64,000 nucleotides of DNA from an uncultured Gammaproteobacteria bacterium (lineage in GTDB: Bacteria; Patescibacteriota; Patescibacteriia; CAYZDG01). Shown here one piece after another: positions 1 to 64,000 of the stretch (its first letter is position 1; each line of letters starts with the position of its first letter). The translations under genes were made by a program, and so were the position numbers. The stretch covers positions 31,480 through 95,479 of the forward strand of contig CAZHXI010000001.1 of the NCBI GenBank assembly GCA_964536515.1. Direction: 5' to 3'. The notes beneath the pieces were generated by a model. That model was not told the DNA's origin and did not search any database. It saw only the letters and a list, made by a program, of their open reading frames with translations.

Positions 1-1
1 G

Positions 2-127
2 GCGCCGGACGCAGAGGTGCAGGCAGCGGCGCTCGCGCTGGAGCCGGTGCAGCGCTCTTTGAAGGACCAGAAGCCGCAGCGCGTGGTGGTGGTGCAGGAC
101 AAAATTGTGAGCATCGTTACCGACTAG
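2..127 (+). CDS. 3' end of an upstream CDS (5'-truncated by window edge), unknown function
   Basis: Open frame from window start to TAG at 125-127 (…EVQAAALALEPVQRSLKDQKPQRVVVVQDKIVSIVTD*); no start codon in window. Confidence 0.3.
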   Translation, partial: APDAEVQAAALALEPVQRSLKDQKPQRVVVVQDKIVSIVTD

Positions 128-131
128 AGCC

Positions 132-1301
132 GTGTTCCACCGCCTCTCATTCATAAATAGCCTGCTGCCGATGCGGCTGAAGTCGGCGGTGCGTGACCTG
201 TACGTGGCCACCACCATCCAGAACTTCGCCCTGGCCATGGTGGCGGTGTTCGAGCCGGTGTACCTGTACCAGGCCGGCTACCGCCTGGGCACCATCTGCC
301 TGTTCTACGCCGGCGTGTACCTGCTGTACATCCTGCTGCTGCCGCTGGGCGTTAAGTTCTCGCTCCGCTTCGGCTACGAGAAGGGCATGGTGGTCGGCTC
401 GCTGCTGTGGGTGGCGCTGTACGTGCTGCTGGCGCTCTCGGTCGCCAACCACTGGTTCCTGCTGGCCGCGGTGGCGGTGTACGCCGTGCAGAAGATGTTC
501 TACTGGCCCGGCTTCCACGCAGACTTTGCCCAGTACAGCGTGGATGAAGAGCAGGGCCGCGAGCTGGGGAGCATCAGCTTTTTGCAGATGTCTGCTGCCA
601 TCGTGGGGCCGGCCGTGGGCGGCATCATTCTGGCGACCGCCGGGTTCACCACCCTGTTCACCGTGGTGGCGATGCTGCTGCTGGTTTCGAATACTCCCTT
701 CCTGCGGCGACCGGAGCGCTTCGAGCCCGAGACCATGCGCTACGGCGAGCTGTGGCGGCAGCTGTGCGCACGGGTGAATCGCCGCTGGACGCTCGCGAGC
801 TTGGGGTACGGCGAGGAGCTGGTGGCGTTGGTGCTGTGGCCCATTGCCATGGCTATAGTGCTGTCGCAGAACAGCGTGGCCCTGGGCGGCCTAATGGCTG
901 GCACCGCCCTGGTTACCGCAATTTCGGCGCCCATCCTCGGCAAGCTGAGCGACCAGGCTTCGCCCCGGCGCATCCTGCGTAATTCCTCGCTGCTCTACTT
1001 CGCCAGCTGGATCTGGCGCCCCCTGGTCGCCAACCCCCTGGGCATCCTCATCTCAGACACCCTTTCTCGGGTAGCGAAGAACGGCATCGGCGTCAGCTAC
1101 AGCCAGCTGCTGTACCGCCGGGCGCGCGACGACGGCCGGGTAATGGTTCGCGTGATGACGTTCGAGCTGGGCCTGGCCGTGGGCAAGGCCCTGGTCGCCC
1201 TGCTGCTGGTTGCCGCGTTCGCGCTGGGCGCGCAGCTGTGGCTCGGGTTCGCCGTTGCCGCGGCGTTCACCCTGCTCTACCTGGCGCTGGCAAAGGAATG
1301 A
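132..1301 (+). CDS. MFS-type transporter (multi-pass membrane protein)
   Basis: 389 aa with ~10-12 hydrophobic helices and Gly/Ala-rich transport-like motifs; stop overlaps rsmA start (ATGA). Confidence 0.55.
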   Translation: MFHRLSFINSLLPMRLKSAVRDLYVATTIQNFALAMVAVFEPVYLYQAGYRLGTICLFYAGVYLLYILLLPLGVKFSLRFGYEKGMVVGSLLWVALYVLLALSVANHWFLLAAVAVYAVQKMFYWPGFHADFAQYSVDEEQGRELGSISFLQMSAAIVGPAVGGIILATAGFTTLFTVVAMLLLVSNTPFLRRPERFEPETMRYGELWRQLCARVNRRWTLASLGYGEELVALVLWPIAMAIVLSQNSVALGGLMAGTALVTAISAPILGKLSDQASPRRILRNSSLLYFASWIWRPLVANPLGILISDTLSRVAKNGIGVSYSQLLYRRARDDGRVMVRVMTFELGLAVGKALVALLLVAAFALGAQLWLGFAVAAAFTLLYLALAKE

Positions 1302-2092
1302 TCATCCCAGACAAGTCCAAGGGGCAGCACTTCCTGGAAGACCAGCAGGTGGTGCGTGACCTGGTGGCTGCCGGCGGGGTAGCGGCGGGGGACCGCGTGG
1401 TAGAAATTGGCCCGGGCCCGGGGGCGGTAACGGCCGCGCTTCTGGCTGCCGGCGCCACGGTGGTAGCTGCGGAGCTAGACCGGCGGTTCGCCCGGGGGCT
1501 AGAGGCGCTATCTAGCCAGCACCCCGGCCGGCTGAAGGTGCTGTGGGGCGATGCGGTGGCGATGGGGCCAGCTGGCATCGCCGCCCAGTTCGCCCAGCCC
1601 GGGCCGTACAAGGTCGTGGCTAGCCTGCCCTACAATATTTCATCCAGCTTCTTCCGTGCCTTCCTGTGGAGCAACCCCTCGCCGGTGAAGATGTCGGTGC
1701 TGGTGCAGGCCGAGGTAGCCGAGCGGGTGTGCGCCGAGGCTGGCAGCGCCAGCCTGCTGACCCTGGCGGTGCAGCTGCGCGGCGAGCCCAGGATCGTTCG
1801 CTACGTGGAGCGTGACAGCTTCCAGCCGCCGCCGCAGGTACGGTCCGCAATTGTGGCAGTCGATGTGGCTCCCGGCGACGTCGTGGCCAGCGAGGAGCTG
1901 TGGCGGGTGGCCCGCATTGGGTTCTCTAGCCGCCGCAAGCAGCTGAAGAACCACCTCGCCGCCGGATTCGGGGCGAGCGTGGCCACGGCCAGCGACTGGC
2001 TGGAGTCCGTGGGCATTTCGGTGCAGGCGAGGGCCCAGGAGCTGTCGGTGGAGCAGTGGCGGGAGCTTGCCGAAAAGTCGTCGGCTAGCTAG
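1298..2092 (+). CDS. rsmA: 16S rRNA (adenine1518/1519-N6)-dimethyltransferase RsmA/KsgA
   Basis: KGQHFL…VVEIGPGPGAVT SAM-binding motif, LPYNISS motif, typical ~265 aa length; start taken at internal ATG 1298 with AAAGGAA SD. ORF track begins earlier at 1238. Confidence 0.85.
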   Translation: MIIPDKSKGQHFLEDQQVVRDLVAAGGVAAGDRVVEIGPGPGAVTAALLAAGATVVAAELDRRFARGLEALSSQHPGRLKVLWGDAVAMGPAGIAAQFAQPGPYKVVASLPYNISSSFFRAFLWSNPSPVKMSVLVQAEVAERVCAEAGSASLLTLAVQLRGEPRIVRYVERDSFQPPPQVRSAIVAVDVAPGDVVASEELWRVARIGFSSRRKQLKNHLAAGFGASVATASDWLESVGISVQARAQELSVEQWRELAEKSSAS

Positions 2093-2094
2093 CC

Positions 2095-2130
2095 ATACTC
2101 GCCATTGCGAGTATTCGGTATTTGTTTTGT
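2095..2130 (+). terminator. Rho-independent terminator after rsmA
   Basis: ATACTCGC-CATT-GCGAGTAT hairpin followed by T-rich tract (tcggtatttgttttgt). Confidence 0.6.
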
Positions 2131-2169
2131 AGTAAGTAGCTGTTTCGTTTCAGAATTAATTGTTGGAGT

Positions 2170-2200
2170 GGACAGTTCGTGGTATAATTTTTACCACTGT
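2170..2200 (+). promoter_or_regulatory. Extended -10 promoter (GACAGTTCGTGGTATAATTTTT), near-leaderless start of the TSP3/giant-protein operon
   Basis: TGgTATAAT at 2180-2189, ATG at 2201 only 11 nt downstream; near-identical motif at 17880-17905. Confidence 0.6.
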
Positions 2201-2755
2201 ATGCCCGGCTCGGCTCCGAATGCGTTCGTGCGGCGCTTTACCCAACCCGGGGTAGTGCTAGTCGCCGTCGCCCTCACCGGGGCCATGGGCCTGGTGGGTG
2301 GCTTTCGGCAGATCCGTTCGCAGATTCTAGATCCGTTCGCAATTCAATCTCCGACATCGAATGGGGCGGCTCCTGCAGCTGCGGTAGACACCGACGGCGA
2401 TGGCCTGAATGACGAGCTGGAGCTGCAGGCTTACGGCACCAGCCCCTACGTCGCAGACACCGACTCCGACGGCGTCTCTGATGGCAACGAGGTTGCGGCC
2501 GGCACCAGCCCAACCTGCGCCGCGGGCACTAGCTGCGACCCCCTGACGGTAACCGGGGGGTCATCCGCTGCGGCTACGACAACCCCCCAGGCGGGTTCAC
2601 CCACGGCAACGGCTCCGGCAGACGCAACCCCCGAGCAGCTGCGCCAGCTGCTGGTGCAGGCTGGCCTAGATAGCGCGCAGGTGAACAGCTTAACCGACGA
2701 GGAGCTAGCCGCTGCCTGGCAGGCGGCGGTGCAGCAGGCGGGCGGCGCCCAGTAG
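2201..2755 (+). CDS. Secreted/membrane-anchored Ca-binding protein with thrombospondin type-3-like Asp-rich repeats
   Basis: N-terminal hydrophobic segment (VVLVAVALTGAMGLVGG), then DTDGDGLNDELE…DTDSDGVSDGNE repeats and a Thr/Ala-rich tail. Start chosen at ATG 2201 right after the promoter; the track ORF begins at 2105. Confidence 0.55.
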   Translation: MPGSAPNAFVRRFTQPGVVLVAVALTGAMGLVGGFRQIRSQILDPFAIQSPTSNGAAPAAAVDTDGDGLNDELELQAYGTSPYVADTDSDGVSDGNEVAAGTSPTCAAGTSCDPLTVTGGSSAAATTTPQAGSPTATAPADATPEQLRQLLVQAGLDSAQVNSLTDEELAAAWQAAVQQAGGAQ

Positions 2756-2756
2756 T

Positions 2757-5700
2757 ATGGAGCGGCGACGATTGAGCGGCTTGATCCTGGGGACGCTGGT
2801 AGCAGCTGCACTGCTCGGCACAACCCTCATAGCTACGGTCAGCGTAGCCAGGCTGCGAGAGCGGGCGTTCGCCGCCGTTGGTTTCGGTGGAACTGGAGCA
2901 ATTCTGAAGACGATCACGCAGGGTTCCGGAGCCGCAATTGCCACGCCAGGATTCCCCGTCGTTGCAGACCCGGGTGTACGTACGCAGAACTTCTTAAGCT
3001 CGCTGGGCGATGCGATTGGCTCGGCGCTTGAGAGCAGCGGCAAGCTGCTGGTGAAGAATACGCTGTCGCGCTTCTTGGGTGAGCTGGCGCGCGGCACGGC
3101 GGAGTGGATTGCTACCGGCAGCCCGGGCCAGATGCCGCTGTTCGAGACGCAGGGTGGGTACGAGTTCATGGCGGCGACGCGTGACGCGGCTACCGCAGAG
3201 TTCCTAGATAGCCTGGGCAGCGCCTACGGCGTAGACGTGTGTAACCCCGAGCTCGGCGCCAAGCTGGTCATCCACTACAGCAGCCTGCCGTCTAGCCGTC
3301 TGGATACCCCCCGCTGCTCCCTGAAGCAAATTCAGGAGAACTGGGCTGAGCTGCTGCCGAATAACCAGGCCTTCCTGCAGCGGTTCAGCGCCGCACTGGA
3401 GCCAGACCAGAACGACCTGGGCATTGCGCTGACCCTGGAGAAGAAGCTGGTGGTAGAGCGCGAGACCAAGGCGAACGCCGCCATTCTGGAGCGGCTAGAG
3501 TCGCAGGGCCTCAAGCCCCTGAAGGACCTCGCCGGTAATATTGTGACCCCGGCGGCGGCGGTGAACGAGCAGATACGTCAGACCCTAGGCTTGAGCGCGC
3601 AGAAGGAGCTGTCGTTCATCGGCGACCCGGTGGCGGATGCCATTGGCATATTCACCAACACCCTGGGCAACAGGCTTCGAGAGAAGTGGCTGAAGCAGGG
3701 CTTCGTGAACATTGCCGACGTATTCAATCGCACCGGCAGCAGCGGCGGCCTGTTCGGCGGAGCCGGGCGCTACAGCGTGGCCGAGCCCCGGTTCGCTGCG
3801 CTGGCCGGTTTGGAGCTGGGAACCTCGGGATCAATCGACGTCGTCGGCGAGCTGTCTGCGTGCTCGGACCCCGCAGACCCGGGGTTCGGCAACCAGTGCG
3901 TGCTCGACCCCTCCTTCGCGCAGGCGGTGCAGCAGCAGCTGACGGTACGCGAGGCAATGGAGCGCGGCTTGCTACGGGGTGAGTGGGCGTTCGGCTACCT
4001 GCAGGACGGCAGCGAGCCTCGCTACGGCACCGGCTACCCGTACTCGGCAATGGTCGTCATGCGCACCAAGCGCATCGTTCCGGTCGGCTGGGAGCTGGCG
4101 GCGCAGGCAGCCAAGGCATTCGGGCAGGGCGTTACCTTGGACCACGTGCTGCACTGCTACGAAGATCCTGCGGCCGCCGGCGATGGATCGCGTCCGGTGG
4201 ACTGCCAGATTAACGGCATTAACCCGTTCTACCACCTGGTAGACCCCAACTGGCTGCTCAAGGTTCCGGCCACGTACTGCGTGCGGCGCGGCGCCAGCGC
4301 CGAGCTGCTAACCGAGGAGTACATCTGCAACCAGGACACGAACGGCGATAGCTTCGTGGACTGCGTGAACCTAGATTCGAACATCAACGGCATTGCCGCT
4401 CCGGTCGATGGGGATCCGAGCTCCAAGGATGAGTACCTCAGGGTGATCCAACGGGCCGAGTACTGCGCCGACGAGCAGAGCTGCATCGCCGAGAACGCCG
4501 ATGGTACCTGCCGCGCCTACGGCTACTGCTTCGAGGAGAAGCAGACCTTCAGCCTGGGGGACAATGCCTGCCCGTCGCAGTTCGCCTCGTGCGTGGGCGT
4601 AACCACGCCCAGCGGGCAGCAGACCGCCTACATCCAGGACAGCGTGCAGACCTGCCCCACCGGAGCCGCTGGCTGCCAGTGGTACAGCCGTCGCAAGAGC
4701 GGCGCCAACTGGAGCGTCGCCCCCACCGACCGCATCTACCTCAACTCCGAGGCGGCAACCTGCAGCCCCGACGACGCCGGCTGCCGCAAGCTGCTGCGCT
4801 TCGGCCAGGGCACCAACCTGGTACCCAACGGCGGCTTCGAACAGTACGACCGCCACCTGCCCAGCGATCCGAATGGCACAGATAACTTCTTCATCAACGG
4901 CGGCACGGCACGTGGACGGGCCTACACCAACGCGGCCGATGTGTACGAGGGGCAGGCATCGTTCCGCCTGACGCGGTCCGGTAGCATCAGCGTGCTGGCC
5001 GAAACGGGCAGCGAGGTAGCGGGCCGAACCTTTACCGCCTCGGTTGCCAGCAAGAACTGCACCGCCGGTTCGCTGTCGCTGCTGGACGGCGACGGGGGAG
5101 CCATTGGTGCTCCGGTCAACCTGCAGATTAGCGGGCCCGACACAGACAACGGCCAGTGGCACACCGCTACTATTACCGGCACCACGCAGGCGCCGGGCAC
5201 CAGCCTTACGGTGCAGGTTACCGGCCTCAATGCCTCGGTGGATTCCGACTGCCTGCTGGACTCGCTCGCCCTGACCGAGGGTTCGGCGAGGGCTACGCTG
5301 GCCTACGGCGCCGGACGTTCGGTGCACATTAGCAGCCGAGCCACGCAGTGCAGCCAGGACGACGTGGGCTGCCAGGCCTTCGTGCCGACGAGCGGCGACC
5401 CCACCGTGTTCGGCCGTATTACCGCCAACGATTACTGCCCGGCGCAGTGCGTGGGCTACCAGAACTACAGCCCCCTCATCAACACCTTCGAGGAGCGCGA
5501 GGGTGCGTCCGCCCCGGCGCCGTCTAACTTCATTCCCTCTACCGCACGCAGCTGCAGCGCCGTTGACGTGGGCTGCAGCGAGTTCACCAGCCTGGCAGAG
5601 GTGCCGGAAGGCGGCGAGCGGGTAGCCTACTTCAGCCAGGTGCAGCAGTGCGTGCCCGAGGCGACGCCGAGCGTGGGTACCTACTACACCTGGGAGGGCA

Positions 5701-8700
5701 GCGATACCGCCGGCTACCAGCTGCGCGTCTGGCAGCTGCTGCGTACCAATATCTCGGGGCCCCTGGCGCCGTGCACCAACCTCAGCTTAGACCCATCCAT
5801 TCAGCCGCCGGTCTGCTTGGATACGGCAGAAAACCGGGCGACCTGCGACCTGAATGCCGGTAACCCCGACTGCCGCGAGGTATTCGACTCCAATGCCACC
5901 AGCCACGGCGTGCTGTGGAGCCGCGTGGTGCAGGCGACGAACGACTGCCAGCAGTACCGTCGCACCGGCACCGACTTCGTGTACAACGTTTCGCCCCGAC
6001 TGGCGCGGCGCTGCCCGGCTGCGGCCAACGGCTGCCGCCAGTACCGCGGCGCCACCGGCGGCAACACCCGTACCGTTCTTCTGGCGGACTTCGAGACGTC
6101 ATCCGCCGCTGGCTGGGGCGGCACGCGCGTGGCGCTGACAACCGAGGCTCTGCAGGTCGGCGGGCACTCGCTGCTCGCTCTGGGCGCCAGCGGCAGCGTT
6201 ACGTTGCGCCGCACCGAGCCGCTAGCCATGCGTCCGGGCCACCAGTACATGCTCACCGTGTGGGTGAAGGGCTCAGACCGAGACATTCCGGCCGGCAACG
6301 TAACCCTACGCGGGGGCCTGCGCCGCCTGCTGGGCGCCCTGGGTGCAACCCCGGCGTCTGCCCAGCCCGGGCCTGCCGAGAACCTGGTATTCAACGCCGG
6401 GCCTACGCCCATCGGCGGCGAGTGGCAGAGGCTACAGATCGGGCCGGTTACGCCCACCACGCAGGCGAGCACCATGACGTTCGATATCACCGTGGCTATC
6501 GGCGGCCTTCGCAGCGCCTACTTCGACAACATCCAGCTGAAGGAGGTAACCAGCGATACGTTCGTGGTGCAGAACTCGTGGGAGACGCCGCAGGCCTGCG
6601 ATAACCCACCCGGCCTACCCAACGGCACCGACTCTAACCCCCGCACCGAGCCCGGCGCCATGGTGGGCTGCAGCGCCTACCGCGTGGCTGGCCGCCAGGT
6701 AACGCTGAGGTCTTTCAATCGGCTGTGCGCCGAGCGCAACGTGGGCTGCCAGGCGTTCATGGATACGGCGAACTCTGCCTCGCCGTTCGCCCAGCGTTTC
6801 AACTCAACCTGCAGCCTGGGCGCCCCCGTAGCCACGCCCACCGTCTGTAGCTCGGACGGGTACCAGCGCTGCGTGGTGGGAGCCGGCGAGGCGAGCTGCC
6901 GCTACACCCAGACCTCTGACTACGACCCCAGCTCTGCCGCGGAGCCGCTGGTAGCCGACGAAGACCAGGTGCCGGTGCTCGGCGACCGGGTTACCTACCT
7001 GGTAGACGACCCTGCGGCGTACTGCAGCGCCGAGGTAGCCGGCTGCACCCAGCTGGGCTTGCCCCGCATCAACAAGCAGGCGTGGTCTGGCAGCGGCGCA
7101 GCCCCGGCCAACGGCATCGTCAGCTGGCAGGACGTGTACAAGGTGGCGAACCCAGACCAGTTCAGCCGCAGCCTGTGCAGCGTCGGCCAGCTGTGGTGCG
7201 CGGCGCACCGCGTCTCGGGCGGCGGCACGCTTACCTTCCGCGACCCGCAGGGCAGCCTGGCGGGGGAGAGCCGTACCTGCGAGTACCGCACGGGCGTGCA
7301 GATTGGCAGCCAGCTGGTTACGGGCTGGTTCCGTACCGGCACCGACGACGGCTGCCGCGCCACGTCTAACTACAGCCTGCCGCTCAACGGCGGCCCGGGC
7401 TACGACCGCTTCGTGGGCATCTGCCCGGCGCAGTACAGCGGCTGCACCAACTACCGTAACCCGCAGCCCAGCGCCACCGGCGGCGAGCGCGACAACTACT
7501 TCCTGCGCAGCAGCGTAGATAGCAGCTCGTGCAACGGCCTGGTAGATGTGGCCGGCGGCTGCATGCTGTTCCGCGACCCAGCCCAGCCGGCGCTGTACAG
7601 CTCACAGTACAGCTACCCGCCCTACCGGCTGCCGGGCCAGGCGCCGGTAGCAACCTCGACGCTAGATAGCAACGTGGTCCTAAAGGTGCGGCGCGACCGC
7701 AGCTGCAGCCAGTGGTACAGCTGCGGCAGCAGCGTGGCCGTGCCCGGCAGCCCCACGGGGCAGCGGGTGTGCACGTCGCTCACCAGCTGCACGCGGCTGA
7801 ACCCCGCCACCAACCAGTGCGACAACCCCGGCGGCGGATCGTTCCCCGTCGGCAGCGCCGGCTTCCCCAACGAGTTCACCTTCGCCAGCCCGGATGACAG
7901 CACGCGGTGGCGTAACCTCTCCGGCTACACCGTACCCGGCATCCAGTTCACCGGCGGCCCGGGCCTGGTGAGCCGCGGCTTCACCCCCTACAGCAACATG
8001 GAGCAGATTGGGCTCTCCGCTACGGTCTCGAACGGCGGGTTCGACGACGCGGCAGACAGCCTAGCCTCCACCGACGGCGTGGGCTGGCATAGCTGCGACT
8101 CCGGCGCCCCGGCGGTACCGGCAGCGCAGGCTTGCAGCTACGTGGTTTCAGCCAACAGGGTTCGCGAGGGACGCGCGGCGCTGCGCTTCAGCTCTACGGT
8201 CGGCGCCGTAACCACCCTGCGGCACGGCGTCGTGGCCGTGGCTCCGAACTCTACGTACGCCGTCAGCGTGCAGCTGAACACCGTAGACCTGCTCGCCGGC
8301 GACGTGGCGCTCGAGGTGCTGGATGGCGGCGGCACGGTACAGCTGCGTCTGCAGCAGGGCTCGGGCCAGGGCTGGCAGACGCTGCTGGGGCAGTTCACCG
8401 CTACCGGCAGCGTTACCCTACGCCTGGTCGCCTCGGCTGATGCCAGCGGCAGCGCCTACGTAGACGACGTGAAGATCGAGCCGGTGCTGCAGGTGAACGG
8501 CGAGCCGCGCTTCGTGGGCCAGCAGTGCCGCGTCTACCCGCGCGGCGACGCACCGTCGTGCCGTTACACCCAGGCAGACGGCGAGTACCGGGGCATCACG
8601 GGCTACTGCCTGCAGCCCGACCCCCGCGACCCCAGCCGCTGCATCCAGTGGTGGCCGGTGGACGTGGTAGCCGGCCAGTCGTTCGACGTCTTCGGCGAGA

Positions 8701-10415
8701 CCATTAGCCTGAGCGGCCGTACGCCCCTGCGCTACTGCACCGAGGCTGCGGGAAACGCCTACGACGACAACCGCGATGGCACGAAAGAGTACTGGCGCGA
8801 TGCGGGGGTAGACGCGAATATTGATGGCGGCGGCACCGGCGGGGAGATAAGGGCTGCGTGCAACCCAGACCCCCTGGCGGCGTCGCCCTCTAGTACAGAT
8901 GATGGCTGCACGCTGGCTGAGATGAGCTCCGGGTGGGCGGTGGAGGAGCTTTCGGGTATGCACCTCTGGAACGTTCACTGGAGCCAGGTCGCCCGCATTG
9001 TGGCAGACGGCGACTACAACGCCTGCAATAAGCACTACTCCGTAATGCCAGAGCTACGTGAGTACACGTTCGAGATGCACGAGCCAACTAGGTCCGTTAC
9101 GCGTTTCGGCTTCTGGACAGACTGGCAGAACGACAGCGAGGGTGAGACCTGGGCTTTCTTCGGCGTCGACCGCGGCAGCGGACTCATCAACTACTTCATC
9201 GGCTACGTCAACGATACGGCGGGCAGCGGCGAGGACTGCACCGTGGACTTCAAGATCGTCACCAAGGAGCAGTGCTCGGTCGTCGCCGAGGTTCGGGCAG
9301 ACGATACGCACACGGCGTGGTTCGACCGTTTCAACGGCGGCACCTACTCCGACGCTAGCTTGGTCCCCGCCAACGATGCCGCTCCCTACGGCGCCCTGCC
9401 GGCTAACGCCGCTGCAGACCTGATGGGTGCCACCTGCGATCCCGATATCCTGGCAGCTTCGGACTCGCTGAGTATCGATGAGGGCTGCGCGTTGCCCATC
9501 GGCAAGTTCGCCCTGCGGGCCAACGGCTCGCAGGCCGAGCGCGGCGGCACGCCGCTGGCCTGTCCCGTGGGCGGGTGCGCCGTGCCGCAGTGCACCCTCG
9601 ACCGAGCCAACAGCTGCGGCACCGCTGGCCAGACTACCGCCTGCTTCGATGCACTGGCTACGCCGGGAATCGGCTTCTGCTCCGGCAACCAGGTGCCCAG
9701 CGCAGCGAACGAGGGAACCAGGGTCGAGGGCGCCGTGCGCCTATCGCAGATGTTCGCCCGCAGCTACTACACCTGGACCCTAGACCCCGCCACCCACCGC
9801 TACCGCATCAACGACTGCCTTAACGACGATACGATTCAGGTAGCCATTGCCGCATCCCCCACCGGGGTAGACTCCGGCAGCGGTTGCTGGGACAGGCGCA
9901 AGCTGCTATCCACGCCAGATCCTGCCCCCACCACGCTCCGCCCGCGGGTACCCGAGATTAGCATCAACGGCAATTCCAGCGACACGCCCGAGGTGGCAGC
10001 CAGCGTGGGCGATACTGTGGAGCTGCGCTTCAGCTCGCTGCTGAACGCCGACCGCCTGCCGCTGCGCTTCATCCTGGTTGACTGGGGCGACGGCGAGCGG
10101 ACCGTTACCTCGCGGCTGAGCATCAACCACCAGCCGTCCGTGGCTAGCGGCCACCTGTTCACGCACACCTACTCTACCCGGCCGACCACGACCTGTGGGT
10201 CCGACTTCTGCGCCACCATTCGGGTGCAGATCGAGGACAACTGGGGCTTCTGCAACGGCGCACTCCCTGCGACGAGCTACAATATCAACAATGGCAACAT
10301 GAGCCTCAACCAGAGTGGCGCCGGCTGCTTCATTGGGAACGCCACCGATAGCCTCCGCTGGACCAGGGCAACCACTACCCTCCGCTTCTCCACCGCGGTA
10401 GAGGAAGACGTCTAG
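2757..10415 (+). CDS. Giant (2552 aa) Cys-rich cell-surface protein with CBM-like beta-sandwich modules and a C-terminal PKD-like domain
   Basis: N-terminal TM/signal (LILGTLVAAALLGTTLIATVSVA). More than 10 repeats of C-x(8-15)-[DN]-x-x-G-C-[QRST]-x-[FYL], e.g. DDAGCRKLL, DDVGCQAFVP, VDVGCSEFTS, RNVGCQAFMD. Three NGGFE/NGGFD-type carbohydrate-binding-like modules. VDWGDGE PKD-like motif near the C-terminus. Confidence 0.7.
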   Translation: MERRRLSGLILGTLVAAALLGTTLIATVSVARLRERAFAAVGFGGTGAILKTITQGSGAAIATPGFPVVADPGVRTQNFLSSLGDAIGSALESSGKLLVKNTLSRFLGELARGTAEWIATGSPGQMPLFETQGGYEFMAATRDAATAEFLDSLGSAYGVDVCNPELGAKLVIHYSSLPSSRLDTPRCSLKQIQENWAELLPNNQAFLQRFSAALEPDQNDLGIALTLEKKLVVERETKANAAILERLESQGLKPLKDLAGNIVTPAAAVNEQIRQTLGLSAQKELSFIGDPVADAIGIFTNTLGNRLREKWLKQGFVNIADVFNRTGSSGGLFGGAGRYSVAEPRFAALAGLELGTSGSIDVVGELSACSDPADPGFGNQCVLDPSFAQAVQQQLTVREAMERGLLRGEWAFGYLQDGSEPRYGTGYPYSAMVVMRTKRIVPVGWELAAQAAKAFGQGVTLDHVLHCYEDPAAAGDGSRPVDCQINGINPFYHLVDPNWLLKVPATYCVRRGASAELLTEEYICNQDTNGDSFVDCVNLDSNINGIAAPVDGDPSSKDEYLRVIQRAEYCADEQSCIAENADGTCRAYGYCFEEKQTFSLGDNACPSQFASCVGVTTPSGQQTAYIQDSVQTCPTGAAGCQWYSRRKSGANWSVAPTDRIYLNSEAATCSPDDAGCRKLLRFGQGTNLVPNGGFEQYDRHLPSDPNGTDNFFINGGTARGRAYTNAADVYEGQASFRLTRSGSISVLAETGSEVAGRTFTASVASKNCTAGSLSLLDGDGGAIGAPVNLQISGPDTDNGQWHTATITGTTQAPGTSLTVQVTGLNASVDSDCLLDSLALTEGSARATLAYGAGRSVHISSRATQCSQDDVGCQAFVPTSGDPTVFGRITANDYCPAQCVGYQNYSPLINTFEEREGASAPAPSNFIPSTARSCSAVDVGCSEFTSLAEVPEGGERVAYFSQVQQCVPEATPSVGTYYTWEGSDTAGYQLRVWQLLRTNISGPLAPCTNLSLDPSIQPPVCLDTAENRATCDLNAGNPDCREVFDSNATSHGVLWSRVVQATNDCQQYRRTGTDFVYNVSPRLARRCPAAANGCRQYRGATGGNTRTVLLADFETSSAAGWGGTRVALTTEALQVGGHSLLALGASGSVTLRRTEPLAMRPGHQYMLTVWVKGSDRDIPAGNVTLRGGLRRLLGALGATPASAQPGPAENLVFNAGPTPIGGEWQRLQIGPVTPTTQASTMTFDITVAIGGLRSAYFDNIQLKEVTSDTFVVQNSWETPQACDNPPGLPNGTDSNPRTEPGAMVGCSAYRVAGRQVTLRSFNRLCAERNVGCQAFMDTANSASPFAQRFNSTCSLGAPVATPTVCSSDGYQRCVVGAGEASCRYTQTSDYDPSSAAEPLVADEDQVPVLGDRVTYLVDDPAAYCSAEVAGCTQLGLPRINKQAWSGSGAAPANGIVSWQDVYKVANPDQFSRSLCSVGQLWCAAHRVSGGGTLTFRDPQGSLAGESRTCEYRTGVQIGSQLVTGWFRTGTDDGCRATSNYSLPLNGGPGYDRFVGICPAQYSGCTNYRNPQPSATGGERDNYFLRSSVDSSSCNGLVDVAGGCMLFRDPAQPALYSSQYSYPPYRLPGQAPVATSTLDSNVVLKVRRDRSCSQWYSCGSSVAVPGSPTGQRVCTSLTSCTRLNPATNQCDNPGGGSFPVGSAGFPNEFTFASPDDSTRWRNLSGYTVPGIQFTGGPGLVSRGFTPYSNMEQIGLSATVSNGGFDDAADSLASTDGVGWHSCDSGAPAVPAAQACSYVVSANRVREGRAALRFSSTVGAVTTLRHGVVAVAPNSTYAVSVQLNTVDLLAGDVALEVLDGGGTVQLRLQQGSGQGWQTLLGQFTATGSVTLRLVASADASGSAYVDDVKIEPVLQVNGEPRFVGQQCRVYPRGDAPSCRYTQADGEYRGITGYCLQPDPRDPSRCIQWWPVDVVAGQSFDVFGETISLSGRTPLRYCTEAAGNAYDDNRDGTKEYWRDAGVDANIDGGGTGGEIRAACNPDPLAASPSSTDDGCTLAEMSSGWAVEELSGMHLWNVHWSQVARIVADGDYNACNKHYSVMPELREYTFEMHEPTRSVTRFGFWTDWQNDSEGETWAFFGVDRGSGLINYFIGYVNDTAGSGEDCTVDFKIVTKEQCSVVAEVRADDTHTAWFDRFNGGTYSDASLVPANDAAPYGALPANAAADLMGATCDPDILAASDSLSIDEGCALPIGKFALRANGSQAERGGTPLACPVGGCAVPQCTLDRANSCGTAGQTTACFDALATPGIGFCSGNQVPSAANEGTRVEGAVRLSQMFARSYYTWTLDPATHRYRINDCLNDDTIQVAIAASPTGVDSGSGCWDRRKLLSTPDPAPTTLRPRVPEISINGNSSDTPEVAASVGDTVELRFSSLLNADRLPLRFILVDWGDGERTVTSRLSINHQPSVASGHLFTHTYSTRPTTTCGSDFCATIRVQIEDNWGFCNGALPATSYNINNGNMSLNQSGAGCFIGNATDSLRWTRATTTLRFSTAVEEDV

Positions 10416-10418
10416 GAT

Positions 10419-13400
10419 ATGCTTCGTCTGCCATTGAATTTCAGCTCACCTCGCTTCGCCCGAGGCGTCGCGGTTGCGATGCTGGCCCTGGTCGCTATCG
10501 TAGCTGTGCCGGTGGCGTTGCCGGGCGGGGGAGTGAGCGATTCGGCGCCGGTGCGGTCGGCGATCGGCGTAGCTACGGTGCACGCGGTTACCGATACTGA
10601 TATTCAGATGCAGGCCGAAGCCAGGGAGGCAGCGGCGAACAAGACCGATAGTGACTCGTGGTTCACCCGGGTCATCAAGGAGCTGATGTACGCCATTATC
10701 CAGTTCTTCGGCTACATGACCGGGCTGCTGTTCAAGGTGCTAGAGATGATTGCCCAGTACAACGGGTTCACCACCGAGCCGATCGTGGTGAAGGGCTGGA
10801 CCATAGTCCGGGACGTCTGCAACATGTTCTTCGTCTTCGCCATGCTGCTCATTGCCTTCGGCACCATACTGCGCATCCAGGCCTACCACTACCGCAGCCT
10901 GCTGTTCAAGGTCGTGCTGATGGCGGTGCTCATGAACCTTTCTAAGTCTATCGTCGGCGTGCTCATAGACCTTTCGCAGATCGTAATGCTTTCGTTCGTG
11001 AGCGGGTTCAAGCACATGGTGGCGGGCAGCCTGGCCCAGGCCTTTGGCGTGGATAAGATACTAAGGTTGGTACCAACTGACTCCGGCACTAACGCTGTTA
11101 CCGCTGGGCAGGTGAACGATGCTCTGGGCGCAACCGGCGGCGACGGCGTGGTTGCCAGCGCGGGTACGCTGCTGGCGTCGTTCATTCTGGCTGCGCTCAT
11201 CATGGCTCTCATCTTCATTACCGTTCTAGCCATTACGGTGCAGCTCATAGTACGTGTGATAAAGCTATGGATTCTCACCATCATGGCGCCCATCGCCTTC
11301 GCCGGAACCCTGTTCAAGGGCCTGGGCTCAATGGCCGGCAAGTGGTGGGACGAGCTGACCAAGGAGCTGGTGGCCGGCCCCACGCTGATGTTCTTCCTCT
11401 GGCTGGTGCTGGCTATTAGCTCGGCTAACAGCGGCGAGGTGTTCGGCGCCGGCAGCCATGCGGCCGGCTCGTTCAACCCGCTGAACCTGGAGGCTGCCAG
11501 CGCCGGGAACCTAGTGAACCTGTTCGTGGTAGTGGGCTTGCTGTGGGCCGGCTTGGGAGCAGCCAAGGCGGGCGGTACCGCCGCCGCAGGCGCGGTAGGC
11601 TTCGGCCTGGGCAAGCTATCGAGCATCAGCCGCGGCTCTGCTCGCCTGGCGGGGAAGGGGGCAGCGGGCGTGGGCCGCTTCGGCCAGCGCTGGGCTGCGC
11701 AGGGCCTGTCTAAGAGCGGTATCCAGGCGCGCTACGAGATGGCCAAGGAAGGCATTCGAGAGTCTACCGCTGGCAAAGCGGTGCGCTTCTTTGGCAAGGA
11801 GGCTACCGAGCAGCGTTGGGCTGCCCGTAAGGCGATACGTCGGGAGCGCATTCTGACGCACATGGATACCGCGGCGAAGTCCGCAGACCTCGCGGGCCAG
11901 CCGATTGGGTGGATTCAGTCTGCCCGCCGTAAGCGTGAGCAAAAGTGGCGCGTCGAGTCTAACGTGGCTACCGCCAAGTACATGAAGGAGCTAGACGAGC
12001 AGGGGATCAACGACAATGCCAGCATTAGGGCGGCGCTGGCTTCCAATATGAAGGACGGCAAGGTGCAGAACGTAGATAAGCAGGCGGCGCTGCTGCGCCA
12101 GCTGGCGAGCAAGGGCAAGGTTCTGGATGCTAATCGCGACATTATCGAGAACACGGCGGGTATGTCGGATGGCTCCCGTGCCGCGCTGCTCGCTGCCTTC
12201 AAGGACCACGACACCAGCGCCATTAAGAGCGACGGCAGCATCCGTTCCGACGCCGAGGTAATGGAGGAGATGGAGTCGGCCATGAAGGGCGACGCCGATC
12301 GCGGCGCCAAGAACAAGAGGGTACGCGGCATTGCTGCCAAGGTCCGTGTGGACGAGAGGGGCCAGGTTGCCAACTCGACAGCCATCGCGACCCTCCGCAA
12401 CCTGGATGAGGACTACATTGAGCCGCTCGATAAGAAGCTGAAGGACGATATTAAGGGGGCTATCCTGCTGACGATCCACAACGCCAACCAGAGTGGCGAC
12501 ACCCAGCTGCGGGATGAAATGGAGAAGAAGTACAATCAGCTGTTCGCCCAGGGAACCGACAAGCAGGGCAACGCCCTCCCCAAGCTTGAGCTAGACAAGG
12601 ATACCGGACAGGTGAAGGACGACGCCATGCGTGCCGTGCAGCAGAAGGCTGCACGCAAGCAGGAGCGTGACCAGATCAAGGAGGTCAGCATGAAGCGTGA
12701 TAGCCTGGTACCCCTAGATGAGGGCGAGAAGGCGCTGCAGAAGCTGGTAGCCGCCATTGATGGCGCTCCAAAGAAAATTGAAGAGCTAAGGACTAAACTT
12801 GCGGAGCTATCAACCATCGACACGTCAACGAAGGCGGGACGTGGTTGGCATAAGCAGGCTACCATCGACGTAGCTCGCATACAGAAGGAGCTCGTCGACG
12901 GCGCTGAAAAACAAACAAAGGATGAGAATGGAAATCGAAAACCTGAGTTTGTCTACCGTGGCAACGACGGCTCGGTGATCGATCCTGGCGTCCTAGTCAA
13001 TCGAATGCTTGGTGGTAACCTTGAGTCTAGGCTCGATGCTGTCCGTGAGGATGTAGCTTGGAGCAGGGCTCAGCCCGATGATTCTAAGCGTCTCGCGTCT
13101 GATCAATTGCAGGTAATCTCTGCTCGATTCAACCGCATTCATAAGGTGGCTCCCCCGAAGGGTCCAGCATCGGCAGGTAGCCCGTCAGGTCGAGCGACTG
13201 ATACAAGGTACCTCGCCGGAGAGTTCGTCCAGCCACGGCAGGCGGTGAGTAGCATCGCCGATCCTTTGGTCAGTAAGGCACAGGGGGCGGTGAGGCAGGC
13301 ATTCCAGCAGATCGATCAGGGCCAGCGCGTAGCGAAGCTGGAGCCGGTGCTTAAGGAGGTGCAGGGTGCGATAAAGCAGATGCTGACTATTGATAAGCTC

Positions 13401-13535
13401 GACGAGGTTCAGAAGGGTGCGCTCACCGATATAGCAAAGGAGGCTGAAGATCTGAGCGGCAAGCTCGCTACCGCATCCGAGGCGGATGTATCAGCGATTG
13501 TCACCAAGATCAGCAAGCTGAAGAACCTAGCCTAG
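10419..13535 (+). CDS. VirB6/TrbL-like polytopic membrane protein with a ~600 aa charged coiled-coil-like C-terminal extension
   Basis: Signal/TM, then 6 or more hydrophobic helices (FFVFAMLLIAFGTIL, LIMALIFITVLAITVQLIV, etc.), then a long K/E/D/A-rich hydrophilic tail. Immediately follows the giant protein (stop, 3 nt, ATG). Confidence 0.55.
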   Translation: MLRLPLNFSSPRFARGVAVAMLALVAIVAVPVALPGGGVSDSAPVRSAIGVATVHAVTDTDIQMQAEAREAAANKTDSDSWFTRVIKELMYAIIQFFGYMTGLLFKVLEMIAQYNGFTTEPIVVKGWTIVRDVCNMFFVFAMLLIAFGTILRIQAYHYRSLLFKVVLMAVLMNLSKSIVGVLIDLSQIVMLSFVSGFKHMVAGSLAQAFGVDKILRLVPTDSGTNAVTAGQVNDALGATGGDGVVASAGTLLASFILAALIMALIFITVLAITVQLIVRVIKLWILTIMAPIAFAGTLFKGLGSMAGKWWDELTKELVAGPTLMFFLWLVLAISSANSGEVFGAGSHAAGSFNPLNLEAASAGNLVNLFVVVGLLWAGLGAAKAGGTAAAGAVGFGLGKLSSISRGSARLAGKGAAGVGRFGQRWAAQGLSKSGIQARYEMAKEGIRESTAGKAVRFFGKEATEQRWAARKAIRRERILTHMDTAAKSADLAGQPIGWIQSARRKREQKWRVESNVATAKYMKELDEQGINDNASIRAALASNMKDGKVQNVDKQAALLRQLASKGKVLDANRDIIENTAGMSDGSRAALLAAFKDHDTSAIKSDGSIRSDAEVMEEMESAMKGDADRGAKNKRVRGIAAKVRVDERGQVANSTAIATLRNLDEDYIEPLDKKLKDDIKGAILLTIHNANQSGDTQLRDEMEKKYNQLFAQGTDKQGNALPKLELDKDTGQVKDDAMRAVQQKAARKQERDQIKEVSMKRDSLVPLDEGEKALQKLVAAIDGAPKKIEELRTKLAELSTIDTSTKAGRGWHKQATIDVARIQKELVDGAEKQTKDENGNRKPEFVYRGNDGSVIDPGVLVNRMLGGNLESRLDAVREDVAWSRAQPDDSKRLASDQLQVISARFNRIHKVAPPKGPASAGSPSGRATDTRYLAGEFVQPRQAVSSIADPLVSKAQGAVRQAFQQIDQGQRVAKLEPVLKEVQGAIKQMLTIDKLDEVQKGALTDIAKEAEDLSGKLATASEADVSAIVTKISKLKNLA

Positions 13536-13536
13536 T

Positions 13537-14340
13537 ATGTCCGTAGACCGCGCCACCGTAGATGCTGCCCGAGCTGCCGCCGCCAGCGCCATTGCCGCGG
13601 CAGGGGTAGACGAGTCGCAGCGTGCCGCTGCGGCCGCGGCTTGCGATACGGTGCTGTGGGGCATTACCCCGTACGCCGAGCTGGCCAGCTACCTGCAGGA
13701 GGCAGCCAAGCTGCCGCCGCCCGTAGCCGAGGCTCTGGCTAGGCGGCTGGATGTCTCCGCTAAGCCAGCCTGGGAGCAGGTTTGGGCGGGCCTAGACCAG
13801 CAGCAGCGCCACTGGAACAAGCAGGACCTCTCCGAAGACTACGCTAGCTTCGCCGCAGACCTAGACGCCGAGGTGGCCGAGGCGGCGCCGGAGCTGGCGC
13901 AGCAGCCTTCGGTTACGCCGCTGCTAGCCGAGCTGCTGGACGGCGGCGACAGGTACGACGCCACGGCGCTGCTAGCCTGGCTGGCGCAGCAGGGTAGGCT
14001 CGTGGGCGTGTGCATGCAGGACCGTGACATTCGTGAGGACTTCACCGAGTGGGTTACGGGCGCTCTGGGCGGGGGACAGGGCAAGCCCGCCATCGTCATT
14101 CCGGGGCCAGACCAGTGGAGCGCTCCGCTGACGGCGCTGCTGCTGCAGTACCTGCTGGAGGTGCGGCTGGGCTGGAACGCCGAGCAGTCTGCCATGGCCG
14201 CCATGTACCTGGCGCAGCAGCTGGCCAAGGCCAGCGGCGAGCACCGCTACGCTACCGCCGTGTACGGCGACGAGGCTACGGGCGAATTCCGCTGGCGGCC
14301 GGTGCGGCTGGAGAACGGCCAGGTCGTGTTCGCGGATTGA
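13537..14340 (+). CDS. Hypothetical acidic Ala-rich protein (secretion-locus associated)
   Basis: 267 aa ORF starting 1 nt after the previous stop. No recognisable motifs. Confidence 0.45.
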   Translation: MSVDRATVDAARAAAASAIAAAGVDESQRAAAAAACDTVLWGITPYAELASYLQEAAKLPPPVAEALARRLDVSAKPAWEQVWAGLDQQQRHWNKQDLSEDYASFAADLDAEVAEAAPELAQQPSVTPLLAELLDGGDRYDATALLAWLAQQGRLVGVCMQDRDIREDFTEWVTGALGGGQGKPAIVIPGPDQWSAPLTALLLQYLLEVRLGWNAEQSAMAAMYLAQQLAKASGEHRYATAVYGDEATGEFRWRPVRLENGQVVFAD

Positions 14341-14355
14341 TGCCTACGTAATGCG

Positions 14356-14383
14356 GTAGAGACGCATTGCAATGCGTCTCTAC
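14356..14383. repeat. Palindromic repeat family copy 1 (GTAGAGACG-CATTGCAATG-CGTCTCTAC), likely a bidirectional terminator
   Basis: Perfect 28-nt palindrome between convergent genes 13537..14340(+) and efp(-). Confidence 0.7.
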
Positions 14384-14415
14384 GTTCGTATTACCGGCGC
14401 ACCGGCCGTCCCTAC

Positions 14416-14979
14416 CTAGGCTCGTTCGACGTACGAATCCGTCTCGGTATTCACGATAATCTTGTCGCCCGCGTTCACGAACATGGGCACGCGCAGCTCG
14501 GCGCCGCCCGCCAGGGTGGCTACCTTGGTGGCGTTTCCGGCGGTGTCGCCCTTGGCGCTGCCCGGCGTCTCGGCTACCTCCACCGCTACCTTGGTGGGCA
14601 GGGTAGCCGCCACGGGCTGGCCCTTGAAGTACAGCACGTCTACCTCTAGCCCCTCGGATAGGTAGCATCCCTTGCCGCCGAGCTGGGCGTCGCTGAAGCT
14701 GAACTGGTCGAAGTCCTCGGTGCCCATGAAGGCGTAGCTGTCGCCGTCGCGGTACAGGTAGCTAGCCTTGCGGCGGACGATGTCCGCCTCGGGGTAGGTG
14801 TCGGAGGGCTGCACGGTCCGCTCCAGCGTGGCTCCCGTTAGCAGGTTGCGCATCTTGGTGCGCAGCGTGGCGCCGCCGCGGGCCACCTTGATGTGCTGGG
14901 TGAAGATGACGGTCCAGGGGGCGCCGTCTACCTCGATGACCGTTCCCAGCTTGAGCTGGTTCATCGTTAGCTGGGGCAT
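14416..14979 (-). CDS. efp: Elongation factor P
   Basis: MPQLTMNQLKLGTVIEVDG…KGDTAGNATKVATLAGGAELRVPMFVNAGDKIIVNTETDSYVERA, a strong EF-P signature. Start at internal ATG 14979; the track ORF extends to 15075. Confidence 0.9.
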   Translation of the reverse strand: MPQLTMNQLKLGTVIEVDGAPWTVIFTQHIKVARGGATLRTKMRNLLTGATLERTVQPSDTYPEADIVRRKASYLYRDGDSYAFMGTEDFDQFSFSDAQLGGKGCYLSEGLEVDVLYFKGQPVAATLPTKVAVEVAETPGSAKGDTAGNATKVATLAGGAELRVPMFVNAGDKIIVNTETDSYVERA

Positions 14980-15028
14980 ATGGTTGGGGTCAGGTAGATC
15001 CCTCGCTCCGCTCGGGATGCTCGGGCAG

Positions 15029-15277
15029 CTAGTGCTGCCCTCGCACGTACGGCAGCAGGGCCATGAAGCGGGCACGCTTTATGGCTTCGGCTACGCCGCG
15101 CTGGTGCCAGGCGCACACGCCGCTCTTGCGACGCGGCACTATCTTGCCGTAGGAGCTGGTGAAGCGCTGGAGGATGCCCGTCTCCTTGTAGTCGATGCCG
15201 CTGAGGTTGTTGGCGCAGAAGTAGCAGAAGCGGTCGCGGGCGAGGGGGGATGCTGGGGCGGGGGTACGTCGGTTCAT
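15029..15277 (-). CDS. rpsR: 30S ribosomal protein S18
   Basis: CYFCANNLSGIDYKETGILQRFTSSYGKIVPRRKSGVCAWHQRGVAEAIKRARFMALLPY, a canonical bS18. Confidence 0.85.
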   Translation of the reverse strand: MNRRTPAPASPLARDRFCYFCANNLSGIDYKETGILQRFTSSYGKIVPRRKSGVCAWHQRGVAEAIKRARFMALLPYVRGQH

Positions 15278-15295
15278 AGCTGTGATGGTGGACGG

Positions 15296-15733
15296 TTAGA
15301 AGGGAATCTCCTCGACCTTGATCTCGCCCTCGTCGGGCGGCAGGTCGTGGGTGGGAGCGGGGCTGGCAATTTCGGGGCGGGACTGGGTGCCGCCGCCAGC
15401 CGGGGCGCGGTCGAGCATAATCAGGCCCTCGGCGATGATCTCGGTGCGGAACTTCTTCACGCCCGTCTGGTCGTCCCAGGAGCGGGTCTTGATGCGGCCC
15501 TCCACGTAGACGCGCATGCCCTTGTGCATGTACTGCTGGCAGATTTCCGCCAGCCGGCCCCAGGCCACGACGCTGTGGAACTCCGTCTCCTCCTGCTTCA
15601 CGCCGGCCTGGTTGGTCCAGGTGCGGCTGGTGGCGACGCCGAGCGACGCGACCGACTGCCCGCTGGGGGTGGTGCGCACCTCCGGGTCGCGGGTTAGGTT
15701 GCCGATGATCATGGCGCGGTTGAGGTTGACCAT
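15296..15733 (-). CDS. ssb: Single-stranded DNA-binding protein
   Basis: MVNLNRAMIIGNLTRDPEVRTTPSGQSVASLGVATSRTWTNQAGVKQEETEFHSVVAWGRLAE OB-fold signature; acidic C-terminal tail ending DEGEIKVEEIPF. Confidence 0.85.
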   Translation of the reverse strand: MVNLNRAMIIGNLTRDPEVRTTPSGQSVASLGVATSRTWTNQAGVKQEETEFHSVVAWGRLAEICQQYMHKGMRVYVEGRIKTRSWDDQTGVKKFRTEIIAEGLIMLDRAPAGGGTQSRPEIASPAPTHDLPPDEGEIKVEEIPF

Positions 15734-15863
15734 ATGGGTAGTGAGTCGTTAGTAGTTGGTCGTAGGTTCGTTGGTCGGAAGTTAGAAGGTCGTCGGGTTC
15801 GATTGTCGTTCGTCGAATTTCCAACAATCGAATTTTCGACAAACGACCAGCGAGCTTTCGAAT

Positions 15864-16364
15864 TTATACGTTCTCGGTGGGGGCGGAGAGGATCTCGTCC
15901 AGCTTCTGGTCGAGGTCCTTCAGCTCTACCTTGGGCTTGGCCGGAGCAGCGGCGCGGGGGCGCCGGGTGGTGTGGCGGTCGGCGCCACGGTCCGCCTCGC
16001 GGTCGCGCATGCGGCTGGCCATACGATCCTTGGCCTTCTGCAGGCGTCCCTGCTCCTCGGCGGTAACGGCGTGCTTCTCCACGATTAGGTAGCGCAGCAC
16101 GTTCGGCACCAGCTTGAGGGTACCCTGCAGCGTGGGCAGGGTGTGGGGCACGGCGCGGAACTCGGCCACGGCGTAGGTGCCGTAGCGCTGGCCCTCCACG
16201 GGGTAGGCTAGGCGGGTGCGGCCGATGGTCGCCCCGTTGAGGATGGTTACGCCAGCCTTCTGCAGGGCTGCCTGCAGGGCGTCGGTAACGGTGTTAACCT
16301 CGGTGTCCTCGACGCCGGGGTGGATGATGTAGGTGCACTCGTAGTGCTTCTGGTCTTCGCGCAT
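15864..16364 (-). CDS. rpsF: 30S ribosomal protein S6 with an extended charged C-terminus
   Basis: MREDQKHYECTYIIHPGVEDTEVNTVTDALQAALQKAGVTILNGATIGRTRLAYPVEGQRYGTYAVAEF, a bS6 fold signature. Conserved rpsF-ssb-rpsR order. Confidence 0.85.
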   Translation of the reverse strand: MREDQKHYECTYIIHPGVEDTEVNTVTDALQAALQKAGVTILNGATIGRTRLAYPVEGQRYGTYAVAEFRAVPHTLPTLQGTLKLVPNVLRYLIVEKHAVTAEEQGRLQKAKDRMASRMRDREADRGADRHTTRRPRAAAPAKPKVELKDLDQKLDEILSAPTENV

Positions 16365-16533
16365 GCGATTCTATGGTTACCTCGCCCGTGGGGGAGAGGA
16401 TCTGTCTCCCCGGTAAAGCCCAGGGTAGGCAGATATGGATAACGTTTGTGGCTGGAAATTACACGGGAATCGCCTCTCCGTCAAGGACGGTTCATGGGGG
16501 CGTGGTCCCGTGGGGCAATGGCCATTTGCGTCG

Positions 16534-16564
16534 CGTAGAGACGGGTTTAAAACCCGTCTCTACG
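16534..16564. repeat. Palindromic repeat family copy 2 (GTAGAGACG-GGTTTAAAACC-CGTCTCTAC)
   Basis: 31-nt near-perfect palindrome in the divergent intergenic region between rpsF(-) and the methyltransferase(+). Confidence 0.7.
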
Positions 16565-16603
16565 ACGTTTGGTACATTCGGCAACGTTTGTTATGGTGCC
16601 CCC

Positions 16604-17803
16604 ATGAACCGATACGTATTCCTCCTGGGCCGGGAGGCTGCCCTGGGCGCAGCCGAGGTAATTGCTACCGGCCGCTTCTCATCTATCGATGCTGCTGCCA
16701 GCGGCGGCGAGGTTCTAGTTGCCTCTACAGATACTGCCCTGGAGAACCCCCAGGCCTTCTTGGACCGTATCGGCGGGACGGTGAAGCTAGCAGGGGTTGT
16801 TTCGGAGGTCGAGGGACAGCCGTCTCTGGAAGACCTGCTAGCCCTGCTACCCGGCGAGGGCAAGGTTCACTTCGGCATCAGCTGGTACGGCGGGCAGGTG
16901 CCGGACCTAGAGAAACTGGGGCGCCAGATGAAGGCGGCGCTGCAGGCGCAAGATCGCTCCGCCCGTTTCGTCAGCAGCCGCAGTAACCCGCTGTCCTCCG
17001 TCATCGTGCGGACGCAGAAGCTGCTGGGCGCGAGGGGATGTGAAATCATAGTGGCAATCCTTAACGGTGGTGACGTAGGGTCGAGGCGCGCCTCGACCCT
17101 ACTGGGCCGGACCATCGCTGCACAAAATTTTATTGAGTACGGCCGGCGTGATGCCGGACGCCCCAGCCGCAACATCAACCGCGGCATGCTGCCGCCCAAG
17201 GTGGCGCAGGTGCTGCTGAATTTGGCGCAGGTTAAGCCGGGCGACACGGTGCTGGATCCGTTCTGCGGCACGGGCACGGTGCTGCAGGAGGCGCTGGTAA
17301 TGGGTGCCGGCAAGGCTATCGGCCGTGACGTAGATGACGACGCGGTGGAGGAGGCCACCGAGAACCTTTCGTGGCTGCCACGCCGCGCCCAGGTAGCGGG
17401 TACGTGGGAGGTCTACCGCCACGACGCACGCCAGGCCGACCGTAAGCTGCAGGATGGATCCATCGATGCGGTGGTAACCGAGCCGCTGCTGGGGCCGCTG
17501 CGGCCGCCGCGCCAGCACGAGGCGGTGGTCAAGCTGGTGGGGGAGCTGCAGCAGCTGTACCGGGCGTCGTTCGTGGCTGCGGCGGCCGCCCTAAAGCCCG
17601 GCGGCCGGCTGGTGGCCGTGCTGCCCGTGATCGGCGAGGTTTCCTCTGCCGACCTGGGTGGGCTGCCCGGCCTGAGCTCCGTCAGCCTGCTGCCCCAGGA
17701 CCTAGCCGCAAGGTTCGGCATCGACGTTGGCCAGCGATTGGTGTACCGCCGCCCCGGCCAGGCCGTAGGCCGCGCGGTGGTGGTTTTTGAAAAAAACCTG
17801 TAG
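16604..17803 (+). CDS. SAM-dependent RNA methyltransferase (Trm11/RlmL-like N2-G/N6-A family)
   Basis: DPFCGTGTVLQEALVMGAG SAM-binding motif I and a downstream VVTEPLLGPL (D/N-PPY-like) region. Start at ATG 16604; the track ORF from 16373 runs through the palindromic repeat. Confidence 0.55.
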   Translation: MNRYVFLLGREAALGAAEVIATGRFSSIDAAASGGEVLVASTDTALENPQAFLDRIGGTVKLAGVVSEVEGQPSLEDLLALLPGEGKVHFGISWYGGQVPDLEKLGRQMKAALQAQDRSARFVSSRSNPLSSVIVRTQKLLGARGCEIIVAILNGGDVGSRRASTLLGRTIAAQNFIEYGRRDAGRPSRNINRGMLPPKVAQVLLNLAQVKPGDTVLDPFCGTGTVLQEALVMGAGKAIGRDVDDDAVEEATENLSWLPRRAQVAGTWEVYRHDARQADRKLQDGSIDAVVTEPLLGPLRPPRQHEAVVKLVGELQQLYRASFVAAAAALKPGGRLVAVLPVIGEVSSADLGGLPGLSSVSLLPQDLAARFGIDVGQRLVYRRPGQAVGRAVVVFEKNL

Positions 17804-17830
17804 AGACGAGGCGCGCCTCGTCTCTACAGG
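17797..17830. repeat. Palindromic repeat family copy 3 (CCTGTAGAGACGAGGCG|CGCCTCGTCTCTACAGG), overlaps the methyltransferase stop codon
   Basis: 34-nt perfect palindrome; the TAG stop at 17801-17803 lies inside the left arm. Confidence 0.7.
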
Positions 17831-17879
17831 TCCGCCGTTGGCGTACCCGCCGCGCGGCCGCTTGCCCCGTTCATAGAAC

Positions 17880-17909
17880 GGACGATTCGTGGTATAATTT
17901 TTTCGTTCT
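17880..17909 (+). promoter_or_regulatory. Extended -10 promoter (GACGATTCGTGGTATAATTTTTT), near-leaderless start of the second secretion-locus operon
   Basis: TGgTATAAT at 17890-17899; ATG at 17910 is 10 nt downstream. 19/22 identity with the motif at 2171-2192. Confidence 0.6.
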
Positions 17910-19004
17910 ATGCCTACCGAGAATGCCGCGAAAGAGCAGCCGGCGAGCGTGGCGCCCGCGTCATCGCTGGGCGTGGTCGTGAGGGGCAGCGACGGCAGCT
18001 TCCGCGTGTGGCAGGACGGCGAGTGGCGGCTGCTGGCCGCGGCTCCCGTGGTAGCGGCGCCGTCTAAGCCGACGTTCGGCGGCCCCAATGCCGCTAGCTA
18101 CTTCAGCGCAGCCGACGAGCAGGAGGCCCGCCGCCTAGCCCAGCGCCTAGATACCGCTCCCGAGCACAAGCGCTACTCCCTCGCGAAGATTATTGGGCAG
18201 GTGCAGGAGAGGGCTAAGGTGAGCATTGCCGGGCCTGCGGCGGACGCCTTCCGCCGTGCCGTGCTCACCTTCCTGCGGGGTACCCGGGGGCCGGTAGACT
18301 TCGGCGCCGTGCTGGTGCGTCCGGCTGACCAGGGCGGCGTGGGGCTGACGTCCGCTGAGTCGCAGGCGCTGGTGGCAATACTCTCCGTCATAGGCGACAA
18401 GGTCCGCGCCGAGGGCGGCGAGGTGGTGGATGACCCGGCGTTGAATCCGCCGGCCGCGGCGCCCGTGCCGCCGAAGCCGTCGGTCAAACCCGACGTAGAG
18501 ACGAGGCGCGCCTCGTCTCTACCGCCCGCGTCACCAACCCCCGTCGCACCCGTGCCGCCGCGGCCGATTGCGCCCCCTCTGCCCCGTCCCGCGGTTCCCC
18601 TGACGCCGCTCGCCAAGCCCCAGGCGGTGAACGACGTTCGTCCGGCTGCTCCAGCCGCGCGGGTAGCTCCACCCCGCCGCCTGGTTGGGCCGGTGGACGA
18701 GCTCCGCCAGATGGACATTGCCACCTTCCGTACGCTCGGCGCTACGCCGGCAGACCAGGCGAACGCCGTCGTGGCCAAGGTGCAGGCGCTCGGCCGGGAG
18801 TCGCTCACCCGGCACGCCGAGGGCCTGGCAGCCTGGCGTGAGTGCCCCGTGTACACCGCGTACCGCGCCATCGGCCTGCAGAGCATCCAGGGGGGCAAGC
18901 CCGTGGCCCAGGTCGTCGCCGAGCTGTTCCGTGACGGCAAGGCTACGCTGACCGAGGCTGAGTTCAACGCCGTGGCCGACGCCAACCGCCGGCTTCGCCT
19001 CTAG
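17910..19004 (+). CDS. Hypothetical protein with a central Pro-rich linker (secretion-locus associated)
   Basis: 364 aa; PAPVPPKPSVKP…PVAPVPPRPIAPPLPRPAVPLTPLAKP linker. Contains an in-frame copy of the palindromic repeat (encodes DVETRRASSLPP). Confidence 0.5.
   Translation: MPTENAAKEQPASVAPASSLGVVVRGSDGSFRVWQDGEWRLLAAAPVVAAPSKPTFGGPNAASYFSAADEQEARRLAQRLDTAPEHKRYSLAKIIGQVQERAKVSIAGPAADAFRRAVLTFLRGTRGPVDFGAVLVRPADQGGVGLTSAESQALVAILSVIGDKVRAEGGEVVDDPALNPPAAAPVPPKPSVKPDVETRRASSLPPASPTPVAPVPPRPIAPPLPRPAVPLTPLAKPQAVNDVRPAAPAARVAPPRRLVGPVDELRQMDIATFRTLGATPADQANAVVAKVQALGRESLTRHAEGLAAWRECPVYTAYRAIGLQSIQGGKPVAQVVAELFRDGKATLTEAEFNAVADANRRLRL
18495..18522. repeat. Palindromic repeat family copy 4, located inside a CDS
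   Basis: GTAGAGACGAGGCGCGCCTCGTCTCTAC, a 28-nt perfect palindrome within the Pro-rich linker of the 17910..19004 ORF. Confidence 0.7.
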
Positions 19005-19009
19005 CGCAT

Positions 19010-19483
19010 ATGGCCCAGCTGCAGCACTTCGTCGTCCCCCAGTTCATAGATATCGAGAGCAAGATTCTGGGGCCCATTACCACCCGGCAGTTCCTGTGGG
19101 TGCTGGGCGCCGGGCTCATTTTCTTCATCGCCCTGCGCACGCTGCCGGTGCCGGCCTTCATTGCCGTAGCGGTGCTGGATGTAGCCGTGTTCGGCAGCTT
19201 CGCCTTCGTGAAGGTGAACGGCCAGCTCTTCCATAACTTCCTGGTCAGCGCCATTGCCTTCGGGCGGCGGCCGAGGCTGTACCTATGGACCGCCGGGGTA
19301 GAGGATGACGGAGTTTCCGTTGCCGCCGTCAGCCCGGCGGAGGCGGTGGGCCAGCGTCCGCTGATTCCCGCCGGCAGGCTGAACGAGCTGGCGCTGCTGG
19401 TAGACACCGGCGGCACCTACCAGGCCGTGACCGCATTCAAGGAAATACCGCCTATCCCCGAAGACCATGTCCCCCAAGCCTAA
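19010..19483 (+). CDS. Small two-TM membrane protein, PrgI/VirB3-like position upstream of VirB4
   Basis: 157 aa; hydrophobic hairpin FLWVLGAGLIFFIALRTLPVPAFIAVAVLDVAVFGSFAFV. Gene-order analogy to Gram-positive T4SS (PrgI then PrgJ). Confidence 0.45.
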   Translation: MAQLQHFVVPQFIDIESKILGPITTRQFLWVLGAGLIFFIALRTLPVPAFIAVAVLDVAVFGSFAFVKVNGQLFHNFLVSAIAFGRRPRLYLWTAGVEDDGVSVAAVSPAEAVGQRPLIPAGRLNELALLVDTGGTYQAVTAFKEIPPIPEDHVPQA

Positions 19484-20141
19484 GCTAAAGAGGGCTCCTG
19501 CTGCCGCCGCGCTGCCGTTCTCGTACCTGCGCGAGGGCAGCGTCATCATGCGAGACGGCAGCCTGCGCGCGGTGCTGCTGGCGTCGTCCATAAACTTCTA
19601 CCTGAAGTCTGAGACCGAGCAGAACGCTATCGTCAGCGGCTACATCGGCTTCCTCAACACGCTCAGCTTCCCGCTGCAGATCGTCATTCAGTCGCGCCGG
19701 CTGAACATAGACGGCTACCTGGCGCAGCTCGAGACTCTGGAGCGGCAGCAGACCAACGAGCTGCTGCGGCTGCAGACGGCAGACTACCGGCAGTTCGTTA
19801 AGGAGCTTCTGGAGCTGGAGGATATTATGACCAAGCGCTTCTACGTGGTCGTGCCCTACGACCCGGCGGGGGATAAGACGCGCGGCTTCATCAGCCGGCT
19901 GACATCTGCCTTCTCGGCGCCGGCTGCGGTGGCGCTGCGCGAGGAGAAGTTCCGTCGGGCCTCGGAGGAGCTATCCAAGCGGGTGGCGCTGGTGCAGAGC
20001 GGCCTGGGCCAGATCGGCATAACCACGGCGGCGCTCGACACCCCCAGCTTGATAGAGCTGTACTACCGAACCTACAACCAGGAGGTAGCCGACGTGCAGC
20101 CGCTGTCGGCCGTCGGTAAGCTGCAGGTAGATGCTTCGTAG
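19467..20141 (+). CDS. Hypothetical protein, possibly the N-terminal domain of a split VirB4-like ATPase
   Basis: 224 aa; overlaps the upstream gene by 17 nt and the downstream VirB4-like gene by 11 nt out of frame. Combined 224+637 aa approximates full-length VirB4 size. Confidence 0.45.
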   Translation: MSPKPKLKRAPAAAALPFSYLREGSVIMRDGSLRAVLLASSINFYLKSETEQNAIVSGYIGFLNTLSFPLQIVIQSRRLNIDGYLAQLETLERQQTNELLRLQTADYRQFVKELLELEDIMTKRFYVVVPYDPAGDKTRGFISRLTSAFSAPAAVALREEKFRRASEELSKRVALVQSGLGQIGITTAALDTPSLIELYYRTYNQEVADVQPLSAVGKLQVDAS

Positions 20142-22044
20142 TATGGATGACGCCCCACGCTTCACCCCCGCAGACCTCAGCCGGTCCCCTCGTCCTTCTG
20201 ACTCGGGGCAGGCTCCCTCGGTTCCGGCTCCCGAGCGTCGCCAGCAGCAGGCTGCCCAGCTGGAGGCCGAGCAGGTCTACCGCCGCGGCGTGGTCTCGGT
20301 GCGCGAGCTGCTGGCGCCGCCCAGCTTCAAGGTTGACTCCAGCTTCGTGCAGCTCGGCGGGGTCTTCGCCCGGACCCTGTTCGTCAGCGCCTACCCCCGC
20401 TACCTGACGGTGGGCTGGTTCGCCAGCGTCATCAACTACAGCGCCACGTTGGATATCGCCATCTACTTCTACCCGCTCGCCGCCGACGTGGTTCTCAAGA
20501 AGATGCGCAAGAAGGTGGGCGAGCTGGAGGCGCAGCTGTCCGAAGACAGCGAGCACGGCGCCCCGCGCGACCCCGCCCGTGAGGCAGCGGTCCGCGACCT
20601 CGAGCAGCTCCGCGACGACCTGACGCAGGGAACCGAGCGGTTCTTCCAGGTCGGGCTGTACGTTACGCTCTACGCGCCGTCGGCGGCCGAGCTCAACCGG
20701 CTAACCGAGCGTATAGAGGGCGTCATCGGCAGCCGCCTGGTCTACACCAAGCGAGCCTTCTTCCAGGCCGAGCAGGGCTTCAATAGCACGCTGCCGCTCG
20801 CCGACGACGAGCTGGGGCTGCCGCTGAACCTGAACACCTCGCCGGCAGCCGCCAGCTTCCCGTTCACCTCGGCTGACCTCACCGGCGACAGCGGCATCAT
20901 GTACGGCATCAACCGGCACAACAATAGCCTCATCATCTTCGACCGGTTCTCGCTGCAGAACGCCAACATGGTGGTGTTCGCCACGGCCGGCAGCGGCAAG
21001 AGCTACGCGGTGAAGCTAGAGATCCTGCGCAGCCTGATGCTGGGCACCGACGTCATCGTCATCGACCCCGAGATGGAGTACCGCCACCTGTGCGAGGCGG
21101 TGGGCGGCACGTACATCAACGTATCGCTTACGGCCGACACCAAGATCAACCCGTTCGACCTGCCGGCGGCGGCCCCGGGCGGCGAGACCAAGGCCTCCGA
21201 CGTCATCCTGACCGCCGTCATCGCCATCAAGGGCCTGCTGCGGCTGATGGTGGGCGGCCTGACCCCGCAGGAGGATTCGCTGCTCGACCGCGCCATCCTC
21301 GAGACGTACGCCAAGAACGACATTACCCCCAGCGCCGACCTGACCAAGGTTACCGCGCCGCTCATGTCCGACCTGGTGCAGGTGCTGGGCGGCCTCACCG
21401 GCGGCGAGAGCATTGTGCAGCGGCTGGTGAAGTACACCTCGGGCACCTTCTCGGGCCTGTTCAATGCCCCCACCAACGTGCGCCTCTCCAACCAGCTGGT
21501 CGTCTTCTCGGTCCGCGACCTGCAGGACGAGCTGCGGCCGCTCGCCATATACAACATTATCCTGTTCATTTGGAGCGTCGTGCGCAGCGAGCTGAAGAAG
21601 CGGCTGCTTGTAATCGACGAGGCCTGGTGGCTTATGCAGTATGAGGACTCAGCTCGGTTCATCTACGCCCTGGTGAAGCGCTGCCGCAAGTACTACCTGG
21701 GCATCACCACCATTACCCAGGACGTGCAGGACTTCCTCAAGTCGCCCTACGGCCCCGCCATCATCAATAACTCAGCCCTGGCGCTGCTGATGCGCCAGCA
21801 CCCCAACGCCATTAGCATGGTGCAGCAGTCCTTTTTGCTCACCGAGGGCGAGAAGTACCTGCTGCTCGAGGCGAACGTGGGCGAGGGTATATTCTTCGCC
21901 GGCAGCCGCCACGCCGCCGTTAAGGTCATGGCCTCCTACGGCGAGGACCAGCTGATTACCACCGATCCGCGCCAGCTGCTGGAGATTGAGCACGCCAAGC
22001 AGGCCTTCGCCCAGGCGCAGGATGCGGCGAAGCCTAACAGTTGA
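20131..22044 (+). CDS. VirB4/TrbE/PrgJ-like type IV secretion ATPase
   Basis: Walker A VVFATAGSGKSY, then IDPEMEY, Walker B LLVIDEAWWLM, then TQDVQDF, the typical VirB4/TraC family motif order. Low-complexity ~80 aa N-terminus. Confidence 0.8.
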   Translation: MLRSMDDAPRFTPADLSRSPRPSDSGQAPSVPAPERRQQQAAQLEAEQVYRRGVVSVRELLAPPSFKVDSSFVQLGGVFARTLFVSAYPRYLTVGWFASVINYSATLDIAIYFYPLAADVVLKKMRKKVGELEAQLSEDSEHGAPRDPAREAAVRDLEQLRDDLTQGTERFFQVGLYVTLYAPSAAELNRLTERIEGVIGSRLVYTKRAFFQAEQGFNSTLPLADDELGLPLNLNTSPAAASFPFTSADLTGDSGIMYGINRHNNSLIIFDRFSLQNANMVVFATAGSGKSYAVKLEILRSLMLGTDVIVIDPEMEYRHLCEAVGGTYINVSLTADTKINPFDLPAAAPGGETKASDVILTAVIAIKGLLRLMVGGLTPQEDSLLDRAILETYAKNDITPSADLTKVTAPLMSDLVQVLGGLTGGESIVQRLVKYTSGTFSGLFNAPTNVRLSNQLVVFSVRDLQDELRPLAIYNIILFIWSVVRSELKKRLLVIDEAWWLMQYEDSARFIYALVKRCRKYYLGITTITQDVQDFLKSPYGPAIINNSALALLMRQHPNAISMVQQSFLLTEGEKYLLLEANVGEGIFFAGSRHAAVKVMASYGEDQLITTDPRQLLEIEHAKQAFAQAQDAAKPNS

Positions 22045-22056
22045 TAGACTGCAGCT

Positions 22057-22620
22057 ATGGACCGCCGCCGCATGGTGATCATCTCCGGAGCAGCCCTGCT
22101 CGCCATCGTCGCCGTGGTGCTGTGGCTGGTGCTCCGGGGTAGCCCGACCACGCCTCCGCCGGCTGGAGTAACGCCCACGACCACGCCAGAGGATACCTCC
22201 AATCTGCCGCCGCCGGTCAGCACGCCGACGACCCCCGAGCCCGACCGGACCGGGGCGGTGGTAGCGGCACGCGTCTGGGCCGAGCGGTTCGCCAGCTGGT
22301 CTAACGAGGATGGCTTCACCAACCTGCAGCAGCTGGGTAGCCAGTCGACCGCCCAGGTTCAGTCTTTCCTGGCCACCTACCGCCAGCAGCTGCAGCAGCG
22401 GTACCCGGTGGCCGATGGCTACCGCGGCGTAACCGGCCGGGCGCTCTCGCCCAAGCTAGACGCCTTCGATGCAGGCGCCGGCACGGCCCAGGTGAGCGTG
22501 GCCATGCAGCTGGCCGAGAGCACGTCTACATCGCCCACGGTGTACAACCGTACGCTGGACTTACGCCTGCTGCGCAGCGGCGAGGCGTGGCTGGTGGACT
22601 ACGTGAAGTGGGAGGAGTAA
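22057..22620 (+). CDS. Membrane-anchored protein (N-terminal TM, Pro/Thr linker, ~120 aa globular domain); VirB8-like role is speculative
   Basis: MVIISGAALLAIVAVVLWLVL TM, then PTTPPPAGVTPTTTPEDTS linker. Confidence 0.4.
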   Translation: MDRRRMVIISGAALLAIVAVVLWLVLRGSPTTPPPAGVTPTTTPEDTSNLPPPVSTPTTPEPDRTGAVVAARVWAERFASWSNEDGFTNLQQLGSQSTAQVQSFLATYRQQLQQRYPVADGYRGVTGRALSPKLDAFDAGAGTAQVSVAMQLAESTSTSPTVYNRTLDLRLLRSGEAWLVDYVKWEE

Positions 22621-23084
22621 TGCCGACCGAGGAAGAGAAGTTAGTAGCGGATGCCGAACGGCAGCAACGTCGGCAGTCGCAGGCTGCGGCCGAGAGCGAG
22701 AAGCCCAGCGGGGCGGGCGAGGCGATCGGGGGCATAGTCGCCAAGGTTTCGCCCACGGCAGCGGCGCTCCAGTTCGCCTGGAGGTTCTACCTGCCCTCGT
22801 TCACCCTCACGTCCATCTACATTGTGCTGCACATCTTGCTGCGGTACGTATTCCAGTTCAAACTCTTCTGTCGAGCAGATGAGGGCTCTCCCCTGGGGGG
22901 AGTCGGCAAGTCGGCGGCCTCAGCGTTCGGCGCGGGTGGCGGGACGAGCGAGAAGGCTTGGATTGCCCTCGGCCTTGCCTCGGGTCTGCCGCTGGCGTTC
23001 GCCTGCGTTCTCCTGTACGCCATTGCCTACGCCATGGAGCACCCGCTATCTACGCTGTACGCGTTGCTGACCGGCAACCTATAG
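22620..23084 (+). CDS. Small polytopic membrane protein
   Basis: Start ATG overlaps the upstream stop (TAATG); 2-3 hydrophobic helices (FTLTSIYIVLHILLRYVF; IALGLASGLPLAFACVLLYAIAYA). Confidence 0.4.
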   Translation: MPTEEEKLVADAERQQRRQSQAAAESEKPSGAGEAIGGIVAKVSPTAAALQFAWRFYLPSFTLTSIYIVLHILLRYVFQFKLFCRADEGSPLGGVGKSAASAFGAGGGTSEKAWIALGLASGLPLAFACVLLYAIAYAMEHPLSTLYALLTGNL

Positions 23085-23120
23085 CGAGACGGCGCTCGGG
23101 CTTTACGCTACACTAATTCC

Positions 23121-24299
23121 ATGTCAAACCTGCGGCGGATTCTGCTCTCACTGGCGTTGCTGGCCGCAGCTGGAGCCATGGGCTTCGGCCTCTACTGGCT
23201 CTTCTTCCGCGTGCCTACGCCCTCGCCGGTAACGCCGCCCCCCGGCGCCGGCGGAGGACAGTTCCCGCCGTCGGGGCAGGGCGGCGGAGGCACGGCCGCT
23301 ACCGGCACCGGCCGGTTCCCCATTACCCCGGCCGACGGCGTCGGGCCGTACGTTACAGCTAGCACCACGGATGGCGTAGCCGGCGCCGTAGCTGCCCCGG
23401 ACGGTAGCATCCGCTACTACGATTCCATCCGCAAGCAATTCGTTAACCTAGCTGCCGACGGCAGCATTCAGCCGCTCTCGCCCGACCGATTCTTCGGCGT
23501 CTCCGACGTTACCTGGGCGCCCGGCAATTCTCGCGCGGTCGTGGCCTACCCGGACGGCAGCAAGGTGCTGTACGATTTCGCCACCCAGCAGCAGTCCACC
23601 CTGCCGCGTGCCATGCAGGACGTCTCCTTTGACCCCTCCGGCACCAAGCTAGCTAGCCTGTACCTCGGCTCGACCAAGGAGGAGCAGTGGCTGGTAACCT
23701 CCAACGCCGACGGCAGCCAGATTCAGCTGGTGGAGCCGGTCGGCGGAAAGGTGAACAACTTCAAGCCCAGCTGGTCGCCGAGCGGCCAGATTGTGGGGCT
23801 GTTCGCCGAGGCGGTAGACGGCGAGCGTCAGGAGGTGGTGCCCATCGGCCGTAACGGCGAGAACTTCCGCTCATTCGTGGCGCCCGGCCGCGGATTCACC
23901 GCCGAGTGGTCGCCCTCGGGCGAGCGTATCCTCTACAGCGTGTTCAACTCGGCTAGCCAGGGCCGGCCCGAGCTGTACCTAGCCGACGGCCGCGCCGATA
24001 CCTTCGGCGCGAACAGCACCAGCCTGGGGCTATCTACCTCTGCCGACTGGTGCTCATTCTCGGGAGGCAGCGTGTACTGCGCGGCGCTCGACACACCGCC
24101 GGCCCTGCTGGGTTCGTACCCCGAGCTGGCGCAGGGGCAGGCGTCGTCGCTGTGGCGAATAGACCTAGCCAGCGGCCAGCGCACCCGGGTCGCCCAGCTG
24201 CCGCAGGGCTTTACCCCCAGCCGGGTAACCGCCGACGCCGGCGGCGTGTACGTAGCCGACCAGTCTACCGGACGTCTCTATGCTGCGCCGACGCGGTAG
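23121..24299 (+). CDS. TolB-like (PD40/WD40-like) beta-propeller protein with N-terminal membrane anchor
   Basis: N-terminal TM, then repeated YPDGSKVLYDF / SWSPSGQIVGLF / EWSPSGERILYSV PD40-type repeats. Confidence 0.5.
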   Translation: MSNLRRILLSLALLAAAGAMGFGLYWLFFRVPTPSPVTPPPGAGGGQFPPSGQGGGGTAATGTGRFPITPADGVGPYVTASTTDGVAGAVAAPDGSIRYYDSIRKQFVNLAADGSIQPLSPDRFFGVSDVTWAPGNSRAVVAYPDGSKVLYDFATQQQSTLPRAMQDVSFDPSGTKLASLYLGSTKEEQWLVTSNADGSQIQLVEPVGGKVNNFKPSWSPSGQIVGLFAEAVDGERQEVVPIGRNGENFRSFVAPGRGFTAEWSPSGERILYSVFNSASQGRPELYLADGRADTFGANSTSLGLSTSADWCSFSGGSVYCAALDTPPALLGSYPELAQGQASSLWRIDLASGQRTRVAQLPQGFTPSRVTADAGGVYVADQSTGRLYAAPTR

Positions 24300-25365
24300 C
24301 CTGCTCTTGCTCGCCGCGCTCGCCACGCTGGCGGTAGCCGTGGGCACATCCGCCGTGGCAACGGCGCAGACTTCGGGCCCGAGCAACAGCAGCGGCCAGG
24401 TTGAATTCTGGCCCAGCATCTACTTCCCGGGGCTGGAGCAGATCGAGGGCGTTAGGCAGGATACTGCGACGGGGCGGTACTCCGTAACCGTTACGCCAAC
24501 TACCCTCGGCGAGTACATCGTTGCGCTGTACAAGTTCTTCACCGGGGCAACGGCCATCGTGGCCATGTTCATGGTTACCTACGGAGGGCTGCTGTGGCTC
24601 CTCGCCGGCGGCAACCAGGGCAGCATCAGCCACGCCAAGGAGGTCATTACCGGGGCTATCGCCGGCATGGTCATTGCGCTGCTGTCGTACGCGCTGCTGG
24701 CTACCATCAGCCGGGGGCTGGTGGAGTTCAAGAGCCTAGACACCAGGCTGGAGGCGAGGCTGGGGCAGGATAGTACCTCGTCCGGCCCAGACCTGGGCTG
24801 CGCGAATCCGCAGTTCCAGGACATCATCACCACGGACGCCATAGACGCTACCAGCGGCGGCGCCTCGTTTACCTGCGCCAACATCGGCGCAGTCGAGTCG
24901 CTGGTGGTTGCGGCGCAGAATACCTTCGATCAGACGAATAGACGGGTGCTGCTGACCAGCGCCTACAGGTCTCGTACCAGGCAGGAGCAGCTCTACGATG
25001 AGAACACGCGCAATAGCGCCTGCCGTCGAGACCACCCCGCAGACTGGAAGACCCAGTGCGGCTCGGGCGACGCCACCCCGCCCACCTGTAACCCGTGGCT
25101 ATCTCGGGGCTGCCCCCACACCACCGGCTACGCCCTAGACGTCCGCTGCTCTGGGCAGCCTGAGTACGGCGAGTGCCAGCTCGCCCTGGAGCAGAGCATG
25201 ATCGAGCAGGGTTTCTGTAGGCTGGCGAATGAGACCTGGCACTTCGAGAAGCCTCCGGTCTCATCCAACTGCGTCGGCGGCCCCGTTGACGGCACCGGCT
25301 ACCGCAGCGGCTGCCCCACTTGCTGCAATAGTTTGACCAACGAGCACTGCGAGGGAAGAGAGTGA
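24280..25365 (+). CDS. Fusion of a VirB2/TrbC-pilin-like N-terminal module with a C-terminal M15 (VanY-like) zinc D,D-peptidase (peptidoglycan hydrolase)
   Basis: Signal peptide, then VAMFMVTYGGLLWLLAGGNQGSISHAKEVITGAIAGMVIALLSYALL (TrbC/VirB2-like). C-terminal SAYRSRTRQEQLY…CPHTTGYALDV…ETWHFE (S-x-H-x(n)-D … W-H-[FY]-E M15 motifs). Confidence 0.55.
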   Translation: MLRRRGSLLLLAALATLAVAVGTSAVATAQTSGPSNSSGQVEFWPSIYFPGLEQIEGVRQDTATGRYSVTVTPTTLGEYIVALYKFFTGATAIVAMFMVTYGGLLWLLAGGNQGSISHAKEVITGAIAGMVIALLSYALLATISRGLVEFKSLDTRLEARLGQDSTSSGPDLGCANPQFQDIITTDAIDATSGGASFTCANIGAVESLVVAAQNTFDQTNRRVLLTSAYRSRTRQEQLYDENTRNSACRRDHPADWKTQCGSGDATPPTCNPWLSRGCPHTTGYALDVRCSGQPEYGECQLALEQSMIEQGFCRLANETWHFEKPPVSSNCVGGPVDGTGYRSGCPTCCNSLTNEHCEGRE

Positions 25366-25421
25366 AGCCGGTAGCGCTCTGGAATAAAGAAGAGCAGCGG
25401 CCGTTGGGCCGCTGCTGTTCG

Positions 25422-25868
25422 TTACTTCTGCTTCGTTACTACACGCTGGGGTACAGCATTGCGCTGCATATTCCAGGCGCTGGTCATGCTCGTATCGACG
25501 AAGATTTTTGAGTGGGGACCCAGGTGGTCACGGTGCACTAGGCACCTGTTGCATGCGTCCCTGTCGGTTGCCACAACGGCAAAGTCGTGGTCTTCTCCAT
25601 CGTCAGATGAGACACGGACCACGCCAATGCACTGTAGCGTGCTGCCGTATTGCTCGCAGAGTTCGGCGAGTTCACGTGGCGACTGGGGCGAGGGGTGCGT
25701 AATGTTCACGGTTAGCCTGCTGTCGCGGACCACGTGCTCTCGCAGCTCTCCCCTCGGGGTTGGCAGCGCCTCATTGATGCGAACCTGACTGACGCCCGCC
25801 CCAAATAGGCGAGTTCGTACGAAGCTTTGCAGCCCCTCTCCTGGGGCCACTGGAATGAAAGAATCCAT
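25422..25868 (-). CDS. Hypothetical protein in a lower-GC island
   Basis: Start at internal ATG (MDSFIPVAPG…); no recognisable motifs. Region 25380-26190 is visibly lower GC, with an AT-rich upstream tract at 25860-25990. Confidence 0.35.
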   Translation of the reverse strand: MDSFIPVAPGEGLQSFVRTRLFGAGVSQVRINEALPTPRGELREHVVRDSRLTVNITHPSPQSPRELAELCEQYGSTLQCIGVVRVSSDDGEDHDFAVVATDRDACNRCLVHRDHLGPHSKIFVDTSMTSAWNMQRNAVPQRVVTKQK

Positions 25869-26193
25869 TTTTTCTGCTCGGTTTTTTGTTTTTCGGTTTT
25901 GAAAATCGAGATAGTTTCCGCCACCTTTCCGTTGGCGGTTTAGTTTCGGGTTATATATTTGAAGTCTTGTAGGGGTTAATTTTGGGTCGGCCGGGGCGCC
26001 GGGCAGCGGAACCGAAAACCGCTGCCCGGTGCTGGCGGCGCACGGAAAACTCGATGGCGTTTGTAGCTTTCGCGGCGAACACGGCACAGCGTGCTCCCGA
26101 CCGACCCTTAGTGAGTTGAACTCAGATCATTCCCTTAGGAATTCAATGAGCTTACGCCAGGATAGTGCTACTAAGCTTAAGAAATGTCAAGCC

Positions 26194-28293
26194 TCATTCG
26201 AGGTGGCTGGTCGTCTCTAGCCGCTGCAATGCTGTGGCCAGCAGGGGGCTACGGGCTAGGCTGGGGTCATTCGCCAGCAGGGCCTCGGCTTCGGCCGCTG
26301 CGGCGCGGACCAGCTCCTGGTCTGCCAGGCTGGCAACCTTCAGCTGGGCCATCTGCCCGGACTGCTCGGTGCCCAGCAGCTGCCCTGGCCCGCGGATCTG
26401 CAGGTCTGCCTCGGCGAGGGCGAAGCCGTCGTCGTAGCGTTCCAGCAGCAGCAGGCGCTGCAGCGCATCTGGCCTTCCCGTTTCGCACAGTAGGTAGCAG
26501 CTGCTGGCGTGCTGCCCGCGTCCAATGCGTCCGCGTAGCTGGTGGAGCTGGGCTAGGCCGAACCGCTCGGCGCCCTCAATCGCCACGAGCGTCGCATTGG
26601 GTACGTCCACGCCTACCTCGATGACCGTGGTCGTTACCAGTACGTCCAATTCTCCGGCGGCGAACTGCCGCATGGCCTCGGACTTCTGCTTGGGGCGTAG
26701 CTGGCCGTGCAGCAGGCCCAGCCGTAGGCCGGATAGGGGGCCGTCGCGTAGCCGCTCGAACTCCGTGGTCGCCGCGCGCACGCCCATGGTGTCTGTCTCT
26801 GCCACCCTGGGGCAGACGATGAAGGCTTGGCGCCCAGCCGCCACCTCGCGACGGATGGCGGCGTACAGGTCGTCTCGTCGGTGGGGCGGCAGCACGTGCG
26901 TGGCGATCGGCGTGCGGCCCGCCGGCTTCTGCCGCAGCGTGGAGCACTCCAGCTGGCCGTACAGCAGCAGGGCGAGGGTGCGGGGGATGGGGGTGGCCGT
27001 CATGGTCAGCAGGTGGGGTGTTAGCCCATCCGCGTGCTGGCGCAGCGCAGCCCGCTGGTTAACGCCGAAGCGGTGCTGCTCGTCTACCACCACCAGCGCC
27101 AGCCTATCCAGCGGTACGCCCTCGCCTAGTAGCGCGTGGGTGCCGACGGCGATGGAGACCTTGCCCTGCTTCAGCCGCTTAGCTACGTCCGCCTTGGTCC
27201 CGACGTAGCTCTGCCCGCCCCGCTCAGCGGGGTCTCCGTCCCACCACTCACGCCGCGTCGCCGTCAGCAGGCATACGCCAACGTTCTGTCCAGCTAGCAC
27301 CTTGGTCAGCGTAGCCCAGTGCTGCTCGGCCAGGACCGCGGTGGGGGCCAGCAGGCAGGCCTGGAATCCAGCCTTGGCTGCAGCCAGGCAGGCGATTGCT
27401 GCCACGGCTGTCTTGCCCGAACCCACGTCGCCCTGCAGCAGCCGCTGCATCGCCTGGGGCTCGGCCATGTCCTTGAGTATCTGCCACGCGGCGGACCGCT
27501 GGTCGTCCGTAAGCTTGAAGGGTAGGCCGGCTACCATCTGCTGGACGGCGGGTATATCTGCATCTACGGAGGGGGCTGTGGCGCCACGGCTAGCCGCCAG
27601 CGCCATGCGGCCGCGTAGCGACAGCAGCAGCAGCTCGTCGAACGCCAGGCGGCGGCGCGCCGTTTCCAGCTGCTCGGCGCTATCGGGGAAGTGGTACCAG
27701 CGGACGGCGTCCCCCCGGGGGGCGAGCTCGCGCTGCTTTCGGATGCTCTCGGGCAGGGGGTCTGGCAGGTTGGCGGCGAGGGCAATTGCCTCGCTCACCA
27801 GGAACCGCAGCTGCTTCTGCGACGCTCCGTCCGTTGCCGGGTACACGGGAACCAGCCGGCTGGTGTGCGTGGGCGGCCGGTCGTCCGTCAGCCGTTCGTA
27901 CGTAGGGCTGGCCATGGAGAGCTGCAGCGTATTCCCGTCCACCCTTCCCGCCAGCGACACCTTCGTCCCGGGCGTAAGGATCTTGGCGACGTACGGCTGG
28001 TGGAACCAGGCTACCTTGAGCTGCCCCGTGTCGTCCGCTACCACGGCTTCGGTTACCACCATGCGTCGCCGGAACGAGCGGCGGCTGGCGATGAGCTCCA
28101 CCCGGCCGTGGACCGTAGCCGTTTCACCGGGGACGAGCTCGGCTATTGGCACCACCCGGGTGAGGTCGTCGTGGCGTACCGGCAGGTGGTTCAGCAGGTC
28201 GGCCGCGGTGCGTAGACCCAGCCTAGCCAGGGCGGCTCCGGCAGACTTTCCTATGCGGCCCATGCCGACGATTGGGGTGTCTAGGGTTAGCAT
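26194..28293 (-). CDS. recG: ATP-dependent DNA helicase RecG
   Basis: 699 aa. N-terminal wedge domain; helicase motifs DVGSGKT (Walker A), VVDEQHRFG (DEQH box), and C-terminal RGRIGRG. Confidence 0.9.
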   Translation of the reverse strand: MLTLDTPIVGMGRIGKSAGAALARLGLRTAADLLNHLPVRHDDLTRVVPIAELVPGETATVHGRVELIASRRSFRRRMVVTEAVVADDTGQLKVAWFHQPYVAKILTPGTKVSLAGRVDGNTLQLSMASPTYERLTDDRPPTHTSRLVPVYPATDGASQKQLRFLVSEAIALAANLPDPLPESIRKQRELAPRGDAVRWYHFPDSAEQLETARRRLAFDELLLLSLRGRMALAASRGATAPSVDADIPAVQQMVAGLPFKLTDDQRSAAWQILKDMAEPQAMQRLLQGDVGSGKTAVAAIACLAAAKAGFQACLLAPTAVLAEQHWATLTKVLAGQNVGVCLLTATRREWWDGDPAERGGQSYVGTKADVAKRLKQGKVSIAVGTHALLGEGVPLDRLALVVVDEQHRFGVNQRAALRQHADGLTPHLLTMTATPIPRTLALLLYGQLECSTLRQKPAGRTPIATHVLPPHRRDDLYAAIRREVAAGRQAFIVCPRVAETDTMGVRAATTEFERLRDGPLSGLRLGLLHGQLRPKQKSEAMRQFAAGELDVLVTTTVIEVGVDVPNATLVAIEGAERFGLAQLHQLRGRIGRGQHASSCYLLCETGRPDALQRLLLLERYDDGFALAEADLQIRGPGQLLGTEQSGQMAQLKVASLADQELVRAAAAEAEALLANDPSLARSPLLATALQRLETTSHLE

Positions 28294-28337
28294 GGGATGG
28301 GGGCTCGATTCTTGTTATAGTACGGGTATAAATCGTC

Positions 28338-28952
28338 GTGTCCAAGCTTAACCGGCAACCTATGTACGAACCCAAGCCGCTGCCCCACGGTACCCAGCTC
28401 GAGGGCATATCCGAGAAGACCCATACCATCCACCACGGCAAGCTGTACACCGGCTACGTGAACAAGAGGAACGAGATCGTGGATAAGCTGAAGGCGGTAG
28501 ACCTGGGCGGCGCCAACGCTACCTACAGCGAGCTGCGTAGCCTGAAGGCAGAGGAGACGTTCGCCGCCAACGGCGTGGTGCTGCACGAGGTGTTCTTCGA
28601 CGTCGTGGGCGAGCCGGGCGGCGAGGCGCCGCAGCTGCAGGCCAGGCTAGCTGCAGACTTCGGGTCGCTAGAGAGCTGGCAGCAGCTGTTCGCCGCCTGC
28701 GGCATGGCTGCGCGCGGCTGGGTGGTGCTGGCCTGGGATACGAACGACGGCAAGCTGGCGGTGTACACCGGCGACGCCCACAACCAGGGCGGCGTCTGGG
28801 GCTGCATCCCCATCGTTACGTTGGACGTGTACGAGCACGCCTACTTCATAGACTTTGGCAGCGACCGCAAGGCCTACCTGGAGGCGTTCTGGAAGAACTT
28901 TAATTGGGCTGCCGCCGAGCGTAGGTTCCTGGCGGCGACTAACGCAGCGTAA
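28338..28952 (+). CDS. sodA: Fe/Mn superoxide dismutase
   Basis: HHGKLYTGYV, WGCIPIVTLDVYEHAYFIDF (the D-x-W-E-H-A-Y-Y family motif) and metal-ligand His positions. Confidence 0.85.
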   Translation: MSKLNRQPMYEPKPLPHGTQLEGISEKTHTIHHGKLYTGYVNKRNEIVDKLKAVDLGGANATYSELRSLKAEETFAANGVVLHEVFFDVVGEPGGEAPQLQARLAADFGSLESWQQLFAACGMAARGWVVLAWDTNDGKLAVYTGDAHNQGGVWGCIPIVTLDVYEHAYFIDFGSDRKAYLEAFWKNFNWAAAERRFLAATNAA

Positions 28953-28954
28953 GT

Positions 28955-29989
28955 ATGGCCAAGCCATCCGTCGTCTTCTTCGACCTCCGTCCCTGGGAGC
29001 AGGAATACCTGCAGCGTAAGCTGCCGGGCTACCGTGCCCAGTTCACCGCCGACTACGCCCACCGGGCAGACCTGAAGCAGTACCGTTCGGCCGAGGTGGT
29101 ATCTACCTTCACCAAGTCCAAGCTGGGCTCCGAGGTGCTGGCTAAGTTCCCCAAGCTCAAGATGGTCGCCACCCGTACCACGGGCTTCGACCACATCGAC
29201 CTCGCCTACTGCGCCAAGCGCAAGGTGATCGTTTCCAACGTCCCCAGCTACGGCGAGAATACCGTGGCCGAGCAGGCCTTCGCCCTTCTGATGCACCTCA
29301 CCCGCAAGGTGGCGGACGCCCAGCGGCGCGTGAGGGCGGGGGACTGGTCGTTCGACGGGCTGCAGGGCATCGACCTGAAGGGCAAGACAATGGGCGTGAT
29401 TGGCCTGGGTAGGATTGGGGCGCACGCCGCCCGCATCGCCCGCGGCTTCGGCATGGATGTCCTGGCCTACGACGTCATCCACCACCCCGAGTTGGCAAAG
29501 GAGATTGGCTTCCGCTACGTCGCGCTGCCCGAGCTGCTGAAGTCTAGCGACGTGGTGAGCGTGCACACCTTCCTCGCCCCCGAGACGCAGCACCTGCTGG
29601 ACCGTAGGGCGATCCGCTCCATGAAGCGGGGGGCGATTCTCATCAATACCGCCCGTGGCCCCATAGTGGACACCGCCGCGCTGGCGGAGGCGCTGCTGGA
29701 TGGCCACCTGGCCGGCGCTGGGCTCGACGTGCTGGAGGGGGAGGAGTACCTAGCCAATCCCAGCCTGCTGACCAAGGAGAAGCTAGCTGCGGCGCAGGTT
29801 CGCTCGCTGATGTTCGCCAACCTGCTGCTGGCTATGCCCAACGTGGTGGTGACGCCGCACAACGCCTTCAATACCGGCGAGGCAATCCGCCGTATTCTAG
29901 ATACGACCGTCGCCAACATTAAGGCGTTCGCCACTGGTAAGCCGGAGAACGTGGTCCCATCGGGCCCCGTGCCAAAGGCTCGGCGCTAG
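28955..29989 (+). CDS. D-isomer-specific 2-hydroxyacid dehydrogenase (LdhA/SerA-like)
   Basis: GKTMGVIGLGRIGAHAARIARGFGMDVLAYD NAD-binding motif; catalytic R/E/H region (…INTARGPIVD…VTPHNAF). Confidence 0.8.
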   Translation: MAKPSVVFFDLRPWEQEYLQRKLPGYRAQFTADYAHRADLKQYRSAEVVSTFTKSKLGSEVLAKFPKLKMVATRTTGFDHIDLAYCAKRKVIVSNVPSYGENTVAEQAFALLMHLTRKVADAQRRVRAGDWSFDGLQGIDLKGKTMGVIGLGRIGAHAARIARGFGMDVLAYDVIHHPELAKEIGFRYVALPELLKSSDVVSVHTFLAPETQHLLDRRAIRSMKRGAILINTARGPIVDTAALAEALLDGHLAGAGLDVLEGEEYLANPSLLTKEKLAAAQVRSLMFANLLLAMPNVVVTPHNAFNTGEAIRRILDTTVANIKAFATGKPENVVPSGPVPKARR

Positions 29990-30003
29990 CGTATAGTAGC
30001 CCT

Positions 30004-30492
30004 ATGTCCAACGACTCACCGCGAACGCCCAGCACAGCCCAGGACGTCTTCCTGCACCTGGGGATATTCGTAACCCTGTACACGGCCGTCATCAGCCTCG
30101 GCGGCGTAGTCTTCCAGCTCATCAATAAGCTGGTGCCAGACCCGCTGGTCAGCCGCTACCCGTCCTACGCCGAGGGCATTAGCCAGGCGCTGCGTATCTC
30201 GGTGGCGTCTCTGGTCGTCGCCGTGCCGCTCTGCCTGTGGCTGGGGGCGATTGCCGCGCGGCAGCTGCGGCAGGAGCCAGCTAAGCTGCGGCTGGGAATT
30301 CGCCGCGGACTCATCTACTTCACGCTGTTCGTCGCCGGGGCCGTGATGATGGTTACCCTCATCACCGTCGTGAATAGCCTGCTGGGCGGCGACCTAGAGG
30401 CCCGCTTCATCCTCAAGGCTCTGACCATTCTCGTCTTGGGCGGCGCCACCTTCGGCTACCATATGTGGGAGGTTAAGCAGCACGGGGTATGA
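30004..30492 (+). CDS. Hypothetical polytopic membrane protein
   Basis: 162 aa with 4 hydrophobic helices. Confidence 0.4.
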   Translation: MSNDSPRTPSTAQDVFLHLGIFVTLYTAVISLGGVVFQLINKLVPDPLVSRYPSYAEGISQALRISVASLVVAVPLCLWLGAIAARQLRQEPAKLRLGIRRGLIYFTLFVAGAVMMVTLITVVNSLLGGDLEARFILKALTILVLGGATFGYHMWEVKQHGV

Positions 30493-31004
30493 ACGTCCGT
30501 CGCATCGCAGCTCTCACCCTGGCCGGCGTCAGCGCCGTTGCGGTGGTCGCCAGCTTAGCCATTGCCGGCTCGCCCTCCAGGGCGCGCCTGCAGCGGTACG
30601 ACTACCAGCGGGTAGCTGACCTGCAGACCATAGACGGCGCGGTGGTAACCTACGCCAGCCGGCAGTACCGCCTATCCGGTGAGGCCGGCCTACCTACCGG
30701 CGGCGCGCTGCTGCCCGAGAACCTAGCGGCGCTACGTCAGATGCCCGGCTACGGCGAGCTGTTCCTGCAGGACCCCATTACCGAGCAGCCCTACACCTAC
30801 CGCGTGGTGGACGGCGTTACCTACGAGCTGTGTGCGACTTTCCAGGCTGCCAGCCAAGAGCAGGCAGAGGATAGCCCCCTGGCTCCAACCTGGAGCCACG
30901 GCGTTGGGCCGACCTGCTTCACTCGGTCTATTGATCCCGTGCAGTTCGGTTCAGAGGGCAGCGGGTACCCGATTGGGGTACCGAAGCCGCTACCGCTGCA
31001 GTAG
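30489..31004 (+). CDS. Hypothetical membrane-anchored/secreted protein
   Basis: Overlaps the upstream stop by 4 nt; N-terminal signal-anchor AALTLAGVSAVAVVASLAIAG. Confidence 0.4.
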   Translation: MNVRRIAALTLAGVSAVAVVASLAIAGSPSRARLQRYDYQRVADLQTIDGAVVTYASRQYRLSGEAGLPTGGALLPENLAALRQMPGYGELFLQDPITEQPYTYRVVDGVTYELCATFQAASQEQAEDSPLAPTWSHGVGPTCFTRSIDPVQFGSEGSGYPIGVPKPLPLQ

Positions 31005-31457
31005 GGTAATCGCTGCGGCGAGCGTTGCCAGCTGCACGCCGTAGCCAATCCACGGCCGCACCAAGCCCCGCCCCAGCAGGCGGTGTGCCTTCAGGTGCAG
31101 CTGCTCGAACCAGCGCAGCCAGGGAATCCCCGGGCGCAGCGCAGCTATGCCCCAGAGTAGGTCTGGCAGAGCTGCGCCCGCTGCTGCCGCAATAGCTATC
31201 GGTCCGACGACGACGCCAGACCTCACCAGCCAGGCTAGGAGGATAACCCAGGTCGCGATATCCGCTGCGCCGAAAGTAATTACGAACCTCCGTGTGCTCC
31301 ATCCCCGTGCGTGGAGCCGGTCCAGCAGGTAGTCGTCGCCGTGGGGGATCATGTCTAGGATGAAGTGGCTCGCCAGGCCGAATAGCCCGGCCAGCGCGGG
31401 GCTGCCCAGGTTCTGCGTGGCGGCAATTGCTGCCGCGGCGTGCACTGCTATGAACAT
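30990..31457 (-). CDS. Membrane-bound metal-dependent hydrolase-like (YdjM/DUF457-like) protein
   Basis: HFILDMIPHGDDY motif within a 4-TM protein. The start may be internal, since the ORF abuts a tRNA. Confidence 0.4.
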   Translation of the reverse strand: MFIAVHAAAAIAATQNLGSPALAGLFGLASHFILDMIPHGDDYLLDRLHARGWSTRRFVITFGAADIATWVILLAWLVRSGVVVGPIAIAAAAGAALPDLLWGIAALRPGIPWLRWFEQLHLKAHRLLGRGLVRPWIGYGVQLATLAAAITLLQR

Positions 31458-31467
31458 TTCGTAGGGG

Positions 31468-31544
31468 TGGTAGCGGGGGGCGGAGTCGAACCGCCGACCT
31501 AAGGGTTATGAATCCTTCGCTCTTACCACCTGAGCTACCCCGCC
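31468..31544 (-). tRNA. tRNA with CAT anticodon (elongator Met or Ile2-lysidine)
   Basis: Cloverleaf GGCGGGG-TA-GCTCAGGTGGTAAGAGC-G-AAGGA-TTCATAA-CCCTT-AGGTC-GGCGGTTCGACTCCGCC-CCCCGCT-A-CCA (minus strand); encoded CCA. Confidence 0.8.
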
Positions 31545-31584
31545 ACGGGACGGATGAATCTACCTCGGTATCAAAGTATAAACT

Positions 31585-31660
31585 TGGTAGCGGGGGCGGG
31601 ACTCGAACCCGCAACCTCTTGGTTATGAGCCAAGCGAGCTGCCAATTGCTCTACCCCGCA
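31585..31660 (-). tRNA. Second tRNA with CAT anticodon (Met/Ile2); 1-72 position is a U-U mismatch
   Basis: TGCGGGG-TA-GAGCAATTGGCAGCTC-G-CTTGG-CTCATAA-CCAAG-AGGTT-GCGGGTTCGAGTCCCGC-CCCCGCT-A-CCA (minus strand). Confidence 0.75.
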
Positions 31661-31716
31661 ATAGTGGAAGGCGCACCCGTAGGTGCGCCCCCCATAGTAC
31701 TGGCTGGAATGGTTCT

Positions 31717-32001
31717 TTACAAGACCGCGTCCTTGGCCGCCTTGGCGACCCGGAACTTGACCACCGTCTTGGCGGCAATCTTAATCGACTCGCCGGTCGC
31801 TGGGTTGCGGCCCATGCGGGCGGGGCGGTCGATCTTCACCAGCTTCCCGAGGCCGGGAATGGTGAACTCGCCGGCGCGCTTCACCTCCTTGTAGGCGCCC
31901 TCTACCAGGGCGTTCAGGAAATTAGCGGCATCCTTCTTCGCGCCGCCGGTGCTGGTAGCCAGCATATCCAGCAGCTGCGACTTCGTTAGCTTCTGAGCCA
32001 T
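31717..32001 (-). CDS. hup: HU/IHF-family nucleoid-associated DNA-binding protein
   Basis: MAQKLTKSQLLDMLA…FTIPGLGKLVKIDRPARMGRNPATGESIKIAAKTVVKFRVAKAAKDAV, the HU arm signature (R-N-P-x-T-G). Confidence 0.85.
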   Translation of the reverse strand: MAQKLTKSQLLDMLATSTGGAKKDAANFLNALVEGAYKEVKRAGEFTIPGLGKLVKIDRPARMGRNPATGESIKIAAKTVVKFRVAKAAKDAVL

Positions 32002-32086
32002 AGCTTTAGGTTACGGTTTAGGTTAGGCCTGTATTATAAGGCTTTTTCAATAAAGGGAAATCCCCAGGCTAGGGGATTCGTGTACA

Positions 32087-32809
32087 ATGCCAGCAGGTAT
32101 GACCATTTCGTTCGTGGTGCCAGCCCGGAATGAGGAGCGGTACATAGAGCAGACGCTCCGTGCTATTTTGGCTCAACCGAGCGAATTGATTAAGGAAATA
32201 ACGTTGGTAGACAACGGCAGCACCGACCGAACCGTGGCCCTCGCCACGGCTCTGGATCCCCGCATCAAGGTCCTCTCGCAGCCCCGCCCGGGCATTGCCC
32301 CGACCAAGGCCGCTGGCATTGCAGCTGCCCAGGGGGATATTGTGGCCTGCATCGACGCCGACACCGTAATTCCACCCCACTGGGCCGCCCGGGTCGTATC
32401 CGCCTTTACCCACCAGCCCCAGCTGGCGGCAGTTTCTGGCCCCTACGTCTTCGATATGGAACCCGTGGGCCGTGCCCTGAATGCCCTGTACCAGGTAATC
32501 GGCTTCGTTCCGCTGCACGCCCTGGTGAACTGGCTCGGCTTTATGGCTGTAGCTAACGGCGGCAACCTCGCCATACGTCATTCAGCCTGCCGCGACCTGG
32601 GCGACTACGTAGACGTGGTCAAGTTCCACGGCGAGGATGCCTACCTCATTCGCCAGGTTCGCCGCCGTGGCCCGGTGCTGTTCAGCCCCAGGTTCGCCGC
32701 CTTCTCCAGCGACCGCCGCCTACGTGCCAATGGCCGCCTCAAGGTAGTGGGGGATAACGCTATAAGCTGGCTCTCGGTGGCGCTGCGCGGCAAGCCAGCA
32801 GAGCTGTAG
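32087..32809 (+). CDS. Family-2 glycosyltransferase
   Basis: ISFVVPARNEERYIEQTLRAILAQ…VDNGSTDRT…IDADT (GT2 DxD region). Confidence 0.75.
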   Translation: MPAGMTISFVVPARNEERYIEQTLRAILAQPSELIKEITLVDNGSTDRTVALATALDPRIKVLSQPRPGIAPTKAAGIAAAQGDIVACIDADTVIPPHWAARVVSAFTHQPQLAAVSGPYVFDMEPVGRALNALYQVIGFVPLHALVNWLGFMAVANGGNLAIRHSACRDLGDYVDVVKFHGEDAYLIRQVRRRGPVLFSPRFAAFSSDRRLRANGRLKVVGDNAISWLSVALRGKPAEL

Positions 32810-32811
32810 CT

Positions 32812-33180
32812 ATGGATACGCTGCGCGACGTCGTTTCGGTTCAGTTCGTGGCTGCATGCCTGGGCGCGGCGCTGGTTCTGGTGGAGATATTTCGCCAGGG
32901 TGGCCGCTACAGCATTAAGCTGGTGACGGGCATTGGCCTGGGGTCTGCCCTGGTCTTAGCTATCGGCTCTGGCTACCTAGAGCTCACGGCGTTCTCCGTC
33001 CGCATCGTCGTCTTGAGCTGGCTCAGCTTCTTCGGCGGCTACCTGGGCGCGGCGCTGCTGGTGGCCCTGTACGCCGTGGCCGTGGTCAGCCTGTGCCTGG
33101 CCGTTGTCGGTCTCAATCGGACGTGGGGTTGGGTAAGCCAGCGGCTGACGCGTCCGCGAAGCCGTACTGTCCCTCACTGA
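32812..33180 (+). CDS. Small polytopic membrane protein (GtrA-like partner of the glycosyltransferase, by position)
   Basis: 122 aa, 4 hydrophobic helices; the start follows the GT2 stop by 2 nt. Confidence 0.4.
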   Translation: MDTLRDVVSVQFVAACLGAALVLVEIFRQGGRYSIKLVTGIGLGSALVLAIGSGYLELTAFSVRIVVLSWLSFFGGYLGAALLVALYAVAVVSLCLAVVGLNRTWGWVSQRLTRPRSRTVPH

Positions 33181-33183
33181 ATT

Positions 33184-33270
33184 TGGTGCCGGGGGAGGGG
33201 GTCGAACCCTCACGATCTTGCGATCTCGGGATTTTGAGTCCCGTGCGTCTGCCAGTTTCGCCACCCCGGC
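33184..33270 (-). tRNA. tRNA-Leu (CAA) with long variable arm
   Basis: GCCGGGG-TG-GCGAAACTGGCAGACGC-A-CGGGA-CTCAAAA-TCCCG-AGATCGCAAGATCGT-GAGGGTTCGACCCCCTC-CCCCGGC-A-CCA (minus strand). Confidence 0.8.
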
Positions 33271-33332
33271 TCGACGTCAGTCCACCATACCCTTGGGGCA
33301 GCGTCAACGCGACGGTATACTGACTGCCTGCT

Positions 33333-34106
33333 ATGAGCCGAACGATTGCCATCGTCAACCAGAAGGGCGGGGTGCGCAAGACCACTTCGGCCGTTACCAG
33401 GAGCCCAGCACTGGCCCGCCCGGGTTTCCGCGTGCTGCTGGTCGACGCAGACCCGCAGGGCAACGCTACGTCAGGCCTGGGCATAAACCCGCACGAGCTT
33501 CCGCACAGCCTGTACGATGTGATCGCCGAGGGGCCGACCACCGTCGCCGACGTACGGCTAGGCACGACCGTAGACAAGCTGCACGTGGTGCCCGCGCGGC
33601 CCGACCTAGCCGGGGCCAACGTAGAGCTGGTGGGCATGCCCGAGCGAGAGTTCCGCCTGCACCGGGCCCTGCAGCCGATTGCGGATGACTACGACTTCAT
33701 CATCATAGACAATCCTCCGTCTCTCGGCTTGTTGACCATCAACGGGCTGGTAGCGGCCCACGACGTGCTGATTCCCGTGCAGTGCGAGTACTACGCGCTG
33801 GAGGGGCTGGGCCAGCTGCTGCGCACGGTGGAGCTGGTCCGCAGCAACCTCAAGCCGGACCTCAACATACTCGGCGCTGTGATGACCATGTACGACGGCC
33901 GCAATAAGCTCAGCGAGGCGGTGTTCAACGAGCTGTACCAGTACTTCCCCAACCGCATCTTCCGCACCGTCATTCCGCGGACGGTCCGCTTGGCCGAGGC
34001 GCCCTCGCACGGGCAGGACATTGGCGTGTACGAGCCCGAGGGTAGGGCCGCCCGCGCCTACGGCAAGCTGGCCCAGGAGGTAGCTGCGGCGTACAGGGGC
34101 TGGTAG
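33333..34106 (+). CDS. parA: ParA/Soj chromosome partitioning ATPase
   Basis: Deviant Walker A AIVNQKGGVRKTT; VLLVDADPQGNATS; IIIDNPPSLG. Confidence 0.85.
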   Translation: MSRTIAIVNQKGGVRKTTSAVTRSPALARPGFRVLLVDADPQGNATSGLGINPHELPHSLYDVIAEGPTTVADVRLGTTVDKLHVVPARPDLAGANVELVGMPEREFRLHRALQPIADDYDFIIIDNPPSLGLLTINGLVAAHDVLIPVQCEYYALEGLGQLLRTVELVRSNLKPDLNILGAVMTMYDGRNKLSEAVFNELYQYFPNRIFRTVIPRTVRLAEAPSHGQDIGVYEPEGRAARAYGKLAQEVAAAYRGW

Positions 34107-34107
34107 G

Positions 34108-34173
34108 GGGAGGACTGAGGACGCAGGACTTAGGACATAGAACCCCAATCGTTTCCCGTCCTATGTCCTAAGT
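34108..34173. repeat. Heptameric direct repeats (gaGGAC tgaGGAC gcaGGAC ttaGGAC atagAAC) overlapping a 13-bp inverted repeat (ACTTAGGACATAG … CTATGTCCTAAGT, 20-nt spacer) between parA and parB
   Basis: Read directly from 34108-34173. Confidence 0.6.
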
Positions 34174-34196
34174 TCTGTTTCCTGTATTCTACCTGC

Positions 34197-35069
34197 ATGG
34201 CATCACCACTCGGCCGAGGACTGGGCGCAATCATTCCCTCGGCGAACCCTGTCCCGACTACCCCCGCTCCGGCCGTCGTTGCGCCGTCATCCGACGACCA
34301 GGTGTTACACCTGGCGCTGGGGCAATTGAAGCCAAACCCCCACCAGGCTCGCCAGGTATTCGACCCCGCCAGCCTGGATGAGCTGGTTTCGTCCATCCGT
34401 GAGCACGGCATTCTGGTGCCGCTCGTCGTTACCCCGACCGGGGACGGCTCGTACTACATTGTGGCGGGGGAGCGGCGGTTCCGCGCCGCTGGCCAGGCCG
34501 GGCTAGACACCGTGCCCGCCATTGTGCGGCAGGCCTCGGACCTGCAGCGCATGGAGCTGGGCCTAATCGAGAACATCCAGCGCACCGACCTGAACGCCGT
34601 TGAGCTCGCGCACGCCTACCAGAAGCTGGCAGACGAGTTCTCGCTGACGCAGGAGCAGATAGCGCAGAAGGTGGGCAAGGCGCGCCCCTCGGTGGCCAAC
34701 ACGCTGCGCGTGCTGCAGCTGCCGGACGAGGTCCAGCACGCCATAGCGGACGGCAAGATTACGTTCGCCCACGCCAAGGTGCTGCTCTCCACGCCCGAGG
34801 CCGAGCGCGACGCGCTGTTCCGCAAGATGCTGTCTGGCCAGCTATCGGTCCGTGCCTCGGCTATGGCAGCCGAGCCCAGCACCATCGTGCACAGCCACCG
34901 ACGCCGCAGGGGCAAGAGCCCGCAGCTGCAGGAGCTAGAGAAGCAGCTGCAGGATAAGCTGGGTACCAAGGTGCGCATCGGCGCCCAGGGCAACGGCGGC
35001 GAGATTAGCGTTACCTACTACGACCAGGCGGAGCTGGCGCGCATCAGCCGCCAGCTGCTGGGGGAGTGA
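34197..35069 (+). CDS. parB: ParB/Spo0J chromosome partitioning protein
   Basis: LVPLVVTP…YYIVAGERRFRAAGQAGLDTVPAIV ParB box; HTH region; C-terminal dimerisation segment. Confidence 0.85.
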   Translation: MASPLGRGLGAIIPSANPVPTTPAPAVVAPSSDDQVLHLALGQLKPNPHQARQVFDPASLDELVSSIREHGILVPLVVTPTGDGSYYIVAGERRFRAAGQAGLDTVPAIVRQASDLQRMELGLIENIQRTDLNAVELAHAYQKLADEFSLTQEQIAQKVGKARPSVANTLRVLQLPDEVQHAIADGKITFAHAKVLLSTPEAERDALFRKMLSGQLSVRASAMAAEPSTIVHSHRRRRGKSPQLQELEKQLQDKLGTKVRIGAQGNGGEISVTYYDQAELARISRQLLGE

Positions 35070-35085
35070 TAATCTTGCATGTCAT

Positions 35086-35102
35086 GCCGGGCTCGACCCG
35101 GC
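35086..35102 (+). terminator. Hairpin after parB (GCCGGGC-TCGA-CCCGGC)
   Basis: Perfect stem immediately 3' of the parB stop. Confidence 0.45.
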
Positions 35103-35108
35103 ATCTAT

Positions 35109-35138
35109 TTGACACCCCTCTAGACGGAGGGGTATAGC
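35109..35138 (+). promoter_or_regulatory. Sigma70-like promoter TTGACA-[CCCCTCTAGACGGAGGGG]-TATAGC with palindromic GC-rich spacer, followed by a ~95 nt hairpin-rich leader
   Basis: -35 TTGACA 35109-35114, 18-nt palindromic spacer, -10 TATAGC 35133-35138. Leader hairpins CTGCTCCT…AGGAGCAG and GGCTCG…CGAGCC. SD AAAGGAAAGG before ATG 35236. Confidence 0.5.
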
Positions 35139-35235
35139 TACCGAGCACTTGAATCTGCTCCTTGAAATTTCACAAAGTAGGAGCAGCCGTTGGCTCGTCG
35201 GACTCGAGCCGTAAGCAAGAAAGGAAAGGTGTGTC

Positions 35236-36087
35236 ATGGCTTTCCATGGTGCGTCTCCACATTTCTATGAATCTCCCGAAGTCGTTGAGGAATTCGGAAG
35301 AGATGGCGGCCTCATACATGAGGTCGTTGTAGCTGGACGGAAACAGGGAATCGGCAAAAAGTTTTGGGCATACCTAGCCCACAGCCCCGAGGTGTTCGAG
35401 GCTGTCATACAGTTCGTGAACGAAGGTAGGGCACGACCCTGCATTGAGTACAGGAGAGCCATTGGGCTACTGGAATCTGTTAATTCAATTGATGCCCAAC
35501 AGGCAGGGTACTGTTGGCTGGAGAAGCCACAGAATTACGGTGTCCACTACACCAAGGCTACGCTCGACGTGTGCATGGTCGAGAATGCCCAGGGTAAGGC
35601 TGACTGGCGTTTGGTATACCTATTCAACCTTAGCTTGAGCAATATTGTTAAGAAGCTAGAGCCGGGTAGCGTACACTACGTGCCGTTCGGTCTCGTTCTA
35701 GAGCGTCCGCCGTTAGGCGATTGGTCCCACGGGGCAAAGCCGGAGGGGTACTACCTAATTAACTTCAAGCCGCAATTCCTTGGGTGTAATTGGTCAGCCA
35801 AAGTTGAAGAGATGGAGAAGCTCGATGGTAGGTTCTTTTGGCCCAATCCTGCATCCATTGCTCAGGCGATTATGTCCGCGGGTACCATTCCCGGTGCCGA
35901 CCCGACCCAAGTGGGTCGACCGGAGAAAAAATTATTGCTCCGACATGGTGCACACGTAGCGTACGACGGGAATTTTGTTAGCATTACCCGCTGGCTCGAT
36001 GAGAAGAGCGTGCAGTGGTCGCCAATTGAAAAGGATGACGACCTCGCGAGCAGCGCTGGCGTATGCATTGGTTTACGATGGGAGTAA
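35236..36087 (+). CDS. Hypothetical protein, visibly lower GC than its neighbours (accessory gene)
   Basis: 283 aa; a GRKQGIGKKF segment vaguely GNAT-motif-A-like but misplaced. No confident family. Confidence 0.45.
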   Translation: MAFHGASPHFYESPEVVEEFGRDGGLIHEVVVAGRKQGIGKKFWAYLAHSPEVFEAVIQFVNEGRARPCIEYRRAIGLLESVNSIDAQQAGYCWLEKPQNYGVHYTKATLDVCMVENAQGKADWRLVYLFNLSLSNIVKKLEPGSVHYVPFGLVLERPPLGDWSHGAKPEGYYLINFKPQFLGCNWSAKVEEMEKLDGRFFWPNPASIAQAIMSAGTIPGADPTQVGRPEKKLLLRHGAHVAYDGNFVSITRWLDEKSVQWSPIEKDDDLASSAGVCIGLRWE

Positions 36088-36143
36088 CTGCCTGCTAGAG
36101 GCAGCCAAGGCCCCGGGAAAATCCCGGGGCCTCATTCTATTCT

Positions 36144-37637
36144 CTAGCTATCGTTCCGGCCGGGGAGGAAGCGGCGGAGTAGGCCGAGGTTGTCGTTGCG
36201 CAGCCTCTGCTTTATCTTGGCGCGGGCCTGGTTTGTAGCTACGAACTCTAGCCAGTCCTGCTTGGGCTTGCCGCCGGCCTTGTTGGCCGCGATTTCAACA
36301 ACGTCGCCGCTGTGCAGGTGGTGGGAGAGTGGAACCTGCATGCCGTTCACCCGCGCCCCGATGCAGCTGTCTCCCAGCTGGGTATGCACGTGGTAGGCAA
36401 AGTCTACGGGCGTGGCGCCCTCGGGCAGGTCGATTACGTCACCCTTGGGGGTGAACACGAACAGCCGGTGCGAGAACAGGTCCAGCCGCAGCCCCTCTAG
36501 GTACTGCTCGTGCGTCGGCGCCTCTTCCTGCCAGGCTTTGAGCTGCGTCAGCCACTCCCGCTGCCAGCGGCTTAGCCGCTTGGCGCTGCCCTCCTTGTAG
36601 CGCCAGTGCGAGGCTAGGCCGAACTCGGCCTGCTCGTGCATCTCGCGGTCGCGTATCTGGAACTCCACCACGTGGCCCTTGTCCGCGAATACGGTGGTGT
36701 GCAGCGAACGGTAGCCGTTGGACTTGGGCTGGGCAATGTAGTCTTTTATCCTGCCCTTCAGCGGCGTCCACAGGCGGTGCAGCACGCCCAGGCAGACGTA
36801 GCAGTCCGCCACCGTGGGCACCACTATGCGCAGGGCCACCAGGTCGTACACCTTGCTGGGGTCGTCGCCGTGGCGCCGCAGCTTGCGGTAGAGCGAGAAG
36901 CGGTGCTTGACCCGGCCCTCCAGGCTGATGATGGGCACGCCGTTCTGCTTCAGAGCCTTAACCGCCTCGTGCCTAATCTGCTCTAGGTACTTCTTCTCCG
37001 CCGGTAGCGCCTTGGCCATTAACGTATCCACCGACCTGGCGCCGTCTGGGTCGGCGTAGGGGAAGGCGGCGTCCTCCAGCTGGCCGCGTAGCTCGCCCAT
37101 GCCCAGCCGGTCCGCGATGGCGGCGTAGATGTCTATGCTCTCGCGGGCGATGCGCTGCTGCTTAACCGGCGGCAGCACGTCCAGCGTGGCTAGGTTATCT
37201 AGCCTATCCGCGAACTTGATGAGTATCACCCGCACGTCGTCCGCCATGGCCACGAACATCTTGCGTAGGTTCTCGGCGTAGCGTTCTAGCCCGCGGTACT
37301 TGAGCGTGCCCAGCTTGGTGATGCCGTCCACCAGCTTGGCTACCTCCTTGCCGAAGCGTTCCTGCACCTCGTCCTGCGTTCGCTCCGTGTCCTCCGGCAC
37401 ATCGTGCAGCAGGCCGGCCACGACCGTGGGCACGTCCATGCCCCAGCGGGCCAGGGTTAGGGCGGTGCGGGCGGGGTGGTTTATGTAGGGCTCGCCGCTG
37501 TGGCGCCTCTGGTCGCCGTGGGCCTCGGTCGCAAAGCGGTAGGCGTCCGCGATGGGCTGCACGTCGTCGCCGGGCCGCTGCTGCCGCACGGCGTTCAGTA
37601 TTTGCTCCAGCGTTGGCGCGGGCGGGGGCGTAGGCAT
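36144..37637 (-). CDS. rel: Bifunctional (p)ppGpp synthetase/hydrolase Rel (short form: HD + synthetase + TGS, no ACT)
   Basis: HD motif LLHDVPEDT; synthetase RIKDYIAQPKSNGYRSLHTTV; TGS-like VFTPKGDVIDLPEGATPVDFAYHVHTQLG. Confidence 0.85.
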   Translation of the reverse strand: MPTPPPAPTLEQILNAVRQQRPGDDVQPIADAYRFATEAHGDQRRHSGEPYINHPARTALTLARWGMDVPTVVAGLLHDVPEDTERTQDEVQERFGKEVAKLVDGITKLGTLKYRGLERYAENLRKMFVAMADDVRVILIKFADRLDNLATLDVLPPVKQQRIARESIDIYAAIADRLGMGELRGQLEDAAFPYADPDGARSVDTLMAKALPAEKKYLEQIRHEAVKALKQNGVPIISLEGRVKHRFSLYRKLRRHGDDPSKVYDLVALRIVVPTVADCYVCLGVLHRLWTPLKGRIKDYIAQPKSNGYRSLHTTVFADKGHVVEFQIRDREMHEQAEFGLASHWRYKEGSAKRLSRWQREWLTQLKAWQEEAPTHEQYLEGLRLDLFSHRLFVFTPKGDVIDLPEGATPVDFAYHVHTQLGDSCIGARVNGMQVPLSHHLHSGDVVEIAANKAGGKPKQDWLEFVATNQARAKIKQRLRNDNLGLLRRFLPGRNDS

Positions 37638-37690
37638 GGGGGAATAGTATCCCGAACCAGAGGCGCGCTGCTAGGCGACCTCGGTTCGGG

Positions 37691-37801
37691 ACCCCGCACC
37701 GGACGTAGTCCTGGTGCGGGGCAGGACTGGGGACGGAGGACAGAGGGCGGGATTTAGAACATAGAACTGAGAACACAGAGAGGGCGCCGCGAAGCGGCGC
37801 C
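37691..37801. repeat. Near-palindrome (CCCCGCACCGGAC…GTCCtGGTGCGGGG), then a heptamer direct-repeat array (cAGGAC tgGGGAC ggAGGAC … ttAGAAC atAGAAC tgAGAAC), then a GGGCGCCGC-GAA-GCGGCGCCC hairpin
   Basis: Read from 37691-37801, between the rel start (37637) and the end of paralog A (37818). Confidence 0.55.
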
Positions 37802-37817
37802 CCACATGTGTTTTGAC

Positions 37818-38246
37818 CTAGACTGCCTTGTCACGTTTCTTGTCTTCGGCCTCATCGCGTCTTCCTACGGCCGTACGTACCGTTATGAGCCCGAGGTCGT
37901 TGTTCAGCTCGGCATTTTTTTCCCAGACATGAATCGCCCTGCTCATCTCAGCGTGGTCCTTGAATATTCCAATGATGACGCGGCTACGGCGTAGCCCTAC
38001 GGGCAGATTCCTCCCAAGTAAGCTTTCTAGGTCAGCTTGGTATACATCTCCCGGGAAGATGACTAAGCAGCCGTCGAGCCGTTTTCCCTTGTCGTTACTA
38101 CCGCTGAGGTAGATGAAGGCAAAGAAGCTATTGGAGCTGATCCTTTTGGCCCGATCGATGTCTCTCAATGCTGCTCTGTGGAGGTCTTCCCAGACAAGGA
38201 TCTCAAACGAACCACTGGCGTTGCTGGTGGTGTATTCAATGAACAT
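37818..38246 (-). CDS. Hypothetical small protein, paralog A of a tandem pair (lower GC)
   Basis: Start at internal ATG 38246; the track ORF uses TTG at 38288, which overlaps the predicted -10. Shares an F-AF-Y-x-G…PGD-Y-A-L core with paralog B. Confidence 0.5.
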   Translation of the reverse strand: MFIEYTTSNASGSFEILVWEDLHRAALRDIDRAKRISSNSFFAFIYLSGSNDKGKRLDGCLVIFPGDVYQADLESLLGRNLPVGLRRSRVIIGIFKDHAEMSRAIHVWEKNAELNNDLGLITVRTAVGRRDEAEDKKRDKAV

Positions 38247-38282
38247 ATCTCTTACCGCCCTTTTGTTGGTTCTGTACGAATG

Positions 38283-38320
38283 GCGCAACGTTAAACCCCG
38301 CGGGTGCGGGTGTCAATCGT
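38283..38320 (-). promoter_or_regulatory. Promoter of paralog A: TTGACA-[CCCGCACCCGCGGGGTT]-TAACGT (minus strand)
   Basis: -35 at 38311-38316, 17-nt GC palindromic spacer, -10 at 38288-38293. Near-identical copy precedes paralog B. Confidence 0.55.
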
Positions 38321-38370
38321 TGGGGTGATGAAAGGGCGGCGCTTTTGCGCCGCCCTCAGGTTTAGCTTGC

Positions 38371-38778
38371 CTAGCTCGGAATGAGCTTCGTTCGTTCAGC
38401 GCTCTTTCGGTTCTCGATAGCAGCTTCTAGACGATCGTTGGCTTCGCGTCCGCAATCGAGCCTAAAGCTTTGTATCAAGGCAACCTCGTTACGTAGCGCC
38501 CCAAAGCTCACCTTGCAGGTCGTCAGATCATCGGCGACGATATGCATCGTTATCTGCCTCAGCGAGTCTGCGTAGCTATCTCCAGGCTTTACTAGCAGTG
38601 ACTCGCGTACCAAGCTGTTGGTTCCCGTCAGGCCCTCAACGTACACGAATGCCGCAAAGGTATCTGGAAACTGGGTAGCCATCTGGTTCAGGGCCTTCCT
38701 TATCTGGTTTGGAATTTGCTTGCGGGCAAGCCTATCAGCCCCTGCCTCAGGGTCTCTGCTGACGAAAGTAGTTACCAT
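38371..38778 (-). CDS. Hypothetical small protein, paralog B of the tandem pair
   Basis: 135 aa; ATG with perfect AGGAGG SD 5 nt upstream. FAAFVYVEGLTGTNSLVRESLLVKPGDSYADSL core aligns with paralog A. Confidence 0.55.
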   Translation of the reverse strand: MVTTFVSRDPEAGADRLARKQIPNQIRKALNQMATQFPDTFAAFVYVEGLTGTNSLVRESLLVKPGDSYADSLRQITMHIVADDLTTCKVSFGALRNEVALIQSFRLDCGREANDRLEAAIENRKSAERTKLIPS

Positions 38779-38814
38779 TGTTCCTCCTGGAGGATTGAAT
38801 ATTACGGTGCAATG

Positions 38815-38850
38815 GGCGCAACTTAAGCCCCGCGGGTGCGGGTGTCAATG
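38815..38850 (-). promoter_or_regulatory. Promoter of paralog B: TTGACA-[CCCGCACCCGCGGGGCT]-TAAGTT (minus strand)
   Basis: -35 at 38843-38848, 17-nt spacer, -10 at 38820-38825. 35/38 identical to the paralog A promoter. Confidence 0.55.
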
Positions 38851-38864
38851 CGCGGGCCGGCTAC

Positions 38865-39770
38865 CTACCGGTTGATGAGGTAGACGCCGGCCAGCAGCAC
38901 AGCCAGCGAGGCAGCCTTGCGCAGCAGCGTTGCTCTGCCGATGTCCTCCCTGCCCAGCTTGGGAACCAGCAGCGTAATGCCCAGGCCGATGAGGAAGGCG
39001 AACACCGGGTGCAGTCCGTTCACCAGCTGCACCAGGGCCAGGGGCGCCATCAGCGAGGCGGCCGCCAGCAGCAGCACGCCTACTGCGCTGATGATCTCGT
39101 TGATTGCGTTGAGCGCCAGCACGCCGGAGGTATTCGTCCGTACAGCTGCCACGAATTCACGGCGGTAGGTTGGAACCAGAGCGACAAGGGAGACTCCGGC
39201 TGCGGCGTAGCCCACGTACTGCCAGAAGGCGGTAACCCAGTAGCTCGCCTCAATGGCGACCAGCTTGAACAGGAGGTTGGTGGTCGCCAGTATCGCCGAT
39301 GCGAGCAGCATCTGCAGCAGCGGCTTCACCCGAACCTTTCCGGTTCCGGGCTGGAACATGAAGGCAACGGCAGCGCCGACGATGAGCAGGCCTCCCGTGG
39401 CTTGCGTTCCGGTTAGGGATTCGCCGAGGAAAGCTGCAGCGAGGATGAAGCCGAACAGTGGAATAGTCTGGAATGCAGGCACCACGTTGGAGGCGTCCTC
39501 GTGCTGCAGGGCGTACATGTACGGCAGCAGCGAAACAATGAAGAGCGCGCCGCTGCCGACCATTACCAGCGCCGGCAGCCAGCCAATGGCTAGCACGTCC
39601 GCGCCGAGCAGGGGGATAGCCAGGGCGATGGGTAGCCCGATGGCCGCCGAGAACAAAACCAGGGCGCCTATCCCCAGGCTGCGTGCGTACCTGCCGATGA
39701 GGTACTTATCGATGTGGTTGCTAATCGCCCACAGCACCGGGGCGCCGAGGGCGAGCAGGAACCAGTGCAT
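38865..39770 (-). CDS. EamA/DMT-family transporter
   Basis: 301 aa, 10 TM helices, two EamA-like halves. Confidence 0.65.
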   Translation of the reverse strand: MHWFLLALGAPVLWAISNHIDKYLIGRYARSLGIGALVLFSAAIGLPIALAIPLLGADVLAIGWLPALVMVGSGALFIVSLLPYMYALQHEDASNVVPAFQTIPLFGFILAAAFLGESLTGTQATGGLLIVGAAVAFMFQPGTGKVRVKPLLQMLLASAILATTNLLFKLVAIEASYWVTAFWQYVGYAAAGVSLVALVPTYRREFVAAVRTNTSGVLALNAINEIISAVGVLLLAAASLMAPLALVQLVNGLHPVFAFLIGLGITLLVPKLGREDIGRATLLRKAASLAVLLAGVYLINR

Positions 39771-39773
39771 ACT

Positions 39774-42023
39774 TTAGCTTACACCCGCCTCTCGTTTGTA
39801 CGCGCAGCCCTTCCTCGAGCACTTGATAGTATCCTTTGGCCCCTGGATGAGCGGCCAGCCGCAGTCCGGGCAATTCTCGGCCATGGGCTTGGCCCAGATG
39901 GCGCATTTACATTCGGGGTAGCGATCGCAGGAGTAGAACAGCTTGCCGCCGCGGCCACGCTTGCCCACCAGCTCACCCTGCTTGCATTCGGGGCACGTAA
40001 CGCCGGTCTTGTTCTGCGTCTTCTTGATGTACTTGCAGTCTGGGTACCTGTCGCAGCCGAAGAACACGCCGAAGCGGCTGCGCTTCTGCACCAGCTTGCC
40101 CTGGCCGCACTCGGGGCAGGCCTCCACAGGTGCGTTCGGATCTGCCTCGGGCGCCGCCTCCTCGTTCTTGCCGGCGATGGGCTTCTTGTACTTGCAGTCG
40201 GGGTAGCCGGTGCAGGCGTAGAACTTGCCGTAGCGCCCCAGCTTAATGATCAGCGGCTTGCCGCACTCGGGGCACTTCTCGTCCGTAGCCGTTTCGGTCG
40301 CCTCCTTCTTGGTGACCTCTTTTTCTTTCACCACTAGGTTCGCCTTGAACGGGCCGTAGAAGTCTGCCAGAACCTTGTGCCAGTCGGCCTCGCCCTCGGC
40401 GATGTCGTCGAACTTCTGCTCTAGGTCTGCCGTGAACTTTAGGTCCACCACGTGCGGGAAGTGTTTGACCAGCAGGTCGTTGATGGCGATGCCCATGTCG
40501 GTGGGGTGAAGGCGGCGTTCCTCGCGGGTAACGTAGTGGCGGTCCACCAGCGTGGTGATGGTTGGTGCGTAGGTGGACGGGCGGCCGATGCCGTTGGCCT
40601 CCAGCGCCTTCACCAGCGTGGCCTCGGAGTAGCGAGCCGGCGGCTCGGTGAAGTGCTGGCTGGGCTCTACCTTCTGCACCTCCACCGCCTGGCCAACCGC
40701 CAGCGCGGGCAGCGTGGTCTCCTCGTACTTGGTGGGGTAGACCTTGAGGAAGCCGTCGAACACGCAGCGGTTGCCGGTGGCGCGGAAAACCAGCTCCTCC
40801 TTGGGCGAGGCAAGGTCCACGCTGGAGGAGGCGAACTGCGCCTCGGCCATCTGGCTGGCTACGGCCCGCTGCCAGATGAGCTGGTACAGCTTGAACTGCG
40901 GCGCGGTCAGGTAGGCGTGGATGGAATCGGGCGTGCGGGAAGCCTCGGTGGGGCGGATAGCCTCGTGCGCCTCCTGCGCGCCCTTGCTCTTGGTCTTGAA
41001 GCGGCGCGGGTGCTCGGGCAGGTAGCGCTCACCGAACTTCTCCTCCACCACGCTGCGCGCCCCGGCCAGGAAGTCGTTGGAGAGGTTCATCGAATCCGTA
41101 CGCATGTAGGTGATGAGGCCCGTGCTGCCCTCGCCGGGCAGGTCTACGCCCTCGTACAGCTGCTGGGCCAGCTGCATTGTCTGCTTGACGCTCATGCCCA
41201 GGCGGTGGTTGGCCTCCTGCTGCAGGGTAGAGGTGGTGAACGGCGCAGCCGGGCTGCGCTTGACCTTGCCCTCGCCCACGTCCGATACGACGAAGCGGCA
41301 GGCGCAGGCTGCCGCTACAATTTCTTTCGCTCGGGCTTCTGTGGCGATATCAAACTTGTCCAGAATTTTCCCGTCTACGGCGCGTAGGCTGACGGGGAAC
41401 TTCTCGTGCGCGGCCACGCCCGTGGCCTCTACGGTCCAGTACTCGCGGGCGACGAACGCCTCGATCTCACGCTCTCGCTCCACGATGATGCGCAGCGCCG
41501 CAGACTGCACGCGGCCAGCCGATAGTCCGTACTGCACCTTGCGCCACAGGAAGGGCGACAGCTCGTAGCCCACCAGCCGATCCAGAATCCGCCGGGCCTG
41601 CTGCGCGTCTACCAGGTGTAGGTCTAGCTTGCGGGGCGATTCCAGCGCGTGCTCGATAGCCGTCTTGGTGATCTCGTGGAAAACGATGCGCTTGGCGCTG
41701 TCGTGGGGAATATCCAGCAGCGCGTGCAGGTGCCAGGCAATGGCCTCGCCCTCGCGGTCTTCGTCAGTCGCGTACAGGATCTCGCCGCTCTTCTTGGCGG
41801 CAGCCTTAATCGCCGCCACGGCCTCCTTGGCCTTCGCCGGCACCAGGTACGTGGGCTCGAAGCCATTCGCCACGTCTACGCCGATCTTGCTCTTGGGCAA
41901 ATCGCGCACGTGGCCGTAGCTGGCCAGCACGGTGTAGCCGCTGCCCAAGAAGCGCGTGATGGTGCGCGCCTTGGTGGGTGACTCTACTATCACCAGCTTC
42001 TTCTTCTCCTTCGTGGACGGCAT
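39774..42023 (-). CDS. topA: DNA topoisomerase I with C-terminal zinc-ribbon repeats
   Basis: KLVIVESPTKARTITRFLG TOPRIM start; active-site Tyr region GLITYMRTDS; three C-x2-C…C-x2-C zinc ribbons at the C-terminus. Confidence 0.9.
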   Translation of the reverse strand: MPSTKEKKKLVIVESPTKARTITRFLGSGYTVLASYGHVRDLPKSKIGVDVANGFEPTYLVPAKAKEAVAAIKAAAKKSGEILYATDEDREGEAIAWHLHALLDIPHDSAKRIVFHEITKTAIEHALESPRKLDLHLVDAQQARRILDRLVGYELSPFLWRKVQYGLSAGRVQSAALRIIVEREREIEAFVAREYWTVEATGVAAHEKFPVSLRAVDGKILDKFDIATEARAKEIVAAACACRFVVSDVGEGKVKRSPAAPFTTSTLQQEANHRLGMSVKQTMQLAQQLYEGVDLPGEGSTGLITYMRTDSMNLSNDFLAGARSVVEEKFGERYLPEHPRRFKTKSKGAQEAHEAIRPTEASRTPDSIHAYLTAPQFKLYQLIWQRAVASQMAEAQFASSSVDLASPKEELVFRATGNRCVFDGFLKVYPTKYEETTLPALAVGQAVEVQKVEPSQHFTEPPARYSEATLVKALEANGIGRPSTYAPTITTLVDRHYVTREERRLHPTDMGIAINDLLVKHFPHVVDLKFTADLEQKFDDIAEGEADWHKVLADFYGPFKANLVVKEKEVTKKEATETATDEKCPECGKPLIIKLGRYGKFYACTGYPDCKYKKPIAGKNEEAAPEADPNAPVEACPECGQGKLVQKRSRFGVFFGCDRYPDCKYIKKTQNKTGVTCPECKQGELVGKRGRGGKLFYSCDRYPECKCAIWAKPMAENCPDCGWPLIQGPKDTIKCSRKGCAYKREAGVS

Positions 42024-42071
42024 TCAGGTTTGTATGTACCTGGCGGTTGTAGCACGCGCCTTTTCGACGCG

Positions 42072-43163
42072 TCAAATTTTCTGCAGCGAGCTGCCCACGC
42101 GCGACGCGGCTCCGCACAGCTCTAGCTCGGTGATTGCGGCGGCGAGTTCGACGGCTCCTATGCCCAGCGATTCACCAATAGAATCAATGGCCATTGGCTC
42201 GTGGTTAGGCAGCGCCGCGTACACCTGTTCTGCGGCCGGGGTGAGGTCCAGCTGGGCACGCCGCGGCGCCTCAGCAACTCGAGTCGGGGCCGACGACGCG
42301 CCGATGGCCTCCAGCACGTCCGCCGCGTCGGTGCAGGGTGCGGCACCCCGCCGCAGCAGCCTATTGGTCCCCGCCGAAGACGGGCTGGTAATGGGGCCGG
42401 GCACGGCTAGGACCTCGCGGTTCTGCTCCAGCGCCAGGTGGGCTGTTAGCAAGGCGCCAGACTTTTCGCCCGCCTCTACCACCACCGTTGCGGCGCACAG
42501 CCCGCTTACGATCCTGTTCCGGCGGGGGAAGTGGCCGCGCAGCGCGGGCATTCGCAGGGGGTGCTCGCTGACTATGCATCCGCCCAGCTCAAGCATCTGC
42601 TCCGCCAGTCCGCGGTGCTCGACTGGGTACATTACATCCCACGCTAAGCCGGTGCCGACCACGGCTACCGTTCTGCCACCCGCTTCCACCGCGCCGGCGT
42701 GCGCTGCAGCGTCTATGCCGTACGCCAAGCCAGAGACGACGGTAATCCCGCTGCCCGATAGGTCACGCGCCAGCTGCTTTGCTACGTCCAGTCCGTACTT
42801 GGTGCACCGCCTGGTGCCGACGATTGCTACGCACGTTCCCGTCGGCCGCGTCCCCCGGTACGTAAGTAGCGGCGGGGGAGCGGGAATCTCGCGCAGCAGA
42901 GACGGGTAGCCGTTGTCCGCTATCGTTACGACGTTCACGCGGTTATCCACCAGCTCCTGCCAGGCAGAGGAAGGATTGATCGTGGATCGTTTTTTGTTAA
43001 TGGCTCTAACGACGTTCGGTCTAATGCCGATAGCCGTGAGCTGATCCTCTCTAGCTGCCCACGCATCATCCGGATCCGCGAACGAATCCATAATCAGACG
43101 CAGCGACTTCGGTCCGACCTCGGGAATGCAGGTGTAGGCGTAGAGGAGTTGGGGGAGGGTCAT
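42072..43163 (-). CDS. dprA: DNA processing protein DprA (Smf)
   Basis: Rossmann-like core SGLAYGIDAAAHAGAVEAGGRTVAVVGTGL…HFPRRNRIVSGL. The start is uncertain (GTG at 43193 in the track; ATG candidates at 43178 and 43163). Confidence 0.8.
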   Translation of the reverse strand: MTLPQLLYAYTCIPEVGPKSLRLIMDSFADPDDAWAAREDQLTAIGIRPNVVRAINKKRSTINPSSAWQELVDNRVNVVTIADNGYPSLLREIPAPPPLLTYRGTRPTGTCVAIVGTRRCTKYGLDVAKQLARDLSGSGITVVSGLAYGIDAAAHAGAVEAGGRTVAVVGTGLAWDVMYPVEHRGLAEQMLELGGCIVSEHPLRMPALRGHFPRRNRIVSGLCAATVVVEAGEKSGALLTAHLALEQNREVLAVPGPITSPSSAGTNRLLRRGAAPCTDAADVLEAIGASSAPTRVAEAPRRAQLDLTPAAEQVYAALPNHEPMAIDSIGESLGIGAVELAAAITELELCGAASRVGSSLQKI

Positions 43164-43172
43164 AGATCGCTC

Positions 43173-43292
43173 TGTCATTTCGAACCCGAGCACAGCGAGG
43201 GTGAGAAATCTAGCTCACGGCTACGTTAGATTTCTCGTCGCCCCCTCACCTTTCGCTTCGCGAACAGGTGTGAGGGCTCACTCGAAATGACA
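43173..43292. repeat. Structured element with 11-bp terminal inverted repeats (TGTCATTTCGA … TCGAAATGACA) and nested internal inverted repeats, upstream of dprA
   Basis: Arms at 43173-43183 and 43282-43292; internal GGTGAGAAATCTA…TAGATTTCTC…CTCACC pairing. Confidence 0.45.
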
Positions 43293-43375
43293 ATTATGGT
43301 TTTGGTGGATAGAAAAATGAGGACAGCGTTGAGCTGACCTGGGGAAAGTATACACGGGTCGTTCGAATACGAAAA

Positions 43376-43399
43376 CGCTGCGGGAATTCCCGCAGCGCT
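43376..43399 (-). terminator. mfd terminator hairpin (CGCTGCGGG-AATT-CCCGCAGCG) with T-rich run on the minus strand
   Basis: Perfect palindrome 3' of the mfd stop. Confidence 0.55.
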
Positions 43400-43417
43400 G
43401 ATCGTCGTAGCAGAAAT

Positions 43418-46400
43418 TTATCCAGCCAAGAATCGCAGCGCCTCTTCGATCTTCGGCAGCACCTTGCCGCCCAGGGCGTCTTGCCTGGCGCGCAGCACCG
43501 CATCCTTTGCCTTGAACTCCCACTCGGGGTGCAGCTCCATCCAGCGCAGGGCCGAACCCACGGCGGCGTCGTGCCCCAGCTTGATGCGTACCCAGCGTGT
43601 CTCGATTCCATCGAAGCCGCGGCTGGCGGTGCTGTCTACGCCGACTACGCCGGCGGCGCGGCACAGGACCTTCAGCTTCAGCACGGCTAGCAGGTTATCC
43701 AGCGCGTCCAGCGGCATGCCCACGAAGCGCGCGTGCACGTCGTCGGCGTAGCGCTGCAGGCCTGCCTCGTCCTCGTTGGCCAGCTGCTGGTACAGCCGCA
43801 GGCGGTTGGCCTGGTCTGGCTCCACCTCTGCGGGAATGTACGCGGAGAGCGGCAGGTCAACGGCCACCTCCTGCTCGTCCGGCGGGGGACGGTTGTCGCG
43901 CATGCCCAGCAGCGTCTCCTCCAGCAGGCGGCTGTACAGGTGCAGGCCCACGCTCACCGCCGGGCCGTGCTGCTGCTTGCCCAGCGCGTTGCCCACGCCG
44001 CGTAGCTCCATGTCGCGCACGGCAATTTGGAATCCAGACCCCAGCGCGTTGTGCTGCAGCAGCGCCTTCAGCCGCTCGTTGGCCTGGCCCACCAGCTTCT
44101 GGCTGGGGTAGAGGAAGTAGGCGAAGGCCTGCTTGCCGCCGCGGCCCACGCGGCCGCGCAGCTGGTACGCCTGCGCCAGCCCCAGCGCCGGCGCGTTCTC
44201 GATGATGATGGTGTTCACGTTGGCTAGGTCCAGGCCGTTCTCCACGATGGTGGAGCACACCAGCACGTCTACCTCGCCCTCGTCGAAGCGGTGCATCACC
44301 TCCGCCAGCTTGTTCTCTGGCATCTGGCCGTGGCCGATGTCGAACCGCGCCTTGGGCACCAGCTTCTGTAGCTGCTCGGTGATCAGCTTGATGCGCGCCA
44401 CCTTGTTGGAGACGAAGTAGGCCTGGCCGCCGCGGGCTAGCTCCCGCTCCAGCGCGTCTTTGACCACGTCGTCGCTGTACGGCAGCACGTTGGTCTCGAT
44501 CGGCAGGCGCCCCGGGGGCGGCGTCTCGATGGTCGAGATATCCTTGAGGCCGGACAGCGCCATGTTCAGGGTGCGCGGGATGGGCGTCGCGCTGAGCGCG
44601 AGAACGTGGCAGCCGGTACGTAGGTTCTTTAGCTGCTCCTTGTTCTTCACGCCAAACTTCTGCTCCTCGTCGATGATTGCCAGCCCCAGGCGCGAAAACT
44701 GCACGTCCTTCGAGAGGATGCGGTGCGTGCCGATGGCGATGTCCGCCGAGCCCTCGCGGATCGCCTTCACCGCTGCCTTCTGCTCGGCGCTGGACTGGAA
44801 GCGGGTGAGGGCGACGCAGCGCACGCCGAACGGCTGCAGCCGCTTGTTGAAGGTGTCTAGGTGCTGGGTGGCGAGCACGGTGGTGGGGCAGAGCACGCCC
44901 ACCTGCTTGCCGCCGCGCACGGCCTTGAAGGCGGCGCGGATGGCGACCTCGGTCTTGCCGAAGCCTACATCGCCCGCCAGCAGCCTATCCATGGGCGCGT
45001 CGCGGCGCATGTCGGCTAGGATCTCGTCTACCGCCTGCTGCTGGTCTGCCGTGGGCTGGTAGGGGAACGACCCGGCGAGCTTAGCTTCGTCTGGGTGGTC
45101 CGGCAGGCCGAAGCCGCCGTGCACCTGCCGCTTCGCCGCAGCCATTAGAATCTGCCGGGCCAGCTCGCCCGCCTCTACCTTTACCTTCTTCAGCGCCGCG
45201 GCCCAGGCGCCGCCGCCGTCCAGCTTAGACAGGGGCGGGTTAGCCTGGCCCAGGTAGCGGGTGATCCTATCTGCCTGCTCCACCGGCAGGTACAGCTTGC
45301 CGCCGCCGGCGTAGTCCAGCTGCAGGTAGTGGCGGACGGCGCCGTCCAGCGGCTTCTCGCACAGGCCGGCGAACCTGGCCACGCCGTGGTCTACGTGCAC
45401 CACGTAGTCGCCCTCCTTCAGCGCCTGGGCCGTAGCCTTGGCCAGCTTGCGGCGGCGGTCCTGCACGTCGTGCCGGCTGCCCAGCAGCTCGAAGTCGGTG
45501 AGCACCATGATGCGGTTACGCTCGTCGCGGAAGCCGGTGAGACCGCGTACAGATTCCGGCAGGCTGGCCACGGCAACGTCCGATATCCCGTGTCCGGCTA
45601 GCTGCTGCTTCAGCTCCGGCGCCTGGCTGGAGAGGGCCAGAACCTGCCATCCGTCTGCGCCAATCTGGTCGCAGTCGAACTTCAATTCGTTCCAGCGACG
45701 GTGGTACACGCGTACGGGCTGGCCGAATCCATCCGCTCCCGCCGTCCACGTTACGTGGCGTACGCCGGGGTTAACGCGGAACCCCAGCTCGGCGTTCAAA
45801 GCTGGGGTGGTGAGCAGCGTGCTGCGCTCGGATAGGTACGACAGGCCGGTAGCTGCCTTGGCGTAGGCCGGCATGTTGGGGGGAGTAATGGCGACGCTGG
45901 TAGCGGCCTCCAATTTACCGTCTGCCCCCACCAGGCTAATTCGCTCAACCGACTTGGCGGAGAACTCAATCCGTGCGGCGAGGTTCAGCTTCTCTAGCCA
46001 TACGTCCACGGTGCCGCCGCGCACGGCTACCAGCCCGGGCTGGTCTGCCAGCGTGGCCCGGCTGAAGCCCTGGGGGATGAGGCGGTCCAGCAGGTCTGCC
46101 GGTCGCATCCTGGCGCCGGCGTGCACGGTTACCACGCTGCTGCGGAAAGATTCGGGGTGCATGGCTTTGCCCGTGAGCGCGGCGATGGTGGTTAGGATGA
46201 TGGCCGGCTCGTTCAGCACCAGGCGGTGCAGGACCACGGGACGAGGCGGCTGCACCGCGGGCCAGACGGCAATGCGATCGCCGTCCGCAAGCCAGCTGCC
46301 AGCCAGCTGTTCGCCCCATAGCTTCAGCGCCTCCTGCGCCAGCTTCAGCTGCCACTCGTCCTCTACCAGCCAGAACACCGGGCCGGCCGGTCCGCCGCTG

Positions 46401-46531
46401 GGCCAGCTCGCCACCACCAGGGCCTGCTGCGTCAGCGTCAGCACGCCGGGGAGCACGGTGTTGCTCCCGCTCTGGCTGAGCGGGTGGTTCTTCCACGTGA
46501 GCTTAAGTTTTTGCTCGGATTTTTCGGGCAC
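43418..46531 (-). CDS. mfd: Transcription-repair coupling factor Mfd
   Basis: 1037 aa. UvrB-homology N-terminus; RNAP-interacting domain; SF2 translocase motifs (GDVGFGKTEVA, IIDEEQKFG, QLRGRVGRG); C-terminal TRCF domain. Confidence 0.9.
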   Translation of the reverse strand: MPEKSEQKLKLTWKNHPLSQSGSNTVLPGVLTLTQQALVVASWPSGGPAGPVFWLVEDEWQLKLAQEALKLWGEQLAGSWLADGDRIAVWPAVQPPRPVVLHRLVLNEPAIILTTIAALTGKAMHPESFRSSVVTVHAGARMRPADLLDRLIPQGFSRATLADQPGLVAVRGGTVDVWLEKLNLAARIEFSAKSVERISLVGADGKLEAATSVAITPPNMPAYAKAATGLSYLSERSTLLTTPALNAELGFRVNPGVRHVTWTAGADGFGQPVRVYHRRWNELKFDCDQIGADGWQVLALSSQAPELKQQLAGHGISDVAVASLPESVRGLTGFRDERNRIMVLTDFELLGSRHDVQDRRRKLAKATAQALKEGDYVVHVDHGVARFAGLCEKPLDGAVRHYLQLDYAGGGKLYLPVEQADRITRYLGQANPPLSKLDGGGAWAAALKKVKVEAGELARQILMAAAKRQVHGGFGLPDHPDEAKLAGSFPYQPTADQQQAVDEILADMRRDAPMDRLLAGDVGFGKTEVAIRAAFKAVRGGKQVGVLCPTTVLATQHLDTFNKRLQPFGVRCVALTRFQSSAEQKAAVKAIREGSADIAIGTHRILSKDVQFSRLGLAIIDEEQKFGVKNKEQLKNLRTGCHVLALSATPIPRTLNMALSGLKDISTIETPPPGRLPIETNVLPYSDDVVKDALERELARGGQAYFVSNKVARIKLITEQLQKLVPKARFDIGHGQMPENKLAEVMHRFDEGEVDVLVCSTIVENGLDLANVNTIIIENAPALGLAQAYQLRGRVGRGGKQAFAYFLYPSQKLVGQANERLKALLQHNALGSGFQIAVRDMELRGVGNALGKQQHGPAVSVGLHLYSRLLEETLLGMRDNRPPPDEQEVAVDLPLSAYIPAEVEPDQANRLRLYQQLANEDEAGLQRYADDVHARFVGMPLDALDNLLAVLKLKVLCRAAGVVGVDSTASRGFDGIETRWVRIKLGHDAAVGSALRWMELHPEWEFKAKDAVLRARQDALGGKVLPKIEEALRFLAG

Positions 46532-46683
46532 AGTCGTGCGCTAACCAGTCATCCTCCGCCCCTTGGGGGGCGGTCGGTAGATAAATACTAGGGTAGGGGC
46601 GGCGGTTTAGCAAGCGGGCTTGATATCCGACCGGGCCCGGGTCTAGTCTTAGCGCGTCGCCCTTTCACCAACCCGGAGACAGC

Positions 46684-46854
46684 ATGGCTGCCAACAGATC
46701 GTTCGACCCGAACCATCCAGTGTTCTCCCGCTATCCGAACTGCACTAAACGCTTCGCCTGCGCCGCCCTCGGCCGTCGCCAGAGCCACAAGCTGCGGTGG
46801 CGCCGTATTCGATCGCACATCAGCGAGCGCGCGTTCTCTTTCAAGAAGTGGTAA
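46684..46854 (+). CDS. Small highly basic 56-aa protein (candidate nucleic-acid-binding protein or peptide), not in the ORF track
   Basis: GGAGA SD 6 nt upstream of the ATG. MAANRSFDPNHPVFSRYPNCTKRFACAALGRRQSHKLRWRRIRSHISERAFSFKKW; followed by a CTCCCCCGTT-CC-AACGGGGGAG hairpin at 46862-46883. Confidence 0.4.
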   Translation: MAANRSFDPNHPVFSRYPNCTKRFACAALGRRQSHKLRWRRIRSHISERAFSFKKW

Positions 46855-46900
46855 CCGTAACCTCCCCCGTTCCAACGGGGGAGTTAGCTATACCCTAGTA

Positions 46901-46929
46901 TTGACGAAATATGATAAATGTGCTAATAT
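46901..46929 (+). promoter_or_regulatory. Strong sigma70-like promoter in a very AT-rich island (TTGACG-17-TAATAT)
   Basis: -35 at 46901-46906, -10 at 46924-46929; AAAGGAG SD before ATG 46978. Confidence 0.55.
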
Positions 46930-46977
46930 ATATTTATTAGGTAAACCTTGAAAACCAGTTCCAAAAAGGAGAAAAGA

Positions 46978-47646
46978 ATGGAAGCTTGGATTTTTGCAAA
47001 CAAACTGACGGTAGGTTTCTGGTCGGCCATCGTGGCCAGTGGATTCTTAGCCCTGTGCTTCGTGACCGTGCTCGTGACTCGTGCCATCAGAGCCAGATCG
47101 TTCAGGCGCGCGACGCTGGCGAAGCTCAGCAGCGTAGCAGCAGAGCTCGGCCAGCTCGCTGGCCAGTTGCAGTCGAACGACTTCGTCCGCAAGCAGGCGC
47201 TGGATCGTATCGTTGACTTCTTCGATACGGTCAGCCGATGGCACGACCGAGATGCCGAGCTGGCGGCGATCATTGCCGACCTGACGGCGTTGAACAGGCG
47301 GAATGATTACGACGGCGTGCTGCGAGACCTGGCCACGCTGCGGGCTCACCTCAACAATGCCGGCCGCTCGCCATACGGCTTGAACAGGACTAAGCCGGGA
47401 GAGCGGGTTACAGCTGACAGCGTCTACCTGGGTGATATCTTCGGCCTGTGGACCAAGACGGTTGCGTACTGGAAGACGACGGCCAGCGAGCCGAAGGACC
47501 AGTGGCGCGGCGGGATGTGGGCTGGGCACAACGGCGTGGCGGGCAAGAACTGCTACGACGTCGTCTCCACTCAGGCCGCAGATTTCATGGCCGGACACAT
47601 CGGACCGATCGTCGAGCTGGCGGGCAAGGTTCAGCAAGCGCGTTGA
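46978..47646 (+). CDS. Hypothetical single-pass membrane protein (accessory)
   Basis: N-terminal TM WIFANKLTVGFWSAIVASGFLALCFVTVLV then a ~180 aa soluble domain. Start at ATG 46978 with SD. Confidence 0.5.
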   Translation: MEAWIFANKLTVGFWSAIVASGFLALCFVTVLVTRAIRARSFRRATLAKLSSVAAELGQLAGQLQSNDFVRKQALDRIVDFFDTVSRWHDRDAELAAIIADLTALNRRNDYDGVLRDLATLRAHLNNAGRSPYGLNRTKPGERVTADSVYLGDIFGLWTKTVAYWKTTASEPKDQWRGGMWAGHNGVAGKNCYDVVSTQAADFMAGHIGPIVELAGKVQQAR

Positions 47647-47653
47647 ACTAACA

Positions 47654-47681
47654 GGCCCCGGTCGCAACTGCGACCGGGGCC
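47654..47681. terminator. Bidirectional terminator hairpin GGCCCCGGTCGC-AACT-GCGACCGGGGCC between convergent genes
   Basis: 12-bp perfect stem between 46978..47646(+) and the dsbA-like gene(-). Confidence 0.6.
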
Positions 47682-47745
47682 TTAACTCTATCAAGCTAGA
47701 TCTCTCGGCTCGTCGCTACGCTCCTCGCTCGGGATGACGAGCCTT

Positions 47746-48486
47746 TTAGCTGGCCAGCAGCTGGTCCAGCGCGCTCTTGATCTGCGCGAAGGGCACGGCG
47801 CCCTCCAGCGGAATCTTCTGGTCGCCGGTCAAAATGACGCTGTAGGGCGTACCCTGGGCGCCGGCTGCGGCAGCGGCGGCAATATCGTCCTGGATCTTCT
47901 GGCTGTACTTTCCCGAGCTCAGGCAGCTCTCGAACTTGGCGCGATCCAAGCCGACCTGCTGGGCGATCACCGGCAGCTGCGCTGCATCTAGGCCGTTGTT
48001 CGCCGGCGTTACCTCGTAGATCTTGTCTAGGAAAGCCCAGAACTTCTCGGGGCCGCCCAGCTCGTTGGCGCACTCCGTAGCCTCGGCCTCCTTGACCGCC
48101 TTGGGGTGGATAGAGGTCAGCGGGAAGTGGCGGTAGACCCAGGCCACCTGGTCGCCGTACTCGGCGACTACCTGCTTGAGCGTGGGGTGGAAGTCCTTGC
48201 AGAAGGGGCACTCGGTGTCGGAGTACTCTACGATCGCCACCTTGGCTTTGCTCAGGTCGCCGCGGACGTGGTCCGCATCCGTTACCGGCGCAATGACGAT
48301 GTTGCCCTGGCCCTGCTGGCCGGTATTGTCCGTGGGTAGGTTGCCGCCGTTGCCACCGAACTTGGTGCCGGTGTCCTTGGTCAGCGTCCAGACGAAGCCG
48401 GCGGTTCCGGCAATGAGTAGGCCGAACACCAGCCCGACCAGGAAGATGTTGAGCGGCGTAAGTTTGAACGGGGACTGTTCGTCCAT
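47746..48486 (-). CDS. DsbA-like thiol:disulfide oxidoreductase (membrane-anchored thioredoxin fold)
   Basis: N-terminal TM; CPFCKDF CxxC active site; VYRHFPL…HP region. Confidence 0.75.
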   Translation of the reverse strand: MDEQSPFKLTPLNIFLVGLVFGLLIAGTAGFVWTLTKDTGTKFGGNGGNLPTDNTGQQGQGNIVIAPVTDADHVRGDLSKAKVAIVEYSDTECPFCKDFHPTLKQVVAEYGDQVAWVYRHFPLTSIHPKAVKEAEATECANELGGPEKFWAFLDKIYEVTPANNGLDAAQLPVIAQQVGLDRAKFESCLSSGKYSQKIQDDIAAAAAAGAQGTPYSVILTGDQKIPLEGAVPFAQIKSALDQLLAS

Positions 48487-48557
48487 GTTGATTCTCGGTT
48501 AGTGAATTCGTGGGAGCAGTATACAGGAAAGGGAGGCGAGGAAGTAGCGGAAATTGG

Positions 48558-48580
48558 TATCATTGACACTAATTAGCATA
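48558..48580 (+). promoter_or_regulatory. Promoter-like motif TTGGTATCATTGACAC (shares TGGTATCATTGAC with the 56861 motif)
   Basis: 13-nt identity with 56866-56878. Lies in the AT-rich divergent region between dsbA-like(-) and 48640(+). Confidence 0.4.
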
Positions 48581-48639
48581 TATGATATAAAAGTTACGTA
48601 ATTGAACCAGAACGACCAAATTAGAGAGTAGGAGGAGCA

Positions 48640-49233
48640 ATGAGCTCAAGTAAAAGACGGCTCGGCGGCTGGGGAATGTGCGGTATTATTGGCCTCGCGG
48701 TAGTGGCGCTGATTGCGCTCACGAACCTCAACCCAGGCCTGTGGCAGGCGATGAAGGGAGCGGGAATTCGGACGAATTCGGCGATGGCGTACATCGCCAT
48801 TTCACAGCCCCAGGCTGTCCACGCGTTGCTCGAGGGTGAGCTGGAAGAAGTCGCCTCCGACGATCCCGGTGTGGACCTGTGGTCTCCTGATCGATTCAGA
48901 GAAGCGCGCAGCATCAACGAGAGCTGCTGGACGAGGTCTAACTACGGCCTGCTACGCATCGATCGCCGCGGTGGCCGCAGTTACCTGGAGCTCTCCCCGA
49001 ACGGCAACCACACGGTATGGGAGACGTACGGGGAGCTGACGGCGGCAACGGAGCAGTCCGTAGCTGCAGCGGGCAAGCCCAATTTGGAGACGTTCCTCTC
49101 CGGCGGGCGGGTAGCCTGGGGGACGCTCAGCGTCCACCTGGCTGGTAGGAACCCCGACGACGCGACGGCGATCGCGGCAATGTTCATTCCGTACGGGACG
49201 CCCGAGGATTTCGTTCTCACCCCCGACGAGTAG
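48640..49233 (+). CDS. Hypothetical membrane-anchored protein
   Basis: AGGAGG SD; N-terminal hydrophobic anchor MCGIIGLAVVALIALT. Confidence 0.45.
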   Translation: MSSSKRRLGGWGMCGIIGLAVVALIALTNLNPGLWQAMKGAGIRTNSAMAYIAISQPQAVHALLEGELEEVASDDPGVDLWSPDRFREARSINESCWTRSNYGLLRIDRRGGRSYLELSPNGNHTVWETYGELTAATEQSVAAAGKPNLETFLSGGRVAWGTLSVHLAGRNPDDATAIAAMFIPYGTPEDFVLTPDE

Positions 49234-49291
49234 TGAAGCAATTCAACAGGAGCCGCACGTTAACCGTGCGGCTCTTCTGCATTCCGGCCTA

Positions 49292-49855
49292 TCAATTGAA
49301 CCTGTTCTGCACGGCATCCAGCGGCTCGTGGATGAGCGCGGTTGCCGCCTCTGCCGCACGCTGGATAGCTGGGGCGACCAGGGCCCGCTCGTCCATTTGT
49401 AGCTGCCACTTAGATGTAACGAACTCCTCGGCCGCAGACGGCTGGCCGCTGGGTGGCAGCACGCCCACTCGGACGCGGATGAAGCTGCGGCTGCCCAGGT
49501 GGGCCAGCAGCGACTCGATGCCGTTGTGGCCGCCGCTGGATTTGAACTCGCCCACGCGCAGCGTTCCCAGGGGCAGGGCGAGGTCATCGTAGACTACGAC
49601 GATGCCGGCGTGCGGATCGTTCTTCAGCAGGGCGCGGACCGCGGTTCCAGACTCATTCATGAAGGTCTGGGGCTTGGCCAGCTGCACACTGCCGTCGTCC
49701 GTGGCGCAGACCAGGGCGTTCGCCGATTTATCCAGCTTCCACTCCGAAGCGCCCAGCGCCTCGGCGACCCTGTCCACGGCGGCGAAGCCCACGTTGTGCG
49801 GGGTGTCGTCGTACCGCTTGCCCGGGTTGCCCAGGCCTACCACCAGCCAGCGCAT
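49292..49855 (-). CDS. pth: Peptidyl-tRNA hydrolase
   Basis: MRWLVVGLGNPGKRYDDTPHNVGF…, the canonical Pth N-terminus and catalytic His. Confidence 0.9.
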   Translation of the reverse strand: MRWLVVGLGNPGKRYDDTPHNVGFAAVDRVAEALGASEWKLDKSANALVCATDDGSVQLAKPQTFMNESGTAVRALLKNDPHAGIVVVYDDLALPLGTLRVGEFKSSGGHNGIESLLAHLGSRSFIRVRVGVLPPSGQPSAAEEFVTSKWQLQMDERALVAPAIQRAAEAATALIHEPLDAVQNRFN

Positions 49856-49857
49856 AC

Positions 49858-51249
49858 CTAGTAGCGCCTGACGGCGGGCTTGAACTTCTTCTTAACCCGG
49901 CCGCCGCCGACGGAGGCCTGCTGCAGGTCGATGTGGATGGGTACGCCCACGAAGCCGAACTTCTGGCGCAGGGCGTTCTGCAGGTAGCGCACGTAGGCGG
50001 GGGAGAGCGGGTGGGCGGCGCGGACCTGCATCTCGAATCGCGGCGGGTTGGTGCCCACCTGCTTGAAGTCGGATAGGAACGGCTTGTGCTTGCCGCTGGA
50101 GGTGAGCGGCTTCTGCTTGGCCATCGCTGCCTTCAGGAACTTGCCCAGGGCGTTGTCGGTGATGGTGCGGCCACGCTCGGCGTGCACCTCGCGGATGGTG
50201 GCCAGCAGCTGCGCCACGCCCTGGCGCGAGGCGGCAGAGGTGAAGGCAATTGGCGCCCAGGTGAGGAAGGGGAAGCTGGCGCGGTAGGCTGCCGCCCACT
50301 TCTGCGGCGCCTTCTCGTCTTTGGCCGGCAGCAGGTCCCACTTGTTGGCGACGATGATCAGGCCGCACTTGACCTCGCCGGCGAGGCCGGCCAGGTGCCT
50401 ATCCTGGTGCGTCAGCGGCTCGCTGGCGTCGGTTACCAGCAGGGCGACGTCGCAGCTATCCAGCGCCGCCAGGGTCTGCGCCTGCGCCTTCTTGGCCACG
50501 GGGTCGTGCGTGGGGCTCCGGTTGATGCCGGCGGTATCCGTAATCTCGAATAGCTCGCCGTGGTCAACCAGGTTCACGCTGATGGCGGTGCGCGTGGTGT
50601 GGGGCTGGCTGCTTACCACCAGGCGCTGCTGGCCGACCAGCGCGTTGCCCAGAGACGACTTGCCCACGTTGGTGCGGCCGAGCATGGCGATGCGAATGGA
50701 TGGCGCCGCCGCCTCTGCGGGGGGCTGCTTCAGCTTGCGGCTGGCGAGGCGGCGGAATACCTCGTCGAGCAGGTCGCCCACGCCGCTGCCGTTGGTGGCC
50801 GAGGTAGGGTAGGCCTGGCCCAGGCCGAGCGAGGCTAGCTCGGCGGCGTCCGCGTGCTGCGTCGGCCGGTCTGCCTTGTTCGCTACCACCACCACGCGGT
50901 CCTTGCCCAGCTTCCTGCGTAGGTCCGCTGCCAGGCGGCGGTCGTCCGGCATGGCCCCGTCGCGTACGTCGAGCACGAAGAGGATTAGCTGCGCCCGCTC
51001 CATCGCCAGCTTGGCCTGCTCGGTGATGGCGCGCTCCAGCTCGGTGCCGTTCGGCAGGTCTAGCCCGCCGCAGTCTATGAAGGTGGCGCGGCGGCCAGCC
51101 CAGAAGACCACGCCCTCGTGCCTATCGCGGGTGGTGCCCGCTACGCCCTCCACCAGCGCAGCACGCCGCCCGGTGAGGCGGTTGAACAGGCTAGACTTGC
51201 CGACGTTGGATCGCCCCACCAGGGCGACCGTTGCGGGGGTTTTCTCCAT
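49858..51249 (-). CDS. der: Ribosome-associated GTPase Der/EngA
   Basis: Two tandem GTPase domains (GRSNVGKSSLFN and GRTNVGKSSLGN) plus a C-terminal KH-like domain. Confidence 0.9.
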   Translation of the reverse strand: MEKTPATVALVGRSNVGKSSLFNRLTGRRAALVEGVAGTTRDRHEGVVFWAGRRATFIDCGGLDLPNGTELERAITEQAKLAMERAQLILFVLDVRDGAMPDDRRLAADLRRKLGKDRVVVVANKADRPTQHADAAELASLGLGQAYPTSATNGSGVGDLLDEVFRRLASRKLKQPPAEAAAPSIRIAMLGRTNVGKSSLGNALVGQQRLVVSSQPHTTRTAISVNLVDHGELFEITDTAGINRSPTHDPVAKKAQAQTLAALDSCDVALLVTDASEPLTHQDRHLAGLAGEVKCGLIIVANKWDLLPAKDEKAPQKWAAAYRASFPFLTWAPIAFTSAASRQGVAQLLATIREVHAERGRTITDNALGKFLKAAMAKQKPLTSSGKHKPFLSDFKQVGTNPPRFEMQVRAAHPLSPAYVRYLQNALRQKFGFVGVPIHIDLQQASVGGGRVKKKFKPAVRRY

Positions 51250-51257
51250 ACCCCTCG

Positions 51258-52616
51258 TTATACCCCGCCGGCGAAGTCTCGGCCAATGAGCACGACGAAG
51301 TCTGCCGTAGAGGTGCCGTTGCCCGTCAGCACCAGGCTGCCGGGGAACAGCTCGGCTAGGCGGCTGCGTGCCAGCGGGGCGTCTCCGCCCGAGTGGTCGT
51401 AGATTACGGTGCGCGCCACGTCCTGCCGCTGGGCGTTGCCGAAGCTGGAGACGTGGAACTGCTCGGCGGCCAGGCGGTCTGCCACGCGAACGGCGAGGCC
51501 GGCCACGTCCGTTCCGTTCTCCACGGCCACCGTTACGTCGTCCGCCGCGGACGAGGCATCGAACAGCTGGGCGACGGCGCGCTGGATGAGGGCGAAGCTG
51601 CCGCCCCGCGGCGTGAGCAGGAATGCCCCGTCTGGCCCGATGGCGTTGTTCAGGAAGCCGTTGGCGCTGTCGTCTATCACCAGCCGCGGGGCGGCGTCGG
51701 GGTCGGCGTTCTGGAACTGCAGCGCAACGTCTACGGCGTCGCCGATCGGCAGGTCGGTATCCAGCGAGTCGTTCAGCAGGTCTGCCAGGGCGCGGAGCCT
51801 GCGTGGGCTGGCGAGCGTACGGAGCTGCAGCGCCTCGCGCATCAGCGACACGGCGACCAGCTGCTGCCGCCTGGCTCGGGCGAAGTCGGAGTTCTCGCCA
51901 TTGCTGCCGTGCCGTGAGCGCGAGTACTCCAGGGCGGCGGCGCCGTCCAGCCGCTGACGGCCGGCGGTGAAGGAGACCGTCTTAACGCCGCCGCGCCCGT
52001 CGGGGTAGGTGTAGTCGGTGAAGGTGTTCGGCACGTCCACGGTGACCCCGCCGAACGCCTCGATGAGGCGCTCGAACCCGTTGAAGTTGATGACGGCAGC
52101 GTACGAGATCGGCGCGCCGGTAACGGAGGACAGCGCCTGCTTGAACGCCGGCAGGCCGCTGCCGGGCTCGCTGGCTTCGGCGAGGGCGTAGACCGAGTTC
52201 ACCTTGCGGAAGGCGCCTGCCTGCGTCGCCACGGCTAGGTCGCGCGGCACCGACACCAGGCCGAATTGGCCCGCCTTCGGCTTGAGCACGAGCAGCATTA
52301 TGGTGTCGGTCAGCAGCGGGCCGTCGTTGCCCACGCCGCTGATGCCGCCGACGGCGATGTACACCGTATCGCGGCTGGCGATGGGCGTTATGTCGGGATT
52401 GATGAGCCTCGCTACGTCGCGTACCACCGGCAGGTGCCGCAGCAGGCTAGCGAGGGGGTCCGCCGCCGGCGCGGCCAGCTGGTAGGCGGTGGCGGCTGCG
52501 GCTAGCACGGCTGCGCCCAGGCTGAGGACGATGAACGCCTTGGCCCAGCGGCCGCGCCGCCTGGGACGTGGCGCCACGTGGTTCGGGTCTAAAAAGTCGT
52601 TGGCGTCGTCAATCAT
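51258..52616 (-). CDS. LytR-CpsA-Psr (LCP) family cell-envelope phosphotransferase
   Basis: N-terminal TM, then LCP core (…DTIMLLVL…VSVPRDL…VINFNGFERLIEAFGGVTVDV…). Confidence 0.8.
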   Translation of the reverse strand: MIDDANDFLDPNHVAPRPRRRGRWAKAFIVLSLGAAVLAAAATAYQLAAPAADPLASLLRHLPVVRDVARLINPDITPIASRDTVYIAVGGISGVGNDGPLLTDTIMLLVLKPKAGQFGLVSVPRDLAVATQAGAFRKVNSVYALAEASEPGSGLPAFKQALSSVTGAPISYAAVINFNGFERLIEAFGGVTVDVPNTFTDYTYPDGRGGVKTVSFTAGRQRLDGAAALEYSRSRHGSNGENSDFARARRQQLVAVSLMREALQLRTLASPRRLRALADLLNDSLDTDLPIGDAVDVALQFQNADPDAAPRLVIDDSANGFLNNAIGPDGAFLLTPRGGSFALIQRAVAQLFDASSAADDVTVAVENGTDVAGLAVRVADRLAAEQFHVSSFGNAQRQDVARTVIYDHSGGDAPLARSRLAELFPGSLVLTGNGTSTADFVVLIGRDFAGGV

Positions 52617-52726
52617 TGCGCGTGTGGTGCAGCTGCCCCTGCAGCGTACCCGGCGCAGCGCATGCCGGTCAACGGAAATGGGTTGCAGCGGCGTGTTTCC
52701 GGTGCTACCGTTGGCCTGCTCGGTAT

Positions 52727-52803
<77 letters not shown>

Positions 52804-52927
52804 TGCCTCGTTAAGATCAGTCGGTTCTGCGCCGGAGGCGCACCCGCCTCTGGCGGGGAACCCAGGTGCGACCACCAGGCATTTGCCCCGGAGGGGGCTT
52901 AGGCGGTACCATTGCCGCTGCATACCT

Positions 52928-53566
52928 ATGGCTAAGAACCTAGATTCACTCCAGACGCCGGCCGACGAGCAGCCGCGGCGTTCGGTGCTACGCGAGGTAG
53001 GCTCGTTCCTGTTCGACGTCGCCAAGGTGGCGGCAATTTCGCTGGCCATCATCATTCCCGCGCGCACCTGGCTGGTGCAGCCGTTCTTCGTGCAGGGCGC
53101 CTCGATGGAGCCGAATTTCTTCGAGCGCGAGTACCTGGTCGTGGACGAGATAAGCTACCGTTTCGGCCCGCCGCAGCGGGGCGACATCGTGGTGTTCCAT
53201 CCGCCGCAGCGGCCGGAGGAGTTCTACATCAAGCGCGTGGTCGGCCTGCCGGGCGAGACGTTGAGCCTGCGGGCGGGCAGGGTTTTCGTCGCCAACGCTG
53301 CGCACCCCGAGGCCGTTGCCCTGGACGAGAGCGCGTACCTACCGGCCGGCACCGTTACCCGGGCCACGTCGGCGCAGCTCGCCGAGGGCGCCTCGCTCAC
53401 GCTCGGCGACAGCGAGTACTTTGTGCTCGGCGACAACCGCGGCAACAGCCAGGATTCCAGAGCCTTCGGCCCGCTGGAGCAGTCCCACATCGTGGGCAGG
53501 GCTTGGCTGCGTGGCTGGCCGCTCAGCCGGGCGGGCAGCGTGCCGGCCCAGCAGTACGGCCTGTAA
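52928..53566 (+). CDS. lepB: Signal peptidase I
   Basis: Catalytic Ser region VQGASMEPNF; box motifs GDIVVF, YIKRVVGLPGE, GDNRGNSQDSR. Start at ATG 52928 (the track uses TTG 52883). Confidence 0.85.
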   Translation: MAKNLDSLQTPADEQPRRSVLREVGSFLFDVAKVAAISLAIIIPARTWLVQPFFVQGASMEPNFFEREYLVVDEISYRFGPPQRGDIVVFHPPQRPEEFYIKRVVGLPGETLSLRAGRVFVANAAHPEAVALDESAYLPAGTVTRATSAQLAEGASLTLGDSEYFVLGDNRGNSQDSRAFGPLEQSHIVGRAWLRGWPLSRAGSVPAQQYGL

Positions 53567-53603
53567 CGTTTGACCCGGGGGGTGGCCGGGCGTATGCTCG
53601 GCC

Positions 53604-54866
53604 TTGATTATGAGTGATGCGAAGCGCCGACGACCCGCAGCTGCCAAGGCGGCGCCGCGGATCGTCCGTGGAGCGAGGGGCGCCAGCGGCGCCGAGCTCG
53701 ACCCAGCCTGGCAGCGGTGCCGGTCGGTGTTCGACCGTACCGCGGAGGGGTACGGCTTCAGCCGGGTCGACCTGCCCGCCTTCGAGCTAGCTACGCTCTA
53801 CCGCCGAGCCTGGGGCGGCGACGATCCGGCCGTCGCCGAGCTGGCGACGGTTACCAGGGGCGATGAGGAGCTGACGCTGCCCGCCTCGGGGCGAGAGAGC
53901 TTGTGCCGTCTGCTGCTGGAGCGAGCGGCGGGCGAGCAGCCGGCTGGAAAGTTCTCGTACTGGACGCCGACCTTCGTCGGCGGAGCCGCCGCGCAGCAGT
54001 CGTGGCAGTACGGCATCGAGCTCTACGGCGAGCCAGATCCAACGGCGGATGCCCAGTGCGCCATCGTCGCCTGGCGCCTGGCGCAGTCGCTGCGGGTCGG
54101 CGCAACTCTGCACCTGAACTCTTTCGGCTGCGCTACCTGCCGTCCGCCGTACCTCAAGGCGCTGGGTGAGTTCTTCCGTCGGCAGCGGGGCGCCCCCGCG
54201 GGCAAGCAGCCCTGGCGGGCGCTGGCAGACCTCTCGGCCGAGGAGGCCGCTGCAGCCCCGCAGACCGTAGACTTCCTGTGCCCCAGCTGCAACGCGCACC
54301 TGGTGCAGGTTCTGGAGTACCTAGATGAGGTGGAGGTTCCGTACGCACTGGACCCCACCACCGTCGCCCCGTTCGACTACGCCAGCCGTACCGTCTTCAC
54401 CGTTACGCCACCCGAGGCCAGCACGCCGCTGCTGTTCGGCTGCCGGTACGATGAGCTGTGCACCCGCCTGGGCGGTAGCGGCAGCGCCGTGGGCTTCGGC
54501 GGCGACGTGGCAGCCCTGGCGCAGCAGGCAGCGGCGGGCACCGGCAGCCGCCACGCCCCGCACGTGCTGCTGGCCCAGCTGGGGCCGGAGGCTCGCAAGC
54601 ACGCTATCGTCCTGTTCGAGCGGCTGCGTGCAGCCAACATTACGGTCGCTGCCCACCTGGGCGGCGGGGGGCTGAAGGGCCAGCTGGAGGAAGCCGGCCG
54701 CCTGGGCGTGCGCTACGCCGCCATTATCGGCCAGCGCGAGATTCTGGACGGCACCGTGCTGCTCCGCGACATGGAGAATGGCATCCAGGAGACGGTCACG
54801 CGCGAGCGGCTGGCCGCCGAGATAGCCAAGCGCCTGGCACGCGAGGCCGCGCTGCCGCTGGCTTGA
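53604..54866 (+). CDS. hisS: Histidyl-tRNA synthetase (class II)
   Basis: Class II core with HisRS motif-3-like FGCRYDEL (GGRYD family); C-terminal anticodon-binding domain (…HVLLAQLGPEARKHAIVLFERLRAANI…). Confidence 0.65.
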   Translation: MIMSDAKRRRPAAAKAAPRIVRGARGASGAELDPAWQRCRSVFDRTAEGYGFSRVDLPAFELATLYRRAWGGDDPAVAELATVTRGDEELTLPASGRESLCRLLLERAAGEQPAGKFSYWTPTFVGGAAAQQSWQYGIELYGEPDPTADAQCAIVAWRLAQSLRVGATLHLNSFGCATCRPPYLKALGEFFRRQRGAPAGKQPWRALADLSAEEAAAAPQTVDFLCPSCNAHLVQVLEYLDEVEVPYALDPTTVAPFDYASRTVFTVTPPEASTPLLFGCRYDELCTRLGGSGSAVGFGGDVAALAQQAAAGTGSRHAPHVLLAQLGPEARKHAIVLFERLRAANITVAAHLGGGGLKGQLEEAGRLGVRYAAIIGQREILDGTVLLRDMENGIQETVTRERLAAEIAKRLAREAALPLA

Positions 54867-54869
54867 GCT

Positions 54870-55144
54870 CGTGAAGCCAGTGAGGGATGGAGAGTTAGAT
54901 GTTATGATTGACTTATCATAGTAAATATGCTACTATAGAATTATAGTATATACTTTGAAAAATTTGATTTTTCGATAATGTCACCCATAGCTTTAGCGAA
55001 GGGTGGTAGCCCTAGCCACGAGGTCAGGGAGGGGTCATCCTCTCGCTGCGTCCTGGCTACGGCTACCTAGGTTGGAGCCCACTGGCGAGTAACAGACGTG
55101 TCCCCAACTGTGGGGACGGGTCAAAAAACAAGAAGGAACGTGTC
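54870..55144 (+). promoter_or_regulatory. Very AT-rich promoter island followed by a ~190 nt GC-rich hairpin-rich leader
   Basis: AT-rich 54890-54990 (…gctactatagaattatagtatatactttgaaaaatttgatttttcgataatg…); hairpin GTCCCCA-ACT-GTGGGGAC near 55095-55115. Confidence 0.4.
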
Positions 55145-55813
55145 ATGAGAAATGACGAGTTAGTTCTAGGAGCTACGCAGGCGTACGAGCTCCAGGCGAG
55201 TTTGCGCAAAGCCGGGTACACGGACGGAGAGCTCAAGGCCCTATCTGGCACCCCGTTTCTGTCGAAGGTGCTCACGGTCATTCGTGGGCAGGCGACCATC
55301 CAGGCTCTGCCGCCCGCCGAGCAGGCGCCCGTCACGCCGTTCGAGCCCAAGGTCTTCAAGACCATCAAGCTGGGCGAACACAAGTCCCACAAGGACTACC
55401 GCAAGGCCATGGAGAAGGCGGGCTTCCGCATCGGCGACTACGCGGTCCAGATTCTGGAGAAGGTCACGGTGGCGAGCGAGCCCACCGAGCTGGACCTGGT
55501 GGTCGTGACGGTCGGCGAGCTCGGATTCAAGGACGGCGCGCGGCGAGACGCCATCTACGAGAAGGCCCTGAGCCTCGGGCTGCAGCTCTGCCCGAACGAA
55601 GTCGGCCCGGCACTGCGCCTGGCGCACCCGGACCAACCCATGAACGAGTGGCTGCGCGTCGGCATGGAGCCCCTCACGGACTCGGGCGGCGGCCTCTACG
55701 TCTTCTGCGTGGACCACGACGGCAACGGGCGCTGGCTCGACAGCTACTACGGCGAGCCCGACCTCGTTTGGAACGCTGTCAACCGCTGGGTGTTCGTCCA
55801 GCCCCGCAAGTAA
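55145..55813 (+). CDS. Hypothetical protein (accessory)
   Basis: 222 aa; no recognisable motifs. Confidence 0.45.
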   Translation: MRNDELVLGATQAYELQASLRKAGYTDGELKALSGTPFLSKVLTVIRGQATIQALPPAEQAPVTPFEPKVFKTIKLGEHKSHKDYRKAMEKAGFRIGDYAVQILEKVTVASEPTELDLVVVTVGELGFKDGARRDAIYEKALSLGLQLCPNEVGPALRLAHPDQPMNEWLRVGMEPLTDSGGGLYVFCVDHDGNGRWLDSYYGEPDLVWNAVNRWVFVQPRK

Positions 55814-56062
55814 GCACTTTGACCCTCGGCTCGGCACTCGGTCCCTTGGGCCTTGGCCCTTCCCCCCGCGCAACGCGCGGTCGGTTCCCAACAACAGAAG
55901 CCCCCGCCATCCGTGGCGGGGGTTCTTTGTTTGTCGCAGCGTGTCACCACCTGGGGTAATTTTGGCGCCATCCTTGACCTTCCCACCTCCGCATGGCAGC
56001 ATAGAGCCGTCCCGAATGGGACGATATTCATCCTATAATTCTAGAAAAGGAGGTGACCACCC

Positions 56063-56311
56063 ATGGTTGAGACCAAGCGTAAAGTGAACGAGAGCTTCGA
56101 GAGCCTGGTGCGACGGTTCAACCGCCAGGTGGTGCAGAGCGGACGGCTGCTACAGGCCAAGAAGGTCCGTTTCCACAAGCGCGACAAGAGCGTCGCGGTA
56201 CTGCGCAGCAGCGCCCAGCACCGTGCGGCGGCCAAGGCGCGCCTGGAGTACCTGCGCAAGATTGGCAAGGCCGTTGAGCCTGCCCCGCGTCGCCGTTCGT
56301 TCGGCGGCTAA
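56063..56311 (+). CDS. rpsU: 30S ribosomal protein S21
   Basis: Basic 82 aa; MVETKRKVNESFESLVRRFNRQVVQSGRLLQAKKVRFHKRDKS…, a bS21 pattern. Confidence 0.8.
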   Translation: MVETKRKVNESFESLVRRFNRQVVQSGRLLQAKKVRFHKRDKSVAVLRSSAQHRAAAKARLEYLRKIGKAVEPAPRRRSFGG

Positions 56312-56314
56312 CGT

Positions 56315-56758
56315 ATGTACGTCGGCGAGCAGCTAGCAGCAGACGTCCTGGAGGCGCAGAAGCGCCGCGACCAGTCTGCCGTAGATATCCTGCGGCAGCT
56401 TCGGTCTGCGTTCCACAATGCCGAGATTGCGGCGCGTGGCCAGCTCGACGATGCGGCGACGATCAAGTTCTTCCAGCAGCAGCTGAAGCAGCGCGAGGAG
56501 GCGTCGGCGGTATTCCGCAAGGCTGGCCGCATAGAGCTAGCCGAGAAGGAGGAGGCCGAGGCAGCCGTCATCCGAGGCTACCTGCCGCCGGCGATGACGC
56601 CGGAGCAGCTCGACCAGCTGGCTGCCGCTGCCGTGGCCGAGGCTGGCAAAGACTTCGGCGCGGCGATGAAGCTGGCCGTAGCCAAGGCTGCCGGGGCTGC
56701 CACGGGGCAGGAGGTATCGGCGGCCGTGCGCCGGGCAATAGAGGGTGCCGGCACGTAA
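56315..56758 (+). CDS. yqeY: GatB/YqeY-domain protein
   Basis: Conserved rpsU-yqeY arrangement; YqeY-like helical sequence (…IRGYLPPAMTPEQLDQLAAAAVAEAG…). Confidence 0.75.
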   Translation: MYVGEQLAADVLEAQKRRDQSAVDILRQLRSAFHNAEIAARGQLDDAATIKFFQQQLKQREEASAVFRKAGRIELAEKEEAEAAVIRGYLPPAMTPEQLDQLAAAAVAEAGKDFGAAMKLAVAKAAGAATGQEVSAAVRRAIEGAGT

Positions 56759-56781
56759 ATCAATCCGAGATTGGAATTGTA

Positions 56782-56811
56782 CGTAGAGACGAGGCGCGCC
56801 TCGTCTCTACG
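56782..56811. repeat. Palindromic repeat family copy 5 (CGTAGAGACGAGGCG|CGCCTCGTCTCTACG)
   Basis: 30-nt perfect palindrome downstream of yqeY; acts as terminator and/or insulator before the giant adhesin promoter. Confidence 0.7.
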
Positions 56812-56860
56812 GCGTTTGGCATCGCCACGCACCGCCGCCGTGCGTAGCCCTGCGGAGGGT

Positions 56861-56881
56861 ATAGGTGGTATCATTGACGTC
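56861..56881 (+). promoter_or_regulatory. Extended -10 promoter AGGTGGTATCATTGACGTC, leaderless start of the giant adhesin gene
   Basis: TGgTATCAT at 56866-56874; ATGATG at 56882 is 7 nt downstream. Confidence 0.5.
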
Positions 56882-59800
56882 ATGATGCCTTCGTTGCGCT
56901 CCTGGCTAACAGTTCGAACGGGCATTGCCGTGGCCAGCGCGGCTGCGCTGGCATTGGGTACCTGGCTCGTCGGCAGCCAAATTGGCGTGCAGGCAAACCC
57001 ATCGGTCAATGGGGTCTGCGATGGCGCAGACCGCTGCCTTGAGCCGACCGAAGTCTCAACATTCTTGGGGCGGGCGATAGAGTCGGACCCAGACCAGGCT
57101 GTGGGCAAGCACGAGTGGGACTTCACGGGCACCGGCACCTACGGCAACGTCGTAACCTGCGTCGGCGCCGCCTGCCGGCAGAGCTGCAACGACCTGGCCC
57201 ACCCGCTGTGGCAGGACTGCTCTGCTACCGACTACAGCTACAGCAGCGAGGCTTTCTTCGCCTCGACGAATGAGCGGCAGGTTACGGTAGGAATGCGGGG
57301 CGTCGATACCGAGGGCGCAGCTGGAGTGGCCCAGACCCGCAAGGTCGGCGTGGCCATTGCCTACGTCGGCCCCGACCGAGGCAGCAGCAACCTAGCCGTC
57401 AGCGGCGTGGGCGCCGGCAGCTTCACCGTAACCTGGCGAGACGTTACCGATGTTCCCGGCAGCGCCTACACCCTGCACGTGGATAACCTTGACGACGGCA
57501 CGGGGGACACGATACCGGTTACCAACGACAAGGCTATCGGCGACGCCTACAGCGTGGCGTACACAGCTGATCCATCCACCGACTACCTCGTCTGGGTGGT
57601 GGTTTACTACCCCACGCCGACGGGCTCTATCGTGCGGCAGAACCTGCCCCCATCAGACCCCATCGTCGGCGTGCCCGTTACCACGCCGGCCAACGGTCTG
57701 CCGACGCTGACTATCCAGCGTCAGCCAGGAAACGTGCCGCCGGCGGCTGCGGCTCCGCACTACCAGCTGCTGCGGCAGGCCGGCAACGTGCTCACCCTCA
57801 ACATAACCGTGGCCGACCCAGACGGCGACCAGCTGGCCGAGCTACGCATCGACGGCCTAGCTTCGTTGCCCGGCGCAACGTTCAGCGGCTTCAGCACGCC
57901 GACCCCCGGGCCGGTGACCAGGACGATGACGTGGAACTTGAACATGGCGCCCCCGCCGAGCGGGGACTACTCCATTAACGTGGTCGCCCGCGACGTGGTC
58001 GGCGGCACGGCCAGCCGCGCCGTGGTCATTCGGCTTAACTCCAACCCCGATGCGCCGACCAGCCTGCAGGTGAACACCAACGATGCTACCTCGGGCCTGG
58101 CATCTGGCGACCCCAGCCCGGTGGCCCAGGTTATAGACGATAACCTGGCTGACCAGAACCTGAAGTTTACCTACCGCCACGCCGACCCAGACGGCGACGC
58201 CGCCGCCAACTACCGTATCCAGGTAGATACGGACTCTGCCTTCGCCAGCCCCCAGACGTGGGACTCGGGCAGCCAGAGCTTGGCGGTGGCCAACGGCACC
58301 CGCTCCGCTAACGTTACCTACACCGGGCCGGCGCTAGCCTATAGCACGGACTACTGGTGGCGGGTGCAGGTCGGCGACGGCAACGGCAACCTCAGCTCCT
58401 ACGGCGCCGGACGCTTCCGGCTGCGCCCCACCAACTACGCGCCCGTGCTCGACCCCATCGGCAACCGGTCTGTAGACGTGGGCGCCACCCTGACGTTCAC
58501 CATGACCGCTTTCGATCAAGATGTAGCCGACGGCATCCAGACCCTGAGCTACCTGGCCCAGGGCGGGCTGCCGTCCCCGCGCATGGCGCTCAACCCGCTC
58601 ACCGGGGCTTTCACCTTCACGCCTAGCTCGGCTGACCTGCCGCCGGCTAGCCCCTACACCGTTACGCTCTGCGCCCGCGATAGCTTCACCCCGACCCCGG
58701 CGCAGGACTGCGAGACGATTACCATCACGGTCAACCTCAACCTGGCCGCCCCGACCGGACTGAGCGTGAGCTTCACCAGCCCCACGGCCGGCACCGCGAC
58801 GTGGACCCACAGCGCCCCGGGCGAGGACGGCTTCCAGCTCGACCAGACCGCGCCGGTGAGCACCCCGAACATCCTCTCGGTAGCGGCGAACGTTACCAGC
58901 GGGAGCTTCACCTTCAACCAGTGCGGCAGCACCTCGACCGTCGGGTTCCAGGTGCGCGCCTTCGTAGATACCGGCGTGAGGCAGTTCAGCGCCGCCGCGA
59001 GTGGCTCGGCTAGCCGCCCCGGCTTCGCCACTCCCACCGGCCTCTCCGTCGCCGCGACCGGCAACACCACCGCTCGGCTATCGTGGACCCCGGGTACCAC
59101 CGGTCAGACCGGCTACGCCGTGTACAACGGTGGCACGCGGCTCGCCGACGCTCCGGCTGCGGCGACCAGCTACGACTTCTCCGGCCTCACCCCAGCTAGT
59201 AGCTACACCTTCCGCGTGCGGCCGCTGGTTGGCATCACCGGCTGCCTGCCGGGCAACGAGGCGCTGGGCGCCACCGCCAGCGTGGCCTGGACGCAGCCCA
59301 ACCCCGCCCTCACCGTTACGCCGTCCAGCCTCGCCTTCGGCAACGTGGTCAAGGATGCAAACTCGGCTACCCAGACCGTTACCGTTCGCAATACCGGCGG
59401 GGTGGTGCTGACGGGCATCACGGCGGCTATCGCGGGTGCAGATGCCGGCCAGTTCAGCCTGCTCAATACGCCGCCGGCCAGCCTGGCGCTCAACGCAACT
59501 TGGGATGCCCAGGTCCAGTTCCGTCCCACGTCGTACGGCGCCAAGTCTGCCCAGCTGCAGATTGCTGCGCCAAGCTTCGGCCTATCATCCAACGTAGCGC
59601 TGACGGGAACCGGGGTGCCGACCGCTCCGGTCATTACATCGGCGAGCTGGGACGCGAACGAGCCGAGCAGGTACAGCCTCGCCTGGACGTGGGGTCCCGG
59701 CGACCCGGATGACTTCTCGATACAGATGCCGCTGGGAACAGAGCAGTTCCGGCTGACCCTGGGCAACCAACGGGCGCGCAACAACCAGCTGCTGACGTCC

Positions 59801-61873
59801 AGCTACTGCTACTCCGCTACCGGCACGACCCACACCATCAACCTGCTGGCTTTCGACGGAGGCTACTCGGTACCGGCTACGGCGAACCTCGGCACGAGGC
59901 CCGGCTGGGAGGCCATGGGTGGGCCAACTTCGACGGTATGGCTATCGGATACGTCGGCTCGTCTGACATGGGCTGACCCCGCGCCCGCCCGTAGCCGCTA
60001 CGAGGTGCGGGTTTGGACTACCGCGCCTTCTCCCGTAGCGATCTTCAGCGCCACCACGACCGACGACGCCACGAGTATAGATCTCACCGGACTGGTGGCA
60101 GGTACCAACTACAACGTAACCGTGCGGCCGTTACGGTTGCCCATTGATTTGCCCGGGTGCTCCGCGCCGATTTACGGGAGCAGGGTTAGCTTCGCCTACC
60201 GTCAGCCGATTGTGGATATAGAAGTCTACGTGCAGGATACACCGGCAAGTTCGCCGCAGATATTTGAACTCGATGGGGGCGGAGTATTGCTGGGCGACGC
60301 TCTCTCGTTCCCATTACGTATCAAGAATAACGGCGACCCGATCGTCATCGGTGGATTCAGCTCAGAGATTACCGGCGGCGGAGTTCCGGGTGGCATTAGC
60401 CTCTCGACCAGCTGGCCAGTTACCGACTGCGGGGGTGGGGTGTTCGGCTTCTGTGGCGGAGCTACTTGGAACACCAACGTTCAGCTCGGCGTTTCTGGGA
60501 TGACTGGACCAGAGCTCGAGGTACGCGTTCAACTTGAGACTGGGGTGTACGGGCGGGTACTAGATTTCCCCATTCGGATGGTCGCACTTAGTAGCGACCC
60601 GGCAACCGATCAGGAAATATTTGTTACCGCAGCTGGGCATATCGGCGACTTCGGAAATAGCCAGGCACAGGCAGAGCAGGTCTCAAATGATTTCTGCATG
60701 GCGGACACCCGACGGAACCCCCTCAAGAGCTACAGGGCGTTGCTCTGGTACAGCAATAGCCCGTTGCCGGGAGTTCTGAGCCCGGGGACTCTGTATTTCA
60801 ATCGGTCGGGTGAGTTTGTATTCGGTACACGGCCGTCTGACGTTACCCCGCCCTATACCGCCCACCGACCCATATGGGGTGTGAGCCCGAGCGTCTGGTC
60901 TGGGCGAGGCATTGGAGGCGAAGCCTATAACTGTAGCGAATGGACCGGCAATGGTATGGCTACCGGTGCGACAGTCAACCCCAGCAGTTTGGGTCAGTGG
61001 AGCTTGGGCAGCGGCGCCAGTGTATGCTTTACAAATTCGAAGCCAATTTACTGCGTTTCCTACCCGACTACCAGCGTAACCGTGAGTCCCCTTACCCATG
61101 ATTTTGGATTCGTTCAGTTCAGTTCACCTGCGGCCACGCAGCAGGTGGTTATAACGAATACCGGATCGTCAAATGTTACGCTGACGAGCGTCAGCATTGT
61201 CGGCGGAGGGGGGGATTTCTCCCTCGTATCGCCCGTAGCGCTCGGCAGCTTCTCTTCGGGCCAAACGAGGACAGCTAATGTGCAGTACGATCCTGCGGGC
61301 ACACCTGGTTCGAATACGGCAACTCTAAGAATCGTGACTACGGAGGCCGGCACCATCGACGTTGCTCTGTCGGGTCACGGAATTCAGACGTTGAAGCGAA
61401 TTGCATTGGTGAATCCCCCCAACAATGGAGGTTTCCTTGCAGTCGGCGTCGGTACCCCCGAGCAGCGAGCTGATGCAATTTGTCAGGCGGATCCGTTGAT
61501 CGCGAGTTTGGGTGGAACTTGGAAGGCCCTGCTGAAGGCGAGCGACGCTTTCGTGGGAACTGCGTTGCACGGCGGCGTTACCTATGCCTCAGCTACCAAT
61601 CCGGGGTCGGTGCTATTCACGGCTGCCACGGATAACGATGTGAGCCAGCCTATGATATCCCCGTTAACTGGGAGCACGACTTACGTCTGGACTGGCGACT
61701 ACGATTTCGTAGGTGACTGCAATGCTTGGACCAGCAACAACGCTGGTAGCGGTGGAGCTGGGCGAGCCTGGACAGCTGCCTGGACACCCGCCGATCAGTT
61801 GCGTTGGTTTTCAGGAGGACTAGGGATAGCCTGCTACGGCTCAGTTCAAAAAATATACTGCGTGGAGCAGTAG
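56882..61873 (+). CDS. Giant (~1660 aa) surface adhesin-like protein with FN3, ASH/PapD-like (choice-of-anchor-type) Ig domains and an internally duplicated Cys-containing C-terminal module
   Basis: Signal-anchor MMPSLRSWLTVRTGIAVASAAALALGTWLVG. FN3 (LSWTPGTTGQTGYAVYNGG…YTFRVRPL). ASH-like (…LAFGNVVKDANSATQTVTVRNTGGVVLTGI… and …FGFVQFSSPAATQQVVITNTGSSNVTLTSV…). Duplicated ~130 aa modules ending …KPIYCVSYP and …QKIYCVEQ. The track start at 56771 lies inside the palindromic repeat. Confidence 0.65.
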   Translation: MMPSLRSWLTVRTGIAVASAAALALGTWLVGSQIGVQANPSVNGVCDGADRCLEPTEVSTFLGRAIESDPDQAVGKHEWDFTGTGTYGNVVTCVGAACRQSCNDLAHPLWQDCSATDYSYSSEAFFASTNERQVTVGMRGVDTEGAAGVAQTRKVGVAIAYVGPDRGSSNLAVSGVGAGSFTVTWRDVTDVPGSAYTLHVDNLDDGTGDTIPVTNDKAIGDAYSVAYTADPSTDYLVWVVVYYPTPTGSIVRQNLPPSDPIVGVPVTTPANGLPTLTIQRQPGNVPPAAAAPHYQLLRQAGNVLTLNITVADPDGDQLAELRIDGLASLPGATFSGFSTPTPGPVTRTMTWNLNMAPPPSGDYSINVVARDVVGGTASRAVVIRLNSNPDAPTSLQVNTNDATSGLASGDPSPVAQVIDDNLADQNLKFTYRHADPDGDAAANYRIQVDTDSAFASPQTWDSGSQSLAVANGTRSANVTYTGPALAYSTDYWWRVQVGDGNGNLSSYGAGRFRLRPTNYAPVLDPIGNRSVDVGATLTFTMTAFDQDVADGIQTLSYLAQGGLPSPRMALNPLTGAFTFTPSSADLPPASPYTVTLCARDSFTPTPAQDCETITITVNLNLAAPTGLSVSFTSPTAGTATWTHSAPGEDGFQLDQTAPVSTPNILSVAANVTSGSFTFNQCGSTSTVGFQVRAFVDTGVRQFSAAASGSASRPGFATPTGLSVAATGNTTARLSWTPGTTGQTGYAVYNGGTRLADAPAAATSYDFSGLTPASSYTFRVRPLVGITGCLPGNEALGATASVAWTQPNPALTVTPSSLAFGNVVKDANSATQTVTVRNTGGVVLTGITAAIAGADAGQFSLLNTPPASLALNATWDAQVQFRPTSYGAKSAQLQIAAPSFGLSSNVALTGTGVPTAPVITSASWDANEPSRYSLAWTWGPGDPDDFSIQMPLGTEQFRLTLGNQRARNNQLLTSSYCYSATGTTHTINLLAFDGGYSVPATANLGTRPGWEAMGGPTSTVWLSDTSARLTWADPAPARSRYEVRVWTTAPSPVAIFSATTTDDATSIDLTGLVAGTNYNVTVRPLRLPIDLPGCSAPIYGSRVSFAYRQPIVDIEVYVQDTPASSPQIFELDGGGVLLGDALSFPLRIKNNGDPIVIGGFSSEITGGGVPGGISLSTSWPVTDCGGGVFGFCGGATWNTNVQLGVSGMTGPELEVRVQLETGVYGRVLDFPIRMVALSSDPATDQEIFVTAAGHIGDFGNSQAQAEQVSNDFCMADTRRNPLKSYRALLWYSNSPLPGVLSPGTLYFNRSGEFVFGTRPSDVTPPYTAHRPIWGVSPSVWSGRGIGGEAYNCSEWTGNGMATGATVNPSSLGQWSLGSGASVCFTNSKPIYCVSYPTTSVTVSPLTHDFGFVQFSSPAATQQVVITNTGSSNVTLTSVSIVGGGGDFSLVSPVALGSFSSGQTRTANVQYDPAGTPGSNTATLRIVTTEAGTIDVALSGHGIQTLKRIALVNPPNNGGFLAVGVGTPEQRADAICQADPLIASLGGTWKALLKASDAFVGTALHGGVTYASATNPGSVLFTAATDNDVSQPMISPLTGSTTYVWTGDYDFVGDCNAWTSNNAGSGGAGRAWTAAWTPADQLRWFSGGLGIACYGSVQKIYCVEQ

Positions 61874-61895
61874 CAGCCTGTACACTTAATCACCA

Positions 61896-64000
61896 TGCGC
61901 CGTTCGTCCATCGCCACCGCAATCGCCCTCGCCCTGCTGGTGCCGGGCGTTGCCCTGGCGCAGGATGCCAACTTCGGCCTGGACCAGCTGAGCAGCATCG
62001 AGATCGGCCGGCAGTCGCTGGTCGAGACAATTTCCGACATCGTCAACGTGGTGCTGGGCATACTCGGCATCGTGGCGTTCATCATCATCCTGTACGGCGG
62101 CTTCCTGTGGATGACCTCGAAGGGCGATGAGAAGATCATCGCCAAGGCTAAGAAGGTCATCATCGACGGCGCCATTGGCCTGGCCATCATTCTCGCCTCG
62201 TGGGCGATCGCCGCGTTCGTGCTCAACCTGCTGGGGCGGGGGACCGGCGTCGGGGGTAACGGCGACGGCGGCCCCGACGATGACGGCGGCAATACGTCTA
62301 CCTTCCGCTACCTAATGTGGACCGACCGTTCGCCGGACCCCAGCGATCCAGCCGCACCAAGGAACAGCCTGGCGGTGGTTACATTCAACCAGGATCTAGA
62401 CTGCACATCGGTTACGTCCGATTCGGTGGTACTGACCGGCCCCTCCGGCGTAGTCAGCAACGTGCACCTGCGCTGCAGCGGCCGCAGCATCACCATCCGT
62501 TCCGGCACGCCCTGCCCGGCGCCGCTGGACCGCGAGCCCGTGCCCACGGCGCAGCCCAACGTCTGCGGCAGCACGCCGCCCATTGCCCAGTGCCTGCGCC
62601 CCACGGCCTACTCCACCACGCCGCCGGCCGAGAGCTGCCAGCCGCTGGACCCCGCCGGGGCAACGGTGGCCCAGTGCCCCGGCCTGCGCAGCTGCGGCTG
62701 CTACGCCGCCGGCACCTACACGCTGCTGCTGAGGGGCGGGGCCAGGAGCGCGCTCAACCCGAACGTGCTGGAGGGTACCGACAGCCGCCGCCGCTTCATG
62801 CAGGCCGATGTGAGCTGGGACTTCGCCCTCTCCAATGAGCTAGACACCGAGGCGCCGCGCATCGAGAGCGTAACCCCGGCGCCAGACACGACGCAGCCGC
62901 GGAACATGAACGTTACCGTGCGCTTCACCCGTCCCATCGATCCGGCGACGGTCAACGATACGACGCTGCGCATTACCCAGGACGGCAGCCCCGTGCCGGG
63001 CCGCATCGTCGGCCTAACCACCCGCAGCGTCCGCTGGAAGCCGACCGGGGTGTGCGGCGGGGGAGCGCCGGCAAGCTGCGGCTGCTTCAACCCCAACGCC
63101 GATATTCGCGTGGAGGTGCACGACGGGCCCGACGGCATCCGCGGCGCCAGCTGCCTGGGGCTCGATACGTCCACGGGCCCCGCGGGCATGACGTGCACGG
63201 CCGGAGACATGTGCCGCTACAATTTCCGTACCAACGGCAGCGTCGACCTAGAGGCGCCCACGCTCAACCGAACCCAGCTCTACCCATCCGAGGGCGCCAC
63301 CGACGTAGACCGAGCCCTGCAGGTCGGCGCGCTGTGGCCCGGCCGGGTGCTCGCCACCCTCGACGATAGCAGCGGCATTGCCCTGGATACCGTGGACTAC
63401 ACCACCTACCTAATGTCCAACGATGTGCCGACCCGACAGGTGAGCGTCGGTGCCGTTACGCCAGATCGAGCTCAGTTCGGGCTGCTGCCCGGCACCGAGG
63501 TGCTGGCGCCCAGCCGTACCTACCTGCCCAGCCTGTACGGCCGCGGCGGCCTGTGCAGCGACGACGTGATGGGCATTACCGATAACGCGGGCAACGCCCT
63601 GGCGGGCCGGGTACGTTGGCAGTTCCGCACCGGCGAGAGCGTGAATGCTGGGGCGCCGCTCATCACCCGCGTCAGCCCCAACACCGGGCCGCACGGCCAG
63701 TGCGTCACCATCTTGGGTTACAACCTGGGCTGCTACAGCGGCGCGGGAGACGGCCCGGCCCAGGCGGGCCAGTGGACCGGCACGCAGTGTCAAACCGCCG
63801 CCGCAGCGGGGGAGGTAAAGGTTACCGATAGCTCGGGCAACCTGGTTACGGTGCCGGCCGGCGACATCCTATCGTGGGACGAGGTAGATCGGCCCGAGCC
63901 GTGCACGCCCGGCTCGAACTGCCCCAGCAGCTGCCAGGCAAGCACCTGCGCCGGCTCCTGCGGCAGCTGCGCCCTGGTGCCGAGCCCAGCGGCAGATAGC
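61896..64000 (+). CDS. Second VirB2/TrbC-pilin-like N-terminal module fused to a large Cys-rich Ig-like (Big/IPT-type) ectodomain; 3'-truncated by window edge
   Basis: MRRSSIATAIALALLVPGVALA signal. IVAFIIILYGGFLWMTSKGDEKIIAKAKKVIIDGAIGLAIILASWAIAAFVL, paralogous to residues ~95-150 of the 24280 ORF. Frame stays open to position 64000. Not in the ORF track because no stop lies in the window. Confidence 0.6.

Follow-up and report, generated by a model that had tools for sequence, protein, structure and literature searches.

What does a membrane subunit of a type IV secretion system (T4SS) do with a charged tail of ~640 residues, and why does this tail differ so sharply between strains? A gene in a 64-kb stretch of patescibacterial DNA (64,000 nucleotides, called the window below) raises this question. 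Patescibacteria account for a very large share of bacterial diversity, most of it uncultured. Their T4SS is essential for growth on a host in the one species tested, and a 2024 review describes its role as "completely unknown" (PMC11665869, PMC12102498). In S. epibionticum, virB6 itself is essential (PMC12102498).

The membrane domain and its T4SS locus

The reading frame of the gene is intact (Table 1); one database copy of the protein (P0001) has 1018 residues, with its start 60 nt further downstream. A homology search returned 34 close homologues. On the Kyte–Doolittle scale, hydrophobic segments were found at residues 10–41, 127–156, 160–197, 242–299, 315–336 and 357–386 and none past residue 386, and 33 homologues show the same pattern. 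The hydrophobic N-terminal bundle described in the original prediction is thus present, with six segments in the first 386 residues.

Table 1. Features of the VirB6-family gene and its surroundings, in window coordinates
Feature	Coordinates	Strand	Basis
Giant 2552-aa Cys-rich protein, directly upstream	2757..10415	+	Syntenic partner in close relatives
Extended VirB6-family gene, whole	10419..13535	+	1038 aa; ORF listing
N-terminal signal-anchor-like helix, aa 11-28, basic N-terminus ahead	10449..10502	+	Hydropathy; AlphaFold2 helix 11-28
Variable, mostly disordered N-terminal segment, aa 29-79	10503..10655	+	pLDDT <50 at 29-61
Conserved hydrophobic domain with predicted VirB6 fold, aa ~80-400	10656..11618	+	pLDDT 85-95 over most of domain; Foldseek
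Predicted disordered Gly/Ala/Lys/Arg-rich linker, aa 401-459	11619..11795	+	pLDDT <50 at 388-460
Hypervariable block, sharply delimited in comparison with L005, the closest syntenic genome	11650..13495	+	Nucleotide identity
Predicted all-α hydrophilic tail, aa 460-1038, short-helix bundles and few β-hairpins	11796..13532	+	
267-aa soluble acidic protein, directly downstream	13537..14340	+	Conserved; syntenic in L003, L005, L007, L008
364-aa "pre-PrgI" protein of the T4SS cluster	17910..19004	+	Homologous to 455-aa protein of L001, E 4e-20
PrgI (VirB3-like)	19010..19483	+	Pfam PF12666, E 4.3e-9
TrsD/TraC-like protein, related to N-terminal part of VirB4	19467..20141	+	NCBIfam TrsD, VirB4_plasma
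VirB4-like ATPase	20131..22044	+	NCBIfam conju_CD1110; Pfam P-loop_TraG
165-aa protein, hydrophobic stretches in C-terminal half	22587..23084	+	Read from sequence

The assignment of this N-terminal domain to VirB6/TrbL also holds, by way of fold, synteny and sub-threshold profile matches only. When the full AlphaFold2 model was searched with Foldseek, five of the top eight matches were TrwI/VirB6 chains of R388 (7o3v_F, 7o3v_J, 7o3v_G, 8rtd_L and 8rt9_F), with probabilities of 0.96–1.00 and target-normalized TM-scores of 0.41–0.53 over 304–322 aligned columns, at E values of only ~0.1. Residues ~80–400 form a highly conserved hydrophobic domain with a predicted VirB6/TrwI fold; W127, R131, N135, D184, R279, W284, P291, W309, G320 and P321 are among the positions invariant across 146 sequences. 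Regarding sequence profiles, the window protein matched no Pfam family at E ≤ 1 and no NCBIfam model at E ≤ 0.01, and it did not reach the gathering score of a curated VirB6/TrbL profile (PF04610 or NCBIfam VirB6). TrbL (PF04610) is the only recurrent Pfam family among the relatives, found below threshold in six of 54 at E ≤ 0.01 (best E 1.1e-5); in P0187, for example, it scores 24.9 bits (E 2e-5) against a gathering score of 25.9. Another relative, P0201, is named "type IV secretion system protein" by NCBI. A profile of the membrane domain retrieved nothing from the PDB sequences at E ≤ 10, and a tblastn search of the domain against 72,556 plasmids gave no match. An hhalign comparison of the family profile with a single pCF10 sequence, taken as PrgH from its position just upstream of PrgI, returned a probability of 0.45% and an E value of 0.13.

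The VirB6-family gene is linked to PrgI/VirB3, TrsD and VirB4. These three genes lie 5.5–6.6 kb beyond the end of the gene in the window, and in four other genomes (L001, L012, L013 and L014) the VirB6 homologue shares one same-strand gene run with PrgI, the TraC-like gene and VirB4. The VirB4-like ATPase matches conju_CD1110 with an E value of 6.9e-98 and 328.8 bits (cut-off 325), and orthologues of the TrsD/TraC-like protein carry PF26593. A 545-aa protein of L013 occupies the same position as the "pre-PrgI" protein, just upstream of PrgI, and is hypervariable over its N-terminal ~225 residues; on visual inspection, a shared C-terminal motif suggests that the two are related. The 165-aa protein is similar (E 6e-6) to the product of a 204-aa gene directly upstream of the L001 VirB6 homologue and is possibly a VirB2-like pilin. 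The 267-aa downstream protein matched no family in Pfam, NCBIfam and PHROGs scans, and no relaxase or coupling-protein gene was found among the ORFs scanned across the 64-kb window. VirB6 homologues near virB4 have been found in a published survey of Patescibacteria (PMC12102498).

Composition, predicted fold and family distribution of the tail

The ~640-residue tail is highly charged and poor in aromatic residues, as originally described. Residues 400–1038 contain K 9.5, R 7.7, D 8.0, E 6.4 and A 13.5%, so that 31.6% are charged, with a net charge of +18; F+W+Y amount to 3.2% versus 9.4% in the N-terminal 399 residues. The lysine content compares with 1.3–8.7% in neighboring proteins of the window. 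The peptide KKLKDDIKG...YNQLF begins at residue 672 of the 1038-aa protein. GC3 is 0.70 in the tail against 0.80–0.90; a foreign origin of the tail was considered on this ground and set aside, as the difference is modest, common to all high-GC relatives and not decisive.

The AlphaFold2 model predicts ~25 helices in the tail, the longest of 31 residues, and a few short β-hairpins. Mean pLDDT is 72.5 for the full-length protein and 73.8 for the tail alone, and most 10-residue blocks of the tail reach 70–93. In the model, an all-α tail of ~580 residues, built of short-helix bundles, thus follows a disordered basic linker. The net charge is +11 over residues 401–500, and this is part of a wider pattern: in 145 proteins, the 40 residues after the last hydrophobic helix contain a median of six K+R and one D+E, and the 25 residues before it one K+R and three D+E. 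The description of the tail as coiled-coil-like did not stand, because the 3.5-residue heptad periodicity is weak along most of it, except around residues 765–820, and the predicted helices do not exceed 31 residues. A coiled-coil stalk protein was rejected on the same evidence, the lack of long uninterrupted helices and the weak heptad power. The stalk or channel extension suggested in the original prediction may or may not hold. A structure search with the tail matched generic helical bundles only, Pfam, NCBIfam and PHROGs scans of the tail or the whole protein gave no family, and the best match of a tail profile among PDB sequences had an E value of 0.16. A match of the tail to an unrelated enzyme family would have spoken against the original prediction; sequence, profile and fold searches returned none. 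Within the tail, Tandem Repeats Finder reported only a 19-nt array and self-BLAST found no internal repeats.

A profile of the membrane domain retrieved 25,120 representative clusters. Tails of more than 300 residues are present in 139 of 145 representative relatives, with a median of 569 residues, K+R of 17% and D+E of 14%. The charged tail is a family trait and not a chance feature. Given the great size of the family and the presence of the tail in nearly all sampled members, the window protein is an "extended VirB6" of the published Patescibacteria T4SS; the original placement among such proteins was right and agrees with the literature (PMC12857230, PMC12102498). The VirB6 subunit of this system almost always carries a tail of ~570 residues, predicted to be folded. 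Profiles available so far fail to detect the window protein and most of the relatives scanned, and the new profile is better suited to annotating VirB6 in patescibacterial genomes.

The tails are simple and alike in composition across the family and cannot be aligned beyond close relatives, even by iterated profile. With the tail alone as query, a homology search returned nothing beyond the identical protein and one close relative, and a five-round iterated HMM over 205 family members remained at seven sequences. No conserved C-terminal motif or end was found across the family. The hairpin motif x-x-G-x-[VIL] is enriched in the window tail (six observed versus 1.5 expected) and not in the wider family (ratio 1.04).

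Strain-level variability of the tail

Compared with L005, the closest syntenic genome, nucleotide identity drops from 79–92% to 31–55% at position ~11650 and returns to at least 80% at ~13495. The tail is 32% identical to its L005 counterpart at the amino-acid level, versus 75–96% for 12 flanking genes. Its dN of 0.79 and dS of 1.49 compare with background values of 0.03–0.14 and 0.42–0.65, so that dN in the tail exceeds even dS in the background. The tail is 75% identical to that of L007, a genome more distant than L005 in most flanking genes and on a par with it in EF-P; the similarity pattern of the tail is thus incongruent with most flanking genes. The same contrast is found in two other lineages. 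The flanks of L001 and L012 are 96–100% identical in nucleotides and their tails 18–82% identical in amino acids per 40-residue block; between L013 and L014 the values are 99–100% and 20–60%. At the nucleotide level, tails share 39–58% identity between strains with flanks that are 99–100% identical. These comparisons show the tail to be a hypervariable module with sharp boundaries, and its exchange between strains to be independent of the genes on either side. In three independent lineages, it is the chief strain-variable segment of the locus. All compared genes are intact except that of L008, which is broken at a run of X in the translation, taken as an assembly gap.

Across the family, where two membrane domains are 80–90% identical, the tails share a median identity of 42%, and one pair is reversed (81% in the membrane domain, 96% in the tail); these statistics carry a bias, because proteins with high overall similarity are merged in the databases. 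Tail and downstream gene vary together in two lineages; the downstream product is soluble, and only its first ~200 residues vary. At the hydropathy threshold used, no hydrophobic segment was seen in these co-varying downstream proteins, and hence no signal peptide is evident. No such co-variation is found in the window lineage, where the 267-aa downstream protein is 90% identical to its L005 copy at a tail identity of 32%.

Two further blocks of the locus vary as well. The C-terminal part of the giant Cys-rich protein (nt ~8650–9800) is a second hypervariable block, and at the variable N-terminal segment of the VirB6-family protein nucleotide identity to L005 is 31% in the 300-nt interval from nt 10409, versus 76–88% in both adjoining intervals. 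Silent tail cassettes that could serve as gene-conversion donors were not found elsewhere in the 64-kb window. Diversity-generating retroelements act by adenine-specific mutagenesis. Such an element was rejected as the source of variation, because the divergence includes indels over ~1.8 kb, unlike that type of mutagenesis; a weak Avd-like gene is present only in L013, 2 kb upstream of the homologue. The class of extended VirB6 proteins is already published, and what is new here is the strain-level hypervariability of the tail. This is its most informative property, and the original prediction, made from one sequence, had missed it.

Role of the tail and comparison with known systems

We favor the reading that the window protein is the VirB6-family membrane subunit of a chromosomal, monoderm-type T4SS of the Patescibacteria type, with the tail as its specificity module, preferably cytoplasmic, and assign it a probability of roughly 0.55. 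The conserved domain would form the membrane platform of the translocon, probably as a pentamer like TrwI/VirB6 in R388, and the tail would bind a strain-specific partner. In the preferred placement, five tails on the cytoplasmic face would make up a docking platform beside TrsD/VirB4, where cargo or adaptor proteins would be selected; the soluble, co-varying protein encoded just downstream would be among the partners in some lineages. Selection, diversifying or frequency-dependent, would maintain divergent alleles, and homologous recombination through the conserved flanks would move them. The cytoplasmic placement is suggested by the net-positive membrane-proximal linker, following the positive-inside rule, and by co-varying downstream proteins with no evident signal peptide; for A. 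tumefaciens VirB6, reporter fusions showed a cytoplasmic C terminus (as cited in PMC7648143).

The tails may instead lie outside the cytoplasmic membrane, a serious if less probable alternative. Five tails would then extend a stalk through the cell wall, or serve as an adhesin or as the tip that touches the host. They might replace VirB5, which according to one review is not normally found in Gram-positive systems (PMC12857230), or be cleaved and delivered to the host, and their hypervariability would stem from an arms race with host surfaces or from adaptation to them. In R388 TrwI/VirB6, helices α1 and α2 alone lie in the membrane, and the remainder makes up a periplasmic dome (PMC9259494), so that with such a topology the positive-inside rule may not apply and the C-terminal extension would start outside. 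Strains of Anaplasma differ in the C-terminal extensions of VirB6-3 and VirB6-4 (PMC3556328, PMC7648143), and extended VirB6 tails of Anaplasma are reported to be trypsin-accessible on intact cells (PMC7648143). Within the locus, the other hypervariable blocks, the N-terminal segment of the protein and the C-terminal part of the giant Cys-rich protein, are plausibly extracellular, and tails differ sharply between strains with 96–100% identical flanks. Strain-level hypervariability is more typical of exposed proteins. However, the membrane-proximal linker is strongly net positive family-wide, the tail co-varies in two lineages with a soluble protein lacking an evident signal peptide, structure searches of the tail found no VirB5-like or adhesin fold, and a rod-like stalk would need longer helices than those predicted. 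In another reading, the tail has no specific partner and is a spacer or "ballast" under weak constraint, diverging through relaxed selection only. This would agree with tails that resist alignment even by iterated profile, with their simple, shared composition and with the lack of conserved motifs or C-terminal ends. We consider it improbable, as tail length is maintained (median 569 residues, >300 in 139 of 145), the compared genes are intact apart from the presumed gap in L008, and the predicted fold is confident, with most 10-residue blocks at pLDDT 70–93. Moreover, dN in the tail (0.79) exceeds the neutral divergence of the flanks (dS 0.42–0.65), its similarity pattern conflicts with most flanking genes, and drift cannot produce 39–58% nucleotide identity beside flanks that are 99–100% identical.

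The layout also recalls polymorphic toxins or effectors, in which a variable domain is mounted on a conserved delivery domain next to an immunity or partner gene: the N-terminal part is conserved, the C-terminal part is variable within sharp bounds, and in two lineages the variability enters the next gene. One of 54 relatives has a weak Peptidase_C58 match (E 7e-4), counting matches anywhere in the protein. No toxin or enzyme family or fold was found in the window tail, though, and divergent tails are homologous over their whole length and are thus not unrelated cassettes. Variation in the downstream gene is confined to its first ~200 residues, and the gene is 90% conserved in the window lineage; a tail of this kind is present in almost every sampled member of what is an essential core component of the T4SS. 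The window protein therefore shows no variable toxin domain with a co-varying immunity gene, and this explanation appears very unlikely.

Returning to the tail as a specificity module, we tentatively propose, with more doubt than conviction, that the hypervariable tail determines the partner or host specificity of the patescibacterial T4SS and that its alleles are kept by frequency-dependent selection and shuffled by recombination. The product of the next gene would contribute its first ~200 residues to this determinant in some lineages. If so, the tail type would predict which host or cargo an epibiont strain can use, and a hydrophilic domain of an extended VirB6 would gain its first functional role in a monoderm system. 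Reviews give the function of these domains as not known (PMC12857230). The variability of the tail offers a concrete, testable handle on T4SS specificity.

Compared with R388 TrwI (PDB 7O3V, 8RTD) and A. tumefaciens Ti VirB6, the window protein has a similar multi-helix hydrophobic domain of ~300 residues with, by prediction, the same fold, and its gene is likewise linked to VirB3-like and VirB4 genes. It differs from both in having no significant Pfam or NCBIfam sequence match, in belonging to a chromosomal monoderm system with no relaxase or coupling-protein gene found in the 64-kb window, and in being three times as long, because the linker and the 580-residue tail are added. As in extended VirB6 proteins, a large C-terminal hydrophilic region is added to the VirB6 hydrophobic domain. 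TcpH, ConG and Orf15 are Gram-positive MPF_FA examples of this class. Its published members include Rickettsiales paralogues (Anaplasma VirB6-3 and VirB6-4) and TraG of the F plasmid and SXT, and Gram-positive MPF_FA homologues, with Orf15 of Tn916 named, are given as 700–900 residues long (PMC12857230, PMC7648143, PMC3556328). The window protein is not of the F/SXT TraG type: that type combines the TraG N-terminal domain with a C-terminal domain for mating-pair stabilization and entry exclusion, and the TraG N-terminal model is excluded as a match, like any other, by the absence of Pfam families at E ≤ 1. In both the Anaplasma proteins and the window protein, the extension is the strain-variable part. 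However, the VirB6-4 extension of Anaplasma consists of tandem repeats, whereas the window tail has none and varies by whole-allele exchange rather than by repeat number; the window tail is also predicted to be folded, in contrast to extended VirB6 extensions described as "unstructured". Regarding the Patescibacteria, the survey of Quinonero-Coronel et al. (2025; PMC12102498) found 480 VirB6 homologues through existing profiles, compared with 25,120 representative clusters here; it reports them as scarce or absent in some classes, and its accessible text makes no mention of a C-terminal extension or its variability. The T4SS VirB6 described there and by Wang et al. (2023, as cited there) belongs to the same phylum-level system as the window protein, with which it shares the neighbors PrgI, TrsD and VirB4 and a chromosomal location (PMC12102498).

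Architecture and fold of the VirB6-like protein

The target gene is an intact open reading frame of 1038 residues; it starts 4 nt past the stop codon of the gene for a giant Cys-rich protein, and a 267-residue reading frame lies directly 3′ of it. The start codon is ambiguous: the database copy P0001 (1018 residues) starts 60 nt downstream, at 10479, whereas the ATG at 10419 yields a basic N-terminus, as in homologues of 1036–1037 residues. Six hydrophobic segments are found by hydropathy, all within residues 10–386 and none beyond. From residue 400 onward, 31.6% of the residues are charged (K 9.5, R 7.7, D 8.0 and E 6.4%), Ala accounts for 13.5% and aromatics for just 3.2%, and the net charge is +18; the peptide quoted in the original prediction begins at residue 672. 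Thus, the two-part architecture is real, and the polytopic front and charged, aromatic-poor tail proposed there are borne out by hydropathy and composition. The N-terminal hydrophobic bundle is present, and the C-terminal region matches no known enzyme family. The description of the tail as coiled-coil-like does not hold, with weak power at a 3.5-residue period across most of the tail and no helix above 31 residues in the AlphaFold2 model.

No Pfam (E ≤ 1) or NCBIfam (E ≤ 0.01) model was matched by the window protein, and the membrane domain gave no match as a profile against PDB sequences or by tblastn against 72,556 plasmids; thus, curated sequence resources do not place the protein in VirB6. 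The full-length AlphaFold2 model has a mean pLDDT of 72.5, with 85–95 across most of residues 90–340, and its eight top Foldseek matches include five TrwI/VirB6 chains of the R388 type IV secretion system (T4SS; probability 0.96–1.00, target-normalised TM-score 0.41–0.53, 304–322 aligned columns). Among 54 individually scanned relatives, TrbL/VirB6 (PF04610) is the sole family matched more than once, in six proteins with a best E of 1.1e-5; the relative P0187 scores 24.9 bits, below the gathering score of 25.9, and P0201 carries the NCBI name 'type IV secretion system protein'. For Patescibacteria, the literature describes a T4SS of monoderm type that is encoded on the chromosome and has VirB6 homologues close to virB4; virB6 of this system is essential in S. 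epibionticum (PMC12102498). Fold, a weak but consistent sequence signal, neighbourhood and literature agree in identifying the N-terminal domain as VirB6.

In the same model, residues 388–460 form a disordered linker rich in Gly, Ala, Lys and Arg (pLDDT below 50), and residues 460–1038 are predicted to be helical, with pLDDT 70–93 in most 10-residue blocks. The tail comprises about 25 predicted helices, the longest of 31 residues, and a few short β-hairpins. Foldseek returned only low-probability helical-repeat proteins for it, Pfam, NCBIfam, PHROGs and PDB sequences gave no match, and it contains no tandem or internal repeats. A short motif, polar-polar-G-x-[V/I/L], occurs six times (residues 545, 564, 604, 646, 728 and 849) against 1.5 expected, a count reached in 8 of 2000 shuffles. 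All sites except residue 564 (five of six) lie in or adjoin a short predicted hairpin, and the motif is kept in close relatives without enrichment in the wider family.

The membrane-domain profile, searched against 1.84 billion cluster representatives, retrieved 25,120 proteins at E ≤ 1e-3 and 10,197 at E ≤ 1e-30. Tail statistics were taken from the 145 best representatives (median length 569 residues; K+R 17%, D+E 14%, F+W+Y 5%). A tail longer than 300 residues is present in 139 of these, so the extension is the rule in the VirB6 family of the target. The named relatives are chiefly Patescibacteria groups, e.g. Falkowbacteria, Magasanikbacteria, Uhrbacteria and Moranbacteria, and four are labelled otherwise, e.g. 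Clostridiales, Planctomycetota and Spirochaetota. Since existing profiles gave a published survey just 480 VirB6 homologues (PMC12102498), this family is probably under-annotated.

The T4SS neighbourhood

In the window, as in its close relatives, a block of EF-P, S18, SSB, S6 and methyltransferase genes lies between the target and the PrgI–VirB4 genes; in the more distant homologous loci L001, L012, L013 and L014, the homologue, PrgI, the TraC-like protein and VirB4 form a single same-strand run. VirB4 function is split over the TrsD/TraC-like protein and the ATPase, whose genes share an 11-nt overlap, and this arrangement is identical in every relative examined. The 165-residue protein is similar (E 6e-6) to a 204-residue product that L001 encodes immediately 5′ of its VirB6 homologue, and may be a VirB2-like pilin. 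The 361-residue protein also has a weak VanY-like match (residues 214–294) and a Cys-rich C-terminal half; if real, it would be an unusual pilin–peptidase fusion. In some Patescibacteria, T4SS genes are reported in the literature to lie close to the replication origin.

The gene order MFS, RrnaAD, TSP3 protein, giant protein, VirB6, ~260-residue protein and EF-P is common to the window (1–23000) and the homologous locus L003, and these related genomes differ very strongly in base composition (GC3 ~0.85 vs ~0.33). The contig of L008 and L011 (CAYZDG010000001.1), titled 'uncultured Gammaproteobacteria bacterium', has the same Patescibacteria-type locus, and its taxonomic label is probably wrong; the VirB6 gene in this assembly is broken at a translated run of X, taken as an assembly gap.

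Features of the target locus and of homologous loci (window positions unless a locus is named)
Feature	Position	Strand	Remarks
Giant Cys-rich protein, 2552 aa	2757-10415	+	
Target ORF	10419..13535	+	intact, 1038 aa
PrgI, TrsD/TraC-like and VirB4 genes	19010-22044		PrgI is VirB3-like
TrsD/TraC-like protein, 224 aa	19467-20141		
VirB4 ATPase, 637 aa	20131-22044		
165-aa ORF	22587-23084	+	hydrophobic stretches in C-terminal half (read from printed sequence)
361-aa protein	24280-25365	+	weak T4SS_pilin match (PF18895, E 1.9e-4), residues 75-136
ParB gene	34197-35069		
Large surface-type protein, 1700 aa	56771-61873		fn3/Ig-like domains
Divergent tract extending into next gene	L001 12798-13400		
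Divergent tract extending into next gene	L013 6237-6876		
23S_rRNA_IVP / Avd-like gene, 120 aa	L013 1303-1665		weak match; 2 kb upstream of VirB6 homologue

Variation of the tail

Iterating a tail profile for five rounds against 205 family members detected tail similarity in six close relatives only. The window was compared with the nearest syntenic genome, L005 (GCA_964589475.1). Twelve flanking genes show 75–96% protein identity (VirB4 96, TrsD-like protein 95, S6 95, EF-P 94 and the 267-residue neighbour 90%), and the VirB6 membrane domain is 90% identical against 32% for the tail. In the DNA, identity drops from 79–92% to 31–55% at about nt 11650, within the linker, and climbs back to at least 80% near nt 13495, shortly 5′ of the stop codon. 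The Nei–Gojobori values are dS 0.42–0.65 and dN 0.03–0.14 for the background, and dN 0.79 and dS 1.49 for the tail; thus, at non-synonymous sites the tail has diverged by more than the neutral distance seen in its own flanks. With L007 the window tail shares 75% identity; most flanking genes of L007 are farther from the window than those of L005 (EF-P is the exception, 94.1 vs 93.6%), and the L005 tail groups with that of L008 at 50% identity.

The pairs L001/L012 and L013/L014 are independent replications of this pattern. Between L001 and L012, the flanks (96–100%, DNA) and membrane domain (95–100%, protein) contrast with tail blocks of 18–82%; between L013 and L014, the flanks are 99–100% and the tail blocks 20–60% identical. 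For either pair, divergence does not end at the VirB6 stop codon but extends through the first ~200–225 residues encoded by the next gene, past which identity is abruptly 90–100% again. These alignments suggest that the soluble downstream product in these lineages is a co-varying partner of the tail. Among family pairs with 80–90% membrane-domain identity, the median for the tail is 42%, and one pair is inverted (membrane domain 81%, tail 96%); these statistics are biased because databases collapse overall-similar proteins, a bias of which the flank-controlled comparisons are free. Nucleotide identities of 40–50% inside otherwise 99–100% identical loci are beyond point mutation; judged by these identities, the tails must have been exchanged by recombination or retained as old alleles. 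The window holds no silent donor cassettes for the tail.

Hypervariability also affects the first ~100 residues of the target (a signal-anchor helix and a disordered segment), with 31% nucleotide identity to L005 over nt 10409–10700, so the conserved core of the protein has variable regions on either side. The giant Cys-rich protein is syntenic with the target in close relatives, and its C-terminal part (nt ~8650–9800) is likewise hypervariable relative to L005, forming a second such block with 47–57% nucleotide identity vs 67–88% over the remainder of the gene. A diversity-generating retroelement was considered at L013, where an Avd-like match occurs, and the divergence pattern does not fit one.

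Location of the tail and relation to known systems

The analysis establishes a VirB6-fold domain, linkage to a T4SS, a helical tail predicted to be folded behind a flexible linker, and allele-like tail exchange. The conserved VirB6 domain, with PrgI, TrsD and VirB4, would form the central membrane platform, and the tail would bind a strain-variable partner and thereby set specificity. With the tail inside the cell, cargo or an adaptor would be this partner; with the tail outside, it would be the host surface.

The evidence on location conflicts. In 145 proteins, the 25 residues preceding the last hydrophobic helix contain a median of 1 K+R and 3 D+E, and the 40 residues past it 6 K+R and 1 D+E; both were counted for the cytoplasm. 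At the hydropathy threshold applied, the co-varying downstream proteins of L001/L012 and L013/L014 lack hydrophobic segments and hence show no evident signal peptide, which was counted likewise, and in A. tumefaciens, VirB6 has a cytoplasmic C terminus according to reporter fusions (as cited in PMC7648143). A tail outside the cell would agree with the R388 structure, where TrwI/VirB6 has just helices α1 and α2 in the membrane, its remainder forming a periplasmic dome (PMC9259494), and with the extended VirB6 tails of Anaplasma, which vary by strain and are trypsin-accessible (PMC3556328, PMC7648143). An extracellular position is also plausible for the other hypervariable blocks of the locus, at the N-terminus of the target (~100 residues) and in the C-terminal part of the giant protein. 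We favour a cytoplasmic docking platform only slightly, with a probability of about 0.55, and regard an external tail as somewhat less probable.

The two-part architecture by itself is of moderate interest; the hypervariability of the tail adds to it because the function of the essential Patescibacteria T4SS is an open question (PMC11665869). The target is an 'extended VirB6' within this published system, for which the passages searched in PMC12102498 make no mention of a VirB6 extension or its variability. Extended VirB6 proteins are a recognised class whose extensions are unexplained in function (PMC12857230). The target tail is without similarity to the extensions of TraG and the Rickettsiales. 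Compared with the described extended VirB6 proteins, it is non-repetitive, predicted to be folded and all-α, the extension is near-universal in a very large family, and the tail varies through whole-allele exchange.

Follow-up and report, generated by a model that had tools for sequence, protein, structure and literature searches.

The 64-kb window analyzed here (the whole stretch of DNA under study, with a GC content of ~65%) carries six short palindromes that are members of the catalogued "double foot" REP hairpin family, which belongs with RAYT group 4 / TnpA-REP subclass 2.4. The arms, the architecture, and the protein motifs linked to the hairpin all match the literature, which places the element in this known class. 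Very probably, the six palindromes are non-autonomous double-foot REPs spread by a group-4 RAYT (TnpA-REP subclass 2.4). The window adds one more genome, that of a high-GC, Terrabacteria-like host, to a catalogued REP class, and it provides a clean natural example of REPs that reside in frame in ordinary proteins and supply a stop codon.

Palindromic repeats in the window

A pattern search of the window for GTAGAGACG-N(6-14)-CGTCTCTAC identified five exact matches with spacers of 10 or 11 nt (Table 1), while none of 100 dinucleotide-preserving shuffles of the window matched the pattern. The five-copy palindromic family reported in a preliminary description of this DNA is therefore real. The number five stands for the canonical copies, but a sixth copy, a variant, had been missed; it was recovered by a relaxed search and by a general hairpin scan of the window. 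In this variant, two arm positions are changed and their pairing partners are changed too (compensatory substitutions), and the centre is AGGCGCGCCT, as in copies 3, 4, and 5. At three sites the family had been drawn with wider boundaries than the exact matches, and the extra flanking bases were indeed found to pair.

Table 1. Positions in the window, sequences, and gene contexts of the six REP copies, their counterparts in syntenic relatives, and other window features mentioned in the text.
Feature	Position	Self-complementary stretch	Sequence	Context in the window	Same site in relatives
REP copy 1	14356-14383		GTAGAGACG-CATTGCAATG-CGTCTCTAC	Intergenic, where a hypothetical gene (13537-14340, +) and efp (14416-15075, -) converge	L150: no REP, 23S_rRNA_IVP-type insert instead
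REP copy 2	16535-16563	16534-16564 (one extra C:G pair)	GTAGAGACG-GGTTTAAAACC-CGTCTCTAC	Divergent intergenic region between rpsF (15864-16364, -) and the methyltransferase gene (16604-17803, +)	L150: empty
REP copy 6 (variant)	17075-17102		GTAGGGTCGAGGCGCGCCTCGACCCTAC = GTAGGGTCG-AGGCGCGCCT-CGACCCTAC	In frame inside the methyltransferase CDS; peptide VGSRRASTL	L151: canonical REP GTAGAGACGCGGCATGCCGCGTCTCTAC; L150 and L153: decayed
REP copy 3	17800-17827	17796-17831 (ACCT/AGGT extension)	GTAGAGACG-AGGCGCGCCT-CGTCTCTAC	TAG in its GTAG (17801-17803) is the methyltransferase stop codon	L153: REP with a different centre and a single mismatch in the arms; L151: different GTAG...GTAC palindrome; L150: possible truncated remnant; L152: none
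REP copy 4	18495-18522		GTAGAGACG-AGGCGCGCCT-CGTCTCTAC	In frame in the Pro-rich linker of CDS 17910-19004 (T4SS-neighbouring protein); peptide VETRRASSL	L150: REP with centre AAAAATATTG; L151, L152, and L153: absent
REP copy 5	56783-56810	56782-56811 (one extra C:G pair)	GTAGAGACG-AGGCGCGCCT-CGTCTCTAC	Between yqeY (56315-56758, +) and the gene of a giant fn3-rich protein (56882-61873, +; 1,663 aa)	
Lone half-arm	14407-14415		CGTCCCTAC	Directly adjoining the stop codon of efp; 24 nt away from copy 1	
Promoter-like site	16576-16606		TTGGTA-17-TATGGT	Before the methyltransferase gene	
Promoter-like site	17892-17912		TGGTATAAT	Before the next gene	
T4SS-like gene cluster	19010-25365			Between rpsF-ssb-rpsR/efp and recG	L150: 11100-17723; L153: 2290-8769
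GC-rich hairpin	36108-36132		AGGCCCCGG...CCGGGGCCT		
GC-rich hairpin	47653-47682		AGGCCCCGG...CCGGGGCCT		

The units are perfect palindromes of 28-29 nt, with a stem of 12-13 bp, a loop of 3-4 nt, and DNA hairpin energies of -12 to -13 kcal/mol (z of -5 to -7). All six start with GTAG and end with CTAC. Perfect hairpins with a stem of at least 10 bp number 13 in the window, compared with 0-2 in shuffles, and six of the 13 represent the REP family. The arm includes the type IIS restriction site CGTCTC, and the earlier suspicion that this is incidental proved sound, since functional-looking variants without the site (GTAGGGTCG in the window and GTAGAGACA in Emticicia) keep the structure.

Alignment of the window copies together with 80-nt flanks revealed no similarity beyond the unit. 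The copies are thus not remnants of one duplicated segment, an origin that the preliminary description had set down for checking, and segmental duplication was ruled out. Every copy is solitary, with 668-2152 bp between neighbouring copies and no second arm set within 100 bp of any of them, and four of the six lie within 4.2 kb (14356-18522) around one methyltransferase gene. Two other classes of repeat were considered and rejected. BIMEs and REPINs are built from paired inverted REPs with mosaic linkers; the symmetric units found here are neither mosaics nor REP doublets, so the earlier comparison with BIMEs was abandoned. MITEs have a body of 70-300 bp, terminal inverted repeats, and target-site duplications, features that do not fit a unit of 28-29 nt lacking a flanking direct repeat.

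Additional observations concern the surroundings of copy 1 and hairpins elsewhere in the window. The lone half-arm near copy 1 may be a REP remnant or may have arisen by chance. Logan contig SRR12487045_59407, the only public short-read contig with the copy-1 region, ends exactly at the last base of this copy (also the end of L121); the REP repeat breaks assemblies. The two GC-rich hairpins in Table 1 are also perfect and have a common stem; possibly they act as terminators or form a second small family of repeats.

Gene context of the copies

Gene contexts were assigned from ORF lists, Pfam scans, and codon-position GC, and they confirm the range of locations described previously, namely convergent gene ends, a divergent promoter, overlap with a stop codon, and residence within a CDS. 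The last of these had been counted once. Copy 4 is indeed located in CDS 17910-19004, but copy 6 lies within the methyltransferase gene, which brings the intragenic copies to two. The methyltransferase is of the RMKL/UPF0020 type. A longer ORF (16373-17803), which would place copy 2 in a CDS, was dropped, because GC3 of the upstream extension is 0.60, as against 0.78 for the gene, indicating that the extension is noncoding; the gene call in the relative L151 led to the same choice.

Copy 2 is located 12 nt upstream of the promoter-like sequence TTGGTA-17-TATGGT. This site and the second promoter-like site in Table 1 are conserved and precede the start codons (ATG) of the methyltransferase gene and the next gene, respectively, by only 6-12 nt, which suggests leaderless or near-leaderless mRNAs. 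The T4SS-like gene cluster is of the monoderm type and syntenic in relatives. It encodes PrgI, a TraC-like protein, a VirB4-like P-loop_TraG ATPase, and a weak T4SS_pilin/VanY-like protein. In a tblastn search against plasmids, the closest counterparts of the VirB4-like protein were those of Streptomyces, Embleya, and Bacillales, at ~35% identity, that is, Actinomycetota/Bacillota-like sequences of monoderm T4SSs.

The locations of the copies bear on the question of whether the hairpins are RNA elements (terminators or mRNA-stabilizing 3' hairpins) that owe their presence to selection for such a role and not to transposition. Copies 1, 3, and 5 lie just 3' of coding regions, where such elements would be found, and enterobacterial REPs are described by Di Nocera, De Gregorio & Rocco (2013; PMC3733652) as stabilizing upstream mRNA. 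However, no T-run follows any of the copies (3' flanks GTTCGTATTA, GACGTTTGGT, AGGTCCGCCG, CGCCCGCGTC, and GGCGTTTGGC), and the hairpins were accordingly rejected as intrinsic terminators. Two copies lie within CDSs and one upstream of a promoter, and identical 9-nt arms in unrelated phyla and in genomes of 27-65% GC would not be expected from independent selection. An Rfam scan of the window at gathering score returned four tRNAs only, with no match at the REPs. Selection as RNA elements is very hard to credit, and any RNA role of the hairpins can only be secondary.

Distribution and covariation in other genomes

A scan of one genome per species yielded at least 120 genome loci with the same arms, spread over more than 10 phyla; these taxonomic counts sample the matches listed and are not censuses. 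Among the matches listed, the phyla and groups included Bacteroidota, Cyanobacteria (many Nostocales), Chloroflexota, Acidobacteriota, Ignavibacteriota, Rhodothermales, Planctomycetota, Patescibacteria, Desulfuromonadota, Zixibacteria, Omnitrophota, and others. The genome loci listed contain about 90 different centres, mostly self-complementary. The exact 28-mer with centre AGGCGCGCCT recurs in 28 metagenome contigs with GC contents of 27-58%, and the motif is also present in at least 120 IMG/VR viral contigs, with no RAYT encoded in the 120 viral loci listed. Additional copies are thus abundant in other genomes and in metagenome and viral contigs, and the test named at the outset, a lack of further copies in the rest of the genome, did not refute the family.

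The variation between the arms is structured. Across 104 distinct 10-nt centres, the three stem-extending pairs are Watson-Crick in 83-94% of cases, compared with shuffled means of 30-47%, and all four pair types occur at these positions. The stem-extending pairs of the centres thus represent covariation between invariant arms. The four innermost bases, which are unable to pair in the hairpin, are also complementary in 69-78% of the centres, against about 30-41% in shuffles. The flank preference is symmetric, with T or C at position -1 in 72% and A or G at position +1 in 75% of the genome copies, and no target-site duplication was seen at the REP copies.

These data can be set against the proposal that the palindromes are operators of a dimeric dsDNA-binding regulator with GTAGAGACG half-sites and a 10-11 bp spacer. 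Invariant inverted arms and a variable spacer are consistent with such sites, and copy 2 abuts a promoter-like site. Self-complementarity of the spacer would be needless for an operator, yet it is present at 83-94% of the stem-extending positions, and copies occur in frame in CDSs and at gene 3' ends. Furthermore, close relatives have gained and lost sites (see below), and across more than 10 phyla the recurring neighbours are RAYT genes, with no conserved regulator. The self-complementary centres, the in-frame copies, and the gain and loss between relatives leave the protein-binding site family, offered in the preliminary description as an alternative, unsupported, and we judge it extremely improbable.

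RAYT genes associated with the hairpin

Among other genomes, 10 loci have a RAYT homologue beside, around, or containing the hairpin (L022, L020, L105, L113, L139, L082, L128, L054, L132, and L001). In L022, from a Dysgonomonadaceae MAG, the hairpin is present on both sides of a 179-aa HUH/Y1 gene. The encoded protein has REP_Tyr_transpos as its best NCBIfam match (E = 1e-15, under the curated cut-off), weak similarity to Pfam Y1_Tnp, and a single PDB relative, 4ER8, the E. coli TnpA-REP. Its motifs NHFH, WQ, and YIFNNP are those of the subclass 2.4 signature (PMC6006769, Table 1). L139 and L128 carry the exact 28-mer of the window in frame within the RAYT gene, where it encodes VETRRASSL, the same peptide as in window copy 4.

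A profile search for RAYTs returned at least 6,942 matches, of which the best 120 were all Bacteroidota-like. YIxxNP was present in all 120 and NHxH in 100 of these best 120 of at least 6,942 homologues, and 103 of the 120 contained a REP-encoded peptide, a ranking that is biased by the profile. Among the loci sampled, RAYT adjacency is confined to low-GC, Bacteroidota-type loci. Searches with tblastn and a six-sequence HMM detected no RAYT/Y1 gene among all six-frame ORFs of the 64-kb window and none in ~45 kb of the syntenic relatives L150-L156. A RAYT, which the preliminary description had proposed to look for alongside a REP-like dispersed family, thus occurs beside the hairpin in the 10 loci of other genomes but not in the window. 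The REP-like assignment itself is upheld, as the identical hairpin flanks or lies inside RAYT genes elsewhere and the element is listed in Table S1 of PMC6006769. Separately, a different arrangement is seen in L105 (a Paludibacteraceae MAG), where positions 5214-5584, directly downstream of a RAYT gene, are occupied by seven REP-like hairpins, GTTGAGACGC[CA]CGGCCGTGCGTCTTTAC, repeated in tandem with a period of 57 bp.

Relation to catalogued systems

TnpA-REP subclass 2.4 was defined by Quentin, Siguier, Chandler & Fichant (2018; PMC6006769) and is the same as group 4 in the RAYT classification of Bertels et al. (2017; PMC5581495). The former paper gives NH[IFV]H, WQ, and YIxNNP as the motifs of the subclass, whose members have a median length of 194 aa and occur in "Cyanobacteria, Bacteroidetes and various phyla"; in the latter (PMC5581495), group 4 is described as frequent in Cyanobacteria, Chlorobia, and Caldilineae. 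Table S1 of PMC6006769 includes GTAGAGACGCACGGCCGTGCGTCTCTAC (Chloroflexus aggregans, ACL24330.1) and GTAGAGACGTTGCATGCAACGTCTCTAC (Cyanothece, ACK69880.1), both flagged as double foot and assigned to subclass 2.4, and the arms GTAGAGACG/CGTCTCTAC of the window are identical to those of these two entries. A full-text literature search for the arm sequences retrieved primers and unrelated matches only. The earlier statement that such elements are poorly characterized outside proteobacteria holds only in part, since hairpins of exactly this class are catalogued for Cyanobacteria, Bacteroidetes, and Chloroflexi.

The window units are built like the double-foot REPs, in which the 5' GTAG and the 3' CTAC pair with each other at the bottom of a perfect 12-13 bp stem closed by a 3-4 nt loop, and their phylum range and their insertion in frame into genes are also those of this class (PMC6006769). 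They differ in four respects. The window contains no RAYT and hence no REPtron. The centres AGGCGCGCCT and GGTTTAAAACC were not met in the available part of Table S1. REPs in frame inside a RAYT gene are a published oddity, and the in-frame hosts described in PMC6006769 are tnpA-REP genes, whereas those in the window encode an unrelated methyltransferase and a T4SS-neighbouring protein. Finally, turnover of the centre at orthologous sites, observed here, does not appear in the accessible sections of that paper.

The wider GTAG-tagged REP superfamily, with its REPtrons and intragenic REPs, is treated by Di Nocera et al. (PMC3733652) and includes the E. coli REP/BIME and the Pseudomonas REPIN. 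Its members are short, dispersed, GTAG-ended hairpins associated with RAYTs (REPtrons), with a preference for positions downstream of genes and occasional intragenic copies, all of which resembles the window family. In that superfamily, however, the tag is unpaired and lies at one end only, and the units often form dimers, BIMEs, or REPINs, while in the window units it is duplicated and paired, and each unit is solitary and fully symmetric. E. coli REPs also require a stem bulge, and the window stems are perfect. A further parallel may be drawn with the subterminal hairpins of IS200/IS605 (TnpA-IS200), where a Y1/HUH enzyme recognizes an ssDNA hairpin and a guide tetranucleotide selects the cleavage site, as is proposed for the window family. 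The window unit differs in being only 28 nt long, with neither a transposase between two different ends nor a left end that is distinct from the right one. The motif of the associated proteins is the class 2 Y---NP, in contrast to Y---Q in IS200.

Comparison of orthologous sites in relatives

The contigs of the relatives L150-L154 share synteny with the window, their nucleotide identity to it being 69-93%, which permitted a site-by-site comparison (Table 1). Occupancy differs among the syntenic relatives at every comparable site. The protein encoded by CDS 17910-19004, which contains copy 4, has homologues at 71-87% identity; those of L152 (P0002) and L151 (P0003) are without the REP-encoded segment of ~10 aa. 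Relative to L151, the insertion measures ~30 nt and keeps the frame. At this site, the arms of the window and L150 are identical at 18 of 18 bases and the flanks are 70-80% identical, while the centre agrees at one of 10 positions. Further independent REPs occur in the methyltransferase gene of the relatives, at 723-750 in L151 and 3-30 in L152, the latter copy being private. Presence or absence, decay, and differing occupants at orthologous sites show that REPs have been mobile in this lineage. The insert that occupies the copy-1 site of L150 (6252-6697) is an observation of its own: it is a low-GC segment of ~400 bp flanked by inverted repeats of ~25 nt, carries the gene of a four-helix protein resembling 23S_rRNA_IVP/bAvd (PF05635, E = 6e-38), and looks like a small mobile cassette.

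The comparison also informs a reading in which the palindromes are fossils, deposited by a RAYT since lost from the lineage and now decaying or persisting passively. The decayed copies at orthologous sites in L150 and L153 agree with this, as does the lack of a RAYT in the window and the syntenic relatives, and the loss of REPtrons by deletion is described by Di Nocera et al. (PMC3733652). The RAYT search, however, covered about 1-2% of a typical genome, and all six window copies are perfect palindromes. In addition, AGGCGCGCCT is the centre of four of the six copies, whereas at the same sites other centres occur in relatives that are about 80% identical, which points to recent activity or homogenization in this genome. 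We consider the fossil origin unlikely. The comparison between relatives provides a tractable system for studying how group-4 RAYTs create, replace, and homogenize hairpins.

Proposed mode of spread

In the favoured explanation, spread of double-foot REPs by a group-4 RAYT, the 28-29-nt unit folds in ssDNA into a perfect hairpin with GTAG and the complementary CTAC facing each other at its base. By analogy with characterized enzymes, the RAYT would bind the folded single-stranded hairpin with the GTAG foot as a guide, cleave at a CT dinucleotide, here built into the unit's own CTAC foot on both strands, and rejoin the strands via a 5'-phosphotyrosine intermediate. The unit would thereby be copied or moved to new sites, and apparently it may also overwrite resident units. 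As the unit is symmetric, either strand could be a substrate. Two of its three reading frames are open, which allows it to survive in frame in tolerant protein linkers, and in the third frame its TAG can act as a stop codon. mRNA 3'-end stabilization and promoter modulation are possible by-products for the host.

We infer the cleavage chemistry from the TnpA-REPs of E. coli, Stenotrophomonas, and Marinomonas; it has been tested for RAYT groups 2 and 3 only (PMC3479197, PMC8266576). In these groups and in the E. coli co-crystal, A3 and G4 of GTAG select CT for cleavage, and the 5'-phosphotyrosine enables strand transfer (PMC3479197, PMC8266576). The GTAG is base-paired in the double-foot REP and unpaired in the E. 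coli co-crystal, so the mode of recognition may differ. Against spread by a RAYT, we counted the small number of copies (six in 64 kb, four of them within 4.2 kb), the lack of a RAYT in the window or in ~45 kb of relatives, and the confinement of RAYT adjacency, among the loci sampled, to low-GC, Bacteroidota-type loci.

Three points are of remaining interest: the invariance of the foot irrespective of GC content, residence in frame, and replacement of the centre at fixed sites with palindromy extending through the loop. The invariance of the 9-bp foot across phyla and over a GC range of 27-65% implies an unusually frozen RAYT-DNA specificity. As for the centres, we tentatively propose, with considerable doubt, that double-foot REPs may be rewritten in place rather than just inserted and left, a templated, strand-symmetric step regenerating palindromes between fixed feet. 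This proposal draws on the copy-4 site, where intact arms enclose an almost entirely different centre, on the prevalence of particular centres, which seems to be specific to each genome, and on palindromy that includes the loop bases. Candidate routes would be cleavage of both feet by the RAYT and then either fold-back or copying from the opposite strand, or else an exchange from REP to REP. If such rewriting took place, the identical 28-mers across 27-65% GC and in viral contigs would reflect the horizontal travel of a RAYT/REP pair with a specificity for the foot that is frozen across phyla.

Follow-up and report, generated by a model that had tools for sequence, protein, structure and literature searches.

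A 28-nt palindrome with the anatomy of a double-foot REP lies in frame in a conserved gene of a Patescibacteria-like genome

Introduction

The closest described relatives of the element reported here are the double-foot REPs, which Quentin, Siguier, Chandler and Fichant (2018, PMC6006769) characterize as long-stemmed hairpins that open with GT[AG]G on the 5′ side and close with the reverse complement, C[TC]AC, on the 3′ side. The parts of their survey that concern subclass 2.4 of the TnpA_REP/RAYT family equate this subclass with Bertels group 4, place double-foot REPs in Bacteroidetes, Cyanobacteria "and various phyla," and already report tnpA_REP genes with REPs inserted in frame. Insertion into genes is also documented for GTAG REPs more generally: Di Nocera, De Gregorio and Rocco (2013, PMC3733652) describe intragenic, in-frame copies and, in the same treatment, the proposal that REPs act as RNA elements. 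For other RAYTs, orthologous loci are known to carry different REP classes (Nunvar 2013).

Here, we analyze a 64,000-nt stretch of DNA of 65% GC from a Patescibacteria-like host, referred to as the window throughout, in which a short palindrome interrupts a conserved gene without breaking its frame. We regard it as a clear case of a documented phenomenon rather than a new kind of element.

Results

A perfect palindrome in frame in a conserved gene

The element at 18495-18522 is a 28-mer (GTAGAGACGAGGCGCGCCTCGTCTCTAC) that is palindromic without a mismatch and is laid out as GTAGAGACG (foot plus stem), AGGCGCGCCT (core), and CGTCTCTAC. It can be drawn as a hairpin with a 12-bp stem and a 4-nt loop or as a 14-bp perfect palindrome, and its folding energy is −12.4 kcal/mol as DNA and −21.5 kcal/mol as RNA (z = −3.8 for the latter). 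Three features define the site:

18495..18522, no strand: double-foot-type REP, the element studied here; 28-nt perfect palindrome, codons 196-204 of the host ORF
17910..19004, plus strand: host gene for a conserved 364-aa protein; ATG start, N-domain at residues ~20-175, C-domain at ~260-364
18441..18674, plus strand: Pro-rich, indel-prone linker that carries the REP; residues ~178-255, roughly 80 residues

The REP begins at codon 196 and contributes V196-E-T-R-R-A-S-S-L204 (VETRRASSL), so that both the sequence and the codons bear out a sequence-only reading of this DNA, which had reported a 28-nt perfect palindrome in frame within the ORF. If translated through, the REP would be spanned by the peptide ...KPDVETRRASSLPPA..., and conservation of the frame suggests that translation does cross it. 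Because the 28-mer is a perfect palindrome, VETRRASSL is encoded by both strands. Indeed, the antisense ORFs 17702..18088(−) and 18484..18672(−) contain this peptide too, in line with the earlier proposal that it explains spurious antisense ORFs. On each strand, the 28-mer can be read without a stop in two frames, the third holding the TAG of GTAG. Since 28 is not divisible by 3, a bare insertion of this length cannot stay in frame, and at least one further change is needed.

The host protein has 11 homologues (87 to 25% identity), whose alignment shows conserved ends and a variable middle, each homologue having a linker length of its own. A Pfam search gave no match for the protein, and Foldseek comparison of its model with the PDB returned nothing at E ≤ 0.001. 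The linker is predicted to be disordered: AlphaFold2 models residues 178-213 and 220-255 without secondary structure and at pLDDT values under 50, and the first of these stretches includes the REP-encoded residues. The C-domain is 78 to 90% conserved and shares its frame with the N-domain across homologues P0001 to P0008, palindrome-free ones included; in addition, gene calls in L001 to L005 each give a single gene at this position. Thus, ORF 17910..19004 is one real gene, with two conserved domains joined by the presumably disordered linker. A PrgI/TraC-VirB4-like type IV secretion cluster lies directly downstream, and this neighborhood is kept in L001 and L004.

Further family members in the window

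Searching the window yielded two exact copies of the 28-mer besides the one at 18495, compared with 0.00 expected matches in dinucleotide-preserving shuffles at up to 3 mismatches. Three more GTAG...CTAC palindromes, alike in design but different in stem, were found at 14356, 16535, and 17075, making six perfect palindromes of this kind (three of them identical) in 64 kb, as against 0.7 expected from Markov-simulated sequence with 2 mismatches allowed. The additional copies, together with the methyltransferase gene which several of them adjoin or enter, are as follows:

14356..14383, no strand: same-family REP with another core, GTAGAGACGCATTGCAATGCGTCTCTAC; 15 nt past the stop of ORF 13537..14340
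16535..16563, no strand: same-family 29-nt REP, GTAGAGACGGGTTTAAAACCCGTCTCTAC; flanked by the S6 and methyltransferase genes, which diverge
16604..17803, plus strand: UPF0020/THUMP-type methyltransferase gene; Pfam PF01170, E = 8.9e-16
17075..17102, no strand: second intragenic REP in frame; located in a UPF0020-type methyltransferase loop, encodes VGSRRASTL
17800..17827, no strand: identical REP copy; 83 nt upstream of the host-gene ATG, its TAG at 17801-17803 being the methyltransferase stop codon
56783..56810, no strand: identical REP copy; intergenic, between a YqeY-like ORF and the gene of an fn3/Ig-repeat protein

All six palindromes open with the GTAG foot; their folding energies as DNA range from −12 to −18 kcal/mol, and the z values span −2.8 to −7.4. 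The 17075 copy has the same core as the 18495 REP and a foot altered on both arms in a compensating manner (GTAGGGTCG...CGACCCTAC), while the palindrome at 17800 reaches 36 nt when its flanks ACCT...AGGT are included. Within the 64-kb window, three copies are intergenic, of which two come soon after a stop and the third separates divergent genes; a further copy overlaps a stop codon, and two are intragenic. That is, the 14356 copy sits between convergent genes, with EF-P on the minus strand; the 16535 copy precedes by ~40 nt the likely start of the methyltransferase gene at 16604, a start inferred from the L003 gene call plus alignment; and the 56783 copy follows the last base of the YqeY-like ORF (56315..56758, stop included) by 25 nt and precedes the ATG (56882) of the 1663-aa fn3/Ig-repeat protein by ~70 nt. 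Such positions just after stops or between genes are typical of REPs and may support the assignment. The sequence-only reading had called the 18495 palindrome identical to intergenic copies; the identity holds at both 17800 and 56783, but the former is not purely intergenic, as it supplies the methyltransferase stop.

Neither INPHARED (cultured phage) nor PLSDB (plasmid) held a match to a 38-nt query that takes in the 56783 copy (window positions 56778-56815). Rfam searches, covering the whole window at gathering thresholds and 14200-19100 in a permissive scan, returned just tRNAs and chance matches.

Orthologous sites are filled, altered, or element-free

The sequence-only reading had named presence or absence in orthologues as a check on an insertion. 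The palindrome is absent from the host-gene orthologues L002, L003, and L004. In the closest orthologue, L001, the corresponding codon holds a 28-nt palindrome whose 9-nt ends are identical and whose core is unrelated; at this shared codon, the window and L001 differ at 9 of 10 core positions and at 0 of 18 foot positions. A variant palindrome at the same host-gene codon was found in the independent assembly GCA_964589475.1. Relative to element-free orthologues, the window sequence is longer by 27 nt (L003) or 45 nt (L002), net differences from which it follows that small linker indels accompany the REP. Because the linker carries other indels and the orthologues offer no clean empty site, the insertion cannot be reconstructed base by base. 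In L006, a more distant homologue, the N- and C-domains lie in different frames just after a REP.

The methyltransferase gene, which holds the 17075 REP and ends on the TAG of the 17800 REP, offers two further sites for comparison. In L003 and L004, too, a GTAG palindrome supplies its TAG stop codon, the cores being different ones, and L002 has a TGA stop of its own and no element there. At the 17075 loop, L003 carries a perfect REP encoding the peptide VETRHAASL, L004 an imperfect GTAG...CTAC hairpin of 23 nt, and L001 decayed sequence. The pattern of feet kept and core swapped is seen at this loop and at the methyltransferase stop codon as well.

The family is associated with RAYT genes in other genomes

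The exact 28-mer recurs in a RAYT-like gene of a Bacteroidales MAG (L014; motifs PNHIH, VWQSRF, and YIRQNP), placed in frame directly behind the HUH motif. GTAGAGAC...GTCTCTAC-type peptides occupy the same spot in at least 64 of the best 120 homologues of the L014 protein. In Candidatus Moranbacteria (CPR; L143), a Y1_Tnp gene (26.2 bits against a Pfam cutoff of 23; motifs PNHLH, AWQPRF, and YIQTNP) has one REP 22 nt upstream, one inside in frame, and one 12 nt downstream, all three GTAGAGACG-footed and each with a different core. This exact REP family is therefore physically associated with RAYT genes in other genomes, including one CPR genome. REPs that flank, or sit in frame inside, subclass 2.4 RAYTs (HuH NH[IFV]H, WQ, YIxNNP) are what L014 and L143 present, the assignment of both genes to this subclass being based on motifs and REP insertion and not on the HMMs of Quentin et al. 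In the 64-kb window and in 50 kb of the orthologous loci L001 to L006, tblastn with 120 RAYT homologues found no RAYT gene; tblastn searches with E. coli RAYT and IS200 TnpA queries, and then with the 120 homologues, likewise had no match in the window and gave L014 as the sole match.

The identical 28-mer was found in Bacteroidota and Gammaproteobacteria MAGs of 26 to 57% GC, and the family on more than 120 viral contigs, IMG/VR contigs among them. Among 150 viral-contig instances, there are 65 different cores, nearly all of them self-complementary, and 133 instances are 28 nt long; the GTAG start of all 150 follows from the search pattern. Across hundreds of independent assemblies, family members show at least 65 different cores. 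Putative phage contigs bear many copies, some of them in frame in portal, tape-measure, and capsid genes.

Target-site duplications were not seen in 133 instances, flank identity being 0 nt in 87 and 1 nt in 33, which is the chance level. Nor did the flanks of these instances show a consensus, apart from a mild preference for C/T at position −1 (71%). A T-run (at least 4 T within 10 nt, on either side) accompanies 13/133. In the CPR loci, all six intragenic copies use the GTA-GAG-ACG frame, a bias to which we attach no meaning, given that both open frames are in use among RAYT genes (24 versus 40).

Comparison with described elements

By its anatomy, the 18495 element is a short (20 to 40 nt), stable stem-loop with the GT[AG]G tetranucleotide at its 5′ foot, as in GTAG REPs; the pairing of 5′ GTAG with 3′ CTAC over a 12- to 14-bp stem adds the double foot. 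It fits a double-foot REP, that is, a non-autonomous miniature hairpin that goes with subclass 2.4 of the HUH-Y1 tyrosine transposases TnpA_REP/RAYT. With the subclass 2.4 REPs as described by Quentin et al. (PMC6006769), it shares a long hairpin between 5′ GT[AG]G and 3′ C[TC]AC, and a direct link to this subclass is given by the exact 28-mer inside such a RAYT gene in L014 and the same-footed REPtron of the CPR genome L143. It differs in that the host is Patescibacteria-like and of high GC, no RAYT was found in the 64 kb, the copy lies in an unrelated gene, and one 9-nt foot (GTAGAGACG) is common to many cores. Abundance in phage contigs is not mentioned in those parts of Quentin et al. 2018 (PMC6006769) and Di Nocera et al. 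2013 (PMC3733652) that we draw on here.

The GTAG- and CGTC-tagged intragenic REPs treated by Di Nocera et al. (PMC3733652), including RPE-4 and RPE-6 of Rickettsia, are likewise small, frame-preserving palindromes within ORFs. As here, they add short peptides, often at several sites per gene, in loops or linkers that tolerate them, and they also occur at ORF ends. However, most of the 24 GTAG families in that account have an unpaired GTAG at one end and stems of 6 to 9 bp, whereas GTAG pairs with CTAC in our case; and the hosts it stresses are replication and repair genes, as opposed to a secretion-cluster protein. REPINs and the REPs of E. coli and Pseudomonas, which belong with RAYT groups 2 and 3 (Bertels and Rainey 2011; Nunvar et al. 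2010, 2013), share the GTAG-headed hairpin, a probably high copy number, and the proposed dependence on a RAYT. They are usually inverted doublets with a spacer, extragenic, and homogeneous within a genome, unlike the window elements, which are single perfect palindromes with heterogeneous cores, several of them intragenic. A literature search for the literal string GTAGAGACG returned primer lists only.

The RPE-1 palindromes of Rickettsia are about 100 to 150 bp long, confined to Rickettsia, and devoid of a GTAG foot, and we know of no link between them and a RAYT. They resemble the present case as selfish palindromes in frame in genes that still function (Ogata et al. 2000, as presented in Di Nocera 2013).

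Several other classes of element were considered. A MITE of a DDE insertion sequence was ruled out by the lack of direct repeats flanking the element, an intrinsic terminator by the lack of a T-run after the hairpin at any window copy, and a CRISPR repeat by the irregular spacing (14356, 16535, 17075, 17800, 18495, 56783) in or beside conserved genes. Core covariation, irregular spacing, and the RAYT link led us to drop a type IIS restriction site, an Xer/dif-like 11-6-11 site, and a cloning adaptor, and again a CRISPR repeat.

Discussion

Our best explanation, which we hold with high confidence, is that a subclass 2.4-type double-foot REP landed in a tolerant linker and is read through. The sequence-only reading had likewise proposed that a REP-like element invaded a tolerant, low-complexity linker, and it is supported by the double-foot anatomy, the single conserved gene, the predicted disorder, and the presence or absence of the palindrome among orthologues. 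A REP copy would have landed in, or replaced part of, the Pro-rich linker of the two-domain protein before the window genome and its nearest sampled relative diverged. The host gene would have survived, and would read through the REP, because small linker indels restored the frame, with VETRRASSL being added where neither sequence nor length is constrained; the insertion was probably neutral or nearly so. A RAYT elsewhere in the genome may have mobilized the REP by recognizing a hairpin in single-stranded DNA. Since the window encodes no RAYT, mobilization by a RAYT of this genome is something that we infer. To our knowledge, there is no REP family for which transposition by a RAYT has been demonstrated directly in vivo, and what has been shown is limited to binding and cleavage by the E. 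coli TnpA_REP, reportedly in work by Messing et al. from 2012.

One might instead see the palindrome as a selected functional site, be it an mRNA hairpin that pauses ribosomes between the two domains or stabilizes a processed transcript, or a DNA site that binds a protein or extrudes a cruciform. The strength of the RNA hairpin would agree with this, as would the nearest orthologue, which holds a hairpin at the exact codon despite its other core, and an RNA-element role has been put forward for REPs in the account of Di Nocera 2013 (PMC3733652). Against it, three of five close orthologues do without the palindrome, the 28-mer is found unchanged in unrelated phyla and surroundings, no T-run follows (within 10 nt, just 13 of the 133 family members show one), and no Rfam family matches; for these reasons, a gene-specific function is not needed to explain the palindrome, and we consider it improbable. 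It would be compatible with a transposon origin, as an exaptation.

Still less probable is the notion that the ORF represents two genes or a pseudogene, the palindrome being a junction or terminator and the continuous frame an accident of GC-rich DNA. Long spurious ORFs are indeed common at 65% GC, and in L006 the two domains are frame-shifted relative to each other. For the window, this alternative, which the sequence-only reading had left standing, finds no support, L006 being the one related case: the conserved domains share a frame also where the palindrome is absent, single genes are called in L001 to L005, and the linker holds neither a start codon nor a promoter-like TGGTATAAT box such as precedes the ATG at 17910. 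We give the least credence of all to an assembly or library artefact, such as an adapter or linker. An AscI site flanked by inverted BsmBI sites can be read in the 28-mer, much as in a cloning cassette, and the exact 364-aa protein is on record in no other assembly, so that this copy is without independent confirmation. An artefact would be hard to reconcile, however, with at least 65 cores across hundreds of independent assemblies, the variant at the same codon in GCA_964589475.1, in-frame copies in conserved genes with compensating indels alongside, and a class described from finished genomes, as Quentin et al. present it (PMC6006769).

Returning to the REP that landed in a tolerant linker, we tentatively raise the possibility, doubtful as it is at present, that REP sites, once occupied, may be rewritten where they are, the core being swapped and both the 9-nt feet and the codons around them left as they were. 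REP-bearing linkers and loops might then serve as small hypervariable peptide cassettes, and phages could ferry the family between phyla. What speaks for this so far is the pairing of changed cores with constant feet at the host-gene site and at both methyltransferase sites, the identical 28-mer in Bacteroidota and Gammaproteobacteria MAGs, and the presence of the family on viral contigs. Such a swap might proceed through strand exchange catalyzed by a RAYT, or else one REP might convert another. Our findings leave the prevailing view of REPs and RAYTs as it is; they would carry more weight only with proof that cores are exchanged in place or that phages spread the family.

The locus provides a natural series of REP tolerance, in which the site is filled (window), core-swapped (L001), element-free (L002, L003, and L004), or frame-broken (L006), and it adds a CPR genome of high GC to the range of what fits the REP family of subclass 2.4. 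For annotation, palindromes of this family matter in that they spawn spurious antisense ORFs, donate stop codons, and insert 9 to 10 residues into real proteins; recognizing them averts mis-calls in the genomes of Patescibacteria and phages.

A 28-nt palindrome lying in frame in a linker predicted to be disordered

Positions 18495-18522 of the window form a perfect 28-nt palindrome, GTAGAGACGAGGCGCGCCTCGTCTCTAC. As the sequence-only reading had noted, identical 28-mers lie elsewhere in the window, at 17800-17827 and 56783-56810; matches in shuffled sequence numbered 0.00, even when three mismatches were allowed. Also in agreement with that reading, the palindrome, whose first base opens codon 196 of the 364-aa ORF 17910..19004 (ATG start), is traversed by the reading frame as VETRRASSL. 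The antisense strand gives the same peptide because the palindrome is its own reverse complement, and we indeed recovered VETRRASSL in two antisense ORFs, 17702..18088 and 18484..18672; the sequence-only reading had explained several spurious antisense ORFs in this way. Three more palindromes share the design:

14356-14383, GTAGAGACGCATTGCAATGCGTCTCTAC
16535-16563, GTAGAGACGGGTTTAAAACCCGTCTCTAC
17075-17102, GTAGGGTCGAGGCGCGCCTCGACCCTAC

Altogether, the window contains six perfect GT[AG]G...C[TC]AC palindromes against 0.7 expected from Markov-simulated sequence (where two mismatches were allowed), five of them within 4.2 kb. The copy at 17075-17102 has the same core (the 10 middle nt) as the palindrome under study, while its foot (the nine terminal nt on each side) is altered on both arms in a compensating manner (GTAGGGTCG...CGACCCTAC). 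The longest inverted repeat of the window (34118-34183; 26-nt arms, 85% complementarity, 14-nt spacer) is AT-richer than its surroundings and unrelated to the GTAG family.

The host ORF gave no Pfam match, and metagenomes supplied 11 homologues, with identities from 87% down to 25%. Their alignment shows an N-terminal part conserved to about residue 175, a C-terminal part conserved from about residue 255, and a Pro-rich middle segment with its own length and sequence in every homologue. In an AlphaFold2 model built on this alignment, pLDDT was 85-94 in the C-domain and 85-92 in the helical part of the N-domain (about residues 90-170; lower ahead of residue 90), and fell below 50, without secondary structure, in residues 178-213 and 220-255. 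The palindrome-encoded residues 196-204 fall within this low-pLDDT segment, and the linker that bears them is predicted to be disordered. The model had no fold match in the PDB.

On one side, the gene is flanked by a UPF0020-type methyltransferase gene, on the other by a PrgI, TraC-VirB4-like and T4SS-pilin cluster, an order kept in related contigs. Two ORFs, a TraC-like one of 224 aa (19467-20141) and a P-loop one of 637 aa (20131-22044), together make up the VirB4-like ATPase, a split shared with the relatives. Two very large ORFs of 2552 and 1038 aa (2757-13535) are both conserved in L001, the contig with the closest host-gene homologue, and lack Pfam matches at E <= 0.001. Since EF-P of the window is, among named sequences, closest to Candidatus Komeilibacteria (61%) and then to Parcubacteria/Patescibacteria proteins (about 50%), we assign the window, by its sequence, to a CPR/Patescibacteria-type bacterium with unusually high GC (about 65%). 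Between the end of an extended -10-like box, TGGTATAAT (within 17886-17912), and the host-gene ATG there are only about 10-15 nt; a second gene has such a box, TGGTATCAT (within 56866-56884), at a like distance. The five orthologous loci all conserve the host-gene box, which suggests that mRNA leaders in this lineage are very short or lacking.

Occupied and empty sites among orthologues

We retrieved and aligned the DNA of five host-gene homologues, carrying out the comparison for the 28-nt insertion that had been proposed from the sequence. The closest, L001 (GCA_964589475.1; 83% nucleotide, 87% protein identity), has a 28-nt palindrome, GTAGAGACGAAAAATATTGCGTCTCTAC, at the same codon, encoding VETKNIASL; its nine terminal bases on each side are identical to those of the window and its core is different. 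The element is absent from the orthologous codon in L002, L003 and L004. L003 offers a nearly clean empty site, lacking the 28 nt and differing in the immediate flanks by -2 and +3 nt (net 27 nt); L002 differs from the window by 45 nt in the linker. The description as an in-frame insertion stands as regards the frame, but overlooked that 28 nt do not divide into whole codons, so the in-frame state needs accompanying indels in the flanks.

Association with RAYT transposases

The exact 28-mer also occurs in frame inside a gene for a 209-aa HUH-Y1 transposase, in a Bacteroidales metagenome-assembled genome (MAG) at 30% GC. This gene and a REP-RAYT locus (REPtron) in a CPR genome are:

L014:112-741, + strand, RAYT-like gene with the palindrome at 385-412, encoding VETRRASSL
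L143:9819-10619, REPtron of Candidatus Moranbacteria (GCA_030645735.1, 40% GC), RAYT gene at 10001-10579

In L014, the palindrome directly follows the HUH motif (...PNHIHVIIVIINVETRRASSLQQ...VWQSRFNDH...YIRQNP). The protein has 437 homologues, annotated as "REP element-mobilizing transposase RayT" or PF01797, from Bacteroidota, Cyanobacteria, Ignavibacteria, Candidatus Moranbacteria and "Patescibacteria group". Among the best 120 of these 437, the distance from the HUH motif to a conserved MSKISPKPGSL motif ranges from 28 to 103 residues, and at least 64 of the 120 carry palindrome peptides in this segment, in either open frame (e.g., VETRHASSL, VETQCIASL, RDEAMPRLY and RDVACNVST), frequently as tandem pairs or triplets.

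The RAYT gene of L143 scores 26.2 bits for Y1_Tnp (cut-off, 23). One double-foot REP follows rpoC closely, another precedes the RAYT gene by 22 nt, a third lies within that gene in frame, and a fourth comes 12 nt downstream of it; the feet are GTAGAGACG throughout, and the four cores are different. In the same locus, a bAvd gene paired with a reverse transcriptase (19379-20579) probably forms a diversity-generating retroelement.

Quentin, Siguier, Chandler and Fichant (2018, PMC6006769) characterize TnpA_REP subclass 2.4 by the motifs NH[IFV]H (HuH), WQ and YIxNNP, place it in "Cyanobacteria, Bacteroidetes and various phyla", give its REPs as "double foot" (5' GT[AG]G and 3' C[TC]AC), and describe flexible linkers or loops of unrelated genes as tolerating REP insertions. 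Di Nocera et al. (2013, PMC3733652) catalogue GTAG and CGTC REPs that lie in frame within genes of Opitutus, Rickettsia, Thauera and others. The window element fits the subclass 2.4 double-foot REPs and so belongs to a class already described, although no cognate RAYT was found in the window or the orthologous loci. The literature searched yielded no paper on REPs in Patescibacteria and no systematic one on REPs in phages.

A widespread hairpin family with variable cores

Scanning species-representative genomes, we found the exact 28-mer in 15 contigs (L007-L021) of 7 MAGs labeled Bacteroidales, Dysgonamonadaceae, Paludibacter, Saprospiraceae and Gammaproteobacteria, at local GC of 26-57%. Occasional local repeats aside, these contigs share only the 28 nt with the window. 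Short contigs among them are possibly mis-binned; three hits lie on contigs of 246-357 kb. In L012 (7724-7771), the 28-mer sits at the exact center of another palindrome (TTAGAGACCA / ... / TGGTCTCTAA), 48 nt and perfect overall, which suggests one hairpin element nested in another. L015 has two family members (206-234 and 359-386) with different cores, lying 150 nt apart and with flanks that resemble each other (...ttgg / REP / g(g)taacgcc...), and appears to show a larger repeat unit carrying exchangeable palindromes.

The family is also abundant in viral contigs, the pattern GTAGAGACG-N(8-12)-CGTCTCTAC matching at least 120 stretches in IMG/VR (L022-L141). Among the 150 instances listed, 133 are 28 nt long and 65 different cores occur, almost always self-complementary: 127 have 0-1 mismatch in the five core pairs, where chance gives about 3.75, and the mismatches inspected all fall in the central four bases. 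In the listed matches we saw neither target-site duplications nor T-runs, and the flanks agree only in favoring C or T at position -1 (71%). These features point to a hairpin that would be recognized by foot and stem, whatever its loop-proximal sequence. In L026, copies lie just 3' of capsid and protease genes. Other copies lie in frame in four genes, outside the Pfam-matched domains:

L054:8467-10590, - strand, tape measure protein
L080:11781-13847, + strand, capsid-domain protein
L088:2558-4273, - strand, Mu-like portal protein
L113:3116-4816, - strand, Mu-like portal protein

Apparent core replacement at occupied sites

Of the 10 core positions, 9 differ when the window is compared with L001, against none of the 18 foot positions. 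At the gene-wide divergence of 17%, nine or more core differences have a probability of about 1e-6; at the linker divergence of 26%, eight or more have one of 6e-4. Given this improbability, we read the host-gene linker core, from the alignment, as replaced and not drifted. A like pattern recurs twice in the neighboring methyltransferase gene, in one surface loop and at the 3' end. The loop contains:

window, the 17075 palindrome, in frame, VGSRRASTL
L003, perfect GTAGAGACGCGGCATGCCGCGTCTCTAC, VETRHAASL, no net length change
L004, an imperfect 23-nt GTAG...CTAC hairpin
L001, decayed sequence

At the 3' end, three of five related genomes (window 17801-17803; L003 about 1446-1475; L004 1103-1131) terminate the methyltransferase gene with the TAG that a GTAG palindrome supplies, and the palindrome has a different core in each. 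L002 has its own TGA stop, no element at that end, and a further in-frame copy near the C-terminus, VETQNIASL. Cores thus appear from these alignments to have been replaced in place at three orthologous sites. Nunvar et al. (2013) reported REP classes that differ between orthologous RAYT loci.

The TAG closes one of the three frames on each strand and leaves two open through the element. In the CPR loci, the six intragenic copies are all read in the GTA-GAG-ACG frame, a bias to which we give no weight since RAYT genes use both open frames.

Origin of the element

The suggestion that a REP-like element had invaded a tolerant linker is borne out by its double-foot anatomy, the single gene, the low-pLDDT linker, and its presence or absence among orthologues, alongside the further copies and the association of the family with RAYT genes in other genomes. 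We consider it very likely that a double-foot REP entered the linker via a RAYT, was brought back into frame, is read through, and later had its core exchanged. That is, the element would have been spread by a subclass 2.4 RAYT, whose presence in the window genome we infer, with transposition chemistry presumed to act on single-stranded hairpin DNA. Entry would predate the split between the window genome and L001, having occurred in their common ancestor; selection would have kept only a form that small indels had put back in frame, and the core would have been exchanged later in one lineage. The ribosome would read through the hairpin (-21.5 kcal/mol as RNA), adding nine residues, presumably neutrally, to a segment without structural constraint.

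A selected regulatory hairpin, which would be compatible with a transposon origin, seems improbable. Less probable still is the earlier alternative that the element marks the junction of two ORFs, or that the gene is a pseudogene, which we rate as very improbable: in every full-length homologue, whether or not it has a palindrome, the C-domain keeps to the same frame. A more distant homologue, L006 (884-1854), has the 28-nt REP GTAGAGACGAGGCATACCTCGTCTCTAC in its linker (1394-1421) and domains out of register, the N-domain in frame 2 and the C-domain in frame 1, with the break just after the REP; a gene split in two, a pseudogene, or an error of sequencing or assembly could explain this. For the window palindrome itself, an artefact is the least credible explanation of all.

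Beyond the original observation, the less ordinary points are the apparent in-place core replacement, the identical 28-mers across distant phyla, and the abundance in phage contigs. In-place core exchange or phage-borne spread is a tentative and rather doubtful proposition; if true, either would raise the interest of the finding.
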